The notes under the pieces: model-generated
The model's input: only the letters and a program-made list of their open reading frames with translations
Databases searched by the model: none
What the model was told of the DNA's origin: nothing
Assembly (NCBI GenBank): GCA_048772705.1
Contig: JBLWGC010000159.1
Coordinates: 238,886 to 302,885, forward strand
DNA from: Leidyana gryllorum EB-2025a
Lineage: Eukaryota > Protista > Apicomplexa
DNA: 64,000 nucleotides
Reading direction: 5' to 3'
Position numbers and translations under genes: made by a program
Part shown: positions 1 through 64,000 of the stretch, piece after piece
How the letters are laid out: each line of letters starts with the position of its first letter
Numbering within the stretch: position 1 is the first letter of the stretch

Positions 1-639
1 ATCCACCTTGTACTTTGACAATCTATTACATGCCACATTCGGGAACCTCATCGGCAGCGGGACTCTTTCCTCTTCCTCGGCTTCAGTGTCGTCACTCGGC
101 CCAAACAGAGGCTCGTCATCGTCTTCGAGTTCGGCATCGACCCCCCCCTCGGCGCCAGCCTCCTCATTCGTCACCATTCCCGATGGTGGAAGGCTTATAG
201 TCAGAGCCCCTGAGGATGGGGGGCTCGCTGTGGGAGCCACCAGAGGAGCTGCATCGTCAGGGCTGCTGCTGCTGGTCTCCTCGACAGCCGGCGCGGAGAT
301 AGTGATAGGCACCGCTGGCGGAACAAGGGTAGTCGTCGCTGTCTCCTCCATAGCCAAGGGCACATCGTCATCGTCGCTGCTCCCCACAGTGACGACACCC
401 GTTTGCGTACTGCCATCTGGATTCTGCACTCTGCGCCTCTTGCTGGGTGGCGATGGTTTCAACACCGGAGATAATTGTGGGGGAGTCGATTGATACATTA
501 TAGAGTTGAATGCGTCTTCATCGTCTTCTGCTGCTCCTGCGTCGCCCATACTGTCTTCTGGGGCGAACAAGTCATCATCCAAGTCGCCTCCTGTGTCCTC
601 GAACAGAGGACTTGAGCTCAGGCCCCCTCGAGAGTTCAT
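1..639 (-). CDS. 5' part of an acidic/low-complexity hypothetical protein running off the window start
   Basis: Open minus frame from ATG at 639 (MNSRGGLSSSPLFEDTGGDLDDDLFAPEDSMGD...EAEEEERVPLPMRFPNVACNRLSKYKVD) with no stop to base 1. It is absent from the ORF track; the Ser-rich + strand ORFs here are its antisense shadow. Confidence 0.7.
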   Translation of the reverse strand, partial: MNSRGGLSSSPLFEDTGGDLDDDLFAPEDSMGDAGAAEDDEDAFNSIMYQSTPPQLSPVLKPSPPSKRRRVQNPDGSTQTGVVTVGSSDDDDVPLAMEETATTTLVPPAVPITISAPAVEETSSSSPDDAAPLVAPTASPPSSGALTISLPPSGMVTNEEAGAEGGVDAELEDDDEPLFGPSDDTEAEEEERVPLPMRFPNVACNRLSKYKVD

Positions 640-655
640 CCCAAAAAAAACGCCT

Positions 656-1888
656 ATGAGCCCCACATCCACCTCTCTCGTAGTGCTCAATGCCCTCACA
701 CCCGTGGCCATCATGATGATCTTCATGTCAGACGGTAATGCGTATTCCGGATTCAGAGGTGGGCTAAACTATCAATGAGATCAACCAGTGATCGTGTCAG
801 CTATGTATACGATGCACTTTCTCGCTATGGTATTCATCCCGCTATGGCTCATAACGGCTGTAACGAATGATAGACACTATTACGAGTACTGGGCATTACA
901 CTACATTCCCAAACAGTGAGTGCGTGAGCGCTGTACTCAAATCATTGAGCACGGTGTCCAGGTGGAAAACCCACTGGCCCCGTGGGCTTGTCGCTGCATA
1001 CATAGGGTTCACGTTGGGGGTCTTCTGGCACGAGTTTATCCTCCTGCGGTATGCCAGTGATGCTCGCAGTCCCGTTATCGCTTCCCGGCGCATAGCTCGT
1101 AATCTCGATCTGAGCAGTCCCTACGTCATTTTCTCGTGCCTTTGGTTCATGTTGGTGAACCCAATTTTGGAAGAGTTCTTCTGGCGCGTCTATCTGATGA
1201 AAGTGAGCTATTCTCAACCCGTGTAGATCGCGTTCACACACACTTCACCAGGAACTTGGGTCTCGTTATTTTGGTAAACCCGCCAACTTTAGTGTCAGCC
1301 CGGGTCAATGGGAAGCTGTTCTGAACCAGTCACCGAGACAATCTGTGGATGGGGGGTACTCGGTTGAGGTCGCTGGGGCTCGACGGCGATCTCCAGACGG
1401 TTCGCCAAATGAAAATAACGCGGCACCGCCGCTCCCGACACCGCGTCAGCCACTCTTGTCGACGCGCGCAGTCGAAATCGTGGGGAAAGCGTCAGGAGGT
1501 CTTGCGGCCGAGGAAGGTGAGGCGGCACTGCACTGACCTCTCAATTCAGTGCTCATAACGCGTTTCACAGACATCCAAGTGAACTGGATGGGTCAGTTGT
1601 TGGTGATGGCTCTTTATGTGTCATATCACGTGGTGGTGATCTGGCGCTTCACGCAGGAACTTCCCGTCACAGCCGCTGTGGCATTGTATCTGGCGGTGTA
1701 CGGGCTGCTTTTTGGCTGGATACGACTGGATAGACGGTGAGTCGAGTACGACTGTGTTGGGGACCTTTCTCTCTCTTTTACTGTTGTTTAGCTTCGGGTG
1801 GATTTGCGCTGCGGCACTTCACATAGGGGTGGACATTAGTGTGATTTTTAATATTCATTCGGACCTCATCCGCACCACAAACAAATAA
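656..1888 (+). CDS. CPBP/Abi (Rce1-like CAAX) intramembrane protease, multi-exon
   Basis: Spliced exons give PILEEFFWR (EExxxR), YVSYH and ALHIGVD (HxxxD/N) motifs with several TM segments. The last exon (1792-1888) ends RTTNK*. Confidence 0.8.
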
Positions 1889-4286
1889 ATGTGGAGAGGG
1901 GTATTCCTTCTCGGGAGTATCGCTGGAGCGGTGGCCAAGCCGGTTGTGTTACCGTTCCGAGTTCGAGCCACTCCTGCGAGGGACGCAGCCAATGTCGTGA
2001 AGAAGGCCATGTCCAATTGGCCGCAAGAGCGGTTGACGCATCCTGATTTGATTTTGGCAGCACACGCGTTCGGGTCTGTAACGACCGAAGAGGACCCATG
2101 CGCTCCATCTCTACGGAGATGCAAATCGTACAAGAATGAGCCCATATATTCAGCTTTGGTCGAAGCTCAATTTGCCAGAGTGGTCTCCTGCCCAGAAGCC
2201 GAGCAATGTGTGAGTCATCCATCTATCTACCGTATCCAACCCGCGATGCTTTTCGCAGTGGGCCACCAGACCAATATACTCCAAACTGTCGGGTGCGCTC
2301 AGCGCTCGCGAAGTCACGAGTGGTATTCGTCTGCTGCACATGTCGGGCCAATCCGACAAAATCACAGACAAGGCTTGGGTCAAATACTTCTCAGACTGGT
2401 TGGATTCTATGCAAACCATCCGGGTGAGGGAGGCTTCACCATCTTCCCGCAACCAAACTCACTCTTCTTCCCTTTCTCAGGATATCCGCCAACTCACTGA
2501 AGCTGTGCAACTTGCGCACAGCGCCTTTTTGGTCTCCAAGCGGAACGAAGATCAATTGCGTTTCGCTATGAAATTAGAACGTCTGATAACCCACCCGATT
2601 GGTACAGTGAGTGTCTGCGAGGCCGAGAAAATTGACGACTTTGCCCTTCACCACCACAGCTGAACCTCATTGAGGGTAAAGAACTTGGTGCCAAAGCTGA
2701 GTTCCTCTTGGCGGCGATAGCGGCATTGAATGATATGTAAGTGGGGACCGCACCGCACCGTCTGTGATTGAAACGCAATATCGGTCGCAGTGAGCCGTCT
2801 TTCGATCAGCTTTATGGGCTGCGGTTGGGTATCAGTTCGTTAGTAACCGATTCATTGATCAATCTCAAGCCCAAGGCCACCTCGGTCACCACGCTGAGCA
2901 AACTGGGAGCCGTACTCTTCGTAAGCTAAAGTGTTCACCGTTTGGTTCACCGCTCCTTTACAGACCGCCGAACTGAACGGTCTCTACAGCATTGTGGCCA
3001 CAAAGGATGTTTCTCAAGTGGACGTGAGTGGCTTCAGTTTTTCAGTCGTGTTGTGATATCGTTGTCATTCCCACAGTTTGTTCTGAGCACTCCTGGTCGC
3101 CGTTCGGTCTCTGACGTGAACGTCACTCTCAGCCCGAGTTTCGCTGATACCTGGGTGAGGACTGACTCTAATAAGCGGGAGGCCTCATTGTTGCGATAAT
3201 CTATCTCAATGCAGACGTGGAACTTTGAGAGACCCTCGGCGTGGGCCGCTTCAACTACGCAGGAAGGTGTGTGGAATACCCCCACTTTGACGGTGGAGAC
3301 GCCGCATGGATCCCTTACATTCGATGTGAGTCTCAAGTATAGTGAGGCTCAATATATCTGTTTGTTCAGCCTAACAATCTGCGGGCACCTCTGATAGGGT
3401 CCTGCAGTGGACTCATGTATCACGACAATGATGGACAGTGGAAGGAGCTGAATCCTCGCGCTAGAACAGCGGACGTGACCACCAGACTCAAGGGGGACGA
3501 TATGTTGGTGTGGCAGCAGCCGTGCGTCGTGAGTTAATTTATTCGCATTCTCTGTCTCTGGTGACTGAGTGCTTGTTGGTCAGACCGGTGAGGTTGATGT
3601 AGAAATAAGAGTTTGCGACATCGAGAATGATGACTGTGAAACCCGAGCAGCTCTGACAGCTCCTTTGGGCTTTCCGTTCTTGGCTCTGAGCAGAGAGAAC
3701 GTAAGTGGCAATGGCGAGGAGGAGGAGTGATTGTTTGTCTCGCAGCTGAAAGGATTCGGATCAAAGATATTATACGTCCAATCTGGTGATCAGAGTCGTA
3801 GTGCTGAGTTCATGGTGATGGATCCGTTGATGACTGGTGCGAGGCCGAGTCGCATAATTGATGGCGCCGATGGCATCAGGAGGACGAGCAATGAGCTCGA
3901 GTATACCTTTCACTCTGAGCACCCTCCTACGTTCTGGCTGGGGGCTTTGGCCTTCACGGGGTTAGGGTTGGGGACTCCTCTGGCAGCGTGGGAGATCAGT
4001 CGACGACTTAGAGTGCCGGTGCTCCCTTACGTCCAAAAGCAACAAGTATTCTCTACGAGGCGACGATTGGTGATCTTCGCCGCTCTGTGCTTTTATGGCG
4101 TGGTGATGGTCCGCAGTTTGCTCCAATACTGGGTTTCGGGGAAGCTGATCCCGTATGGGACCTTCCTGGTACCGGCAGGTAAGAGGGAGGGGGCCGCGCT
4201 TTCAATTTGGATTTGTAGGGGTCGTATTCCTGATCCTATCTGTATTCGTCGGAACTGAGATTGATCGAGGGTTGAAAAGCGTTTAG
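1889..4286 (+). CDS. Ribophorin II / Swp1-like oligosaccharyltransferase subunit, multi-exon
   Basis: N-terminal signal peptide (MWRGVFLLGSIAGAVAKP). The C-terminal three-TM block (NELEYTFHSEHPP..ALAFTGLGLGTPL..LLQYWVSGKLIPYGTFL..GVVFLILSVFVG) resembles the RPN2 C-terminus (EIxHxFRxPEKRPP..FT..PL..YW). Confidence 0.55.
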
Positions 4287-4321
4287 GACTTTTTTGGATG
4301 GTATGAGGTCTTAGAGATTGC

Positions 4322-5698
4322 ATGGAAATTGCTTCAAAACACACTTCGCGGCGTAACTTCCTAGGTACTATCCGAGAGGGGGTTCCTGGCCACCAAGATG
4401 ACGACCTTTCGATCCCACGAGGACTGCTCTTCGAAGACATAGGCTCCACACCGCTACCAGCAGCCAGGCACTCCTATGCAGACTTTCGAAGCGTCGACCG
4501 TCCACCAAAGGACACAATGTCCAATGAAGCGCCCGCTGCTTATAGCGTGGAGCGTCGGGGAATCCAACATAGACAGAGCAGCGGTCTGAAAAGATTGATT
4601 GAAGAACGATTGGCGGCCCGACGAGCGAAACGGACTCAAACGGCCGCGGTGGCGAGTGACGGGCGGGTACCGGTTTCGGACGAACTGATGAAGTCGGGGC
4701 CGTTTCGCGCTTTGGGCCGTCGGGCGCGTAACTGGCGGAAAGCTAATCTCCAGTCCCACGCTAAGCAATTCTGTTCAATGCAAGGTCAGCAACGCGCGGC
4801 GGCTGCCATTCCTATGGGCGCTGATGGAGATCCAATTGAGATCACCATCGCTCTAATCCAGAGCGACGTGGTCAGCACCTCGGGGAGTGGAATTGCGAGC
4901 AGTCTGTCAAGCGCGAGTATGAGCAGCGCCATCATCGGAAGTGAGCCTCCTGAACCGGAGGGCGATGGTGGCGAGGAAGAGGATGCGCTTCCGGGCTGTA
5001 TGTGCTGGCGCCGTAAACAGGAGGGACGCGGCGCCAGTACTGGTGTGGATCCCTCCGCCAGCAAGAGTGGTGCTGCTGACTCATTCATCAGCACCACAGG
5101 GACCACCAAATCCCATCACGGGCGTCGTCACGCTCACCATCAGTATGTTTTATGCGTCAAGGCGACCGAGGGAAACGGCATCATCGGAGCCTTGGGTGGT
5201 GAAGGTAAACGGGGCAAACCAACTGATGTATATGCAGCCAAAGCGTGGCTCAAAATGCAAGTGGGAGTGTTGGTGAATGAGAAGACCCGTGGACGCTCCG
5301 CTGTTGTATTTGTGCACAGAAATGGAGCTGTTTGTGCTCTTGATATTGACTTGCGAGCTGCGATGGTTGAATTGCGGTCTAAGATCACTGCTGGAGTACC
5401 GCCGACCGCCCCCTGCCGCGTTCCAAGAGCCGCCATTCGAGTTCGATGCCTCTTTGACTCTAGACGTCAACCTGTACTCTTCGATCATAAGCGAAATGCC
5501 ATCGCCACCGCTTCCCTCCAACGGCGACGATCAGGTCTGAGAAGTCGGAACACCCAAAAGAAGCCACCCCCCCTGGACAATCTCAATCACGTTCAGGAAC
5601 GCTTTCTTTCCCTTGCCTCAATGCCCCCCAATTGGTCTGGCGAGTCATTTTTGTTCTTGTACGGTCACGACAAGCACCTCAAACTCAGGGACGCATAG
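4322..5698 (+). CDS. hypothetical protein (458 aa)
   Basis: Long ATG-initiated ORF filling the gap between neighbours; no domain recognised. Confidence 0.65.
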   Translation: MEIASKHTSRRNFLGTIREGVPGHQDDDLSIPRGLLFEDIGSTPLPAARHSYADFRSVDRPPKDTMSNEAPAAYSVERRGIQHRQSSGLKRLIEERLAARRAKRTQTAAVASDGRVPVSDELMKSGPFRALGRRARNWRKANLQSHAKQFCSMQGQQRAAAAIPMGADGDPIEITIALIQSDVVSTSGSGIASSLSSASMSSAIIGSEPPEPEGDGGEEEDALPGCMCWRRKQEGRGASTGVDPSASKSGAADSFISTTGTTKSHHGRRHAHHQYVLCVKATEGNGIIGALGGEGKRGKPTDVYAAKAWLKMQVGVLVNEKTRGRSAVVFVHRNGAVCALDIDLRAAMVELRSKITAGVPPTAPCRVPRAAIRVRCLFDSRRQPVLFDHKRNAIATASLQRRRSGLRSRNTQKKPPPLDNLNHVQERFLSLASMPPNWSGESFLFLYGHDKHLKLRDA

Positions 5699-5793
5699 CC
5701 ATTTTCACATCTCCAAACTGTGCTCACCGTGCCGTATATATATACATTCCTCTCCTTCCAGTGTACATATGTCCTTTTAACCTTCACTTTATT

Positions 5794-7048
5794 ATGACCA
5801 CCACCACCTCAACAACAGCCACAATTCAAGACTACGTCTTCACCCTCTTCAGAAACCGCAATTCCAAGCAGGCCTTTGGATTAGTGTCCTGCAGTCAGCA
5901 TGTCCTCTTTTGGGCCCTATCAGCCGCATCCACTCTAATTGGCCCCCGTCTCCCAGATTTTGACCAAGTCGCTCGCTCGTATGACGACCCGACCAACGAC
6001 ACTTTTCTTCCCTGGATACCCGTGCCCCTTCCCCCACACTCATCTTGTCCCAGTCTAAAAGAGGCACTGGTGGAATGGATTTTGTCAACTCGGACCAGTG
6101 ATGGCGGTTTTGGTCCCTTACCGGGACACCCGCCTCAGCTTACCTCCACAGTTGTAAGTGCCCGCCGCGGGTTGGAATTTCCCGAATGACATGTCACTTC
6201 GTCTGACAGTACGCGTTGCGGTCGCTCCAGATGCTGGGAGCCCTCGCTGATGCTTTGGATGCCGTCTCGCTGAACGAGACGGCTGCGTGGATTGCTTCTT
6301 GTCAGAATGCGGATGGGAGTTTTGCGGGCGAAGGGCCCGGAGACATAGATGGGCGCTATTCGTATTGTGCAGTGCTAGCCTTGGAGATCATTGGAAGACT
6401 GGGGGCCGTGCACCTCAATGATGCCGTCAAGTGGATAATGCAGTGTTACAATCCTGACGGGGGGTTCGGCTGTTGGCCAGGGGCCGAGAGTCATGCGGCC
6501 TACACTTACTGCGCCATCGCTGGTAAGTTGTGAGGATCTGGCCGCAGGCACAGTATTCATTGACACCAATTCCAGCGCTGTCCATCTTGGGCTGTACGCA
6601 CTTTTTAGATCGTCACACCACCTGTGAATGGCTCGCGAGCCGTCAGAGGATCTCTGGCGGTATGAATGGTCGCCCCGGAAAGACAGAAGACGTTTGCTAT
6701 GCGTGGTGGGTATTGGCCAGCCTTAATCTGGTGGGTGAGTGTTGTATCTTTCTGTGTCGGACTGGAATATATTGAGAGAGATAGCCCCATCAGGAGGAAG
6801 TGATTTCGTCGATAAGGAGTCACTGATTCGTTTTATCAATAGCTGCACTGACAACGCCACAGGTACGATTGATTGATTGGATTTCTACAACCGAGAGAAA
6901 TCCTACTAACTACACAGGAGGCCTTAGTGATCGACCGGGCAATAATGCCGATATCTTCCATACGTTCTTCGGCTTTCTCGCTCTTCGACTCGCTCGTGAA
7001 GGTGGGACGGCCATAGATTGCGCTCGCTGTACACCACGCGAGTCCTAA
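5794..7048 (+). CDS. RABGGTB: Rab geranylgeranyltransferase (type II) beta subunit, multi-exon
   Basis: Prenyltransferase repeats [80 protein letters not shown] and [19 protein letters not shown]; stop TAA 7046-7048. Confidence 0.9.
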
Positions 7049-8503
7049 TCTGACTCATCTTGAACGCCCTGGGACTTTTGTTCCTCGCGCATTTGAGCCC
7101 GAGTTGCATAGGGGTCCTCATCGTCTTCTTCCACGGAAGAGGCCGGAGTACCGTACGCTTCTCCTGGAGGCGGCCTCCGTCCCGTCTGGGAGAAGGTCTC
7201 AATTTGGGCAAACCGAAGAGAAAGAAGACTTACTCTGCTGCGGGTCATCTCAAAGTTGATCAGTTGCGGTTGTTCCACGAGTGACGAGGCCATACGTTTG
7301 ACAACCTGCGGATGGGCCACTCCAATCAATACAGAGAGAGGGCTTCCGGACTGGACTGGACTCACTCGAAGGACCTTTGCACCGGTTTTGGCCGAAACAC
7401 AGTGGAATTGGATACTTTGTCGGGTTCTGGTAATAAGATTGGATGGAGAAGAAAGTCTGTTATATGCCGGTCTCCCCCTCCCACTCCCACTTACGCATAT
7501 CTTTCCGCCTCGAAGCGAATGCGGTTGACGGCGTTGACATCTTCTGGACGGCCCACGAGATCGTCTTTGTTCCCAACAAGGTACACTAAGGGACTTAGCA
7601 GCTCCTGAACAGCGTCGAGAGGGGGAACTTGGTGTGTGACTGACTCACTGGTCGCCTTTCGGATTGCTTCTTGATGAGCTCAAACACCTCAATAGCCTCT
7701 TTGAGACTCGGCTCGTTCAGTAGATCGAACATCACAAACATACCCATCCGTCCCTGTGTCATACCTCTGTTCTCCCACCTCTCTCTTTCGTTAAATCCAC
7801 GGGGATAGTTGAACATTGAGAACGGTTGCAATCTCTCCAACTTTTCCGGCAGTTCAACTGTGAGCAAAGTTGAGCCTGAGGGAGGGAGGGCGGGCGGGTG
7901 AGCGTCTCACGTGGATCACTTCGAGTCATATCGATGACGCGAGCTGAGGGATGCCGGAGTTGAAGCTCTTCAAGATGGACAGCGTGGGGTGTCTCCCCGT
8001 GAGCTGTGGGCTCCAGCATCACCAACGCCCGTTCAGCTTCCACCTCAAGCTCTTCACGGATACGTCGAAAATCAGCTGGAGGGGTGTCCTCGAGCTCGAC
8101 AGTGACTCGCTCTGAGGAGAGAGGCAATGAAGTTACCGAGTTTGCCATCGTGCACTAACTTCCTCTGAATTCGAGTCCAACAGGCGCAGCATCGAGATCG
8201 ATCACGCGGTGATAGAAACTGTCTCATGAGTGACTGGTGAGGTATTGAGCGGCTCGCGTCTCACTCGCATTGAGTCGTAGAGGGCATATCCCAATCGATC
8301 TCAGAGTAGGCGAACGAGTTGTTAATGAAGGCATCGATGAAACGTGTTTTGCCGACTCCACTTGCCCCGAGTATGGTGATCCGGATGGTAGGTACCGGGA
8401 GCTCAATGCCGAACTGGCCTCCTCTTGCAAAGGCGGGTTTAGTGTTGTTGTCCCCAGCCTGATTTTGTTCTTGAGTTTGCCCAACTGGGTCAATGTTTGA
8501 CAT
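7045..8503 (-). CDS. divergent Ras-superfamily small GTPase with insertions, multi-exon
   Basis: G1 ITILGASGVGKT, G3-like VELEDTP, beta4 FVMFDLLNEPSL, G4 LVGNKDD; no C-terminal CAAX evident. Confidence 0.7.
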
Positions 8504-8507
8504 ATTA

Positions 8508-10540
8508 TTATCCAATTAACTCAATACCCTTTCTAGAGAGGTACTGCTGTAATGCTGGCAATGTATAGACTAAGCTGCAGACTCTTGTAATTGCTGGGTA
8601 TCTTTCTCGGTGCCCCACCGGCACAAAGTGGTTCTGGATAACAAACTGCCACTCGGCAGCAACGTAGACATCGATCCACGAGAGACCGTTGTCCACTATG
8701 TATCCAGCTGGGTGTTGATATTGACTGATCAGAAGCTCGAGTGTGTCGAGGAGCGGAGGGAGGCGCACTTCACTCAGCTCAGTGGCAGCTGACTGACGCA
8801 ATTCCTCACTCGCTGCAGCCCAAACTCGACTTTGTTCTTGGAGTACTTTGAGGAATACACTGTGGACCTCATCGGCTCGCACCCGTCCCCTAAAGGTCGG
8901 AGGAATCAGCCCCACACGCTCAGCAACGTATGCAATGATACCTCTGACTTCCGGGAGGATCATGTTGTCAACTTCAAGCAGAGGGCAATGACCGGTGGGA
9001 GACTTGGCGCGATAAGTGGATTCCCACTCATCGTAAGTAAAACGTCTGTCTTCAAAGTCTACATTGCCAATGTGAAACATGAGCCGAATGGGCTCAGCTC
9101 TCGCAGGGAGATCAAAATAGTACAACACAGGTCGGCTCCCGTAATACTTATATTCATATTCTCGGACAGCTGGTATTGCTGTCACCATCTGGTAGCACTG
9201 AAAGCAAACACGTGTGTGTGAGGAGCACAAACACAATTATTGAGGCCTACCATCTTCATATGAGGGAGTTCTTGAGTCACAGGCTCTTTAAGCATTGATC
9301 CCCAGAGTTCAACCGCCAGTTTATAACCCATTGCCACAGAGAGGTCAGCGAACGACAGACGTCCTCCAACAATGTGGCCTTCGACATCTTGGTACTTGGC
9401 GCACAATGAGTCAACGGTGGTGAGCATTCCAGGAAGCTTCGGTAGGACATTAGATATTGCAACTAGTTTCTGCGGACCGGCCACGAACATTTGAGCTGCG
9501 AGGCAGTCAAAAACGTCATCAAGAGTTTTGACAACTGCCCAGGCTCGGGCGCGATCTAATGGATCTTCGGGACTGATCCCTCCGAGTTCAGCGGCATATT
9601 GGAGAATGCCACAGCACTCTGTATAGGATTTGCCATCGACGATGAGGATGGGAGCTCGTGCATTGGGGTCTTCCTGTTTCATCACCCTCCATTCTTCGGG
9701 TGTGATGTAGTGGTTTTCAAATGCCACACCTGCGACAGCAAAGGCCCATCGTGCGGCGTGTACTTTCCCAGGGGCTCGGAAGTGTAGTAGTTTGATGTTC
9801 TTGGGGGGCCGAGTCCTCGCCATGAAGGACGCCACCGCGGGATGCTCGTAGACTGTCTTGTGGACCTTACTCAGAGCCGGATAGGCGTCCAGAGTGGGTA
9901 TGATGCCCTCAGGAGCGAGGTCGTGGACATAGACTGCAACGGCAACATCTACATAACTTATTCGTCCTTCGAGAATGTACCCTTCGGGGGACTGGTTGTC
10001 TCGTATCAAATTCTCAAGAGCACGGAGCACTCGAGGAGCAAGTTTTTGATTCGCTTGTCTTATCTTCGCAGTACGTGTCTCTCTGTCAGTGATGGAATAG
10101 AGTGCGAGGTACTGAACACGGGCGTCACCAATTTTGCCAGTGATAGTACTGCCTTTGAGTCTCGAATCGGGACTCTGAGGCATCAGACCAGACACGTCCG
10201 CTGCGTATTGTAGGATGGCATTAGACTGCACCAAAAGGTCACCGTCAACCTCGAGCATCGGACATTGCCCGGTGGGTGACATATTCTTATACTTTGCCTC
10301 CCATTCACAGTAGCTAATTCGCCGATCGACAAAGTCCACTCCACCTATGACAAAGGTGAGGCGAATTTGATCGGCCAAGCCCGCTGTATTGAAGTATGTG
10401 AGTACAGGCTTCATGCTTCGCCGAGTCGTACTGCACAATGGCCTTGACAGTCCAGCGGGACATGAGCTTATTGGATATGTCCCAAGACTGGGACATTCCG
10501 TTTGAATTTCGGGTTCGGACTCGGTACGAATCGAACTCAT
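8508..10540 (-). CDS. triple-domain sigma-like glutathione S-transferase (two exons; intron 9198-9250)
   Basis: Three tandem GST units beginning KPVLTYFNTAGLADQIR, KLLHFRAPGKVHAAR and RPVLYYFDLPARAEPIR, each with a C-domain SYVD/SFAD/SWID motif. A 53-nt GT-AG intron joins ORFs 9182..10588 and 8508..9236 in frame. The start is either 10540 or 10414. Confidence 0.9.
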
Positions 10541-10675
10541 ATGTACATATAGGTCAAGGTTTTTTTGGCCTCCGACTGACGGTGACAAGTGAAACTAACG
10601 AACAAACTGTGATAGAATCAGTGCATCAAGTGTAGTTCACAGAAAGATTTGATAACAATGTACTACGAAAAACAA

Positions 10676-12931
10676 TCAGTTGACTACCTTTGATTTCACG
10701 AGCGAACAGACTTTGTTCAGGTTCGGATAGATTTCTTGATGGTTCTCCCCGACCAGTCGCTTGGAGACCAATGCAGCGTACTCGGAACCAATGTAAACAT
10801 CAACGTAAGTGAGCTGATTGTTCACCAAGTACCCAGCAGGGTGCTGAGTGGACCCAATAACCTTCTCTACCATGGCCAAGACCGAGGGAACTCTTTCTTC
10901 CCTCATTTCCTTGGCTTTCGTCCCGTACTCGGCGCTGTTCGGATCGATATCGTTCAGAACAGCGATCTCATTTGTAACCTTCGACCAAGTGCTATAGATC
11001 ATTTCAGCCTGAGCCCTTCCAAGATAGATAGGTGGGATAAGACTCGCGCGTTCCGCAGCGTACGTCAAACAGCCTCTGACACCTCCAATGAGATGACCAT
11101 CCACCTCCATGTAAGGAGCATCGCCAGTGGGCGAGTTCTTCACATACACATCCCTCCACTCCTCGTTTGTCACAGGACGGTCCACATACTTGACATTCCC
11201 GATTTCCAGTATCTTCTTGACGCAATCTGTTTTAGTGCAACCTTCTGGATAGGTGAGGATCAGATCGAGTCTGCTCTTGGTGTATTCGAAGTTCTTGATT
11301 GCCTCAATGTTCATAACCATGTTGTAAGTACGACGCATGGCCGGGAGCTCGAAACCATCCAGATAGCATCCCAAATAGCTTCTGATGCTCAGATAGACCA
11401 TAGCCACGTATAGATCCGCAAAGGTGAGGGAGTTTGACACCACGTGACCCTCCGCATCCTGATTCTCCGCAACCAGAGGATCGACATTCTTGATATACGA
11501 GACAAACTTCTCATCGATCAAGGCCTTCAGCTTCTCCTTGTCACCCTCGAGAAGAGCATCATATATAAAGGAGAAAGAGTTCTCCAAACTGCGAGTGATG
11601 CCCCATGCTGCAGCGACCTCCAACACATCATCTGGCACCAATTCAGCTCGAGCAGCAGCATAGGCAATCATTCCCATCTGGCCGCGATACTCCTTTCCAT
11701 CGACCTCAATGTACGGCAAATCAAATTTGGGGTTCTCAGTCTTCTTCTGCTCAATTTCCTCAGCACTCAGGATCACCTCCTCATAATCCACCTCGCCGAC
11801 GCTGAGACACCACTTGGCCACCATCGACAAACCCCAGGCGCTCGAGTCGTAGATCACCGGCTTAGCTGGGGTCTTACGATCCATGCGATATCGACGAATG
11901 GGCGGAAGATCGTATACGATTTCGTGGATCGAAACCAGTTTGGGGTAATCCTCTACGCTGATTCCTTTGTTCTTGCATTCGTCGATACCCTGAGCGATAA
12001 TGAAGTCCACATAGGTGAGATGAGGTCCCACGGCGAACCGATGGGAGTTCTCCTTGACAATCGACTCAATCTCGGCGAAGAGCGGCGGGAAAAGAGTCTT
12101 GAGAGCTTCAGCAACCTTCTTCTGGATCTCTTCTATATCCCCGCTCACAAAGCACGGCTGGAGTTTGCGACGGCTTTCATCGATCAGCGCTGTAATGTTG
12201 GCTGCACTGAGCTGCTGATGCTCGTCAGCTGGCCAGAAACCAGCACGAGTAGCAGCGTATTGCATAATGGCATGAGACTGTACGATAGTCTGACCATCAA
12301 CTTCCAAAATGGGCACTTGTTTCAAGGGGCTGTAGTTTTTGTATCGCGCCACCCACTCTTCGCTGGTGATTCTGCGATCCTCGAACGGCACATGACCAGC
12401 CGTGAGCACAAGGCGGATAGGCTCAGCCAGTCCCGCGAAGTCAAAGTAGGTAAGCACAGGAATGCTTCCCCCAACCGGAGGAGCCGGGGGGAAAGGTCCG
12501 CCGTGCCTGGGGCGTCCCCAGGGACCGTGAGCGCCAGGGCCGAAATCAGGTCCCGGACGACCACCCGGGAAGTGAGAACCCCAGTGCGGTGGTGGCATGC
12601 CCCAGTGAGGCGGGTGGGGTGGCATACCCCAGTGGGGATGGCCCCACGGACCGCGGCAATCTCCTGGCGGAGGCGAAGGGCCCCTGGAAGATGAGCGATC
12701 GCGGCATCCACGCTCAGAGTGAGGCGGTGGAGCACTACCCGGCGGCATCGCGGGAGGCGGACCCATTGGTCCCATATGGCCCATCGGTCCCATACCTGGA
12801 GAGCCAGGGCCGTAAGGGAACATGCCTCCGCAATGGGGCATATCGAAGGGCATATGAGGACGATGGGGTCTGTCGAAAGGGCCGTGACGGGAACGATGTC
12901 CGCGATGGCGATGGTGATAACGGTAGGGCAT
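10676..12931 (-). CDS. triple-domain GST with His/Pro/Gly/Trp-rich N-terminal extension (751 aa, intronless)
   Basis: About 156 aa of low complexity, then three GST units: PVLTYFDFAGLAEPIR..QVPILEVDG..QSHAI; KPVIYDSSAWG..DLPYIEVDG; LILTYPEGCTK..DAPYMEVDG. Each has a TYVD/TFAD motif. Confidence 0.92.
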   Translation of the reverse strand: MPYRYHHRHRGHRSRHGPFDRPHRPHMPFDMPHCGGMFPYGPGSPGMGPMGHMGPMGPPPAMPPGSAPPPHSERGCRDRSSSRGPSPPPGDCRGPWGHPHWGMPPHPPHWGMPPPHWGSHFPGGRPGPDFGPGAHGPWGRPRHGGPFPPAPPVGGSIPVLTYFDFAGLAEPIRLVLTAGHVPFEDRRITSEEWVARYKNYSPLKQVPILEVDGQTIVQSHAIMQYAATRAGFWPADEHQQLSAANITALIDESRRKLQPCFVSGDIEEIQKKVAEALKTLFPPLFAEIESIVKENSHRFAVGPHLTYVDFIIAQGIDECKNKGISVEDYPKLVSIHEIVYDLPPIRRYRMDRKTPAKPVIYDSSAWGLSMVAKWCLSVGEVDYEEVILSAEEIEQKKTENPKFDLPYIEVDGKEYRGQMGMIAYAAARAELVPDDVLEVAAAWGITRSLENSFSFIYDALLEGDKEKLKALIDEKFVSYIKNVDPLVAENQDAEGHVVSNSLTFADLYVAMVYLSIRSYLGCYLDGFELPAMRRTYNMVMNIEAIKNFEYTKSRLDLILTYPEGCTKTDCVKKILEIGNVKYVDRPVTNEEWRDVYVKNSPTGDAPYMEVDGHLIGGVRGCLTYAAERASLIPPIYLGRAQAEMIYSTWSKVTNEIAVLNDIDPNSAEYGTKAKEMREERVPSVLAMVEKVIGSTQHPAGYLVNNQLTYVDVYIGSEYAALVSKRLVGENHQEIYPNLNKVCSLVKSKVVN

Positions 12932-13139
12932 ACTGTTGTGGTGGTAAGAAATTTGAAGAACTTTGGTACGAGGACAGGAGGGATTAGACCACTTGTGAGG
13001 GATATGTTTTGATTAAGCTGTTTGAGGGGGTGACAGAGACGCCGTCTCCGTCCGTCTCCCGCATCTGCTCCCACCATTAGATCGAGTGGTGTGCTGGAGT
13101 CAGTGTAGCAAAAAATCTGGGAGTGTACTCACGCTCGAT

Positions 13140-16100
13140 ATGGCAGCCGCAGTTGAGTACGAGAGACTGTCAGAGGATTTGTTAGTTGCCGCTGAATGTT
13201 TGACTGAGAATTGGTCTGATGAGCATTCTCGATTGTATCAGGAGATTTGGAGTTCGTTAGAGTTGATTGTTGGCGAGCTGGTCAAGTCGTCGGTGGTCCA
13301 CTTTGATCAGCTGCTGTCTGTGCTCGTTAGAAGATGGGCGACCCAGTGGCTAGATTTAGTTTCTGACGTTGATGTTGTAGTTCCGTCAGCTCATGCTCCA
13401 GCAGCCCTTTTCTGTCTCGCCCTGCGTCTGCGGCCGGGTAATTCTCTAGTTGAAGTGCTCCCAACTGATCGCAAACTACTGCCAAAGCTGACCAAAGCAC
13501 TCTCCAAGGTATATGGGGTCCAGCTGTATCATACCTCAACAACTGATATTTGTCCATACACTGGTAGACGAGAATGCCCCTACGATCATCAGTTACCGTC
13601 TCCCTGTAAGTGTGTGTGTGCAGCTACATTCCCCAACAATACTGTCCGTCCAGGGGCAAGCTCTGTTTTGTCACTGTACTGGCTGTCAGTGGTGGTGCTG
13701 CTACCATTTCCCATCAAGCCAGAGATATTGGGTGAACTCGCACGATTGGCAATCGCCAATGTCAAACGAGGAGGTCCTGTTGCCGCAGCCGCATTGGCTC
13801 TATTGAGAAACATTGTCGCTCGCGAATCTGGGGATCCCACATCGGATTTCCCATCAACACGGATCGCCAAACTGGTAGAGTTGTGCCACTCCAATGGAAA
13901 CGAAACGGGCGCTGGTCTGGACCGATCGGAGAAGTTTGATCTCCTGGCTGCCTGCCTCGAAGCCAACATCCTTCCGAAGCCGTTGGAGCAACACTATATC
14001 GCTGGTAAGAGTCGGGGAGGAACCCAACTATCTATCATTGCCCCCAGACTTGGTGCTGCGAGAGTATGAGAATGTACCGGTGGACAATCTCTCTTCCCAC
14101 GAAGCAGTGACTGCAGCGGAGATCTTAACCGTCGTTGGGCAGTCCTGTCAAGAGTACGTCACCAATGCTTTTGTGAGAGTTAACATCAGAATCTCTCAGT
14201 AATGTTGGAAGTGGAGAACTGAAAGGTCGAGCTGTCGCTCTCATCACACAGCTCCTGGACGCCAATGTGAGACGCGCTTTTTCACCACTCAGACATATCT
14301 CTCGCTCTCTCTCTTTCTGTACCGCAGACTCACCGCGTTCGATGGTTCGCTAGTCGTGGATTGGCCGAGTTGCTCAAGAATCAGCCTCTCGCACGGAAAG
14401 ACTTTATCAAACGATTGCACCATCTCATTGAAAGAGGGTCGGGTGACTTCTTTGGGGCCCCCTTGGCTGTATTCGCCACCAATACATTGCACGCGGTCCC
14501 AGCCTTCGATCAGGAAGAATGGAGTCTAATTCTATCCAGTGTTATCCGAGTCTTGAAGGAGGCGCCCTCATATTCCAACAGAGCCATTGTGATCGACTCT
14601 ATCTGCTTCTTCGCCTGGCGTCTCGCGCGATCCCGCAAGACTGTGAATGAGGACAACAGACCAATCTTCGAAATCTTCCTCAAGGTGGCTGTCTTCGACC
14701 CCGAGAGGCTATGTCGAGTGGCCGCCACGGCCGTACTGCAGGAGTTTGTTGGTCGCGGACTCGTGGGTGATGGCGGGCGAGCGGCTGGTTTGATTCCGGA
14801 CGCAACTGTCGGGACCGATTTCGACAATCCCGACACAGAAGGAGCTTCTCAACCACCCGGGGTTCTGAGTGACCAACGATATGAAGTCGACGCTGTGGAA
14901 GACGTCACCCGTCATAGCGAGTTTGGCCGCCAATCCGTCCTGGCCGCTGGAATCGAGGCCTTCTTCGAACCCGTCAAGGAGAGAAATTGGCCTTGGCTGG
15001 AGACGCGGATGAAAGATTTACTCAGACGGACGCCATTGACTCTGGAGGAGACTGCGCGAGTACTGCGGCTTTGTGCGAGCCGTCTCGCCGCCATTCGAGA
15101 CCGCCCTGATTGGGAGTTTCATCAGCTGCTGTGTTTTGTATTTGTCGTAAGTGGGAGATCGATCCAACGCGCAATGACAAAATGGGTACACTTTAGATCT
15201 CAAATCCGGAATGTGCGAACTCAAACGAGGACATAGTGTCTCTCATTACCGATTTGGTGATGGTGATCGCCGGACATTTGTATAAGCGCCATGGAGACGC
15301 GTCGGCAACGCCCCCGTCGTGCTCAGAGCGTCGGATAGTCATCAAAGACTGCGGCGTGGCCACTTCATACTCTCTCTTGGTGAGAGTGGTGAGTCTGCTA
15401 TACTGTCAGTCTCCGGTGGGCAATCGCCGGGATGCGGCCGAATCTCTCTTCAAGATGTTGAGACGCCATAAATGTACAGATTGCAAAGTGCTGAGTGATT
15501 TCTTCTGTAATCTCACTCTCTCTGTACCTTCACATCCCTCTCCTATTACTCTCAAGATGCACAGCCGCTATATCAGTCGTGCAGATACAGTGCGCAAGCT
15601 CTGCGAGATTTCTGATGTCGCACTATGCAGCAGATTACTGCTTGCAGCTTTCGACACTGTCAATCACTACGCCCACTTGACAGAGGCGGAGGTACAGTCC
15701 GATCAGCTGGAAGACGAAATGAGAGCCTATATTCAGCTGCTGAAGAGACTGACGCCCTGCAATGTGCTGGTGTCCCCCTTTCTGGTCTGTCTGGATGTCA
15801 TGATGTTCTTGTTGATGCGATATGACTGTATGATGAGTGACATTGGTCAAGAATTCCTGGACTTAGTGCGACTCTTAGTATTTGAGAGTTCCGAAGTATT
15901 GTCACAAAATGCTCTGATGGTCAACGAGTTGTTCAATCGCCGGAGAAGTGGGAGCGGCATTCCGCTCAGCGCCTTCGAGCCATATTTCGTGTCTTTGCGA
16001 CTGGCCAGCCGATCCTTCTCACCTCTGAAAGCGATTCTGCTGAACGACGGGTCAAACGATGTCATCAAACTGACGGTTTGGCTCGGCCCAAAGTACATCG

Positions 16101-16639
16101 AGCACTTCAGTTTGCATAGTGCCAAGTTTCCCAAGGAGAGTGACAGCATATGGGACATTGTCGGTGGTCAAGAAAGCTGTACCTCAGACACTGACTGGGT
16201 GCAGTTGGCGAGACTGAGACTCTGGGGGAGCCTGAGTGGACCCGAGCCGACGCTAATAGAGTGCAGGTCACACCAGAAGCGTGCTCGGCAGGTGTTCGAA
16301 AGTGTGCTTGCCACTTGTCAGAATGGAGACACGATGAAATTGAAGAAAGCAGAGTGGACATTTATCGGGGCGTGCGTTGTTCTAAGGCACGGCGTGAGTT
16401 TCGGACTGTGTGAAGGGTCCGCATTACAGGAAATCCGGCAACCATTAGATTGGTTTTTCTCCGATTGGAGTCGAGCTTCAAGTGAAGTTGTCGGATTTGG
16501 GGCTTTGTCGAGTTTGTGGAGAATTTTACTTCAGTTGCGTATAAAGGGCAAGGCGTTGGGGGGGCTGTTCGAGGAGATTCCAGCGTCTTTGGTGGGGATA
16601 ACTTTGGGGGATTTGGCGGAGTCTTTTGCAGTAGTGTGA
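13140..16639 (+). CDS. TBCD: tubulin-folding cofactor D-like, multi-exon
   Basis: LYWLSVVVLLPFPI, IDSICFFAWRLARS and AVFDPERLCRVAATAVLQEFVGR match recalled TBCD motifs (LLWLS..L.PF; RDAACY..WAFAR; FDR..NCRRAASAAFQE.VGR). Confidence 0.75.
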
Positions 16640-16653
16640 TCTTTTTTGGCGAG

Positions 16654-17961
16654 ATGTTCAGAGCACCAACACGACCCTCAGGCCCCCCGTCCTTCGACAT
16701 GGAACGATTTCAGAGCTCAACTCTGAGCTCTGATAGTTTGGTCAACCGGCCGGTGAAGGCACACACGAGTTCCAAGACACGCCATAATCAAACCGGTCAT
16801 TCTACCCACCGCAGCAGAAGCCGACGTGACCCACCAATTGAGCCGCGTAGACGACCCCGACGGTCGCATCGACGTCGTCGGTCATATTCTTCGAGTTCCG
16901 ATGACTCGAGTTCATCGACATACACCTCCCACTCGAGCCTATTCATAGGCCGAGCCGGTTACAACAATATGAGTACATCCGGTCCGTCGGCGAGTCAAAT
17001 GTATGTACCAGCCAAGGCGCCGTTTATAGCCCCTTCTCATCCGTACATATCCCCGACTGTTGCCCCTTACGTTCAAGCGTCATCGGTGTATTTTAGTGCC
17101 AAAGACGTTCAAGGGACATCTGCAATGCCTTCTCGTCAAATATCAAGTATACCTCCGAATCCCGTAGAAATGACTACGACCCGAACTGTCCCGACGACCG
17201 ATCTTGCGTACGATCGTGCGAGCACATACCGCACTGACCCTTACAAACTCTCCCCGTACGGTGCGGGTTCTACGTCTGCGGCACCCCATTTCGGTGGGGC
17301 CTCGACATCACTAACTGAAGACAGTCACCAGCAGTCCCGGTTGGTTGTGACAGCGCGGGACACCGCTGCAGCAACTCATCCGACGATGATTTCTGTGGCA
17401 GATCTACCACCCCCGAGCTCTGCCAACCCGGGGGCCACCAACAACGACAATAACTCAGCTAATGGACTTTCTATTCAGGGGCTCAGCAGACTCCCAATTA
17501 CCCCAATGGCTGACAATGAGTCAATGTATCCTTCAGTCATCCACACTGCTAATGTATATCCACCTAGTCCAAGTCCACAACCACTGTACCACCACCACCA
17601 CCAACATCATCAAGGGGAGAACTCCTCCTATATACCACAGCATCACCACCAGGACTGCAGCGAGTCGCAAGATTTGGATGTCGAAGGAGTCGTCGGAGAC
17701 TTCAACACAAATGCTCCACATAGGATGGGCATTCAACATCACCTCATCCAACCTAAGCGGCGTGTCTCAAACCAAATTGAGGGAATACGACAAGAGAGCC
17801 TGGAAAGACCCATCGCCAGTTACTACGGAGGGGGTACCGAAAGCTATGACGAACCATCAATTATTTTGAGCAGAGGACCTTCCGCAATCTTCTTGCCAGA
17901 TTTCAGAGGGCGCAGCCGACCTGGCAAGAGAAAGGCAGGCGGGTGCTGTGATGGGCGCTGA
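16654..17961 (+). CDS. low-complexity protein with basic + di-cysteine C-terminus (candidate acylated pellicle protein)
   Basis: ORF from ATG 16654; S/P/H-rich; ends RPGKRKAGGCCDGR*. Confidence 0.7.
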   Translation: MFRAPTRPSGPPSFDMERFQSSTLSSDSLVNRPVKAHTSSKTRHNQTGHSTHRSRSRRDPPIEPRRRPRRSHRRRRSYSSSSDDSSSSTYTSHSSLFIGRAGYNNMSTSGPSASQMYVPAKAPFIAPSHPYISPTVAPYVQASSVYFSAKDVQGTSAMPSRQISSIPPNPVEMTTTRTVPTTDLAYDRASTYRTDPYKLSPYGAGSTSAAPHFGGASTSLTEDSHQQSRLVVTARDTAAATHPTMISVADLPPPSSANPGATNNDNNSANGLSIQGLSRLPITPMADNESMYPSVIHTANVYPPSPSPQPLYHHHHQHHQGENSSYIPQHHHQDCSESQDLDVEGVVGDFNTNAPHRMGIQHHLIQPKRRVSNQIEGIRQESLERPIASYYGGGTESYDEPSIILSRGPSAIFLPDFRGRSRPGKRKAGGCCDGR

Positions 17962-18028
17962 GAAAGTTTCTTTTGTTGCACACACTATCTGAAAGAACAA
18001 AATTAAACCCCCGACCGACATCTTTGAG

Positions 18029-18457
18029 ATGGAGGCTTCAATCTACGGCAATGCCCTCCACTCGGTAGGCCCGGGTGCATTACCCGGGAATAATTATGGC
18101 CAGTCCAGCGTAGCGCCTAATCCTCTCGTTCCAGCCGCAGAGGCATCACGATACATTGGAGATGATCAGCGCGAATATACTGGCGCCGTCAGCCATGTAT
18201 CAGGCGTCGTCCCAACTGGACTATTCACTTCTTACGTTCCTGCAGCCCACATTGCGGGACATGCCCGTCAAGCTGCTTACGCCAGTGCCCAAGATTTCGC
18301 CCGTATTCATGAGAGCCGGATGGCCGAGGTGACTGAAAGGGCTGGTGATGCCCAACCCCTGACCGTATACTACACTGATGATCTGTACCCCCCATACTAC
18401 AGCAAGGCAAAGAAAGTCCGCAGTCAGAAGCGAGGCAAGCCAGGGTGTTGCGAGTGA
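18029..18457 (+). CDS. small protein with basic + di-cysteine C-terminus (candidate acylated pellicle protein)
   Basis: 142-aa ORF ending YYSKAKKVRSQKRGKPGCCE*. Confidence 0.75.
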   Translation: MEASIYGNALHSVGPGALPGNNYGQSSVAPNPLVPAAEASRYIGDDQREYTGAVSHVSGVVPTGLFTSYVPAAHIAGHARQAAYASAQDFARIHESRMAEVTERAGDAQPLTVYYTDDLYPPYYSKAKKVRSQKRGKPGCCE

Positions 18458-18512
18458 ATGAACAACTTTCTTTTTTGATGCTTCGTTCCACAACTAACAG
18501 ATTTACCGACAA

Positions 18513-20409
18513 ATGGGCCTGAGACTGAGCGCAAGATGGGTGCAAGTTGGGGTATATGGCATAGCCCTACTCTTCACCACTGCCATTTACGCTGGCTGGC
18601 AGCAGTTCAGTCTCATTCTCGCTCGTGGCGGTGCCTACCAAAGTTTCTGCTCACCTAACTACCATTTTGACGCTCATTGGGAACCCTGCCCGAAACAAGA
18701 TGAAGCGCTGGGGCTTCTCCTGCCCATAGGTGGGGCTTTAGAGGTCAGTCAAAGCTATATTGGCGCTGCTCTTTGTCAGCATCGTGTTTTTATTCGTCGA
18801 ACGTGCCCATTTACAAGTTGCGTCAACGCTGTTTATCAGCCTTGGTATCTATGTGCCGGATTTCCTTTGCCTATCAATCCATCCATTGCCCCTTAAAGGT
18901 CAAGCAAAAGTGAAATGGTCAGCCAATGTAAATATGTGTGTGTGTGTGTGTGCGCGCGAGTGCGGTATGTGAGGATGTGTGTATGTGTATTTGAGCTTGT
19001 CGCCTGATGTTTATATTATACAGATTGCGGGAGAGCTTTTGGGAGGCTTTGCTCTGGACTTATGGGGCTTATGGCAAACGGCAGCTGTAGGGCTGTTTGG
19101 CAACCTTGTGGCTCTCCTTATGTTTGCTGTTGGCCCTAAAGTCCAGTCTGTGTACCGCCACGATATCTTGCCCCACGCAATGGTGCTTACTGGTCTGGCT
19201 ATCAATCTCATCTATTTTCCGGCTCTGGAGATCCGTCATCTGTTCCCGAATGACCAGTCACTGGCAGTCAGTTTCGTGATTGCCTGTCAGCTGCTAGCTG
19301 AGGTGGTGGCGCCGGTGATCTGGAGTTTCTGGGTTTATGTGACTCCGCACACCTCGATGATGGGTTTGTTGCTGACTTACATTGGTGTCGCCTACATACC
19401 CATGGGGTCTGCATACTTGATACTTCTCTATAAACAGCGCCGGGCTCCCCGTGGCGCTCATCCGTTGCCTGAGACTGATAGGGATGACGATGGAGACGTG
19501 GAGCTGTCGACCATTCCGTCCGATTTAGGTGTCCCATCCGGCGCGTATAACGCACTGAGTCCACAAGGGAGCCCATCGATGGTCGCACGGCGAGCTATGA
19601 ATGCGATCTACTCTTTCACTGTGTCTCCTATGGGCAAGGCGGTACTCTCTTTTCAGTACTTTCTGGTAGTCGTGATCTCTTCGAGTTTTCTAATTCAAGT
19701 AAGCAGCAGTGTTTTGCGCGCGCAGCATTCTGCCACCTCGCTATCCTCACAGGCCTTCCATTACCAAGTGATTTTGCGGCCAATTGCGGGAGCAACGATA
19801 TCGGAGCTGTTGGGATGGTTGATGCCCATTGACAGCATCATGTCTTTAGTGCTCGGTCGTTTGGCTGATATCGTGGGTCCAACGAATGTGATGAAACTGA
19901 CCTCGCTGATGGTAAGGGGACCGTGGCGGTCTAATGTTATTGAACAATCCTCCACCCAAGATGTTACTCGCCTTTGCTTCGCTATTGGTGCCGAGTGCCA
20001 TTGTGCGTGGGCTGGGTGTCATACCATTCGTGGTCGGAATGTCATTTGCCTGGACAGCTAAACACGTTTACATAAACGGTAAGGATGTGTTACGTGTCCA
20101 GTCACCACAATGTGTGTGCAGCGGCGTTCCCGGTTGAAGCTTATGGTCGTCTGGTCGGCATAGCTGGGCTGTGTGCTGGGGTGGCGGTGCTGTTGTCTTC
20201 GCAGATTCTGCAGAAGACGCTGACTCACACCGTTTGGTCGGCCATATTGACGGTGCGTTACGATAAGGAACAGAACAGAAAGAAAAGTTGTGTAGGGGTG
20301 GAGTGTGGTGTGTTTCCTGATTGCGCAGTTTCTGCAACGATACATCACGGCTGAGTCTCGGGGGACCACAACAACCACAGCAGTCAACAAGAATCGTGTG
20401 ACTGTGTGA
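18513..20409 (+). CDS. ApiAT/SLC43(LAT3)-like MFS amino-acid transporter, paralogue 1, multi-exon
   Basis: N-terminal family signature RWVQVGVYG..TTAIYAGWQQFSLILARGGAYQSFC...CPKQDEAL; multiple TMs; FPVEAYGRLVG. Confidence 0.85.
18935..18952. repeat. (TG)9 microsatellite inside a long intron
   Basis: Directly visible dinucleotide run. Confidence 0.9.
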
Positions 20410-20462
20410 CAGCATAGACAGCGACTAATCATCCCCAGTATTAGCACCTCCTTTTTGTGCGA

Positions 20463-22188
20463 ATGTCGTCCTCAGAGATCGGTGTTCCCACCGTTCCTGT
20501 GACGACGAAAGTCAAAGCTCTTTTCTCTCATAGATGGACTCGAGTTGTCACCTACGGCATAGCGGTCACATTCACCAGTTGTCTGTACGCTGGATGGCAG
20601 CAATACTCGTTACTCTTGTTGAAGGGAGGAAAATACGACTGGAAATGCCAACCCGAGGAAGTGGCTATCAATGATGACGGAGTGCCCTCCTGTGCCGCGC
20701 AGGAACGGGCCATCGCAGAGATGTTTCCCTTGGCAGCTGCACTCGAGTTGCTGGGAGCGATCTTTGCGGGCTTTGCTTTAGATCACTGCGGCCCCCGGAT
20801 TACTGCGATACTTGGAGAGGTGAGGCGTCATTGCCGTTAAGCCGTTGAATGTGGGCAATCATCCCTCCCCAGATTGCTGGAGCAGTGGCCATCCTCCTCA
20901 CAATGGTATCAAGTGGCAGCCATCACTTTCTGCCAGCTGCTATGATAATCACCGGAATAGCAATCAACCTGGTGGCTTTTCCGGCTCTGATTCTCGAAGA
21001 CTACTTTCCGTCGGCAGCCGCGACCACAGCCGCCTATGTTGTGTCGTGCCAAGCGTTGTCGTGCATTGTGGCGCCTGTAATGTGGTATCTGTGGAAGATA
21101 TTCGATAACTGGACCTTCAATGGTATGTGGGCGACATACTTGGCGGTCATTTGGCTACCGGCTGGAGTCGTATACGTTCTGACTTTGCCTGCGGCGAGAG
21201 AAGCGCCCAGATTCCAGCCTCCCAGTCCAGTGGCCGTGACATTGGCCCCCGGAGAAATGGCTGAAGAGGATCCGCTGCGACCGCAGCCTCCTCCGCCTGT
21301 CACCCACATCTCTCGCAAGATGTCAATGGTGGCGTTCCTAAAGTGCTGTTGCTCGCCCACTTTCCTCATAATGAATGTGGTTAACATGATTCTCATGTTA
21401 CAGGTAAGTAGAGTGCGACTGCGATTTATGGAGGACCGATTCCTCGTCATGTCACCAATACGTGTCACCAATACGTATACGTACCTCACTCACTCACTCT
21501 CAACTCTATTCATTTCAGACTGCCTATTACCAAGTCATCGTTCGTCCAACATCGGGTGCGCGGTTCTCCGATTTTCTGGGATGGAGTATGCCGACACAAG
21601 CGTTGTGGGGTTTGGTGCTTGGCCGTGTGGTTGATCACATCAAGACACCGGCGATGTGCATTGTGATTTTGGTCATTGTGAGTCAAGTTTCGATCAGAGC
21701 ATCTTATGTGTGGGATCTCCCGCTGCAGTATGCAATGACTTACCTCCTGGTGTTAGCTGGCCGATCAGCCATTCAATATATAACAGCGACTCTCTTTGTA
21801 ATCGCTATGAGCTATGCCTTTACCATTAAATACAGTTTCATCCAAGGTGACCGACGCTCAAAGAGTGATATCTCATTTCTTCTTCCCAATCGTAGAGACC
21901 TATCCGCCTTCGTATTACGGGAAGATGGTCGGCATCTCAGGGGCTGTTGGTGGTGTCTCTGTATTGGCAACGAATCTGTTGCTCGCGTCCATGTCCACGG
22001 AGTTCTGGTGCATCTCACTGGCACTCACGTCCGTGGTTGGTGTGGCAATGAGCACTTATCTGTTCTTGGAAGCCAAGAATCGCGCGACAGATCTGGCAGA
22101 GGAAAAGGTGAAATTACAACCCCAAAGCCCCCCGAACGATGCTACCACTGATGTAGCTAAACCGTCCCTCGTTCTAGTTAGTAGTTAG
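20463..22188 (+). CDS. ApiAT/SLC43(LAT3)-like MFS amino-acid transporter, paralogue 2, multi-exon
   Basis: RWTRVVTYG..TSCLYAGWQQYSLLLLKGGKYDWKC...CAAQERAI; YPPSYYGKMVG; tandem paralogue of the preceding gene. Confidence 0.85.
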
Positions 22189-22228
22189 ATGAACTTTCTA
22201 TTTCTCTTTGCAAATTACTGTAGATCGA

Positions 22229-24547
22229 ATGGCTTCTGGAGCCCCACAATCCATCCTGACACCAATGACGAATCTTCGCGTCAAAAGTAAGCTGCTCGCG
22301 CTGACGCGCCTTTTCCTCTGGAAATGCCCTCTCCACTTCCTTTCGTCCCCATATCCACCACTCACGCTCCCACCCACCATGTCCACTCAGAGTTCGGCTT
22401 CTGCCTCATACTATGAAAAACAGTCAAGGAGGCGCCGCTTCAGCCGCTGGCTGAAGAATAAACTACACAAGATTACACGAGGCCGCTCGGCTTGCTGGTC
22501 ACCACCTTCAGATTGCGACGACCTCATTGAACTCGTGGAAACTTCTTCATCACTGAAAAGTTGCGACCGCGATGGGGAGCTCGATAACGATATCGATCTG
22601 CACTTTTCGTCTTGGCTTCAACTTCAGAGCTCAAACTTCAGCTTGAACATACCGACCCCAGTCTCAGATAGACTTCACCTTTCGCCCTCACCGTCAATCC
22701 ACGACCCAGAAACTCCTCACCGTCCAGAAACTCCTCACCATCCAGAAACTCCCCAACCCACCGATTCGGGTCAATCGTCAATTGAAGCCGACGAGGAGGA
22801 CACTCCATTTTGGACCCCCGCTCGCGAGCTTCTCCCCGCTCCTGAACAGCAAGTCGTCGTTCAGTGCTCTCGTCTCTCCAAGAACGTTACTCTCCTCGAG
22901 TCCATTCGCGCCAAACTGTCCTCCACTGTCCAGAAGCTCACCAATTTGCTTCTCCTCATCATTTGGAAGGGCTGTTTTGCGTCGATTGGGATAACCGCAG
23001 CCGCACTGTTCACGCTCGTGATCGCAGCGCTTGGGCTGGTGGTCGTGGCATTGATTGCAATTGCGTCCGGCCTGTATAGTGTCAGGTGGGTCGCTGGGCT
23101 CCAATCCCTTATGACGTCGGTGAGGGGGATCAGAGACAAACTTCGACCATCAAGTTCACATCAACGTTCTTCCCCGACGATGAGAGTCGCCAAACGGGTC
23201 AGATTCGAAATCATCCCGAGCCGTCGGCAGCCAGCGGTTCGCCGAGTCAAATTTCAGCAACAGAGACCGCTCGAACGCACTCCTCAGTCGCCCCCTTCTC
23301 ATGCGATCCGGGACACCGATACAACGGCGTCGTCACCGATGATGATGTATGACGGCGAGGTGCTCAACAATCATATTCTGCAAACATTTCTCAGAAATTC
23401 AACCCGAAAGGGTCGCCTGCTGGACCCCAGTCTCATTCCCATTTCGATTGTGGAACATCACAGGATAACTCTGGACGACGTACTCGAGCTCACGCGAGAA
23501 GTCGGCACTATCAAACGTCTGGAGGCATTCCAACAACCCATAGATGACTACACAGAACTCAACAAGTCTCGACCACAACTGCAGGTGACTCGCCCCAAAT
23601 GGAGATGCGTGAAAGCGACACTGACACACCGCCATGTTGGGCGCCATCACCGATTCAGGAAGTGGCGATCGACCTTCTCGTGGTCGTTTACAAAGAAACT
23701 CCCAACAGCAACGATATCTCTGCAGCGAGGATCAGATCAGTTGGCGCGACGATCAGAACAGTTGCCACGACCGGTCTCTGAACGTCTGGCCCAACGTCGG
23801 AAAGCACTGCAGGCGACGGTGGGATACCACCCTGGTGTGGCGGCTACCAGAGTTCGATGCAAAATCAGATTGTTGAAAGATCGATGGGCCATTCTCAACA
23901 CACAGATACCAAAACCGTCAATGCCTCAGCCCAACCAATGGATTGCCAACTGTCTCAGATGCGATCAGCCCCCGACTCACATCACTGGTTGGGTTGAAAA
24001 GGCGCGCAAGAACACAACCACAACGGCTCCCTGGACTTTAAGGAGAAGTTGGAGCCAAGAGGATCCCACCTCGTCAGATCGGGTGACAATTCTCCCAACG
24101 GTACTCGAGGACAGACCCGAAGTCCAAGTGCGACCTCAACACAGGAAACCTCGAGAGTATATGTGGGGGTGGCCCGGACTTGGGTGTCGACATGGAAGCA
24201 CATGTGACAAGATTCCAGACAATCTCGATCTGTGCAAGATTCAAATCCTCAGTCAAATCAATTGTCTCCAAGCGGGACTCCGAGTGGTGCCGGCTGGCGA
24301 GCAACTGGCAATTGAGAACGCAACGCGAACTCGCCACAATAAGCCTCTTCTGCCACAAGCCAGTTTCTTTGGTCAACCAGAGACAACGCAGCTCTCCATA
24401 GAGCTGCCACTGGACGTGAAAGCCCAGGCACAGTCCATTCCAATTCGCTGGGTGACCCCAGGCAGAGATCGAAAAGCGGGTCAATGTCTCAGCCAGCTGA
24501 GCACAGCACCTTGCACACCACAGAATGGCCTCAACCGAGATGGGTGA
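22229..24547 (+). CDS. hypothetical membrane protein
   Basis: ORF of >700 aa with a long hydrophobic segment (LLLLIIWKGCFASIGITAAALFTLVIAALGLVVVALIAIASGL). The start may be 22379, and the gene may extend by splicing toward 24866. Confidence 0.65.
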   Translation: MASGAPQSILTPMTNLRVKSKLLALTRLFLWKCPLHFLSSPYPPLTLPPTMSTQSSASASYYEKQSRRRRFSRWLKNKLHKITRGRSACWSPPSDCDDLIELVETSSSLKSCDRDGELDNDIDLHFSSWLQLQSSNFSLNIPTPVSDRLHLSPSPSIHDPETPHRPETPHHPETPQPTDSGQSSIEADEEDTPFWTPARELLPAPEQQVVVQCSRLSKNVTLLESIRAKLSSTVQKLTNLLLLIIWKGCFASIGITAAALFTLVIAALGLVVVALIAIASGLYSVRWVAGLQSLMTSVRGIRDKLRPSSSHQRSSPTMRVAKRVRFEIIPSRRQPAVRRVKFQQQRPLERTPQSPPSHAIRDTDTTASSPMMMYDGEVLNNHILQTFLRNSTRKGRLLDPSLIPISIVEHHRITLDDVLELTREVGTIKRLEAFQQPIDDYTELNKSRPQLQVTRPKWRCVKATLTHRHVGRHHRFRKWRSTFSWSFTKKLPTATISLQRGSDQLARRSEQLPRPVSERLAQRRKALQATVGYHPGVAATRVRCKIRLLKDRWAILNTQIPKPSMPQPNQWIANCLRCDQPPTHITGWVEKARKNTTTTAPWTLRRSWSQEDPTSSDRVTILPTVLEDRPEVQVRPQHRKPREYMWGWPGLGCRHGSTCDKIPDNLDLCKIQILSQINCLQAGLRVVPAGEQLAIENATRTRHNKPLLPQASFFGQPETTQLSIELPLDVKAQAQSIPIRWVTPGRDRKAGQCLSQLSTAPCTPQNGLNRDG

Positions 24548-24826
24548 CGTGATTTGGAGAGTATCGCATCACACACGCCGGCCCCTCCGAGTGGGTCTCG
24601 AAATGTGAATGCAGAGACAGACGTTCTCCTCGGCTTCCATGACCGCTTTCAGGCTGACTTTATCTGAGCCGAGGGAGAGACACTTCTGGTGGTACCCTCA
24701 AGGAAACATTGCCACAATACACAATCCCTCTCTGACTTGGTTTGGATGTGGAAGCGTGAGAAGTCTATTCGGCGCGACACTGCCCACTCACTGCTCACGC
24801 GATAGTCGAAAAGCGGTACCGCAACT

Positions 24827-27584
24827 TCAATTCGAGCTCGGCTGGTCCCCCCAGTTTCGGAACTGATTGAGGAGAACACTGGCAGGGCGGCTGCCAAACA
24901 GTCCAGAAAGCGAAAATGCAGGACGTGGCCCACTCGCCTCTGCGCTCCCAGCTCCATGCCAAGCTGCTCTCCCAGCTTCTGAGGAGGACTCGAAGGGAAC
25001 GCCATTGCCTGTGGCCACATCGTCTTCCTCCACAAGGGGGAGCGTATTGAAGAAGGGAAGCTCTCTATAGCTCTCGGACGCTGATGGCTGATCCGTCGCG
25101 GCCCCACCCACTGGTTTCGGTTCCGCAACAGCACTCGTCTCGCGCCCGACGAATGGATAGAGTAACGTTCTGGAGTCTCTCAATAACTTCTCTCCCTCGG
25201 CCCTGTAGTCAGCGAACGCTCTTACAGTTTGTTTTATCGCCCTCCACTTACCGAACATCGATCATACCCTCCATACCCGCAATGTTGGTTTCACAAAGAT
25301 ACACTCGCCGTTCTTCAGCTCGCCGTAATATGTTGCCGACAAAATGGGAGTCCAAAGCCGCTGGAGTTGCCGCCAGCGCCTGCAGGAAAGCTATACAGCT
25401 CGCCTTGCGATCCTACAGAGAACATTGTGGTACGCGGCCTTGGATTCAAAAATGTAAGATCTCACCTTATGCTCAGGAGATTGCTCCAGTCGGAGGCAAG
25501 CGTCGTGAATGAAGGCATGTCGAACAAGCGCTACCCACTCGGGAATGGGTGTTTGCTCCGGTGGGAAATTGAATGTCTCTTCAGGTTTCCTGAGAATGGG
25601 CAGATAGTTCTCTACAGCGAGTGTGAAAAGCCATTTGACGTTCGCCGCACTCCATCCAAAATCTTCCATCTGAACTCCCGGATCCCGAGTGCTCATTGAT
25701 GAGGCCAGGTTCTTCTGGATGTCCTCCAAGCGCTCCCTCAACCCATCGATGATCTCAGAGCTCAGATACCCAAAGTTCTGCTCGTCCATAAGCAAAGCCG
25801 GGGTGTCCCGCACCAGAAACTTGCTCAGATTCTTCAAGGCGCTGCTGGCATTGCTGAGGGGCTGACTGCAAATCGCCACTGTCGCGAAAAGGAACAGTGC
25901 GTCGGAGAACGGCGCTGGCGACGACACACTGAGATCAGTTCCGAACCAATGCACCAACATTTGGAATACTTCCGCTACCGATGGTCGGATTTGGTCCACT
26001 ACGAAGGGCTCGTCACAATCAGAAGACGCCACATCCTTCCATTGTACAAACAGACTGCCCCATCGCGCACAGTACTCCGCAACAGCAACTTTGGGATTGG
26101 GCAAATGTGTCTCATAATCTGCCAACACAACATACGGAGTTTGGTCGATTCCATACACATAACTTACAACTGCTAAATTCTTCTGCAGCCTGAGCTATTT
26201 GGAACTCCACCGCATTTGTCTCGCTCCCAGTAAGACATTCCAACAAAGTGGGGTCCTGAACAGGCAGCGACCGGGGTCGAAGCCACGGCTCCTGCCGTCT
26301 TTCAGAACGACAGGCAGTCATACAGTCTATCAACCTGCTGTCATTTGTCGAGTTGAGGGCGATGGCAAGACGAACGGCTGTCGTCGTCTTTCCATCCAAC
26401 TCAATAGGTGGATCGAATTTGCTCGTCCGCCGTGACCATTCATTGATCAATATTGCGAGCCAGCAGGTGGAGTCATCAATCATTTTGAAGGTTAAGTGGG
26501 GCATCTGGTAACTGAAACCCTCCTTCAAAATCGAGCCAATGCGTTGACGAGCACTTTGTAACGTACTGTCGTAGTCCGCATCCAATAAAACTGTGGCACC
26601 TCGCAGACAGGCAAAGTCACAGGTAGTCATCACAGTATCCAACTTGAACAGCGGCCTTTTACAGGTATGCGCCATCGGCATCACCGCGTGTGCTGTATTG
26701 GCTTCACTAGGGGGTTCAAAGTCTTGACAAGTGCACGGCACATGCTCAATGCCTGGAACCAATCTTTCAGTCAATTGAATCAAGTAGGCCGAGAACTCAT
26801 CGGGTTCGCGTAACAGTTGTAGCAAAGCGTCAAACGTCTCTAAGGCCAGCACACACTTTGCTTTATAAAGTGCGTCTGAGAGACATGCGCGATAACACTC
26901 TTCCACACTTCCTATCTCCTCCTTGGGCCGTGGCATGGCTTCCAGTGTGAAAAGCTGTTTGACAGCATTCTCACGCTGCTTGACAGCGTCGAGTAAAACT
27001 ACACCGGCTGACTCCTTGCTCGATGCATACTTGATCAGTAGTGACTGTGCAAAGGTTTGAATCGAGCAAAGAGGATCCGAAAGATTACGAACCACTACTT
27101 GGCAGAGATGACGGGTTCTAACGATGGCATCACGAAGTTGTTGTACCGGATTCGATACATTGGTGTGTGTGTCGATCGCAGAAAGCGCTTGAAGGAGATG
27201 GTTTTGACGCAAATGACTCTCAAAGCTGGGTGCTGGACTCCGAGTGCTGAGATGTTGAACAGATAGAGGGGTGGCTGTAGCAGTGGTGGCAGAGATCGGT
27301 GCTGTAACGGTCTGCACAGTGGGAGGGTGATCAAGTGTGGTTTCGCCCTCCTCATCCAAATTGTTGTCGAAGATAAGTGCAGCCAGTTTGCGTATGGAGG
27401 CATTAGCCTCCAGTACAGTGTTGTAGTTGTTGTTTATGTCGACAAGAGTGGCGACGAGGTCCCTTTGCACTTGGTGTGCTGCATCGGCTTCTGGGGTGTT
27501 AGCGGCTTTGTTGGCTGGTAATTCGGCATAGTAGGAGGCCTTGAGGTCTTGGATAGGGAGGTTGACGAAAAAGTCAGCTGACAT
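24827..27584 (-). CDS. helical tethering-complex subunit, Vps51/Cog1-like N-terminus, multi-exon
   Basis: ORFs 26112..27584, 25391..26158 and 24827..25258 can be joined by GT-AG introns (e.g. ~26119-26167). DLVATLVDINNNYNTVLEANASIRKL resembles the Vps51/Cog1 N-terminal motif; the family call is tentative. Confidence 0.5.
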
Positions 27585-27654
27585 GAATTGAAAAGAAAAT
27601 GGTGTAGGGTGGCACAGTTGACAGACCGATGTACCAGTGACGAGGTTTTTGAGA

Positions 27655-30438
27655 ATGTACTCCGCATCTCCCCCTTTAGTGGCGGGACCGAACAGAAAAT
27701 CACGAGCTCAAGCACATCGACACTCAACCGTTGGTGGTCTACGATCCGCCCGCCTCCTTGACTATGACAATGGGACTAGCAAGACTTCCACTACACACAC
27801 GCGTTTGGCGCGTTGCAGTGTACCAATAATCGGTGACGCCGACGTTGTTGAATCCTCACATTACCGCCGCAACCGATTGCATTCCCTCAAACCGCCCGTG
27901 GAGGTTGAGGTGCTGAACCCACTTGTGGACGTGTGGCACCCACCACCGCGGGGGGAGGATTTTGGACGGTCTGGTGGACCCCTCACCAACTCTGAAAGCA
28001 AGAGTTGGTTGCCGCTGCAGAGTCCCAATTCCGGTCTTCCGGGATCTTGGTCCGGAAGCTCGCATACGAGTCGTGAGCGTTGGGATCCGTGGGACCGGCA
28101 AGTGCACAAGTTGGAGCGTCGAAACCTGGCGTATCGTATCAACGCTCCCAAGACCAATGCAGTACGGAGTCATTATGAGAGCGCTGCGGGGATGGCGCCT
28201 CCTCGAGTGCAGCAACAGCAGCACCGATACTGTGACTGGAGTCGTCCAACACTGAGCAAGAAGGCCTCGTTGAATTCCCCCCAATCGTCTGCCAGTGGGA
28301 AATCGAGCAAAGCTCCCCCCCTTCATTCCCATTCTGACACATTTGGCCGCCGTCAATCCAGTTATTTACGGCTTTCCCCCCCAACTTCCAACCGCAGACC
28401 CCTGCCTCCCGGTGACCGGCTCAATTGGTCCACATTCCGGTCGAGAGGGGATTCTGTTGCGAACGCCAACCGTCCACGAACCTGCGGTACACGTGAGAGC
28501 TCTTCCAGTCTGGCTGGATCGCCTCGCGCTGGTACAGGAGATGACAAATGGCCTCAATCGGCCGCTGCGACACCAGACACTCTGGAAGAAACCGACAATA
28601 GTTGTGATGATATGGACGCGATGCCTGCTTTCGGGGCGGGAGATATTGCTACTGTTACTGATGCGCTCGACGATCGCTTTACCGAAGCTCTATCCAATGA
28701 GACGGCTGATTTGTCACAGTACCCAGGAATGTCCATAGACACTCCTCGATCAGGAGAGGATGAACTGGAGGGTAGGTTCGGTCGTTTGAACCGTTTGGCG
28801 CGCGGACCCCGCTCGGAGGAGGACGATACGCCTTTGCCAGCCCCGTCTGGGGGTGGGGGCGGTGGCGGCTATCACCCGAGAGACACATCGCGCAGAAAGA
28901 CCGTCTACTTGCCCCCTCCCCGTTACGTCGAGCAGCATCGCTCCTATAGTCGACGTCGTTCAGGGGGAGCCGAATGGAAACGAGAGACTTACAGTGGATC
29001 GGAGCGGAAGCGGGATAGCTATGTCAGCGCGCATCACTTCATGCAACCGCCTGCGAGCATCCCGCGACCTGTCGATCTGTCCGACGTCTGTCCCCAATTT
29101 AGTCTGGAAGAGATACGTCAAGCCACAAGAAACTTTGCGGACTCGAATAAACTCGGCGAAGGTGCCAATGGTCAAGTGTACCTTGGCACCTTGAGCAGTG
29201 GTACTGAAGTAGCTGTGAAGGTTATGACAGTAAGTCAGCATTAGATCTGGCCACCCCCATCAACTTTTTCTCCCTCTCTCTCTTTCAGACTCGGGGTGGA
29301 AGTGGCGGAGGTTTTGAGGAAGAAATACGTGTTCTGTCAATGTTTCGGCACCCTAATCTCGTCACTCTACTCGGCTACATCCCGGGAACTGAACGCATCC
29401 TTATATATGAATATTTGGCACAGGGAGACTTGTGTAAATTGTTACATCGAGATGAGTATGTTAATGTGAATGAACCCCCTCAATCGGGGCGGCGGGGCAC
29501 TGGAGCTTCTCTATGCTCGAGGCTCAGTGCCGCTTCGAGTCAGCGATCCGGGACCCGTGCTGGACCTCTTCGCTGGCAGACACGAGTGTCAGCAGCCGTC
29601 GACGCGGCGCAAGGTTTGGCATACCTCCATTCGCGAGTCCCCAAGGTGTTTCATCGCGATATAAAATCCGCCAATATACTTCTTGACAAGCGAGGTGTTG
29701 CCAAACTCTCAGACTTCGGTCTTGCTGCTTATGCCTCTCGTAGCTCACCCGGGAAGCTCACCGTTCGCAAAGCGGAAGGAACTCCAGGATACGCAGATCC
29801 CGACTATATGACGACGCTCGAAGTTACCGAACAAACTGAGATGTATAGCTTTGGAATTGTTATGCTCGAACTCTTGACTTCAAGGTCACCTGCAGTCTTT
29901 ACCAACAGAGGTGGTAGGAGTGACAGGCTACGCTACTTCCTTGACGATATAGACCTCGATAATCCCGAGTCTGTGCTGCCCTATGTTGACCGTCAATGTG
30001 GTTGGCCTCCTGAGTTCGACCTCCAGTGGGCTCGCTTGGCCTTTAGGTACGCCATCTCCTCATCAATGTCCAACCCACCGGCCTGTGGCCGTCTTGTGTT
30101 ACGTTGTGGTACACAGCACACACTTGTGTTTCTTACATGTCTCTTCCCTTTGCAGCTGTATCCAGCGGAACGCGAGGTGCCGACCGCGTTGTGCGGACGT
30201 CGTGAAGTCTTTGCGCATTCTGCAACGATGCTCTCAGGATTACGCTGAATGGCAGCCCAGCCCTCCCTGCCCAAGTCACCAGAGTTCACCCCCCCCACAT
30301 CACCAGTCGCGCTGCAATCACAGTACAGCAGGCGCAGAGAAAATGAAGGCGGGTTTGGTTTCCTCGGGGCGCCGTCAATGCACATTCTCGCAGCGAAGCT
30401 GCGATCTCAGCGGTGCTGCGGACAGGCGTCATCTTTAG
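27655..30438 (+). CDS. TKL-group IRAK/RLK-Pelle-type protein kinase with long disordered N-terminus, multi-exon
   Basis: FSLEEIRQATRNF..KLGEGANGQVYLG..VAVK, RHPNLVTLLGY, HRDIKSANILLD, DFGLA, GTPGYADPDY, YSFGIVMLELLT; intron ~29231-29288. Confidence 0.92.
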
Positions 30439-30584
30439 ATTTTCTTCTGCTTTCTACCTCTGTACCATCACCGAAATGACGTTCGCGACTTCTGCTATAA
30501 CTCCTACATTGCTTACTTCGCCAAATAGGGCGACGACTTCCTCACCCTTTTGAAGCAGCTGGTCCTTTTTCTTTCAGTCAAAAT

Positions 30585-33336
30585 ATGCTTGCAGCAGAAG
30601 CCGATCACGCCAGTGTTGTAACGCCTGACCATCTAGCTGCTCAACTCTCCTCTTCACATAAGTTACCATCGTCAATCTTCCTGAAAAGACTCGCCCAGCT
30701 TGGGACATCCACCTATCCGGGTGCCGAACAGAGTCATGAGGTGAGTGAGGCTCCTCCCACTTGCAGGCCTTAATCTCACGTCAGTGGCTTGACACTATAT
30801 GTAAAACTGGGCTGCCAGTATGCGTCTTCCACAAGGCCACCACTGAGTCGACCCAAAGAATCAACTCACTCTTGAACCGCTTGTTGGCCTTCCATGCCCC
30901 ATGGCTGGCGTTAGTGATGGACAACTTTGAGATATGTATTACCGAGACGGTCTTCTATCCTCTGCTCGACCCGTGGGAAGCCGAGCTGGACGTATCGGAT
31001 GAGGACTGTGTGCACTTTCTACAGGTAGACGACGAAAGAGCCACTTTCCCCCTCATACACTTCTTGGCAGTGGTTGACGAGGGCGGGACAAAGTTGTGCC
31101 GCGGCCATTCTCTGTGTCTCTTTGTTACTGGGGAATGCCGGAGCTCTCCTGGCCATATGTGACCGAGTTGCTTTGCGCAAGTACTTGAGCGATACAGTTA
31201 CCAAACTGTACAAAGACAGAAACTATCTGGATGGGACGTGGTCTCTCGCAGCCGACACTGCTGCGGCGACTCCTCAGACATTTGCTGAAGAGTGGGATGC
31301 CGAAATGACAGCTTTTGAGCATTACCAGGATGGCGGGGGTACTGAGTCGCTTCTCCACAGCAAGATACCGCCGTCCTGTGTTATGTCTGTGGCACCCACG
31401 GAACTCATTGACATATTGTTCCGAAGAGCCACGATCCGGGAGGTGAGACTGAAATGATGGCAAAGTGGTGCTTTCAACTGGTATTATCCACCCTCTCATA
31501 GTTCCTGAAATTGATTGAAGAGGAGAACACTTTTGCTGAACCCGTTCCCTCGAGCAAGAATCCGTTGATGAGATTGGGTCCGCTCGCGACCAAAGCTCAG
31601 TTTCTGGATTGTGTCAGACTGGGAATCCATCTCGGTCTGGCACAGCATCAAGTCTCGGTGATTGAAGAGGCTAAGGAGTGGGTTACATATCAGCGGAGTG
31701 CATGATCACGTGTGGGCAGGATACTCAAATCAGGTGACTTGTTTATGGTCGACTGTTACACCATGGAGCCGAGTGGGTCTTCGACTCCTCTTTCGCCTCC
31801 GACGAGCCAGAAGCTGCGCAACAGCCTCGCTGTCGGTCAAGCAGTGCTCTATGATGATGAAAATCGAGTGTCCGAGCGGGATATCGCGCAGTGCGAGTTT
31901 CTGGAAGCTTTGGGCACCGTTCGTGGCCGTACCATAGGATTCGTAACTCGCGAACCCTCAATCAAGCCCGAGTCACCGGTTGGACACCTCCTCCAGAAAT
32001 GCAAAGAGAGAGCATTCCCTCGGATATTCGCTGTCACCGGAGGATGGGCAGCTCTCAAGTTGGAGATACTCCAATTGCCCAAACACTTCCAAGATCAGTT
32101 ACTGATCCCCGCCCAATCGCGTCCAGCCTGGCCTCTTGACTCATTCGGCTTCCTTACTAACAGCTTCCGAGGCATCTCAGAAGACTCGACGTCAGCCACA
32201 CAGATTCGAGACAACGTTAAGGTGAGTGATCTATTTCGTGATTCCGTGTTTCCCTCCGTTCCCATTCGCTGAGGAGACATCATGAGACCTCACTCTATGA
32301 TACGGTCGTTGCGCATTCTCAGGCGTTCATCGATCGCGAGAGCGAACAGATTGCAGCGGCCACACAAACATTCCGCAAACGAATGTGGAAACTGTTTGGA
32401 ACTGGAGAGGATTCGCCCAGTAACGCTACTGGGGGCCCTACAGAGCGGGCTATGACTGTTCCGGCGCTGCCCCCGGACCAGGTGCCACCCCCTTTGGGAC
32501 GATTCGAGACTGTCGATGAGAATTCCATGTCAACCGGCGGAGCTGTCGGGAGTGAGGCACCAGCGAAAATGTTGTCAGCAGCCGCCCTGGCAGTCGGTAG
32601 CTGGTGGGGCAATATGACGAGCAGTGCCGGCTCGTCTTCTGTGGCGGCGATGAGTCCGCCGGATACATTGGAGTCCTCTGTGTCGGCCCCTCCGGCGCCT
32701 CCGCCGACCGCAGCCGAGAACACTGCGAACGACGAGCCTTCTTATCCCCCCCTCACAGGCGGCGATGAAGAGTCGCAACAGGCGGCGGCAATTGGCAGCC
32801 GCGAAGGAGACAAGGCGACGGATTTGGGTTCAAGATACGTCGGTACTGTGCATTTACGTCCGACTCAAGTCGAGTTGGACTTGGAGGACAGCGCAAGTGG
32901 AGAGGAGATCGATCTGAATGAAGGAGACAGCGATGGGGACGCAATGCTGCAGAGTGGTAATGCTATGCCTCTCGCGAAGAGGCGCAGCGATCGACTTCCC
33001 CACGAACTCCCTTCAATTGTGAACTTTGAAGCGAGTTCGAGTGTGAGTCCGCCAATAAGTGTGATTGGTGATCCACCGATGCTGCTCGCTCCACACACTA
33101 CGGCAGTTACGGGAGAACGTACACAAGCGACTGCAATGACTGAATTGAGTATCATCGCTACTGAATCAGCCCCTGCTGGCACACATGAGGGGGGGATCAA
33201 CAGTCTAGGACGAGATAGCGAGACCTTGCCTGCCGGAGATGACGTCTCAATTGATGAGGAGCTTGCTGCTCTCGAGAAAGACCTCGACCAACAGGCAGAT
33301 GCACGCTTCAAAGCTCTTGCCGCTAATCAAAGTTAA
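30585..33336 (+). CDS. TBC1D23-like (TBC + rhodanese-like domain) protein, multi-exon
   Basis: RLLAFHAPWL (TBC LLxYHDP-like), FPLIHFLAVV, LFMVDC and IFAVTGGWAAL (rhodanese-like), followed by an acidic disordered tail. Confidence 0.6.
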
Positions 33337-33479
33337 TCCAAAAAGCTCTCTCATCCTACTAGTCTATGATACCGGCACATCACTGCGAAATAGCAGAAGC
33401 CGATGATACCCTTTATCTCTCGTTTTCTCTCTTTCTCTCTCCCTCTCGTGCTGGCTGGTTGTGATCAACCCTTCCCCAG

Positions 33480-35605
33480 TCAAGATTCCGCTGGAGTATT
33501 CACTATTTGAGCGAACTTAGCCTGATCGATGAGAGAGGTGTCGTCATTCGAACTCACTCTGAGACCACTTACGTGTGCTGCCAGCGTATATTCGTGATCC
33601 GCTCCACATAGAAGGATCAGTGAATTGAAAGCGGTTTCGAACGCACGCGCTATGGCATTCCTGCAGGGCAGACCAACAAGTTGTGTGCGAGTGTGGCAAA
33701 AGCAAGCATCGCTCACCGATAGAAGCCATTGAGATTGGTGAGATCTCCGGCCGCGTACGTTAGAATATCACCCAAATCCTCATACATCCCTGACACGGTG
33801 AAGCTTGCTCGAGGTACGACCTGAACTCACATGCATCCTTAATCCTAATTCCCCGCCTTACTGCGAACGCGTAGTCAATCCTCTTTTGTAGGTGCCAAGC
33901 AGCCTGCGTGTAATTGCCCTCATCCTTATACGCCTCATATAACATCGTGTCTAGGTCGAACATCACGTTGTGCTGCGTGAACACACGACCAGCCTCTGCG
34001 CGAGAGATGTTTGCAACCACACTGCGTAAATCAATCTCACCTTGATAGACCAGCTCGAGGTCACTCAGGTATTTCTTGGAGCATTCCTCCACTCGTGCAA
34101 TGTATGCATCTTCGAAACTCTCGTAGTGCGCGATTTGTTCCGCACTAAACGCCAGAGTGCAACTGTTCGAAAAGATTGTCAAGAGACACACTGTCGTCTG
34201 GAAGACTCACACTGTGCACGGCTGAGCCGTTGTCGAGCATTCCTCCTCTCCATCGGCGTTAACGTAAGTATCGGTTTTCATAAAGACCGTTCCAGCGCCA
34301 CAATCAGGGCATCGGAAGCCACGGCACCGATCAATAGGATCTTCACATCTCTCACAGCGACAGGTGAACTGCCAACTCTGCAGTTTTTCCCGTCGTACTG
34401 CAGATTATTACTTGGTGTCGACGAGTTTTGCACCGCAGAGGACTCACTGTGAGTGGGTTTCAAGAGGTCGTCGTCTCCTATGTAGCTGATGGTTATTTCA
34501 GCTCCTGCGCGCAGATGGGTACGAGCGCGTAAGACAAAGGCCTCGTTGCTTCCATAGTGCCACGTGGCGCTCGCATTGCAGCTGTGTGCCATATTGGAAA
34601 TTCCTGTTGGAGGGTGTGTGACCGAGCAGCCTTCTCTGGTGTGGACTCACGATCATACAAAATGAGACCTTCATTTTCTGCATGGTGACCAAAGCCGTTG
34701 AATCGCCACGCGTTGAGGGCCCTTTGGTATTTGTGAGCGTCAAGCGCCAATCCCGTTCTGTCCAGCACTCTCCGAACGTCCCTCCCTGGCTCTTCTTCGG
34801 GGTCAGGGACGAACTTTTGTTGTATGGCTCTTTGGCCTGGGAGCTCGAGCTTGGTCAGAGACGTGATAGCAGCTAGATGCCACACTGGGGGAAGATTGAA
34901 AGCTTCCTCTGAATTCAGCTCCTGTAAAACTTGCCACAGCCCCGGGTTAACAGACGGCACAGCCGCAAGCACTGGTGCTTCGACAAATATAATGTCTCCA
35001 GGGTTCATATCGTGACGAGCGAACAAGCAACGTCCTTTGCCCGAGACCTGTTGAGAGGGAATGTGACAAAGAGAGACAAGTTGATTGAGTATTCACACCA
35101 CAAAGATGACGACAATTAATTATCTCGTGTGTTCCAATCAGTCAGTCAGTTAGTCAGTCAGTCAGTTGGTGAGACGCGTACTCACCGGTTGCACATAGAC
35201 CTGGAGGTCTATCATGCTCAGATTGTAGGGACGGAGGTGCGCAGCCGCGTCTTGAGCTGTCATGGCATTTTCAGCACATTCTTTAGCAACTCGACACTCA
35301 CTTTCGTTTTGATCCTCCTCGACGTCAGCATCAGCGTCTTCCTCTTCATAGTCAGCTTCTTCGTCCTCGTCGTTCTCTTCTTCGTCCCCCTCCTCTTCCT
35401 CATCTTCCTCGTTGTCGCTTCTGTCCTCGTCCTCGTCGGGCGAAAGCACGATGCCCTCGAAATCGGCGGAGCCGTGCTGTAGACGGGAAGCGTCAGCTAC
35501 GGGTATGTCAGCCGCCTCATAGTCCGTATGCTTAGCATTCATATAGGAGTCCCCAAAATCGTCATTGTCGGGGACTGTAGTTTGGGTGACGTGAGCTGGA
35601 CGCAT
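33480..35605 (-). CDS. AKMT: apical complex lysine methyltransferase (AKMT)-type SET/SMYD protein, multi-exon
   Basis: Acidic N-terminus, then FGHHAENEGLILYDRISNMAHSCNASATWHYG..FVLRAR..L.AG.EITISYIGDDDL and post-SET WQFTCRCERC..RGFRCPDCG, closely matching Toxoplasma AKMT as recalled. Confidence 0.85.
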
Positions 35606-35796
35606 GACATGTGCCAACTTGTCAGTCAGAGTGGGGGGGGCCTACCAAATTGGTCTGTGTCAGGTTTGTCATGGGGAGTGAGGAGTTCAGAAGTGGGGTC
35701 GTGAACCGCAGCAGCTAGGCCAGCGGAAGGAGCCATCTTAGGTTGGCTGTCTATAGGTACCCTTGAGTGGTGCACGCCCTAGCTGTCTCAGCGTGC

Positions 35797-37980
35797 ATGT
35801 TGATTTTGAGTTTCGGACCGTGCAATATGCAGACAGTATATGAAGTACTCCCTCAAATTCGACGGCTGCAAGCCGTGGTGTTCCTAATGACCCTCGCCCT
35901 CGTACTCCCATCCCCCGTCTACCCATATTTCTTCACCACCGAGCTCGGCCTCAGCAGCGCTCAGTATGGCCAGGTCGTGGGTGCCACCAGCCTCACTCAT
36001 CTAGGTGCCGCTATTTGTTACGGACGACTAAGTGATGCCATAGGTCGACGTCGTGTAATCATATTCCAATGCACCCTTTCAATGATTCTCTACGCCGTCC
36101 TGGCACATCTCTCCTACACCGTGGATACAGCCCCCACCATCATTGTACCCGCCCTAATCTCTGTCTTTATCGCTCTTGGTTTCTGTAACACTGTCAACTT
36201 GCTCACGTGCTCGGCTGTGTGCGACCTCTGCACCCGCTTCAGCAAGCCCATGTCCGCTAGAATCCCATCGCTCTTCCCAGACAACTCTTTGGCACAACAA
36301 CGTCCAAAGTTCCTCGCCCAAGTTGCGGGAGTCTTGGGTTTGGCCGGCGTTTTTGGCCCTCTCGTGGGCCAGGGAGCACAGACACTCGGCGGAGACCCCT
36401 CGCGACCGACTGTTTGTTTGGCCTTGTCGGGATTCGCGAGTGCCCTGGGGTTGGCTATAGCGGTCTTTGTCAAAGAGACGAACCCTAATGCCAATGCTCC
36501 GAGTCATTACTTCCGTCTGGCACGCGACTGGGCTATGGGAGTACCCACAATGCAACACTCCTCTCCCCTCCTATCGGAAATATCGCAAGCCGACAGTTGC
36601 GTCAATGCCGCTGCCGACTTCTCGCCTGTCTGTCTCCCACACGTAGAATGTGAAATGGCCCGCAATCTCGTTGTTATGGTCTCCAGTCGTGAAACGTCGT
36701 CAGGACCCGACTGTACCCTCGCCGACATTACTCAACGATCCACTCCTGTCGATGCTCTGACGCCGCAGAATGGCGTGAGAGATCGCGCCGTCGACGACGA
36801 ACAACCAGTTGTGGTGCCCCCAAGTCCCGATAGTAGTGTTCCTTTCACCCCTCCCTCAATTTGTACAATTCAATTCGAAGAGGATCCAGACAATGAAGAC
36901 ATCCCGCGAGCCATGTCTACTGCCGACATGTGGGTCGGACTAATTCTGACCTATTTGTGTCAGGCGGTCAAGGCTCTCTCCCTAAGTACCATATCTGTCT
37001 GCTATGCTTTGGTACTGGATGCAATGTTACCCTCCGGTTGGTTCTTTGGCCTAAACCGTACCCAGGTACTCGCCTTGGGTCTGGCGTGCGCGTCTCTCGT
37101 TCGTGTCGCCATTCAATTGAGTTACTTTCAACGCTTCCTCAAAGCAGTGGGGGGCCCGGCTCGGGCCTTTCTCTTTGGCACCGTTTGTATGTCCTTTGGA
37201 CAGCTGTCGTTGTACTGGACCCTGCGTTACCTTCCCGGACATCTCGGACTTCTGGACCACCCTACTTGCCTCAACACCCTAATATTTGCCACAGTACACT
37301 TTCTGACCGTTGGTGGCATCTTCGCCGTCGGACTCGCAGTTGGCGAACCCGCCTTGACCACTCTCATCGCCATCTGTGTCTCTGACAAACCGAGCTACCA
37401 AGGCACCGCACAGGTAAGCTTGAAACTTGAATAAGTCTCAGCATTGTTCGGCCAGGGACTCAACAGTGCGAGCAATCTGCTCGGAGCCACTGTGGGCCCT
37501 CCGATCTTTGGCTGGCTGCTCGGAAAACGTTCCTCGTCGTCGGAAACTGCACCGAAGCTCCCCATCTCGATCCCGCTGGAGGCTTCGGCCGCTGCCGAGG
37601 GGATTGGCAGCGATCCGCAAGTCGGTGCCACCCCGGAAGTAGAGGAAGCGGCTCGGGCTAACGACAGCGGACACAACGGCCTATTCGACGATCAATGGTC
37701 TCTCAAGGCCGACGAGGGGTTCGCACAACCGACCGAGGCGGCCAAAGTGGTCAATCACCCATTCAAGTCGTTCCCTGCTGTGGTGGACAAACTATGGCCG
37801 TTGAGAGTGGATGAGTTGGCAGGCGTAGGCAATGCGGAGATAGTGGAGGTCTCGTCGTCACCAGGTGGCACATACGACCGAGCTGGGTTAGTGTTCTACA
37901 CCGGTGCCACAATCGCACTAGTACCACTGCTATGGGGGAGAAAGTTGCGGAAGATTGCAAAGAATTGGCAGTCTCGATAG
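35797..37980 (+). CDS. MFS transporter (DHA1/Tet-like), two exons
   Basis: MFS motif A YGRLSDAIGRRRVI; GVFGPLVG; GATVGPPIFGWL; intron ~37413-37441; start 35797 or 35827. Confidence 0.85.
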
Positions 37981-38035
37981 TATGTATATGAATGACCCCA
38001 ATTAGTTACAGCAGCATACATTGTCAAAATTCATC

Positions 38036-38571
38036 ATGCGACTTTCCACATGGATCTCAGCCATCACAATCGTATCAGCACAGCCCTTTCTGAGAATCCC
38101 ACATCAGTCCACGCTCGGGGGATATTGGTCTGAGCAAACCCGACATCCCTCCCCCGTATTGTTGGTCGGAAAAAGAGTGCTCCCGAATGACCACGAAGAA
38201 GACCCCCCCGGAGAAGGACAGTCCACTGTAATTGAAGAAGAAGAAGAAGGAATCCGAACTAACGAGTCGGTGTCATCCACCGAGGCACCCACTCACATAA
38301 TTGAAGAGGACAAAGGCGACTCTGTCTTATCCTCCACGAAAGCGAAGGATATAGCCATCGCGTCAAGCGCAATGGCAGGAGGCGCTATTTTTGTTGGCCT
38401 GGCAGCTCTATTTTCAACGACTAGGTGAGAAGGGCGACAAACGGTTTCTCTCTCTCACTTCGAACCTTTGAAAGAGTCAATTCAGGAGCTAGTGTAAGTT
38501 CTGGTGATGGAGGGGGAGGTTCAGTGGAGTCACAATATCGTGAAGCTGATCTTGATGACTTTCTCTCCTAA
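38036..38571 (+). CDS. small type I membrane protein with TRAP/MIC-like TM and acidic cytoplasmic tail (intron 38425-38474)
   Basis: Signal peptide MRLSTWISAITIVSA, acidic stalk, TM IAIASSAMAGGAIFVGLAALF. A 50-nt GT-AG intron adds the tail RVNSGASVSSGDGGGGSVESQYREADLDDFLS*. Confidence 0.65.
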
Positions 38572-38635
38572 CTAATATATGCTACCCTCTAATCAATCGG
38601 TCCCAGGGGGGGACAGAATACAACATGTTTTTTGA

Positions 38636-41600
38636 TTAATAAGCGATGCCCTGCTGCAACGCCTGCACAGCGTCGTACAGTCTCGTGCTCAGCGCATTCA
38701 CAGCTGCATCAACTTGGTCAGTGATGAACTGTCGCGCGTGTTCGTCGCTTTGATCCCACTGTAATCGTTTCCTGAAACACACACACCACACACACACGAA
38801 CATCTCAACTTGAATTGATGTTTAACTCACCTCAGATTGCGCATTGTTTTGACTTTGAAACATCCCAGACCACTGTCATTGAAGAATCGAAGCATCTGCA
38901 AGATCAGACGTTTCTCTTTCCGCACGCACATGTAGCCTTCGACAATTAAATGTCGCAACAGCAGGAAACCATTATCTGTTGAGTCCTTGGCGCCCGCATT
39001 CATGAGATCTATCATTTCCTGCGTCAATTTGAAAGGAGCCCTTTCGAAGCGGATGTCGCCAGCAGGACTTAAATCCAAAATGAATCCAAAATCAATATGG
39101 ACCAAGTACCCTTGATCGGTCACCAGCATGTTCGCATTGTGACGATCTTTGATCTGCAAGAACGCCGGGGCGATGACGGGCGGTAACGGTATGTAACGGA
39201 TGGATTTGCACACCAGCGAACAGAAATTGTTGATACAGACAGCACCATCGACCGACGGGCTTCGCATAGAAACGTACCTGAATTATGAAGCTAACTATAC
39301 TATATGCCGCGAGAGATCGCAAGAAGTTCCATTGTGCTTGCGAGAATGTCATATAGGACGGCAAAGATTCTCGAAAGTAAACCTCTAATCCTTGATTCAG
39401 TTCTTTCCCTATTTCGTGTCGACTACGCGTATTGCGGACCATTTCAATGCAGCCACCGAATTGTTTCCCTCGATATGTAGATTGAACTCCGTAAGGACAT
39501 AACCATAGCGGGAGTCCAGCGTTACGTAATATGGCTTCTGCCACAGTAATCATTTGAAGGGCCACTTGATCCATGCGTAGATCGTCATTTGACTTGAAGA
39601 TCACACTACGAGTTACCAATCTATGGCAGCTTCCCTCGGGCGTTTCTTCTTCATCATGGGCCCGGGCGATGAATTCGACAACGAACGGAGCTTTAGCGGC
39701 AGATTTGAGTGCTTTGCATTTCGCAATATTCGCCGCTATCAATATTTCGGGCTGCCCAAATGGAGTTGTGAATCCGGTGTCGTCAGCTGACAATGTCGCT
39801 GCTGCTTCCTTTGAATCCACGGTCGCCAACCTGTGCTTCAATGCAATCTCTTCCACCGAATACTTTATTTCCTCTGATCTCTTTGCTAATGGGTGCACAC
39901 TCACAGCTCGAGCACTGTGCAGAAAGGGAGTCGTCTCAGCCGACTCGAGGCAACACCACATCACTCACCTCAGGTCCAACAGACTCCCAAAGAAGTCCAA
40001 CTCGTTCGTAATCTCGTGAGCAGTGTGCTTATTTCCCAGAACGTGTGCCAACCGTTCCCGCAGACGCCCAAAGGCGCCGAAAGGCATAGCTAAACAATAA
40101 TTTGAATCTATGCCTTTGTGTCCCTTGCGACAACTCCTCAATTGCTCCAGAGTCTGCGCAGCACAGATAATTAGACTCGCTGCCATTTGGTCTCACCGCA
40201 ACTTCAGATGTGATTGAAGTGAACAGTTCTTTGTGCAATGCATCGTTGGCAATCGACGAGGCCACCAGCTGATTCTCCAGAATACTCCACGTGTCCCATC
40301 GGCAGGTCTGAGGAGAAGAACGAGACGAGTGAGTGAATACTTGTGGAGACGACGGAGCCAAAAGAGGCGCTCTTACCACTAAGATTTGAGGAAGATAGAA
40401 TCTAAGAGCTTTCAGAGGGCTGGAAGCTATTGTACGCGCGAGCTGTCCGTGTAGCACTGCCACCAAAGCTCGATGCTGGAAGCGTGCCTCATAGAGCTCT
40501 TTGAGTAAACGAGACACCGGAAGGGCAGGCGCACAGAGAAAGTCCCACGCTTTCAATGGTGCCTTTGGGTGTGTCTCGCCAACTCGAGAGCCATAGAGTA
40601 AGTTCTTGACACTCTTCTGAGCTTTCTGTTTCGTAGTCGGAGGGTTCAGTCCGGTGTTATACTCTGCCATAAGCCGAGGAATGAGCCGTCCGACAGACTT
40701 TGCCACAGAGATGTCTGGTGTCTGTGCATATCCCATCAGTAGTCCCCACATCAGATTCAATCGGTTATGTGAGCAATTGTGTTCTCGCTGCCACCCGCCA
40801 AACTCATCACGTGTTCCGACAGGATGACGATAGTGGTGCCCTTCTATGACAGCTCCGCTGGTCCAAATCGTCCAGGCTTTCGGCTGCTTCCCAGATCGAG
40901 TGCGTTCGATATGTGCTCTGATGTTCTCTGTGAATCCGTGTAGTGCATTCTCAGGCGCCTTCTTGCTGACGTATCTCAGCCATTTGTCGTGTTGCGTAGA
41001 GATATGCAATCCCGATGCCACTCTTCGCCACATCCCGCGGATACCTCGCTTCAATCGTCTCGAAGGTCTCATCATGTCGGTACTCGCGAGAAGGTAGAGA
41101 TCCCGGGTTGACTCGATAAGATCGGCCAACAGGGAGGTTAAGAGTCCTCTTCTCTGCCGTCTCGAGTCGGCGGTGCGTCGTTGATCGCCGATATCGTCGA
41201 GTGTTAGGGCCGCGACTATGGTGCCGAGATTGTCGATGCCCCTTTTGGCCATGGAATGGAACTCGATTGCCTCCGCCCATCTCTGACTGACCAACGACTG
41301 ACTCGGGTCCGCATTGCTTATGATGTTCTGTCGGTCGGAGACCAGATTTGTTGACACCACAGTGACACAGGCGCCCAAACGGATGCAGTTCGCGAGAATG
41401 TGTTCTTTGAGGAGCGAAATGCGCCGGGCATGGAGGGCATCCGTTCGGCGTTGATCCACTCTCAACCGATACCGATGACGCGAGAGGTGCGGAGGAGTGT
41501 TCATACGAGACACCTCCTCCGACCGATCTCTGGTCTGCCCGAGAGCTCGTCGCATTCGATAAGCAATAGAGAGGCGGGAGACATAGCTCGCGAAAGTCAT

Positions 41601-44600
41601 GATCGGTTGCCGGGTATGCAGAGCCATATCTGTAGGTATCATTGTACCACAGAGCCGTGCTGGGAAGAGAGTGTTGAGGAGACGGATGTCCGACGGAGTA
41701 GTGAGCGGAGGGAGATCATGAGAGCAGGTCTTTGTCAATATACTCAGCATCCGTCCCAACACGCGTGTGACCTGAAGCCCAAAAGTCACCACTGGGTTAC
41801 CTGAACCCAATCTGATATCAATGAAGCGCCATCAATTGTCAGCTCGCTGCTCTCTATTCCCGCTTACACATCAAAGATTGCTGTCAGATTGCGTTCCAAT
41901 ACGTCAAACAATTGTTTGCTGGCTGGGGCTTCCAGTGACGATCTCACGTTGGGCTCTGAGGATAGTAGAAGTCCCATCTCGACAACACCATTCGCAATGA
42001 CAGGGGCCAGAGATTTCGGCACTTCAGGACGTGGCTGCGACAATCGAGCGGCTACGGAGAGCAAATGCGGTAATGTTAATTCAATCCGTGTCAGATACCA
42101 ACTGATTTGACACCTTTTGGTAGCACCGCCAAAGCTGTTTTCTCACCACAGATTTCTCGTTCCCAGCGGATGCGTGTACAGTTTCAGCACCAACGGATCC
42201 ATCAGATTGACCATTGGAGGGGCCACGGCTTCGTACTCGGAAGATCGCATCCATCTTAGACAGGTTTTGTGCCAGAAGGATCCGAGGGCGGCGAGTACTT
42301 GGGACAGTCTGATGCTGCACCGCTTGTCTTCCTCGTCGAAGACCTGCCCATGTCTGATGGGAGCGAATAGCATTGGACGAATTATAGCGGCACGCGGGAA
42401 TTGAAGTACGGCAGTGTCAGTGATTGCCTCTCCCGCATCGTCGCATATTGCACTAAACTCAGTTATCAACGCGTCATCATCCGCATTCGCTTGACCGGAT
42501 GACGGGTGAGGGTGATTCCGAATTCCAGTCATATTAGAGAGATCTGACAACGTGCGTCTCATCCAGCCACACGAAGCCTCATTGCCAGACGAGAGCATAT
42601 AGGTACTGTGATTATCAGCTTGATTCGATAGGAAGTTTTGAGGCGTCACGTTCAGATATTGTAGGAGCGTTGTGTGGAACGGTAATCCTTTTTCACTGCT
42701 CAATTGTCGAGCGATTGCGATTGCGGCATATATTCTCTCTCCAGCGCCCGCAAACGGTGGGACATCCATAAAGAGGCCATCAGATATCGAGCAGTCAGAG
42801 CCTTTCAGACTGTAATAGAACGCAGGATTCGCCGAAAAGACAGCTGGACAGTGTTCCACCCAACAGTCGACCACCTGTTGGTATGCATAAAGGGCGTCCG
42901 ATGAAGTGCTGATCGCTTTTCGAACCTCCAGCAGAGCTGCTGCCTCACTTTCGAGATACTGCGGGACACTCGGACCGCCTCCATTCCGCAAACTCGAGAA
43001 GAGCAACTCGAGCATTTTGCGAAGTGCCTGGGGAGTGTGGAAGTGTGAGCATTGAAACATCAGATTACCGTCGTTTCTGCGCGATCTGTCTTAATCATCT
43101 GCCACTGCAGCACCATATGTGTCAACAAGGCGATCGGGGTTGAGGTGAAATCTTCGTTGACCGCTGTCCTCAAACAGGTTAGAACACTCAGCAGCTCCCA
43201 GGACTGCGGGCGGCGCGAGCGACTGAACGGCTTCCGGATAGCAGCCGGGTAAGACGCCGTGATCTCGGGCAAGTCCGCCAGCATGCGCACAGTGTCAACA
43301 AAGAGTCTCCATATGGTGGATGCTTGATGAGATCGGACCCCATTAACACATGACGGCTTTTTGAATGCTTCTCGAGGAACACTACGGCGATTTTGCAGTG
43401 CAGACACAATGGTGAAGGCGCAATGACGAGAGAGACACTGGAGATGCTGCCGCATCTTTCGACTCGTTACTATCTCTTGCTCGCGAACCTCAACTATAGC
43501 ACCCGTGAAAGAGGGTGTCTGCAGACTCCGAGACCGAGAACGCATCCGAGACAACTGAGAGTCCATCGTCCAGTTGGCTGACCCAACAGAGTCTCTACGA
43601 TAGAATCCACCCAGGCCGCGGCGGTGGTGTCTGATGCCCGTCAACAGGTATCCAAACAGAAGACCCGCAGACGTTAGATCGAGGAGAACGACCGGGGCAC
43701 CCTGGAATCCTTTGACCCGTGTGAAACTGTCGCAGAAGGCTTCTTGCCAAAAGACGAATGTCCAGGGTGTGTGAGCGAGGGGCTGAATATCAGAGAAGTC
43801 CTCAGGTAGCGAAGGAGAGTGTGTCAGTCGTCGTTCCATGCAGTTCAAATGGTACTCCAATAAGGCAGATATGAACAGTTGTTGTGGTTGGACAGAGTGT
43901 ACCAGTCCGGACTTGCCGATATCCAGCAGAGTATTGAGCGTTTCAGGACCCTTACGAGGTGAGGCGAGTGGCGGATTTGAAGAACGCACACTCTGGAGAT
44001 CGAGGTATCCTTGAAGACACGCGGCCCACATAGTCATAGCATTAACAGCCGCCAGGGAATGTGCGGGGTCGAGCAGTTGTCCCAGATCTCGCAGCCGATT
44101 CCGAAAGAAGGCTGTGGACGGTTTTTCGAGTGCGACAGCAGCCCAGCGTTCAGAGACAGCGAGAGGCGAGATGGGATCGAGAACACTGCTGGCGAGAGTA
44201 TTTTCCAGGTACGATGCCGCAGAACACTTTAGATACGATGCTGCGTGTGCGGCGCTCGCCAGGGCCACTTGGACCTCCACTGTCATTGTGCGAAGCAGCG
44301 CTGAATAGGCGTTGTAGAAAGGCTCAATCTCCAGCGTTCCCGTCATTTCCCATTGCATTATGAGCATTCGCAGCAGCAGTGGCAGTGAGTACTGCACAGA
44401 GACATGTCGGAGGGTTAGATGCGTGAGGAAAGCGCGAGCACTCGGTAAGGGTCCCTCGTCGTCGTTAACAAAGTCAACATCCTGGTTACCATTGTTGAGA
44501 GCCACAGTGAGCACATAGATAGTCCATGTTACGAGCGCAACGTGTATGACGGCCTGAGGGGAGCCGAGATCTAAAGTTTCGACAAGATGGACTCCGTGCG

Positions 44601-45234
44601 AATACAGGCTGCGGAGGACCTGATAGTTCTGCGAAGACGGGAACTTTGTGGCCAGTACCACCCATAGCGAGGCTACGGTACAGAACTCGTTGCAGTCAGC
44701 TTCGGTTATATATTCAAGCCACAGCCGTTCGCGTTCCAACCAGGGTGGTTCTGCCTGGATCTCTCTCAGCACGAATAACACAGAGGCGACTGCTACAGCG
44801 CTCCTATGAGGTACAGCAGTCTCGCTGGACGTGTTTGAGAGCCGCTCCGAGCCGGATGTCCGATACAATGACTGGGGATGATCAATGTCGAGGGAGGGAT
44901 AATAAGTAGCGGCGGACATAGCTAAGCGTGTAAAGCCCAGAGGTTCCATGGGTCGCCACAACAGCTCAATTAATAACAATACTCGGGGAATGTCGCGATG
45001 GTGAATTGGGAACTGCAATGTGTGAGCAAAGGCATGGGCTCTCGAGGCCAAGGCATTCTGTAGGGCAGTACGAGTGGGGGTGGGGAGGTCGCATGAGTAC
45101 GGGCCCGATAGGTAGTCACGTAGAGTGGCCGAAGCTGTCCACTTTGGGGGTAAGTGTGAGAATGACACGCTCCCGAGGGGGTCAGTGGGTCGGCTGACTG
45201 TGGTGAAAGGTGCGAGGAATAGGGCTGAGCTCAT
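38636..45234 (-). CDS. PI4KA: phosphatidylinositol 4-kinase type III alpha (STT4-like), multi-exon
   Basis: KSAAKAPF, IFKSNDDLRMDQVALQMI, FLRSLAAYSIVSFIIQ|IKDRHNANML..HIDFGFIL..FERAPFKLT and C-terminal TRLYDAVQALQQGIAY*; the PIK helical motif FYLPQI lies upstream. Confidence 0.9.
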
Positions 45235-45243
45235 GAAAAAACG

Positions 45244-47687
45244 ATGAAATTGCCCAAGCCTCCAGCCGCGAGGAGTTCCTTCGCAAGTTCCCTAACTGGA
45301 GCGAAAGAAGTTTCGGAAAGCCACAACTGGTCTGGATCTGACCTGGGGAGCGTGCCGCCAGCCCCTCACACACGACTATGTTTCTCTCGGGAAGTACCCG
45401 AAGTATTCGGCCCGAGACCGACCCCAAGTTGGGCAGTACGGTTGGATTCCAATTCAGAAGGGTCTTTGTGGGATTACAAACCATCTCCCACTGGGAAACG
45501 GCCGAGTGTCACATGGTCGTCAACCGTTGGGAATGATGATCATCGGTCTGGTCGACCTACCCAAGATAACTCGCACTCTGATGCTCCCGCAATGCGAGCG
45601 GTTCGACGCCGTCTCACAGCTGCGCTCTCACGATTGCCAACAGACCAACAAATGCCCCCCAGACCCATTCCGCCGTCTCCGTATCTGCCGATGCGCGGGG
45701 AGAATCCAATTATGAAAAGTACTCGACGGAGACATACGATCGTCTTTGACGACGTCCCTTCCAGGCCGCTCGCCAGAGCTGATTCGGACTTCACCACCTC
45801 ACGTACGGAGGATCGTGAGAACGAAGCGGAAATATGGGAAACGAAAGAAGTGGTGAAAGCAGAGAGTGTGTTCAAGCCGGTGCGCAAGGAGCTTCCGCCT
45901 GAATCGACATGGGAGTTTCAGTCATCGCACGGTGTCATCTCGAGTGAATTCCAGAGCCGGAAAACATCATTGTGGTCTATCGCAGACCCCATTGGAGATG
46001 ATAAGGAACACGAATCTGCCCCAAGTCTGTCATCAGTGTCACGAGGTTCAGCCTCTTACATATTAAGTCATCTGGGAGGTTCTCATGTTTCCGCATCTGG
46101 TCGTGCGATGATTGCCGAGTGAGTCTGAAAATCAGCGACAATCACAATCACAGTCTCTCCGAACAGAATAATGACGTATGCGTCAGATTCAATCGCGGCC
46201 CTCGCTTCGTTGATCCGGGCAGCGGATGACTGCGTTGCGTTGAAACCGTATTTTGAGCAACTGCGAGCCTTCACGCTCGAGCAGTCTGAACAGGTCCAAG
46301 TGAGTGAAAAGGCTTGAGAGAGAGAGAGAGTGTGTGTCTCCCCCAAACTCGGTCGCAGAAATGGTATGAAGGTTTCAGTAGATGGGACGACTTCATTGGC
46401 CTCATGATCAAAGAGTTTCAAGTCGCTGGCGGAACAATACTGCAGGTCGAAGATGCCTTGTTGGTATTACGGATAATACCACCCGGGGCGGTCCTGGCCA
46501 TATATCGTAAATGGACCAAATCACAGCGCGCCAAACTCAAACTACCTCCACTGGTGGACCGAATATGCACAATTCCTCAGTAAGTTGCCGTCTCCTCTAG
46601 CTGCTGTCATTCGTCGTCGTCGTCAAGTCTGCCTGCCATGGCATATACTCTGTCCGCTTGCTTGGCTGCGGTGCGATCTTACATCGAGACCACCAGCGCC
46701 CTGCGGAATGTGCGCAATACGGTCGAGGAGTTACAAGGCACCTCTGAAGTTCACCGACTGTTTGCTGCTGTTCGAAAATGGGTCGCTGGCCATCGCCGAA
46801 CCTACGGACGTGTAGGCCACAACCCTCAGATGTCCACTCGGACATCATTGTGGTATCTTATGCGCCTATGTCTGGATCGACCCGAGTTACGAGCCTTTCT
46901 GTCATCTTTTCTGGTGAGGACTCTCTGGTCACCCGAAAAGCCTTTCCCCCCCCGCCTACAGGGTACGGACGAGGAGGTTCGATCGAAGGTGCTTAACGAT
47001 CAATTTACTTTCATGTCTCGACTTCGGCACATGGCCAGCGGGTCGTGGCGGTGTAACGTAGAACTGGATGGGTTGGTCACCCAAACATCATTAGTGAGTG
47101 TGGAATCGCAGGCGTCGCTGATGTTCGTATCTTTCTTTGATCACAGTTTTTGAGTGGAGTGTCCACGAGCTTGAACGCGCAGCTGACATATCTGTCGACC
47201 ATTGATGACGCAATCGAAAATGCTACCACAACTCTCCGGATTGAGACCGAAAACACGGAATCTCTCCCTCAACAGAGTTTGTTCCCGGACTTCCATATCC
47301 GGCCAGCGCCCTTTCATGCCGATCAGCAACACGAGTTTATTGCCGAGTTGTCGCAGAATTTGCAGGTAATATCCTCCAGGGACCACAACCTAACAATCAT
47401 CTTATCAGACGTTGTATGAACAACTGAAGAAGCGGATGAACACAGTCTTGGGCACCAATCTCGCCATTATAGAGCTCAGCAGATGGGCGCATTGCCCTCC
47501 TCCGCCGCCATCAATGACTTTCGAAATATTGGAGACGTTTTTGATGGGCGTTGATGCAGAGATCCGCATAATTCGTACTCTGCCAGATCTAGCATCACCC
47601 TCCACCACAGCGGACGACTCTTCTTCCAGTTTGTGTCTTACTTCTGGCTCGCTGTCCGATCTGCTTCGACCATGCTACCCCAAATAG
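45244..47687 (+). CDS. hypothetical multi-exon protein, possibly with a degenerate FH2 (formin)-like helical domain
   Basis: Successive + strand ORFs separated by GT-AG introns; disordered Pro-containing N-terminus; weak FH2-like pattern (see findings). Confidence 0.5.
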
Positions 47688-47844
47688 AAAAACATCGTGT
47701 CACACCCCTTTCTTGCACCACACCCTGAATCACTGAATAAAACACCATCTACATCTCCACACACATCTCGATATCACACACTGCTTTTCCTCCCTGCTAA
47801 GGCGGCCCTCAATGTGTCGGTCTCACGTACGGCTTAGATTATAA

Positions 47845-47950
47845 GATGTCGGCCTCGAGTCAAGCCACGCGCGCCCCCTCAGGAAGTCTCGAATGAGAAT
47901 CCTTGAACTTAATTCAGTCCTCCCGAGGGCCTCACATCACCGCCCCTGCA
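47845..47950 (-). pseudogene. inverted, decayed U1 snRNA fragment (3' two-thirds)
   Basis: The + strand reads atgtcggcctcgagtcaagcc..tcaggaagtctc..ttcagtcctcccgagggcctcacatcaccg, the reverse complement of the array U1 with many substitutions; no intact ACTTACCTG. Confidence 0.75.
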
Positions 47951-48329
47951 CAAATTGTTTTGTCATGAGGCACCAGGCCGACATTGGGTCGAATAGCTGT
48001 TCCAAGTCGGTGATCCTGGCCTCTGAACACTTGCTCTACGTCCAGAACGACTCCTGTCTCATACAAAAGTCCGCGCCAATACATTTGTGCCATTGAATTA
48101 CTTGACATGTGATGGAGGGCCCACAGTCTCCTCTTCCTGACGTCTTTTTGCTCCGAAGGTTCTTTCAAATGCGGCAGAATATGATGTGGTCGCCTGCAAA
48201 AGTGATGACATGGCCTATGCTGCAGGAGGCAGCGGTCATACACGTGAACGACGCCTCTCGGTAGCTTGATTCTCGTTCGCCGGCTGCCATTGTTGAGTGC
48301 TGCGGCCGCTTCTCGACCCTCCATGCGGT

Positions 48330-48510
48330 CACCAGGCAAGGGGGCGGTCCCGTTCTTCCGGAAAGGCCCTCGGAAGGAGCTGACTCAGTTTTGGGGCCCC
48401 CATCTCAAATTGCTGCTATGGGGGGGAGGGCTTGAGTCGACGCCGACAGTGGGCGCTCAGATGATGATGGCCACATAAAATACGTTCAGTGGTACTATAG
48501 CTAAGAGCGG
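48330..48510 (+). pseudogene. decayed U1 repeat unit
   Basis: Residual blocks ggccctcggaagga, cccatct, ggcttgagtcgacgccgaca and cagtggtactatag occur in the same order as in the intact unit. Confidence 0.7.
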
Positions 48511-48619
48511 TACTCCAGCTCCCTCAGTCGCAGGTGGATTTGACTGAAGCGTGTCAATGGGGCTTTTGACGACGGAGACGAGACGGCGGGTACCTCCCTG
48601 TTTACTATCTACAAAAATC

Positions 48620-48784
48620 AACTTACCTGCGGATTGCAACCGTCTGATCAATAAGAGGCGTGCAGAGGGCGGAGCAGCCTTTGCACTACCGGTGGTGTGA
48701 GGCCCTCGGGAGGTCTGAACTAAGTCCAGTGTCTCCCATCTGAGACTTTCTGAGAGGGCGGACGAGGCTTGACTCGACGCCGAC
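48620..48784 (+). ncRNA. U1: U1 snRNA copy 1
   Basis: 5' ACUUACCUG; helix H CGGAU/AUCUG; SL1 loop GAUCAAUAAG; SL2 loop UUGCAC; SL3; Sm-like ACUUUCUGA; terminal SL4; ~165 nt. Confidence 0.92.
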
Positions 48785-48961
48785 AATGTGTTTTCAGACT
48801 GCGATTGACGGGTACGGTACTCTTAGTGACACTATAGGTGAGATTGGCACATCAAATGGTTCAGTAGGCTGAGAACTCTCGAGGCACCCGACGACGGAGA
48901 CGGCAGCGAGTCGGCGGAGACGAGACGGCGGATACCTCCCTGTTTACTGTCTGCAAAAATC

Positions 48962-49126
48962 AACTTACCTGCGGATTGCAACCGTCTGATCACTAAGAGG
49001 CGTGCAGAGGGCGGAGCAGCCTTTGCACTTCCGGTGATGTGAGGCCCTCGGGAGGACTGAACTAAGTCCAGTGTCTCCCATCTGAGACTTTCTGAGAGGG
49101 CGGACGAGGCTTGACTCGACGCCGAC
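48962..49126 (+). ncRNA. U1: U1 snRNA copy 2
   Basis: As copy 1; SL1 loop GAUCACUAAG. Confidence 0.92.
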
Positions 49127-49303
49127 AATGTGTTTTCAGGTTGCGATGGACGGGTAAAGTACTCTTAGTGACACTGTAGGTGAGATTGGCACATCGAATG
49201 GCTCAGTAGGCTGAGGACTCTCGAGGCACCCGACGACGGAGACGGCAGCGGGTCGGCGGAGACGAGACGGCGGGTACCTCCCTGTTTACTATCTACAAAA
49301 ATC

Positions 49304-49468
49304 AACTTACCTGCGGATTGCAACCGTCTGATCAATAAGAGGCGTGCAGAGGGCGGAGCAGCCTTTGCACTTCCGGTGATGTGAGGCCCTCGGGAGGACT
49401 GAACTAAGTCCAGTGTCTCCCATCTGAGACTTTCTGAGAGGGCGGACGAGGCTTGACTCGACGCCGAC
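49304..49468 (+). ncRNA. U1: U1 snRNA copy 3
   Basis: Same U1 motifs and cloverleaf. Confidence 0.92.
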
Positions 49469-49645
49469 AATGTGTTTTCAGGTTGCGATGAACGGGTAAA
49501 GTACTCTTGGTGACACTGTAGGTGAGATTGGCACATCAAATGGTTCAGTAGGCTGAGAACTCTCGAGGCACCCGACGACGGAGACGGCAGCGGGTCGGCG
49601 GAGACGAGACGGCGGGTACCTCCCTGTTCACTATCTGCAAAAATC

Positions 49646-49810
49646 AACTTACCTGCGGATTGCAACCGTCTGATCAATAAGAGGCGTGCAGAGGGCGGAG
49701 CAGCCTTTGCACTACCGGTGGTGTGAGGCCCTCGGGAGGACTGAACTAAGTCCAGTGTCTCCCATCTGAGACTTTCTGAGAGGGCGGACGAGGCTTGACT
49801 CGACGCCGAC
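49646..49810 (+). ncRNA. U1: U1 snRNA copy 4
   Basis: Same U1 motifs and cloverleaf. Confidence 0.92.
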
Positions 49811-49984
49811 AATGTGTTTTCAGGTTGCGAAAGATGGATGACGTACTCTTAGTGACACTGTAGGTGAGATTGGCACACCGAATGGCTCAGTAGGCTGAGG
49901 ACTCTCGAGGCATCCGACGGAGACGGCAGCGAGTCGGCGGAGACGAGACGGCGGGTACCTCCCTGTTCACTATCTACAAAAATC

Positions 49985-50148
49985 AACTTACCTGCGGATT
50001 GCAACCGTCTGATCACTAAGAGGCGTGCAGAGGGCGGAGCAGCCTTTGCACTACCGGTGGTGTGAGGCCCTCGGGAGGACTGAACTAAGTTCATGTCTCC
50101 CATCTGAGACTTTCTGAGAGGGCGGACGAGGCTTGACTCGACGCCGAC
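49985..50148 (+). ncRNA. U1: U1 snRNA copy 5
   Basis: Same motifs; 1-nt deletion in SL3. Confidence 0.9.
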
Positions 50149-50325
50149 GATGTGTTTTCAGGTTGCGATGGACGGGTAAAGTACTCTTAGTGACACTATA
50201 GGTGAGATTGGCACATCAAATGGTTCAGTAGGCTGAGAACTCTCGAGGCACCCGACGACGGAGACGGCAGCGGGTCGGCGGAGACGAGACGGCGGGTACC
50301 TCCCTGTTCACTATCTACAAAAATC

Positions 50326-50490
50326 AACTTACCTGCGGATTGCAACCGTCTGATCACTAAGAGGCGTGCAGAGGGCGGAGCAGCCTTTGCACTACCGGTG
50401 GTGTGAGGCCCTCGGAAGGACTGAACTAAGTTCAGTGTCTCCCATCTGAGACTTTCTGAGAGGGCGGACGAGGCTTGACTCGACGCCGAC
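50326..50490 (+). ncRNA. U1: U1 snRNA copy 6
   Basis: Same motifs; SL3 starts GGAAG. Confidence 0.92.
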
Positions 50491-50667
50491 GATGTGTTTT
50501 CAGGTTGCGATGGACGGGTAAAGTACTCTTAGTGACACTATAGGTGAGATTGGCACATCAAATGGTTCAGTAGGCTGAGAACTCTCGAGGCACCCGACGA
50601 CGGAGACGGCAGCGGGTCGGCGGAGACGAGACGGCGGGTACCTCCCTGTTCACTATCTACAAAAATC

Positions 50668-50832
50668 AACTTACCTGCGGATTGCAACCGTCTGATCACT
50701 AAGAGGCGTGCAGAGGGCGGAGCAGCCTTTGCACTACCGGTGGTGTGAGGCCCTCGGAAGGACTGAACTAAGTTCAGTGTCTCCCATCTGAGACTTTCTG
50801 AGAGGGCGGACGAGGCTTGACTCGACGCCGAC
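50668..50832 (+). ncRNA. U1: U1 snRNA copy 7
   Basis: Same motifs; SL3 starts GGAAG. Confidence 0.92.
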
Positions 50833-51009
50833 AATGTGTTTTCAGGCTGCGATTGACGGGTACGGTACTCTTAGTGACACTATAGGTGAGATTGGCACAT
50901 CAAATGGTTCAGTAGGCTGAGAACTCTCGAGGCACCCGACGACGGAGACTGCACCGAGTCGGCGGAGACGAGACGGCGGGTACCTCTCTGTTTGCTATCT
51001 ACAAAAATC

Positions 51010-51174
51010 AACTTACCTGCGGATTGCAACCGTCTGATCACTAAGAGGCGTGCAGAGGGCGGAGCAGCCTTTGCACTACCGGTGGTGTGAGGCCCTCGGG
51101 AGGACTGAACTAAGTTCAGTGTCTCCCATCTGAGACTTTCTGAGAGGGCGGACGAGGCTTGACTCGACGCCGAC
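51010..51174 (+). ncRNA. U1: U1 snRNA copy 8
   Basis: Same U1 motifs and cloverleaf. Confidence 0.92.
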
Positions 51175-51351
51175 GATGTGTTTTCAGGCTGCGATGGACG
51201 GGTAAAGTACTCTTAGTGACACTATAGGTGAGATTGGCACATCAAATGGTTCAGTAGGCTGAGAACTCTCGAGGCACCCGACGACGGAGACTGCAGCGAG
51301 TCGGCGGAGACGAGACGGCGGGTACCTCCCTGTTTACTGTCTGCAAAAATC

Positions 51352-51516
51352 AACTTACCTGCGGATTGCAACCGTCCGATCAATAAGAGGCGTGCAGAGG
51401 GCGGAGCAGCCTTTGCACTACCGGTGGTGTGAGGCCCTCGGGAGGACTGAACTAAGTTCAGTGTCTCCCATCTGAGACTTTCTGAGAGGGCGGACGGGGC
51501 TTGACTCGACGCCGAC
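51352..51516 (+). ncRNA. U1: U1 snRNA copy 9
   Basis: Same motifs; substitutions at the SL1 closing pair and in SL4. Confidence 0.9.
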
Positions 51517-51695
51517 AATGTGTGTTTTCAGGCTGCGATGGACGGGTAAAGTACTCTTAGTGACACTATAGGTGAGATTGGCACATCAAATGGTTCAGTA
51601 GGCTGAGAACTCTCGAGGCACCCGACGACGGAGACGGCAGCGGGTCGGCGGAGACGAGACGGCGGGTACCTCCCTGTTCACTATCTGCAAAAATC

Positions 51696-51860
51696 AACTT
51701 ACCTGCGGACTGCAACCGTCTGATCAATAAGAGGCGTGCAGAGGGCGGAGCAGCCTTTGCACTACCGGTGGTGTGAGGCCCTCGGGAGGACTGAACTAAG
51801 TTCAGTGTCTCCCATCTGAGACTTTCTGAGAGGGCGGACGAGGCTTGACTCGACGCCGAC
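51696..51860 (+). ncRNA. U1: U1 snRNA copy 10
   Basis: Same motifs; helix H reads CGGAC. Confidence 0.9.
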
Positions 51861-52037
51861 AATGTGTTTTCAGGTTGCGAAGGATGGATAACGTACTCTT
51901 AGTGACACTATAGGTGAGATTGGCACATCAAATGGTTCAGTAGGCTGAGAACTCTCGAGGCACCCGACGACGGAGACGGCAGCGGGTCGGCGGAGACGAG
52001 ACGGCGGGTACCTCCCTGTTCACTATCTACAAAAATC

Positions 52038-52202
52038 AACTTACCTGCGGATTGCAACCGTCTGATCACTAAGAGGCGTGCAGAGGGCGGAGCAGCCTTT
52101 GCACTACCGGTGGTGTGAGGCCCTCGGAAGGACTGAACTAAGTTCAGTGTCTCCCATCTGAGACTTTCTGAGAGGGCGGACGAGGCTTGACTCGACGCCG
52201 AC
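52038..52202 (+). ncRNA. U1: U1 snRNA copy 11
   Basis: Same motifs; SL3 starts GGAAG. Confidence 0.92.
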
Positions 52203-52379
52203 GATGTGTTTTCAGGTTGCGATGGACGGGTAAAGTACTCTTAGTGACACTATAGGTGAGATTGGCACATCAAATGGTTCAGTAGGCTGAGAACTCTCGA
52301 GGCACCCGACGACGGAGACGGCAGCGGGTCGGCGGAGACGAGACGGCGGGTACCTCCCTGTTCACTATCTACAAAAATC

Positions 52380-52544
52380 AACTTACCTGCGGATTGCAAC
52401 CGTCTGATCAATGAGAGGCGTGCAGAGGGCGGAGCAGCCTTTGCACTACCGGTGGTGTGAGGCCCTCGGGAGGACTGAACTAAGTCCAGTGTCTCCCATC
52501 TGAGACTTTCTGAGAGGGCGGACGGGGCTTGACTCGACGCCGAC
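52380..52544 (+). ncRNA. U1: U1 snRNA copy 12
   Basis: Same motifs; SL1 loop GAUCAAUGAG; followed by T6. Confidence 0.92.
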
Positions 52545-52783
52545 ATTTTTTGCCAGAGACATATGCAGCAAAACATAGCTCCCACTCCAGTGCAAAGTAT
52601 TGTGAACCGTCGATTCAAAGCGGTGAGGATAGGGAGAGAGACGGCGAGGGTTTTGGCGGGGCTGCCAGATTAAATTTCGTGACCATCATCTACCCCTTTA
52701 ACGCTTCCTACATATCAATACTGCCCCTCGAACCATCCCTTCGTATCGATAATTAAAGAGCGGACGTTCTTTGAATCTCAACA

Positions 52784-54190
52784 ATGGAATCAGTGCATCA
52801 ACAAGATGTTTTACTCATCACAATGGAAGCACATGGACACATTCGTCCGTTTATGGCACTGGGGCAGTTATTGCATCAATACAGTAATGGAGAAATTCGT
52901 TGTCATCTTCTGTACCCGAATATCGGCAATGATAAATTACCTGTCTCTGAATTTCCGGATGTTGGTATATTAGCCATAGAGGTCCCGCAAGAGGCTCGGG
53001 ACATCTCCGACATGATAGAGCGATTCAAGTGGATGATCTCACACGGTGAGCTGCTGCTGGAGCGTGGTTTCAATTTGGCGAGCAATTTGAGTCTCCGAGC
53101 GGTGATCTATGAGTCTTTCCTGGAATGGGGTCACAATCTTGCCGAGATGCTGGGAGTCAAAAGCTTCGCATTCTGTACCTTCGCACTACACATGTACTAT
53201 CTGATGGGCAGAATCGGATGGGGTTCTCAATTGACTCCGTCTGATGAGCAAAGAACCATAAAAGGATTGGGCACTCTCAGTGCACAATGTCTCCCATACG
53301 GTGACGGAACAGTTTGGAAAGGAATGTTGAAACCTGGCAGCTCTCGCAGTATCATAGCGAATGACAGCCCGTGCCAACCAGGCTTTCCAATTCTACAAGA
53401 CATTGTCGAAAGAGATCTACTTGTGGCCACCCCAAAGTATGAGAAGGGCGTGGTACACACCCTTGGATATCTCAACGATATGCTGCCAGCGACCAGATCC
53501 AACGATGGGGCTGATGACACTATCGCATGGCTCGATACTCAACCCGACCGCTCAGTCATCTTTGTTGCACTCGGCTCCTGGGTTCAACTGGATGTGTGTG
53601 ATGTCATTGAGTTGGCTGAGGCCTTACGACTGCTGGATGCTCCATTCCTATGGGCTCTTCGAGCCCGGGTGGGAGACAGTAAGAGGTGTAATGGCTCCCC
53701 AGACGTTGGAGGGGGGGATCAGGCTGAGCATTGCCGACTTCCGCCTGTGGATACCGACCAGTACGGTCTCCCTGTGGGCTATCGAGAGGAAATAGAAGGA
53801 CGCTCTCTAATAGTGCCGTGGGTGGATCAGAAGAGAGTACTGAAGCATCGAGCTATCAAGCTGTTCATCACACACTGTGGATGGAACAGTTTGACGGAGA
53901 GTGTTGCTATCAGTCCGGTCCCCAAGGCATTCATCCCTGTGGCTGGAGAACAGGCCCTGAACGCTGAAGTAGCTGAACGGTTCTGGAAGATTGGTAAACA
54001 GCTCTGGGTGGACGGCAAGCCGAAAACTCTGCAACGGAATGTCATCGTTGAGAGGGTGACAGAGTGCCTGAAGGATCCCACAATTACACAAACTGCCGAG
54101 AAGCTGCACCGCGAGCATCAGACTCACTTGAATTCGAGAGCAGAACTCTGTATTCAGCGCCTATTGGCTGATATACGCAGTGACCAATAG
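52784..54190 (+). CDS. family 1 UDP-glycosyltransferase, plant PSPG-type (468 aa, intronless)
   Basis: AHGHIRPF (catalytic His), VIYESFLEWG..AEMLGV, WLDTQPDRSVIFVALGS, PFLWALR and PSPG box WVDQKRVLKHRAIKLFITHCGWNSLTESV..P..FIPVAGEQ; no signal peptide or C-terminal TM. Confidence 0.95.
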   Translation: MESVHQQDVLLITMEAHGHIRPFMALGQLLHQYSNGEIRCHLLYPNIGNDKLPVSEFPDVGILAIEVPQEARDISDMIERFKWMISHGELLLERGFNLASNLSLRAVIYESFLEWGHNLAEMLGVKSFAFCTFALHMYYLMGRIGWGSQLTPSDEQRTIKGLGTLSAQCLPYGDGTVWKGMLKPGSSRSIIANDSPCQPGFPILQDIVERDLLVATPKYEKGVVHTLGYLNDMLPATRSNDGADDTIAWLDTQPDRSVIFVALGSWVQLDVCDVIELAEALRLLDAPFLWALRARVGDSKRCNGSPDVGGGDQAEHCRLPPVDTDQYGLPVGYREEIEGRSLIVPWVDQKRVLKHRAIKLFITHCGWNSLTESVAISPVPKAFIPVAGEQALNAEVAERFWKIGKQLWVDGKPKTLQRNVIVERVTECLKDPTITQTAEKLHREHQTHLNSRAELCIQRLLADIRSDQ

Positions 54191-54441
54191 TTAGTTAGCT
54201 AACGAACTTGTCTTGAAATGATTATCCTATAATGAATGATTATGCTATAATGATCATCGAGCCCCAGTCCTCGCTAGACACAGCCGATCGAGATGTCGAT
54301 CCAAATAGAACGAGGGAGGGAGCCGACATTTCCTGGGGAGCACCGTCTCAGTGGTAGAAAGAGATATGTGACTATGCATCCTCTGCACCATGGCATGAGA
54401 CAGGAGGAGTGGGTCAGTCTAGGGGAGTAATAGACAGACAG

Positions 54442-54612
54442 TGAGTGGTTCTGGGAGTGCGAGGGCTTAAATGATACGTTTCTGGGTTATTAGCGTCGAG
54501 CATCGTGGTCTAGCTTCTGTCTTTTGCAAAACAATAAACTACCGCTACGGGTGTTACGTCTCTAGGGAGACGTTGTGTCTCTAGGAAGTTGTTACTTTCC
54601 TTTCACCTCTCA
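54442..54612 (-). repeat. 3' LTR of copy B (171 bp, TG...CA)
   Basis: Reverse complement of 59027-59197, identical by eye. Confidence 0.97.
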
Positions 54613-54620
54613 CGCCCCCT

Positions 54621-57600
54621 CTAAAGAGCAACTTCCTGGGTGCCGGGATCTCTCACTTGGAGACATAGGCGGTAAGCAGTGGCACTAGCACGGCTGGCCA
54701 CTCGGCGTCTCTTCCGAGACCTTGACTTCGGGGCTGGCCGTAGGTCAGTTCCCCGAGCGTGTAGTGTTGCCGTCAGCACATCCTCGGCCTTGGCGAGCGG
54801 CTTGGCGCGTAGGTCGGCGAGCTCGTCTAGCTCGGCGAGTTGGAGCATCTCCGGCGCTTGCGGTGCAGCCAAGCGGAGCAGCTCCCCGACGGACACCGTT
54901 CTCTCTTCCTGCGGATCTCGGCAGGATTTAATGGTGGCGCCCGTGCCTGACTCGCTCACCGCGATGACCTCATAAGGTAAGCTGAAGGTCGGGGTGAAGC
55001 GGCTCGCGCCGTAGTGGCGAGTCAGTGCAGCGCGCTCACCTTCGCTGAGGCGGACGACGACGGTGTCTCCGACCTCAGGGAGGTAGCGTACGGCTGGGCG
55101 GCGAGCGTCGGCTGCTTTTGCCGAGAGTTGCACGGCGTGCTGCCTCGCCAGTTCCAGAAGTTGGAGACGGTCTCCCGTGTCCAGTGTAGGCTGGAGGGCG
55201 TCTAACTCTTGGCTCGTCGGGGTGCCCATGGGTAGCCCCGAGAGCATGAAGAAGGGGGACTCACCCAATGCGGGGTGATGCGTGGCTCGATAGGCGTACA
55301 TTACTGTGGCCACTGCGGTTGGTAAGGGGAGGCTGGACTGGGCCACGAGCGCGTTGAGTCCACGGTTCAGGAACTGGTGAAAGGCCTCGCATACTGCGTT
55401 CCCTTGCTTGTGGGCTTTCCAGGTGTACATGACCTGGATGCCATGGCGCCTCGCGTCTTCCTGGAACGACTCGGCCCTAAAGGCCGTGCCGTTATCACAA
55501 ATGAGCCTCGTTGGGGCTCCGTACCGGCAGATCCAATCCTCGTAGAGGACTCGCCAGGCAGTCTTGGCCGTTACGTCCGGGACTGCTATGGCCTCGGCCA
55601 CTCGTAGGCAATGGTCAATCATCGTTTGGATGTAGTAGACCTTACCACCCCAGGGGAAACTTCCTACGTGGTCAATGGCCACCGTGTCGAACGGGCGTGG
55701 AGTCACGTGGTCTCCGGGGCCAGCGGTGTTTACGATTGCTCGACGGCGCGCGCAGATTTGGCATTGCCGCACCATCTCGGTTACGTCCGCTCGTAAGTTT
55801 GGCCAATAGAAGCGCCTCGCGATGGCTGCGGCTGTTCGCCTGATCCCTTGGTGGGCGCCAACAGTACCACAGTGGTGGTAGAGAACGATTTGAGAACGGA
55901 GTGCGGCTGGCACATAGGCTCGCATGGACTCCGTCCACCAGACTCCGCCCCTATGGGTGCAGCGGAAGGCGGTCGGCTCGCTCTCTGCGGCCGTCGCTGC
56001 TTTAAACTCTTCCAGCGTTGGCAGTGTGAAGCCAGTGTACGCTGGTTGAACCGAAATCTCGAGTCGGTTCAGGAGTGCGGTCAACGATATGCGGTCATCG
56101 ATGACGGCATCCATCGGTTGGTCGTTGTCGATCCGGCTTAGGTGATCGACGTGACCCTGCAAAATCCCTTTACGGTAGTGGATCTCGAAGTCATACTCGC
56201 TCAGAGCGAGCGCCCATCGGGCGATCCGGCGGTTGGAGGCTGTCCAGAGCCACTTCAACCCCTCGTGGTCCGTACGGACTGTGAACGGTCGGTACCTCAG
56301 GTACTCGGCGTACTTCGCGATGGCACAGACGATGATGAAAGCTTCCAGTTCGCGGATAGGCCACTTCCTCTCCGCTTCCGACCATCGACGGGAGTAATAG
56401 GCGATTGGCCGGGGCTCTCCGTCGTCTCCGGGCTGCAGCAAGATGGCACCTCCTCCGATCTCACTAGCGTCGGTGTCGAGGATGAACTCCTTATCCGGAT
56501 CGGGGTACGCTAAGAGGACGTCCTGCGCAAGTGCCTCTTGCAGTGCGCGGTAGGCCGCGACGGTCTCTTCCGTCTCATCGATCGGCCCGTCTGCGCCCCC
56601 TTTGAACAGGTCGTACAGAGCACTCGAGATCTCGCCGAATTGGGGGATGAAGGTCCTGAAGTAGGATGCTAGCCCTAAGAACGAGCGAAGTTCCGACATC
56701 GTTCTGGGGAAGGGCGTCTCCATAACCGCCTTGACCTTGGCCGGGTTTGGCCGGATCCCATTCTCATTCACGACGTGCCCCAAGTACAGGATCTCCTTCT
56801 GGAGGGCCGATGACTTCTTGATGTTTAGGTACAGTTTCGCGTCAGTCAACCGTTTCAGGACCTCGTTGAGGGTCCGGTTGTGCTCATCGACGCTTCGCGA
56901 GTAGATGACGATATCATCCAAGTAAACTAGGACACCGTTCCCTAGTAGGGGTCCTAGCACTCTGTGCATGACTCGTTGGAAAGTGGCAGGCGCGTTCCGT
57001 AAGCCAAAAGGCATCGCCGTACAGGCGTACAGTCCTCGCGGGGTTACTATCGTCGTCTTCATCACGTCCTCCTCCGCCACCCTGATCTGATGGTACCCAG
57101 ACTTCAGATCAAGAGATGTGAAGACGGCTGCTCCTCGCAGGGACCAGACCAAGTGTTGGATGTGGGGGAGCGGGAACCTGTCCGGTACCGTGACTTTATT
57201 CAACTTGCGATAGTCAACGCAGATGCGTAGTTCGCCTGTCTTCTTGGGGACGATGACTACGGGCGAGGACCAGGGAGACCCTTCCACTGGTACCAGTGCT
57301 CCAACCTTCACGAGGTCGCCGAACTGGCGGTCCACTTCGGCCTCGGCGTCTGGGTGTAGGGGCCTGGCGCGCTGGAAGACAGGGCGTGCTCCAGGGGTGA
57401 TCTCAATGCGGTGAGTCTCTATGTCGCACTTGGCGATGTGGGTCTTCGCCCAGCACGCCTCGTTCCGCTGGAAGATCTCCAGTACGTCTCTCTTGGCCTC
57501 TGGACCAAAGACATCTGACGTGATTGCCATCACGTCCTCGAGGGTCCGGTGGTCGATGGCTTGCTGAAGCTCAACGAGGTTCAGCTCATAGGTTCCGCCC

Positions 57601-59026
57601 GGTGCCTCGAGTGGCACGGTTTCCCCTCCTATCTCCAGTGTTCGTGTTGCGTAGTCTAATCGACTGGCGGTGCCCAGTAGGTATGTACGGCCGAGTAAGT
57701 CGCTGCCGACCGCCTCGTCTGGCACCACTAGACAGCGCTCCAGTGCTGTGGTTGTGCCCACGGTTATCGGGATGGTCACCTCTCCCAAGATCTGTACTGC
57801 TCCTCCTACGCCCTTCGCCCCGAGCTGGCTGGCTCCCACTGTATCCGGCTGGGTCCCATGCTTCATCGCGTTCTGGAGTGTACTGCGCCTCAGGACTGTC
57901 ACGTCCGCCCCAGGGTCCACCGTCATCACTATCGGAATATGACCAACGAGAGCTTTCACGCTGCCGAAGCTCTGCGAGAATGCGATCGTTTCGGCTGGGC
58001 TCATGGCCTGCGGCTGGCATTGTACACGACCCACGTGGGCCTGAGTCGCGGTGGGGGTCTCACCGGTGGGTTGCCGCTGCTGTTCCGTCGGGGGCGTCAT
58101 GTCTTCGTCCACCTGGGTGGGCTCTGTAGTGTTTCCGGTCGCAGCCTGCTGGGAGGCGTTCCGGATGGCGTCTCTCTTGTCTCTCTGCCTGTCCCGGTTC
58201 TTCTGGTTCTTCATCGCCTCCTGCTGCTGCCGCTCTCGGAAGTAACCACCTAGCCTGCCCAGCGCCTCTTCGAGCGACTTGGGCTGCTTTACTACGATGT
58301 GAACGGCAGTCTTCCTTTGGTGGAGGACCATCTGCGACCCTAACTGGATCTCCTTGACTTCGCAGTCCTGCTCACGGTGTCCCTTCGTGCCACACTTTGG
58401 GCAGGGGAGGCGACACCGAGTCTCCGTGTGTCCGGCTTGCTGACACCGGTAGCAAATGATTGGGGGCTTTGCTGTGCCCGTAGTGCCTATTGGGGCTGAC
58501 TCGCCCGCTACGTGGTACAGACGTGGCCAGGAGGAGATAGTCTCTTCCTCACTGGACTCAGAGTCTGACGTATATCGAGCGTTGAGGCTTCGTAGTGCCG
58601 CTACGACCTCAGCCAACGTCTCGGGACGGGGGTGGAGCCCGTGTAACTTCGCGTTTAAGGCCGGCGGGGCCATGCGGACTAGGGTCGCCACCCAGTCCGT
58701 TTCTCGACGCCGCTTCCGCGGGTCCCAACGCTTACTCAACCTGTCGTGAGTCTTACGTAATGCCTTGAAGGTTCGGAGGGCCTCATTCAGTGTCTGGCAC
58801 GGTGGTGGCCGCTGCGCTAGCTTCCGAATTTGACGGAACCAGTCTCCTCCCTCGAAGTGTTCGCGCACCAGCGCGTCGCAGAAAGCTGTTGCAGTCTCCG
58901 CCTGTATGTTCGAGGAGCTCAGAGTCTCTCCCAGAGACCCGCACGCTGTTGCCCTGATGAGCAAGGGGAGTGCTCGGTCTGGGTATCCACGCGCTGCCAG
59001 CGCTATGGCCCAGTTGTGGCATTGAT
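54621..59026 (-). CDS. Gag-Pol polyprotein of copy B, 5'-truncated
   Basis: The 1447 aa of the track ORF match the C-terminal part of ORF 59136..63824; the N-terminus is missing at the junction. Confidence 0.85.
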
Positions 59027-59197
59027 TGAGAGGTGAAAGGAAAGTAACAACTTCCTAGAGACACAACGTCTCCCTAGAGACGTAACACCCGTAGCGGTAG
59101 TTTATTGTTTTGCAAAAGACAGAAGCTAGACCACGATGCTCGACGCTAATAACCCAGAAACGTATCATTTAAGCCCTCGCACTCCCAGAACCACTCA
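59027..59197 (+). repeat. 5' LTR of copy A (171 bp; TGAG...CTCA termini)
   Basis: Direct repeat of 63833-64000. Confidence 0.97.
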
Positions 59198-62100
59198 AAG
59201 TGGTGCATCTGCCGGGAAACAGCGAGTAAGTGTACCCACCTGGGATCCGTGGGGTCCGGGGCCCTCTGACAGTGAGGACAGTGGTTACGAGTCCATAGAC
59301 GAAGATGACAGGGGTCGCCCTGCACTAGGAAGACGAGACGCAGACATGGTTGCGCGGATGTTCCAGCAACTGAGGGTCAAGCAGACCTTCGACCCCGCGT
59401 CCGAACAGGAATTTGACGATCAATGCCACAACTGGGCCATAGCGCTGGCAGCGCGTGGATACCCAGACCGAGCACTCCCCTTGCTCATCAGGGCAACAGC
59501 GTGCGGGTCTCTGGGAGAGACTCTGAGCTCCTCGAACATACAGGCGGAGACTGCAACAGCTTTCTGCGACGCGCTGGTGCGCGAACACTTCGAGGGAGGA
59601 GACTGGTTCCGTCAAATTCGGAAGCTAGCGCAGCGGCCACCACCGTGCCAGACACTGAATGAGGCCCTCCGAACCTTCAAGGCATTACGTAAGACTCACG
59701 ACAGGTTGAGTAAGCGTTGGGACCCGCGGAAGCGGCGTCGAGAAACGGACTGGGTGGCGACCCTAGTCCGCATGGCCCCGCCGGCCTTAAACGCGAAGTT
59801 ACACGGGCTCCACCCCCGTCCCGAGACGTTGGCTGAGGTCGTAGCGGCACTACGAAGCCTCAACGCTCGATATACGTCAGACTCTGAGTCCAGTGAGGAA
59901 GAGACTATCTCCTCCTGGCCACGTCTGTACCACGTAGCGGGCGAGTCAGCCCCAATAGGCACTACGGGCACAGCAAAGCCCCCAATCATTTGCTACCGGT
60001 GTCAGCAAGCCGGACACACGGAGACTCGGTGTCGCCTCCCCTGCCCAAAGTGTGGCACGAAGGGACACCGTGAGCAGGACTGCGAAGTCAAGGAGATCCA
60101 GTTAGGGTCGCAGATGGTCCTCCACCAAAGGAAGACTGCCGTTCACATCGTAGTAAAGCAGCCCAAGTCGCTCGAAGAGGCGCTGGGCAGGCTAGGTGGT
60201 TACTTCCGAGAGCGGCAGCAGCAGGAGGCGATGAAGAACCAGAAGAACCGGGACAGGCAGAGAGACAAGAGAGACGCCATCCGGAACGCCTCCCAGCAGG
60301 CTGCGACCGGAAACACTACAGAGCCCACCCAGGTGGACGAAGACATGACGCCCCCGACGGAACAGCAGCGGCAACCCACCGGTGAGACCCCCACCGCGAC
60401 TCAGGCCCACGTGGGTCGTGTACAATGCCAGCCGCAGGCCATGAGCCCAGCCGAAACGATCGCATTCTCGCAGAGCTTCGGCAGCGTGAAAGCTCTCGTT
60501 GGTCATATTCCGATAGTGATGACGGTGGACCCTGGGGCGGACGTGACAGTCCTGAGGCGCAGTACACTCCAGAACGCGATGAAGCATGGGACCCAGCCGG
60601 ATACAGTGGGAGCCAGCCAGCTCGGGGCGAAGGGCGTAGGAGGAGCAGTACAGATCTTGGGAGAGGTGACCATCCCGATAACCGTGGGCACAACCACAGC
60701 ACTGGAGCGCTGTCTAGTGGTGCCAGACGAGGCGGTCGGCAGCGACTTACTCGGCCGTACATACCTACTGGGCACCGCCAGTCGATTAGACTACGCAACA
60801 CGAACACTGGAGATAGGAGGGGAAACCGTGCCACTCGAGGCACCGGGCGGAACCTATGAGCTGAACCTCGTTGAGCTTCAGCAAGCCATCGACCACCGGA
60901 CCCTCGAGGACGTGATGGCAATCACGTCAGATGTCTTTGGTCCAGAGGCCAAGAGAGACGTACTGGAGATCTTCCAGCGGAACGAGGCGTGCTGGGCGAA
61001 GACCCACATCGCCAAGTGCGACATAGAGACTCACCGCATTGAGATCACCCCTGGAGCACGCCCTGTCTTCCAGCGCGCCAGGCCCCTACACCCAGACGCC
61101 GAGGCCGAAGTGGACCGCCAGTTCGGCGACCTCGTGAAGGTTGGAGCACTGGTACCAGTGGAAGGGTCTCCCTGGTCCTCGCCCGTAGTCATCGTCCCCA
61201 AGAAGACAGGCGAACTACGCATCTGCGTTGACTATCGCAAGTTGAATAAAGTCACGGTACCGGACAGGTTCCCGCTCCCCCACATCCAACACTTGGTCTG
61301 GTCCCTGCGAGGAGCAGCCGTCTTCACATCTCTTGATCTGAAGTCTGGGTACCATCAGATCAGGGTGGCGGAGGAGGACGTGATGAAGACGACGATAGTA
61401 ACCCCGCGAGGACTGTACGCCTGTACGGCGATGCCTTTTGGCTTACGGAACGCGCCTGCCACTTTCCAACGAGTCATGCACAGAGTGCTAGGACCCCTAC
61501 TAGGGAACGGTGTCCTAGTTTACTTGGATGATATCGTCATCTACTCGCGAAGCGTCGATGAGCACAACCGGACCCTCAACGAGGTCCTGAAACGGTTGAC
61601 TGACGCGAAACTGTACCTAAACATCAAGAAGTCATCGGCCCTCCAGAAGGAGATCCTGTACTTGGGGCACGTCGTGAATGAGAATGGGATCCGGCCAAAC
61701 CCGGCCAAGGTCAAGGCGGTTATGGAGACGCCCTTCCCCAGAACGATGTCGGAACTTCGCTCGTTCTTAGGGCTAGCATCCTACTTCAGGACCTTCATCC
61801 CCCAATTCGGCGAGATCTCGAGTGCTCTGTACGACCTGTTCAAAGGGGGCGCAGACGGGCCGATCGATGAGACGGAAGAGACCGTCGCGGCCTACCGCGC
61901 ACTGCAAGAGGCACTTGCGCAGGACGTCCTCTTAGCGTACCCCGATCCGGATAAGGAGTTCATCCTCGACACCGACGCTAGTGAGATCGGAGGAGGTGCC
62001 ATCTTGCTGCAGCCCGGAGACGACGGAGAGCCCCGGCCAATCGCCTATTACTCCCGTCGATGGTCGGAAGCGGAGAGGAAGTGGCCTATCCGCGAACTGG

Positions 62101-63824
62101 AAGCTTTCATCATCGTCTGTGCCATCGCGAAGTACGCCGAGTACCTGAGGTACCGACCGTTCACAGTCCGTACGGACCACGAGGGGTTGAAGTGGCTCTG
62201 GACAGCCTCCAACCGCCGGATCGCCCGATGGGCGCTCGCTCTGAGCGAGTATGACTTCGAGATCCACTACCGTAAAGGGATTTTGCAGGGTCACGTCGAT
62301 CACCTAAGCCGGATCGACAACGACCAACCGATGGATGCCGTCATCGATGACCGCATATCGTTGACCGCACTCCTGAACCGACTCGAGATTTCGGTTCAAC
62401 CAGCGTACACTGGCTTCACACTGCCAACGCTGGAAGAGTTTAAAGCAGCGACGGCCGCAGAGAGCGAGCCGACCGCCTTCCGCTGCACCCATAGGGGCGG
62501 AGTCTGGTGGACGGAGTCCATGCGAGCCTATGTGCCAGCCGCACTCCGTTCTCAAATCGTTCTCTACCACCACTGTGGTACTGTTGGCGCCCACCAAGGG
62601 ATCAGGCGAACAGCCGCAGCCATCGCGAGGCGCTTCTATTGGCCAAACTTACGAGCGGACGTAACCGAGATGGTGCGGCAATGCCAAATCTGCGCGCGCC
62701 GTCGAGCAATCGTAAACACCGCTGGCCCCGGAGACCACGTGACTCCACGCCCGTTCGACACGGTGGCCATTGACCACGTAGGAAGTTTCCCCTGGGGTGG
62801 TAAGGTCTACTACATCCAAACGATGATTGACCATTGCCTACGAGTGGCCGAGGCCATAGCAGTCCCGGACGTAACGGCCAAGACTGCCTGGCGAGTCCTC
62901 TACGAGGATTGGATCTGCCGGTACGGAGCCCCAACGAGGCTCATTTGTGATAACGGCACGGCCTTTAGGGCCGAGTCGTTCCAGGAAGACGCGAGGCGCC
63001 ATGGCATCCAGGTCATGTACACCTGGAAAGCCCACAAGCAAGGGAACGCAGTATGCGAGGCCTTTCACCAGTTCCTGAACCGTGGACTCAACGCGCTCGT
63101 GGCCCAGTCCAGCCTCCCCTTACCAACCGCAGTGGCCACAGTAATGTACGCCTATCGAGCCACGCATCACCCCGCATTGGGTGAGTCCCCCTTCTTCATG
63201 CTCTCGGGGCTACCCATGGGCACCCCGACGAGCCAAGAGTTAGACGCCCTCCAGCCTACACTGGACACGGGAGACCGTCTCCAACTTCTGGAACTGGCGA
63301 GGCAGCACGCCGTGCAACTCTCGGCAAAAGCAGCCGACGCTCGCCGCCCAGCCGTACGCTACCTCCCTGAGGTCGGAGACACCGTCGTCGTCCGCCTCAG
63401 CGAAGGTGAGCGCGCTGCACTGACTCGCCACTACGGCGCGAGCCGCTTCACCCCGACCTTCAGCTTACCTTATGAGGTCATCGCGGTGAGCGAGTCAGGC
63501 ACGGGCGCCACCATTAAATCCTGCCGAGATCCGCAGGAAGAGAGAACGGTGTCCGTCGGGGAGCTGCTCCGCTTGGCTGCACCGCAAGCGCCGGAGATGC
63601 TCCAACTCGCCGAGCTAGACGAGCTCGCCGACCTACGCGCCAAGCCGCTCGCCAAGGCCGAGGATGTGCTGACGGCAACACTACACGCTCGGGGAACTGA
63701 CCTACGGCCAGCCCCGAAGTCAAGGTCTCGGAAGAGACGCCGAGTGGCCAGCCGTGCTAGTGCCACTGCTTACCGCCTATGTCTCCAAGTGAGAGATCCC
63801 GGCACCCAGGAAGTTGCTCTTTAG
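59136..63824 (+). CDS. single-ORF Gag-Pol polyprotein (1562 aa)
   Basis: Two CCHC knuckles (CYRCQQAGHTETRC, CPKCGTKGHREQDC), protease VDPGAD, RT LDLKSGYHQ/MPFGL/YLDD, RNase H TDAS, integrase H-H-CQIC plus D,D,E. Confidence 0.97.
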   Translation: MLDANNPETYHLSPRTPRTTQSGASAGKQRVSVPTWDPWGPGPSDSEDSGYESIDEDDRGRPALGRRDADMVARMFQQLRVKQTFDPASEQEFDDQCHNWAIALAARGYPDRALPLLIRATACGSLGETLSSSNIQAETATAFCDALVREHFEGGDWFRQIRKLAQRPPPCQTLNEALRTFKALRKTHDRLSKRWDPRKRRRETDWVATLVRMAPPALNAKLHGLHPRPETLAEVVAALRSLNARYTSDSESSEEETISSWPRLYHVAGESAPIGTTGTAKPPIICYRCQQAGHTETRCRLPCPKCGTKGHREQDCEVKEIQLGSQMVLHQRKTAVHIVVKQPKSLEEALGRLGGYFRERQQQEAMKNQKNRDRQRDKRDAIRNASQQAATGNTTEPTQVDEDMTPPTEQQRQPTGETPTATQAHVGRVQCQPQAMSPAETIAFSQSFGSVKALVGHIPIVMTVDPGADVTVLRRSTLQNAMKHGTQPDTVGASQLGAKGVGGAVQILGEVTIPITVGTTTALERCLVVPDEAVGSDLLGRTYLLGTASRLDYATRTLEIGGETVPLEAPGGTYELNLVELQQAIDHRTLEDVMAITSDVFGPEAKRDVLEIFQRNEACWAKTHIAKCDIETHRIEITPGARPVFQRARPLHPDAEAEVDRQFGDLVKVGALVPVEGSPWSSPVVIVPKKTGELRICVDYRKLNKVTVPDRFPLPHIQHLVWSLRGAAVFTSLDLKSGYHQIRVAEEDVMKTTIVTPRGLYACTAMPFGLRNAPATFQRVMHRVLGPLLGNGVLVYLDDIVIYSRSVDEHNRTLNEVLKRLTDAKLYLNIKKSSALQKEILYLGHVVNENGIRPNPAKVKAVMETPFPRTMSELRSFLGLASYFRTFIPQFGEISSALYDLFKGGADGPIDETEETVAAYRALQEALAQDVLLAYPDPDKEFILDTDASEIGGGAILLQPGDDGEPRPIAYYSRRWSEAERKWPIRELEAFIIVCAIAKYAEYLRYRPFTVRTDHEGLKWLWTASNRRIARWALALSEYDFEIHYRKGILQGHVDHLSRIDNDQPMDAVIDDRISLTALLNRLEISVQPAYTGFTLPTLEEFKAATAAESEPTAFRCTHRGGVWWTESMRAYVPAALRSQIVLYHHCGTVGAHQGIRRTAAAIARRFYWPNLRADVTEMVRQCQICARRRAIVNTAGPGDHVTPRPFDTVAIDHVGSFPWGGKVYYIQTMIDHCLRVAEAIAVPDVTAKTAWRVLYEDWICRYGAPTRLICDNGTAFRAESFQEDARRHGIQVMYTWKAHKQGNAVCEAFHQFLNRGLNALVAQSSLPLPTAVATVMYAYRATHHPALGESPFFMLSGLPMGTPTSQELDALQPTLDTGDRLQLLELARQHAVQLSAKAADARRPAVRYLPEVGDTVVVRLSEGERAALTRHYGASRFTPTFSLPYEVIAVSESGTGATIKSCRDPQEERTVSVGELLRLAAPQAPEMLQLAELDELADLRAKPLAKAEDVLTATLHARGTDLRPAPKSRSRKRRRVASRASATAYRLCLQVRDPGTQEVAL
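59201..59218 (+). promoter_or_regulatory. primer binding site, complementary to a tRNA-Gly(GCC)-type 3' end
   Basis: TGGTGCATCTGCCGGGAA, 3 nt after the LTR, is the reverse complement of UUCCCGGCAGAUGCA-CCA; eukaryotic tRNA-Gly(GCC) ends in TTCCCGGC..ATGCA. Confidence 0.8.
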
Positions 63825-63832
63825 AGGGGGCG

Positions 63833-64000
63833 TGAGAGGTGAAAGGAAAGTAACAACTTCCTAGAGACACAACGTCTCCCTAGAGACGTAACACCCGTAG
63901 CGGTAGTTTATTGTTTTGCAAAAGACAGAAGCTAGACCACGATGCTCGACGCTAATAACCCAGAAACGTATCATTTAAGCCCTCGCACTCCCAGAACCAC
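63833..64000 (+). repeat. 3' LTR of copy A (truncated by window end)
   Basis: Identical by eye to 59027-59194. Confidence 0.97.

Follow-up and report, generated by a model that had tools for sequence, protein, structure and literature searches.

A 4-kb tandem repeat in the genome of the apicomplexan Leidyana gryllorum EB-2025a is most probably an array of twelve independent head-to-tail U1 snRNA genes, each of which is preceded by its own promoter-like element and probably transcribed by RNA polymerase II. The window analysed is a 64,000-nucleotide stretch of contig JBLWGC010000159.1, in which TRF detected a 342-bp period at 48573-52545 (11.6 units, 96% matches). An E-value scan of positions 48000-53000 with the Rfam covariance models revealed 12 matches, every one of which was to the U1 family (RF00003) on the + strand and covered model positions 1-166, the full length of the model, with scores of 43.5-50.6 bits and E-values of 8.5e-11 to 9.3e-9; no other family appeared in this interval at E<=10. 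The initial annotation had read this region as a 12-copy tandem U1 array on the + strand and had named the RF00003 model as the means of checking it, with a lack of significant matches as the refuting outcome, and the 12 matches (E 1e-8 to 1e-10), together with the covariation and the constraint on U1 relative to spacer described below, bear this out. It had also listed the U1 motifs, which were all found and could be aligned with the RF00003 consensus, in units of approximately 165 nt separated by spacers of 177 nt.

The whole array (48573..52545, +) comprises 12 U1 genes of 164-165 nt and 11 full spacers of 177 nt, and its left end is a 46-nt stub ahead of copy 1 that holds the promoter-like part. 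On the + strand, copy 1 lies at 48619..48783 (48.0 bits, E 4.7e-10), copy 2 at 48961..49125 (48.5 bits, E 3.4e-10), copy 3 at 49303..49467 (49.0 bits, E 2.5e-10) and copy 4, which is one base off the array consensus, at 49645..49809 (48.5 bits, E 3.3e-10). These are followed by copy 5 at 49984..50147 (48.4 bits), which carries a 1-nt deletion in stem-loop 3 in the 12-copy alignment, copy 6 at 50325..50489 (45.8 bits), copy 7 at 50667..50831 (45.8 bits), copy 8 at 51009..51173 (48.8 bits) and copy 9 at 51351..51515 (45.6 bits). Copy 10 at 51695..51859 is the best match (50.6 bits, E 8.5e-11), copy 11 occupies 52037..52201 (45.8 bits), and copy 12 at 52379..52543 (43.5 bits, E 9.3e-9) is succeeded by CATTTTTTG and unique DNA. 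Two relics were found by nhmmer with the array profile beside the left edge: a decayed partial U1 in inverted orientation at 47849..47955 (-), corresponding to model positions 59-165 (E 2.5e-21) and 83-85% identical to the array units, and a heavily decayed U1 3' half at 48357..48446 (+), just 5' of copy 1 (E 2.7e-7, profile 70-165).

Regarding the Rfam scores, the gathering score for RF00003 is 69.5 bits, and at gathering thresholds there was no Rfam match anywhere in the 64-kb window. This empty scan was rejected as a sign of absent U1 in view of the E-value scan and of a shortfall that is genome-wide: the best-scoring U1 in the 15.5-Mb genome reaches 68.9 bits, so that every genomic U1 falls below the gathering score. 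Because all U1 genes of the genome share this shortfall, the sub-threshold scores point to divergence of the lineage. Gathering thresholds thus skip every U1 of this genome, and the snRNA inventories of such lineages are probably under-counted. Singleton U1 genes on C104, C121 and C35 (68.9, 63.1 and 59.1 bits) outscore the array copies, and in view of these higher scores the array type may be a specialised or minor form of U1.

Among the U1 elements of the array copies, ACUUACCUG stands at the 5' end of 12/12 copies and does not vary among the 22 genomic U1 genes that were aligned; helix H follows as CGGA/UCUG. The loop of stem-loop 1, the U1-70K site, reads GAUCA(A/C)UAAG against the consensus GAUCAaGAAG, and that of stem-loop 2, the U1A site, reads UUUGCAC against AUUGCAC, with one deviation each. 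The Sm site is defined as PuAU4-6GPu, located between stem-loops 3 and 4 (PMC3848767). In the array copies the Sm position is occupied by ACUUUCUGA and reads GACUUUCUGA, in which the U run is broken by two C, so that a strict fit to PuAU4-6GPu is absent; a terminal hairpin forms the 3' end. The Sm variant ACTTTCTG is common to the array and most dispersed U1 genes. The genome further encodes a U1-70K N-terminal domain (C169) and a U1C zinc finger (C92). The array RNA is expected to adopt the canonical U1 fold and to be bound by U1-70K, U1A, U1C and the Sm ring, and its ACUUACCUG would base-pair with 5' splice sites.

The fold itself is backed by covariation. The minimum-free-energy fold of a single copy showed no U1 shape and was no better than those of shuffled sequences (z -0.8); single-sequence folding was therefore dropped as evidence and covariation was used in its place. 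In an alignment of 22 U1 genes from this genome (A1), with 42 pairs in 7 helices, 96.2% of the cells are paired, and two-sided, compensatory change occurs in 27 of the 42 pairs, compared with 13.8 +/- 2.0 in shuffles (0/500 as high) and 2-8 in controls slid out of the true register. Covariation backs 7/7 helices, i.e., the four-way junction of helix H and stem-loops 1-3 plus the 3' stem-loop 4. Across the same 22 genes, ACTTACCTG and the TGCAC loop core show zero variation, and at the Sm site only the middle base of the TTT-N-TG core varies.

Within the arrays, of which the genome contains two, nucleotide diversity (pi) is 0.017 in the U1 part and 0.047 in the spacer, approximately 2.8 times lower in U1, and variable columns number 15/165 in U1 versus 43/177 in the spacer (Fisher p 1.7e-4). 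The lower variation of U1 could partly result from conversion tracts instead of selection. Units are 95-100% alike, both inside each array and across the two, and multi-site spacer haplotypes are common to both arrays; as judged from these sequences, the units are undergoing concerted evolution, in which unequal crossing-over and gene conversion would keep them alike. A quite different reading, that the array is a U1-derived satellite of silent or barely expressed pseudogenes or variants and that working U1 comes from the higher-scoring dispersed genes, would accommodate the low scores of the array copies (43-51 bits as against those of the three singletons), the deviations of the array type at the Sm site and at both protein-binding loops, the decayed relics that border the array and a retrotransposon inserted in the sister array. 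It is very unlikely, however, in the face of the reduced variability of the U1 part and the invariance of the promoter-like block. The substitutions examined in the 12 copies mostly fall in loops or unpaired positions or create G-U pairs; two break a stem pair, and copy 5 has the 1-nt deletion. The Sm variant, moreover, also occurs in most dispersed U1 genes, and on C41, in unrelated surroundings and downstream of an SRP RNA gene, there is an array-type U1 with 98% identity, which implies that the array-type sequence is maintained outside the arrays. The array spacer, for its part, has no match in the genome beyond the arrays and the edge relics.

Concerning transcription of these U1 genes, the final ~50 nt of the spacer look, in sequence, like a proximal-sequence-element promoter. 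The promoter-like block of copy 1 (48574..48597, +) consists of GGAGACGAGACGG at -45..-33 and GTACCTCC at -29..-22, with an A-rich stretch between GTACCTCC and +1, and this -45/-25 block precedes every copy, copy 1 included, at an identical offset. The sole invariant block of the spacer in 35 units (unit positions 295-313) contains the -45 motif. Beyond the arrays, G[AG]GAC is present at -50..-36 in 10/13 U1 lineages (background 0.041, binomial p 3.6e-12), and in either orientation it is also located 5' of most of the U2, U4 and U5 genes examined. GGAGAC..ACGG at -45 plus TACCTCC at -25 provides a candidate snRNA promoter for a poorly studied parasite group.

Each unit would be transcribed separately, most likely by RNA polymerase II. 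This preference over polymerase III is based on three features. The U6 and SRP genes of the genome terminate in T6-T7; close to -30, U6 contains a TATA-like CATATTAC where the U1 genes carry GTACCTCC; and of the dispersed U1 copies that share the upstream motif, most lack a T-run in the next 20 nt. In trypanosomatids, snRNA genes are transcribed by polymerase III with upstream tRNA A/B boxes. Transcription of the array U1 in this manner, with a tRNA-like A/B box in the spacer and termination at a T-run, has in its favour the T-run behind each copy, TTTT 8-11 nt past the 3' end of the internal units and TTTTTT 3-8 nt past copy 12. No internal run of four T is present in the array-type U1, the spacer GGTTCAGTAGG resembles a B box by eye, and SRP RNA genes, which are of the polymerase III type, immediately precede dispersed U1 genes. 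These points notwithstanding, polymerase III is an unlikely source of the array RNA. ARAGORN found 0 tRNA genes in the window and the Rfam scan of 48000-53000 returned U1 alone even at E<=10, whereby a tRNA-like spacer element was rejected. The -45 motif is common to most dispersed U1 genes, yet these are without a downstream T-run and several contain an internal TTTT, and the T6-T7 ends and TATA-like box of the polymerase III-type genes contrast with the U1 genes as described above. The array resembles the trypanosomatid snRNA genes in its tightly packed small-RNA genes and in the T-runs behind its copies, and differs from them in that no tRNA or tRNA-like element was found here and in that most genomic U1 genes have no downstream T-run.

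The label "ORF repeat" used in the initial annotation proved weak. The antisense ORFs in question are short (84-215 aa), are broken by stops in most units and, with one exception, begin with TTG. Stop codons occur in all frames (42-61 per frame), and Pfam gave no match for the two longest ORFs (49165-49812 and 47932-48339); a protein-coding role of the antisense ORFs was rejected on these grounds. A 4-kb repeat that could previously have passed for coding sequence is now read as twelve U1 genes.

The array belongs to a large U1 gene family. A sister array on contig C216 contains 26+2 units of the same sequence type, and the two arrays (~40 near-identical genes) make up roughly two thirds of all genomic U1 genes. 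An assembly duplicate or haplotig of the C216 array was considered and rejected, as the UDP-glycosyltransferase (UGT) genes flanking the two arrays are only 49-67% identical and their arrangement differs; a gypsy element is common to the present contig and C216. Besides the arrays there are ~20 diverged dispersed U1 genes, with at least 13 diverged, structurally intact U1 lineages; the U1 variants of the genome differ by 21-29% and show many compensatory stem changes. Stem-loop 3 distinguishes the array type from every one of the dispersed variants. The comparison with the other spliceosomal snRNAs proposed in the initial annotation gave ~62 U1 genes in the 15.5-Mb genome versus 7-11 for U2, 5 for U4, 14 for U5 and 8 for U6, i.e., 5-14 each. 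Selection for U1 dosage, which had been suggested on first reading with many short introns or the suppression of premature polyadenylation as possible reasons, is consistent with these copy counts, its benefit being a presumed one, and amplification by unequal crossing-over may have taken place without any selection. That the four- to twelve-fold U1 excess reflects a need beyond splicing stoichiometry, or the use of stage-specific U1 variants, is a rather doubtful proposal; if true, either cause would, within the reach of a limited literature search, be new for apicomplexans. One example of such a need would be the shielding of transcripts from premature cleavage and polyadenylation where genes abut. 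U1-specific amplification in a small genome raises the question of whether unicellular eukaryotes require an excess of U1.

Animals provide the classical examples of tandem snRNA gene arrays, and tandem U1 repeats occur in sea urchin and Xenopus. The present array is a further case of these known arrays: as in the animal U1 and U2 arrays, head-to-tail units contain one snRNA gene apiece, preceded by a promoter or promoter-like element of its own, and near-identical units share polymorphisms in a manner typical of concerted evolution. It differs from them in its unit length (342 bp versus about 1-6 kb in animals) and in its host, a compact 15.5-Mb protist genome in which two arrays coexist with ~20 diverged dispersed U1 genes. 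In a full-text literature search, no publication about such arrays in gregarines came up. The human RNU2 array has 5-82 copies (PMC12997089). Human variant U1 snRNAs constitute a U1 multigene family with expressed variants (PMC10870369), and Drosophila has five U1 genes (PMC10645366). Like these families, the genome described here contains several U1 types, all of which retain the fold and the 5' splice-site arm; its U1 types have probably diverged further from one another than the animal variants have. Within the same genome, U5-SRP-U1 cassettes have the U1 fold, the -45 motif and the Sm variant in common with the array, whereas the array units contain U1 only. The array-type U1 on C41 is placed behind its SRP RNA gene just as the U1 of these cassettes is.

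Tandem Repeats Finder resolved 48573-52545 of the window into 11.6 copies of a 342-bp period with 96% matches, confirming the repeat observation itself. The initial annotation had read this repeat as a 12-copy U1 snRNA gene array on the + strand, and an Rfam E-value scan of 48000-53000 agreed with that reading in 12 of 12 copies: each matched RF00003 (U1) on the + strand over model positions 1-166, with 43.5-50.6 bits and E-values of 8.5e-11 to 9.3e-9, and no family other than U1 was found there even at E<=10. At curated gathering scores, Rfam gave no matches in the whole window. The U1 copies are 164-165 nt long, start 339-344 bp apart (first at 48619, last at 52379), are separated by a 177-nt spacer, and each differs from the array consensus at 0-4 positions. 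Alignment to the RF00003 model assigned ACUUACCUG to the 5′ end and ACUUUCUGA to the Sm position, with helix H and the terminal hairpin at their expected places. The loop of stem-loop 1 is GAUCA(A/C)UAAG (consensus GAUCAaGAAG) and that of stem-loop 2 is UUUGCAC (consensus AUUGCAC); all the motifs named initially thus lie at their proper model positions. These results support the assignment of 48573-52545 to a U1 gene array. The antisense ORFs over the array (84-215 aa) mostly start with TTG and are interrupted by stops, and Pfam gave no match for the two longest.

The scores of the array were placed in context by searching the window's own assembly (15.5 Mb, 237 contigs). The top U1 score genome-wide is 68.9 bits versus a gathering cut-off of 69.5 bits, and no U1 gene reaches that cut-off. 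Because every U1 gene of the genome falls short, the below-threshold scores are a property of the lineage and not of the array, and default Rfam annotation would list zero U1 genes for this genome. The SRP RNA matches seen are likewise all far under their Rfam cut-offs. The G+C content of the window is about 53%. A one-unit DNA search, nhmmer and two further Rfam scans yielded an inventory of ~62 full-length U1 genes: the 12 + strand units of the window, 26 minus-strand units of a sister array on another contig, C216 (4943-13806), two further plus-strand units on C216 (15849-16403), a single copy at C216:20199 (84% identical), a solitary copy on contig C41, and about 20 dispersed genes (71-79% identical). 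Comparison among the spliceosomal snRNAs, as the initial annotation had proposed, set ~62 U1 genes against at least 7-11 for U2, at least 5 for U4, at least 14 for U5 and at least 8 for U6 in the same kind of search, counts that are lower bounds. Selection for U1 dosage is consistent with these gene counts and is inseparable here from neutral array expansion.

The window array is a head-to-tail snRNA gene array of the kind known from animals, in which tandem snRNA gene arrays are classical and U1 repeats are known from sea urchin and Xenopus. The human RNU2 array comprises 5-82 copies (PMC12997089), and U1 multigene families with variants occur in human (PMC10870369) and Drosophila (PMC10645366). 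No account of snRNA gene arrays in gregarines turned up in full-text literature searches. The Porospora genome paper used Rfam to look for spliceosomal RNAs; the term snRNA is absent from its main text, and the sections examined give no spliceosomal-RNA counts or arrays.

The structure of the RNA was examined in an alignment of 22 U1 genes from this genome (5 array copies and 17 dispersed genes). RNAalifold recovered the U1 architecture with 42 pairs, of which 27 pair through two-sided changes; 96.2% of the alignment cells are paired on that structure, and all seven U1 helices (7/7) have covariation support. Column shuffling (500 replicates) gave 13.8 ± 2.0 covarying pairs and never as many as the observed 27, and sliding the 3′ partners by 1-3 columns gave 2-8; the tested structure came from the alignment itself, which biases these comparisons somewhat in its favour, but the observed excess is large. 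No variation occurs in this alignment in ACTTACCTG or the TGCAC loop core, nor, save for its variable middle base, in the Sm-site core TTT-N-TG. A single-sequence fold of the array U1 did not reproduce the U1 shape (z -0.8) and was treated as uninformative. The protein partners U1-70K (N-terminal domain) and U1C (zinc finger) are each encoded by one gene in the genome.

Constraint on the RNA-coding part was assessed by comparing it with the spacer across the two arrays (35 full units). The U1 part has a nucleotide diversity of 0.017 and the spacer one of 0.047, and 15 of 165 U1 columns are variable versus 43 of 177 spacer columns (Fisher p 1.7e-4). Most, not all, of the differences among the 12 copies were placed on the U1 structure: changes at positions 16, 33, 35, 70, 77 and 92 fall in loops or unpaired sites, that at position 147 converts A-U to G-U, those at positions 27 and 96, each present in one copy, disrupt a stem pair, and a single nucleotide of stem-loop 3 is deleted in one copy. 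The window array and the C216 array have multi-site spacer haplotypes in common, consistent with gene conversion or with a shared, recent origin of the arrays.

The sole sizeable invariant block of the spacer, unit positions 295-313, contains GGAGACGAGACGG at -45..-33 from U1 +1. In 10 of 13 independent U1 lineages, a G[AG]GAC in forward orientation begins between -50 and -36 (background 0.041, binomial p 3.6e-12). For most of the U2, U4 and U5 genes examined, the same core occurs in either orientation ~35-75 nt before the gene, and GGGAC is among the top-enriched 5-mers in snRNA upstream regions. A second element, GTACCTCC, occupies -29..-22 in the array units; similar elements precede several dispersed U1 copies, including the best-scoring one, and an A-rich stretch lies just before U1 +1. 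The U6 genes differ: upstream they have the core in reverse orientation near -74 and, near -30, a TATA-like CATATTAC, and they end in a T6 terminator; SRP genes end in T7. Animal snRNA genes are transcribed by polymerase II when their proximal element stands without a TATA box and by polymerase III when it is accompanied by one. By this rule, the TATA-less U1 genes would be transcribed by polymerase II. Transcription of the same U1 genes by polymerase III appears unlikely: TTTT at +8..+11 after internal array copies and TTTTTT at +3..+8 after the last copy could serve as terminators, but such a T-run is missing from most of the dispersed U1 genes that carry this upstream motif, and some have an internal TTTT, which weighs against this function. 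A tRNA-like reading of the spacer is not supported: ARAGORN found no tRNA and Rfam nothing besides U1.

The solitary U1 on C41 (L037:4599-5110) is 98% identical to the array copies, has flanks unrelated to the array spacer, and sits 139 nt downstream of an SRP RNA gene. Preservation of the array-type RNA sequence therefore does not depend on the array, which counts against the array being a silent U1-derived satellite while higher-scoring singletons supply the function, a reading that we consider very improbable. The C41 gene may have given rise to the arrays or may have received its sequence by conversion. The best reading, which we hold to be probable, is that the window carries 12 autonomous U1 genes, each preceded by its own promoter-like element, whose canonical, lineage-divergent product would act in 5′ splice-site recognition and whose units would have been amplified and homogenised by unequal exchange. 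Dispersed U1 variants also occur in ~1-kb U5(-), SRP RNA(+), U1(+) cassettes on contigs C12, C33, C85, C152, C159 (the window's contig) and C35, with SRP RNA not detected in the C35 cassette. A GGAGACG core in reverse orientation lies upstream of the U5 genes, suggesting shared snRNA promoter elements.

To the left of the array, two long ORFs, 43060-45234 (minus) and 45244-46122 (plus), neither with a Pfam match, diverge with 9 bp between them, illustrating the initial remark on genome compactness. The left edge holds a decayed inverted partial U1 (47849-47955, minus) and a strongly decayed U1 3′ half (48357-48446). On the right, the last U1 ends at 52543, and an intronless UDP-glycosyltransferase (UGT) gene (52784-54190; Pfam UDPGT, E 1.2e-11) begins 240 nt beyond it. 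U1 followed by UGT in the same orientation is found in four places: the window, C41, and C216 twice (U1 15849-16403 with UGT 16559-17947; U1 at 20199 with UGT 20660-22033). The UGT paralogues (52784-54190 in the window; L029:6559-7947, L029:3958-5331, L038:660-2033 and L037:2831-4162 and 5326-6681 elsewhere in the assembly) are 35-67% identical versus 84-98% for their associated U1 genes; it looks as if U1+UGT modules were duplicated jointly, with likeness kept in the U1 part only. The minus-strand array of C216 differs in having its UGT paralogue upstream. Within that array, a gypsy insertion begins 59 nt past the 3′ end of a U1 and truncates the unit (L011:4943-5166, at the C216 start). Two inverted gypsy copies with 99.98-100% mutual identity occupy 54442-64000 of the window, head-to-head near 59025 at the end of C159; either a genuine nested insertion or an artefact of fold-back assembly could account for them. 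The gypsy element of C216 (1-4946) is 99.98-100% identical to both copies, and this shared element may link C159 and C216 as adjacent contigs.

Follow-up and report, generated by a model that had tools for sequence, protein, structure and literature searches.

An old family of plant-type UDP-glycosyltransferases in the gregarine Leidyana gryllorum

Introduction

The described enzymes closest to the gene reported here are the land-plant UDP-glycosyltransferases (UGTs) with a PSPG box, for instance the flavonoid 3-O-glucosyltransferases Sb3GT1 (8i0e), VvGT1 (2c1x) and UGT78G1 (3hbf), as well as UGT74F2, UGT72B1 and C-glycosyltransferases. In plant UGTs, the terminal Gln of the PSPG box is linked to the use of UDP-glucose. 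Plant-type UGTs are, to our knowledge, regarded as almost exclusive to plants, and we know of none from model apicomplexans. In a survey of family-1 glycosyltransferases (GT1), 98.9% of those from plants fell into a single group (PMC7316871).

Animal and baculovirus UGTs (UGT1/UGT2 and the ecdysteroid UDP-glucosyltransferase, EGT) belong to the same Pfam family, PF00201, and perform a similar conjugation chemistry on small lipophilic molecules; the animal enzymes carry a signal peptide and, at the C-terminus, a membrane anchor. In function they are analogues for the inactivation of toxins or hormones. The bacterial macrolide-type glycosyltransferases (MGTs; TIGR01426, OleD/YjiC type) share the GT1 superfamily and the fold. 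Plant-type UGTs of non-plants, which are candidates for parallel transfers, are found in Lobosporangium transversale (Mortierellomycota) and in the tardigrade Hypsibius exemplaris (a protein named 'UGT74D1'), with one protein each among our named matches. A protein of Gregarina niphandrodes is named 'UDP-glucosyltransferase' (XP_011130240.1), and transcripts of cockroach gregarines (EukProt EP01053-EP01057) belong to the same family. Nothing on these gregarine UGT genes was found in the literature searched.

Here we describe a UGT gene in a window of 64,000 nucleotides from the gregarine Leidyana gryllorum EB-2025a (assembly GCA_048772705.1, contig JBLWGC010000159.1, positions 238,886 to 302,885), together with its paralogs and its relatives in other organisms. 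A first-pass annotation had read the gene as an intronless plant-type UGT acquired from plants.

Results

The window gene encodes a plant-type UGT

The UGT open reading frame (positions 52784..54190 of the window, + strand; the C159 copy, after its contig) runs from ATG to stop and encodes 468 amino acids. It is a single exon with zero internal stops, collinear with plant UGTs. The protein scored 44.5 bits against PF00201 UDPGT (cut-off 19.5, E 1.2e-11). In a sequence search of solved structures the top match was 8i0e (E 4e-27), the best 60 matches listed were plant UGTs wherever the depositor's name tells, and residues 9-461 aligned end to end with residues 17-465 of 8znm. The land-plant motifs listed by the first-pass annotation were present along the protein, namely GH at residues 18-19, YESF, WLD..DRSVIFVALGS, PFLWALR, HCGWNS and GEQ.

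Neither a signal peptide nor a membrane segment was detected in the window protein, by a simple hydropathy scan and in the AF2 model; the hydropathy peak coincides with a strand of the core, and the protein ends in an amphipathic helix. Two other identities were considered and rejected. The animal ER-membrane type was discarded, as the scan and the model revealed no N-terminal signal peptide and no C-terminal transmembrane helix, and a bacterial MGT was discarded because the protein scored 27.2 bits with TIGR01426, whose cut-off is 260. The best sequence and fold matches listed include no evident animal or viral UGT. Our reading is that the window protein is a soluble plant-type (PSPG) family-1 UDP-glycosyltransferase of GT-B fold, native, functional-looking and, by prediction, cytosolic. 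In this respect the initial description, that of a soluble, intronless UGT of the plant PSPG type in the genome of a gregarine (an apicomplexan), is upheld.

Fold, catalytic residues and donor box

The AF2 model of the window protein had a pLDDT of 85 and a pTM of 0.87, with the first Rossmann strand starting at residue 7. The top 50 Foldseek matches of this model were all plant UGTs (TM about 0.75, range 0.64-0.78; E 1e-24 to 1e-28), which identifies a GT-B fold. In the model, the N-terminal Rossmann domain, presumed to be the acceptor-binding half, covers about residues 7-235 (52802..53488, + strand), and the C-terminal Rossmann domain, presumed to bind the UDP-sugar, about residues 243-440 (53510..54103, + strand). 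A loop of variable length, defined by alignment and model, extends from PFLWALR to GLP (about residues 297-325; 53672..53758, + strand). Its residues 297-316 had a pLDDT under 50 and were modelled as disordered, and it is longer than the corresponding loop of the two anthocyanidin-GT-type plant UGTs aligned.

The presumed catalytic base is His19 of the GH motif (codon at 52838..52840, + strand). The GH pair was found in all 16 intact paralogs (see below) and was invariant in a 16-sequence alignment with other gregarine relatives. Glu110 (codon at 53111..53113, + strand) aligns with the Asp that plant enzymes use in catalysis, which bears out the earlier remark that Glu replaces the usual Asp in the YESF motif. 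This site is occupied by Asp in 14 of the 16 intact paralogs, and by Glu only in the window copy and in its closest paralog, C216a. Plant UGTs pair a His near the N-terminus with an Asp about 100 residues further on; in the window protein the pair is His19 and Glu110, a conservative change.

The PSPG-type donor box, delimited by motif alignment, extends from W346 to Q390 (53819..53953, + strand), and contains W346, Q349, V352, L353, H355, H364-S369 (HCGWNS), E372, E389 and Q390; it thus terminates in Glu-Gln. It is 45 residues long, versus 44 in the plant consensus, because (S/T)-P-x-P stands in place of G-V-P; the extra residue precedes the conserved Pro and is common to all close paralogs. 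H(C/A/G)GWNS is kept in 15 of the 16 intact paralogs and the D/E partner in all of them.

Overall, the window protein resembles land-plant UGTs in length, GT-B fold, solubility, catalytic His with an acidic partner, HCGWNS...E...(D/E)Q box and, over the whole length, order of the conserved blocks; the plant genes are mostly intronless too. It differs from them in sequence (about 20-38% identity), in the replacement of Asp by Glu and in its apicomplexan host, and the gregarine proteins differ from them in the additional residue of the PSPG box, in the longer and variable loop after PFLWALR and in forming a separate clade (see below).

Genomic setting of the window copy

The gene had been placed between a U1 array and retrotransposons, and this position was confirmed. 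The upstream flank is a U1 snRNA gene array (48573..52545, + strand) formed by a 342-bp unit repeated 11.6 times in tandem. The units matched Rfam U1 over its full length with 43-51 bits (E 1e-9 to 1e-11, E-value mode); nothing was reported at the Rfam gathering threshold, the gathering score of 69.5 being above the unit scores. The downstream flank contains an ORF of 1447 amino acids (54621..58964, - strand), with a GC3 of 0.70 versus 0.51 for the UGT gene, then a gypsy-type retrotransposon ORF of 1562 amino acids (59136..63824, + strand) in which RT, RNase H and integrase domains were identified. Another ORF of that length (1562 amino acids) adjoins the UGT array of contig C216. Glutathione transferases (sigma-like, multi-domain) and an MFS transporter are also encoded in the window.

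The window gene belongs to a family of 17 loci

The 15.5-Mb genome contains 17 UGT loci on 9 contigs, of which 16 are intact and one is a pseudogene; two five-gene tandem arrays are present among them, and all 17 loci passed the PF00201 cut-off. The paralogs are 26-67% identical to the window copy (tblastn). Mean identity among paralogs was lowest in the N-terminal domain (31%), and reached 45% in the C-terminal domain and 63% in the PSPG box. Synonymous divergence (dS) was saturated in every pair of paralogs, including the closest one, so that no dN/dS ratio could be computed; dN was 0.24 for the closest pair, which, together with the saturated dS, points to long purifying selection.

In base composition (GC and GC3) the UGT genes are similar to host genes and different from retrotransposons. 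Actin and an Rpb1-type RNA polymerase gene come after the C216 array, and a bacterial-type carboxylesterase gene is located within the array of contig C41. The gene order C216e-C216d-neighbour is kept on a contig of another gregarine-like assembly, with 63, 69 and 46% amino-acid identity, respectively. Since the family is distributed over 9 contigs and has a host-like composition, contamination or a chimeric contig does not explain it, and the chimera that the first-pass annotation had named as a danger to its reading is not supported. The notion of a single, recently transferred gene did not survive: there are 17 diverged loci, dS is saturated even with the nearest paralog, and the family is common to other gregarines.

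Relatives in other organisms

Word-index searches, each over up to 8000 candidates, returned 6, 8 and 47 matches, and the relatives that they missed were recovered by exhaustive search. The named relatives amounted to about 80 proteins (about 30 of the 150 best exhaustive-search matches, plus the named word-index matches), a sample without algal, bryophyte and most protist UGTs, so that the family may be more widely distributed among protists. Named gregarine homologues came from G. niphandrodes, Gregarina sp. Poly1, Gregarina sp. Pseudo9, Blabericola migrator and Protomagalhaensia wolfi; the Blabericola, Protomagalhaensia and Gregarina Poly1/Pseudo9 data are four cockroach gregarine transcriptomes (PMC8051059). 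One of these relatives is a Gregarina trophozoite transcript whose name records a high coverage in the assembly (cov about 3387). All other named relatives were land-plant UGTs, save one Mortierellomycete fungal protein and one tardigrade protein. The best identity with a plant protein was about 35-38%, over part of the length only (word-index search).

No other alveolate or SAR protein was present among the named best matches of the exhaustive and profile searches; the databases searched include EukProt, from which the names returned were those of insect gregarines, plus Lobosporangium and Amborella as co-source. No bacterial relative was found in a PSPG motif-pattern scan of 185,579 prokaryote species, and no relative was found in the plasmid sequences searched by tblastn. 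The protein language-model neighbours of the window protein were all Streptophyta, and the nearest large clusters likewise.

Phylogeny

A GT1 phylogeny was constructed with TIGR01426 MGTs as a bacterial outgroup (obtained via a 16S pattern, then a family search); taxa beyond the named ones were labelled by their clustering with named plants. All gregarine copies formed one clade (SH-aLRT 100), and the only other large group consisted of plant sequences. The gregarine clade grouped with plant UGTs relative to the bacterial MGTs, which a long branch separates from both. The Mortierellomycete (Lobosporangium) protein fell within the gregarine clade, on a long branch (SH-aLRT 98); therefore, this clade is not strictly gregarine and its history may be more complex. 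The Hypsibius protein was found with plant sequences. The window gene belongs to a 12-member sub-clade composed only of copies from this genome and two public-assembly sequences; the G. niphandrodes and cockroach gregarine sequences share the clade and the motifs and are placed in other sub-clades.

Two topologies were compared by the AU test in IQ-TREE (LG+F+G4). Monophyletic plants, with gregarines outside, had a p value of 0.745, versus 0.485 for gregarines placed among plant groups; the constrained tree used was the best by about iteration 110 of a full search. An apparent rejection of one topology (p 0.044), observed with a constrained tree from a fast search, was gone after the full constrained search. 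As both topologies fit equally, 'sister to' and 'nested in' plant UGTs are indistinguishable, and the tree fixes neither the donor nor the direction. The gregarine sequences form a clade of their own and join no particular plant group.

Discussion

Origin of the family

The explanation that we prefer, with moderate confidence, is that this native PSPG UGT descends from a gene gained once, long ago and probably from the plant lineage, which has since expanded into a family, and that it would act in the conjugation of small molecules. The closest non-gregarine relatives are land-plant UGTs, which makes an ancient plant-lineage acquisition the most likely origin; as no other alveolate is among the named relatives, and the motif-pattern scan of prokaryote species found no bacterial one, a foreign origin is still the leading idea. 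The family would have been acquired once, by horizontal transfer from the plant (streptophyte) lineage or from some other carrier of plant-type UGTs outside the present sample. When the insect-infecting eugregarines (Gregarina, Blabericola, Protomagalhaensia) radiated, it was already there in more than one copy, and it has since evolved by tandem birth-and-death. What is retained, as the leading idea, of the transfer from plants proposed by the first-pass annotation is the foreign origin; the event was neither recent nor limited to one gene.

Vertical descent is the main competing account. A plant-like UGT of an early eukaryote or alveolate ancestor, or of the plastid endosymbiont, could have been kept in terrestrial eugregarines and lost in other apicomplexans. 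The gregarine clade is nested in no specific plant group, and the tree that leaves it outside plants is at least as good; dS saturation and the kept gene order show the family to be old within gregarines, and the fungal member of the clade hints at a wider distribution outside plants. Such a history would nevertheless have required many independent losses, the nearest large clusters are all streptophyte and no other alveolate or SAR protein appeared among the named best matches, which makes vertical descent rather unlikely. Much less credit can be given to the idea that this genome received one land-plant UGT fairly recently, directly or through the diet of the host. The plant-template motifs over the whole length, the intronless gene and the adjoining mobile elements would agree with it, but they are outweighed by the diverged paralogs with saturated dS, by relatives in at least five other gregarine species, by the syntenic orthologous pair in another assembly, by the host-like composition, and by the low and partial identity with plant proteins. 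Unless the contigs concerned are artefacts, the paralog, ortholog and saturation data refute a recent single transfer, and we regard it as very improbable. Finally, plant, host or fungal DNA might have been fused with a contig of the parasite, since the gene lies where repeats meet (U1 array and retrotransposons) and assemblies can break at such places. This is hardly conceivable for a family that occupies 9 contigs, has actin and RNA polymerase genes as neighbours and a host-like GC3, shares microsynteny with another assembly, and has gregarine genome and transcriptome sequences, rather than plant ones, as its closest relatives.

Possible role of the enzymes

By homology, the UDP-sugar would be held by the PSPG box in the conserved C-terminal domain, and the acceptor would be seated in the variable N-terminal domain. 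His19, with Glu110 polarising it, would take a proton from a hydroxyl (or an amine or thiol) group on a small lipophilic acceptor, which would then attack C1 of the sugar, with inverting chemistry. Judging from gene context and sequence features, the likely role is the conjugation of small lipophilic molecules met in the insect gut, for instance phenolics from the diet or other xenobiotics. The faster divergence of the acceptor domain than of the donor domain points in this direction; so do the tandem arrays and the presence of glutathione transferase and MFS transporter genes in the window and of a carboxylesterase gene in the C41 array, neighbourhood being weak evidence.

The same enzymes might have another task, the glycosylation of metabolites made by the parasite itself, be it for storage, the cyst wall or pigments, or of host signals such as ecdysteroids, as baculovirus EGT does. 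Plant UGTs act on endogenous and xenobiotic substrates alike, and the high coverage tag of the Gregarina trophozoite transcript would fit such a task; being devoid of secretion signals, the enzymes would act inside the parasite. However, enzymes of environmental response usually show just this pattern, a large tandem family whose acceptor domain evolves fast and which is linked to genes for GSTs, an esterase and an MFS transporter; the best matches are all of plant type, and in sequence the family shows no kinship with the EGT-type UGTs of animals or viruses. We therefore consider this other task possible but rather doubtful.

Returning to the conjugation of gut molecules, we tentatively suggest that an ancestor of the insect-gut eugregarines captured a plant-lineage UGT, expanded the family and joined further conjugation genes, themselves acquired or expanded (the bacterial-type carboxylesterase of the C41 array, and the GSTs and MFS transporter of the window), to it in a phase-I/II/III-style xenobiotic toolkit, a scenario for which the odds are less than even. 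If true, this toolkit would have helped apicomplexans to colonise plant- and detritus-feeding terrestrial arthropods, and protists would then have a counterpart of the detoxification gene that whiteflies obtained from plants. On a still more speculative version of this scenario, some paralogs may glucosylate host ecdysteroids in the manner of baculovirus EGT.

In conclusion, the first reading of this locus is corrected, the event being ancient and family-wide rather than a recent single transfer. A maintained gregarine family of 17 genes, common to terrestrial eugregarines, offers a testable case of an old inter-kingdom gain followed by expansion, and suggests that gregarines have a small-molecule metabolism not described so far.

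The window gene encodes a plant-type UDP-glycosyltransferase

The gene at 52784–54190 (+) is an uninterrupted ORF of 468 aa, from ATG to stop. Its product matches Pfam UDPGT over residues 249–402 (44.5 bits, curated cut-off 19.5), and in one solved-structure alignment residues 9–461 pair with residues 17–465 of the plant enzyme; the ORF is therefore collinear with plant UDP-glycosyltransferases (UGTs) from end to end and intronless, as stated in the first-pass annotation. The top solved structure was Sb3GT1 (8i0e, E 4e-27), further matches included UGT74F2, Os79, UGT708 C-glycosyltransferases, VvGT1 and UGT71G1, and the best 60 matches listed were plant UGTs wherever the depositor's name tells. 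An AlphaFold2 model built from an alignment of 16 relatives (mean pLDDT 85, pTM 0.87) consists of two Rossmann-like domains, with disorder limited to residues 297–316. Its best 50 Foldseek matches in the PDB were all plant UGTs (E 1e-24 to 1e-28, TM about 0.7–0.78), which bears out the plant template claimed for the whole length. Neither a signal peptide nor a membrane segment was present in a hydropathy scan or in the model, so that the protein is soluble, again as first read, and is not an animal membrane UGT. A bacterial macrolide glycosyltransferase (MGT) was also rejected, as the NCBIfam match to this family (TIGR01426) reached 27 bits, far below the cut-off of 260. In conclusion, small variants aside, all features that define plant-type family-1 UGTs and could be tested are present in the window protein.

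The motifs first listed are real. Gly18-His19 is invariant in a 16-sequence alignment, and the PSPG donor-sugar box (W346–Q390) contains Q349, V352, L353, H355, HCGWNS (364–369), E372 and the terminal Glu-Gln. Compared with plant family-1 UGTs, the window protein has a longer loop, a box of 45 residues instead of the consensus 44, and a Glu in place of Asp. The extra residue, found in all close paralogs, results from (S/T)-P-x-P at the place of the plant G-V-P. The catalytic Asp of the plant enzyme (ITDAF) corresponds in the alignment to Glu110 (YESF), confirming the substitution noted at first; the Glu is private to the window copy and its nearest paralog, C216a, the 14 other intact paralogs having Asp. 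By homology to plant enzymes, the C-terminal domain would hold the UDP-sugar via the PSPG box, and the acceptor nucleophile, activated by His19 with the help of Glu110, would attack C1 in a direct displacement. In plant UGTs, the terminal Gln of the box is associated with glucose donors. The 12 close paralogs differ most in the N-terminal, acceptor-side domain (31% identical on average), less in the C-terminal domain (45%) and least in the PSPG box (63%), which fits a constant donor and diversifying acceptors.

The window copy belongs to a native gene family

The gene had been read as one acquired from plants; it is not a lone gene. A search of the L. gryllorum assembly (15.5 Mb, 237 contigs) identified 17 UGT loci on nine contigs, all 17 passing the Pfam cut-off. 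Ten are in two tandem arrays, five on contig C216 (13958–27552) and five on contig C41 (8650–18683). By tblastn, the paralogs are 26% to 67% identical to the window copy, C216a being the nearest; the four farthest are plant-type too, and two of these (on C230 and C35) matched solely plant UGTs in the PDB. Sixteen loci are intact ORFs of 445–580 aa. The sole decayed copy (C182:83407–84837) carries two in-frame stops, TAG and TAA, which fits birth-and-death turnover. One copy, C41c, may be inactive, judging from the loss of HCGWNS and of the terminal DQ.

Contamination or a local mis-join cannot account for the base composition, neighbours, saturation and synteny of these genes. The UGT has a host-like GC3 (0.51, compared with 0.49–0.59 for the host ORFs of the window), and genes for actin and an Rpb1-type RNA polymerase come after the C216 array. 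Synonymous sites were saturated in all pairs tested, among them window/C216a and an orthologous pair across assemblies, while dN was 0.24–0.46; the youngest duplication is therefore already ancient, and the copies have been under purifying selection. A 5-kb contig of a public assembly (ERR10900114) carries orthologues of C216e (63% aa identity), C216d (69%) and the next non-UGT gene (46%) in the same order, hence this tandem pair is older than the split of the two species.

Upstream of the window gene lies a tandem array of 11.6 units of 342 bp (48573–52545, +). In E-value mode, each unit matched Rfam U1 across all 166 model positions (43–51 bits, E 1e-9 to 1e-11), in agreement with the U1 array first reported here, and the array is predicted to consist of U1 snRNA genes, of a divergent type. 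As these scores are below the gathering score (69.5), annotation at the gathering threshold misses every copy, and it gave zero matches in 48573–52545. Downstream are two large ORFs with a GC3 of 0.69–0.70, sharply different from that of the UGT and of the host ORFs, one of 1447 aa (54621–58964, −) and one at 59136–63824 (+); the retrotransposons described beside the gene were substantiated for the latter, which has reverse transcriptase, RNase H and integrase domains. An ORF beside the C216 UGT array (C216:148–4833) has 1562 aa, a length identical to that of this gypsy-type gag-pol ORF; if both belong to the same element family, mobile elements may have helped to spread UGT copies.

Gregarine UGTs form an old clade allied to plant UGTs

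Among 1.84 billion cluster representatives searched exhaustively with HMMER, 3344 matched at E up to 0.001, 22 of them at E up to 1e-30. Taxon names were obtained for about 30 of the best 150, a named set without algal or bryophyte sequences. The relatives that group with the L. gryllorum copies are a Gregarina niphandrodes protein annotated 'UDP-glucosyltransferase' (XP_011130240.1), proteins of Gregarina sp. Poly1, Gregarina sp. Pseudo9, Blabericola migrator and Protomagalhaensia wolfi, several public assemblies, of which three belong to a single run series (ERR10900112, ERR10900114, ERR10900127), and a single protein of the fungus Lobosporangium transversale. Salomaki et al. (2021; PMC8051059) sequenced the EukProt gregarines, which are parasites of the cockroach gut; glycosyltransferases are not mentioned in that paper. 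With a profile of diverse gregarine members, the named matches were gregarines, then land plants (angiosperms, Cryptomeria, Ceratopteris, Amborella), and none was from another alveolate. A pattern scan across bacteria and archaea (185,579 species) found no relative, nor did tblastn against plasmids. The nearest language-model and structure clusters were all Streptophyta, for the window protein and the fungal protein alike.

A first tree (106 rows, IQ-TREE, LG+C20 PMSF, SH-aLRT, unrooted) separated 68 sequences, among them every named plant protein and a tardigrade protein (support 99), from the gregarine sequences except the C230 paralog, the fungal protein and the remaining public-assembly sequences; the C230 paralog and its Logan partner were beside the plant block. 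In a second tree (80 rows), rooted on seven bacterial MGTs fetched as an outgroup, gregarines, fungus and public assemblies formed one clade (support 100, stem 0.56), which shares an unresolved polytomy with several groups of plant UGTs. The window copy pairs with C216a as its sister (support 99), within a 14-row sub-clade of 12 L. gryllorum copies and two public-assembly sequences, with no cockroach-gregarine sequence; cockroach gregarines hold expanded sub-clades of their own, which is a birth-and-death pattern. The gregarine clade was recovered in all trees run.

Under LG+F+G4, a plants-monophyletic tree, from a full search that ended before completion, had a log-likelihood of -66013.3, compared with -66017.5 for the unconstrained tree (AU p 0.745 and 0.485 respectively). 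The gregarine family is thus one old lineage with an affinity to plant UGTs, either sister to all sampled plant UGTs or an early branch among them, two placements that fit these data equally well. With respect to the acquisition from plants proposed at first, the affinity to plant UGTs stands, but the copies form an old clade of their own.

Two proteins from other organisms were observed in these trees. The Mortierellomycete protein (P0017; L. transversale KAF9900825.1/ORY96108.1) is inside the gregarine clade with G. niphandrodes P0026 and one public-assembly sequence (SH-aLRT 98, long branch), and is a further isolated case of a plant-type UGT outside plants. The tardigrade protein (P0077; Hypsibius exemplaris OWA50019.1, 'putative UDP-glycosyltransferase 74D1') is among plant UGTs in both trees, possibly through a separate plant-to-animal transfer or contamination of the tardigrade assembly.

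Gene context suggests a role in xenobiotic conjugation

The window contains two adjacent glutathione S-transferase (GST) genes with two or three GST units each, of 467 aa (9182–10588, −) and 750 aa (10676–12931, −), the first being closest in the PDB to sigma- and alpha-class GSTs and prostaglandin D synthase, and an MFS transporter ORF (35767–37434, +). Inside the C41 UGT array is a 316-aa Abhydrolase_3 carboxylesterase gene (C41:13722–14669, −; 8723–9670 of locus L014). It matches bacterial HSL-family esterases (PDB 7yc0, E 2.5e-96), is 47% identical, across 99% of its length, to plasmid or chromid genes of Enterococcus and actinomycetes, and is a candidate bacterial acquisition beside the UGTs. 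On a Logan contig (L157, SRR31860986), a flavodoxin-domain gene (846 aa) lies about 3.5 kb from a gregarine-clade UGT; its best L. gryllorum match (C41:29495–31363, 32% identity) lies about 11 kb away from the UGTs of the C41 array. Linkage between UGTs and a redox partner may be conserved.

The named UGT carriers are gut parasites of cockroaches, and G. niphandrodes is a beetle parasite. Together with these gut-parasite carriers, the large, tandemly duplicated family, its fast-evolving acceptor half and its GST, MFS and esterase neighbours suggest that the UGTs conjugate lipophilic xenobiotics that the parasite absorbs from its host's gut, in line with the detoxification proposed at first; they could also act on an endogenous substrate or a host-hormone target. 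We found no paper discussing a gregarine UGT family, despite the one annotated G. niphandrodes protein. According to a GT1 survey (PMC7316871), the group formed by plant GT1 enzymes has almost no members from outside plants. The novelty is in the setting: apicomplexans with an expanded family of plant-type UGTs, an unexpected host range.
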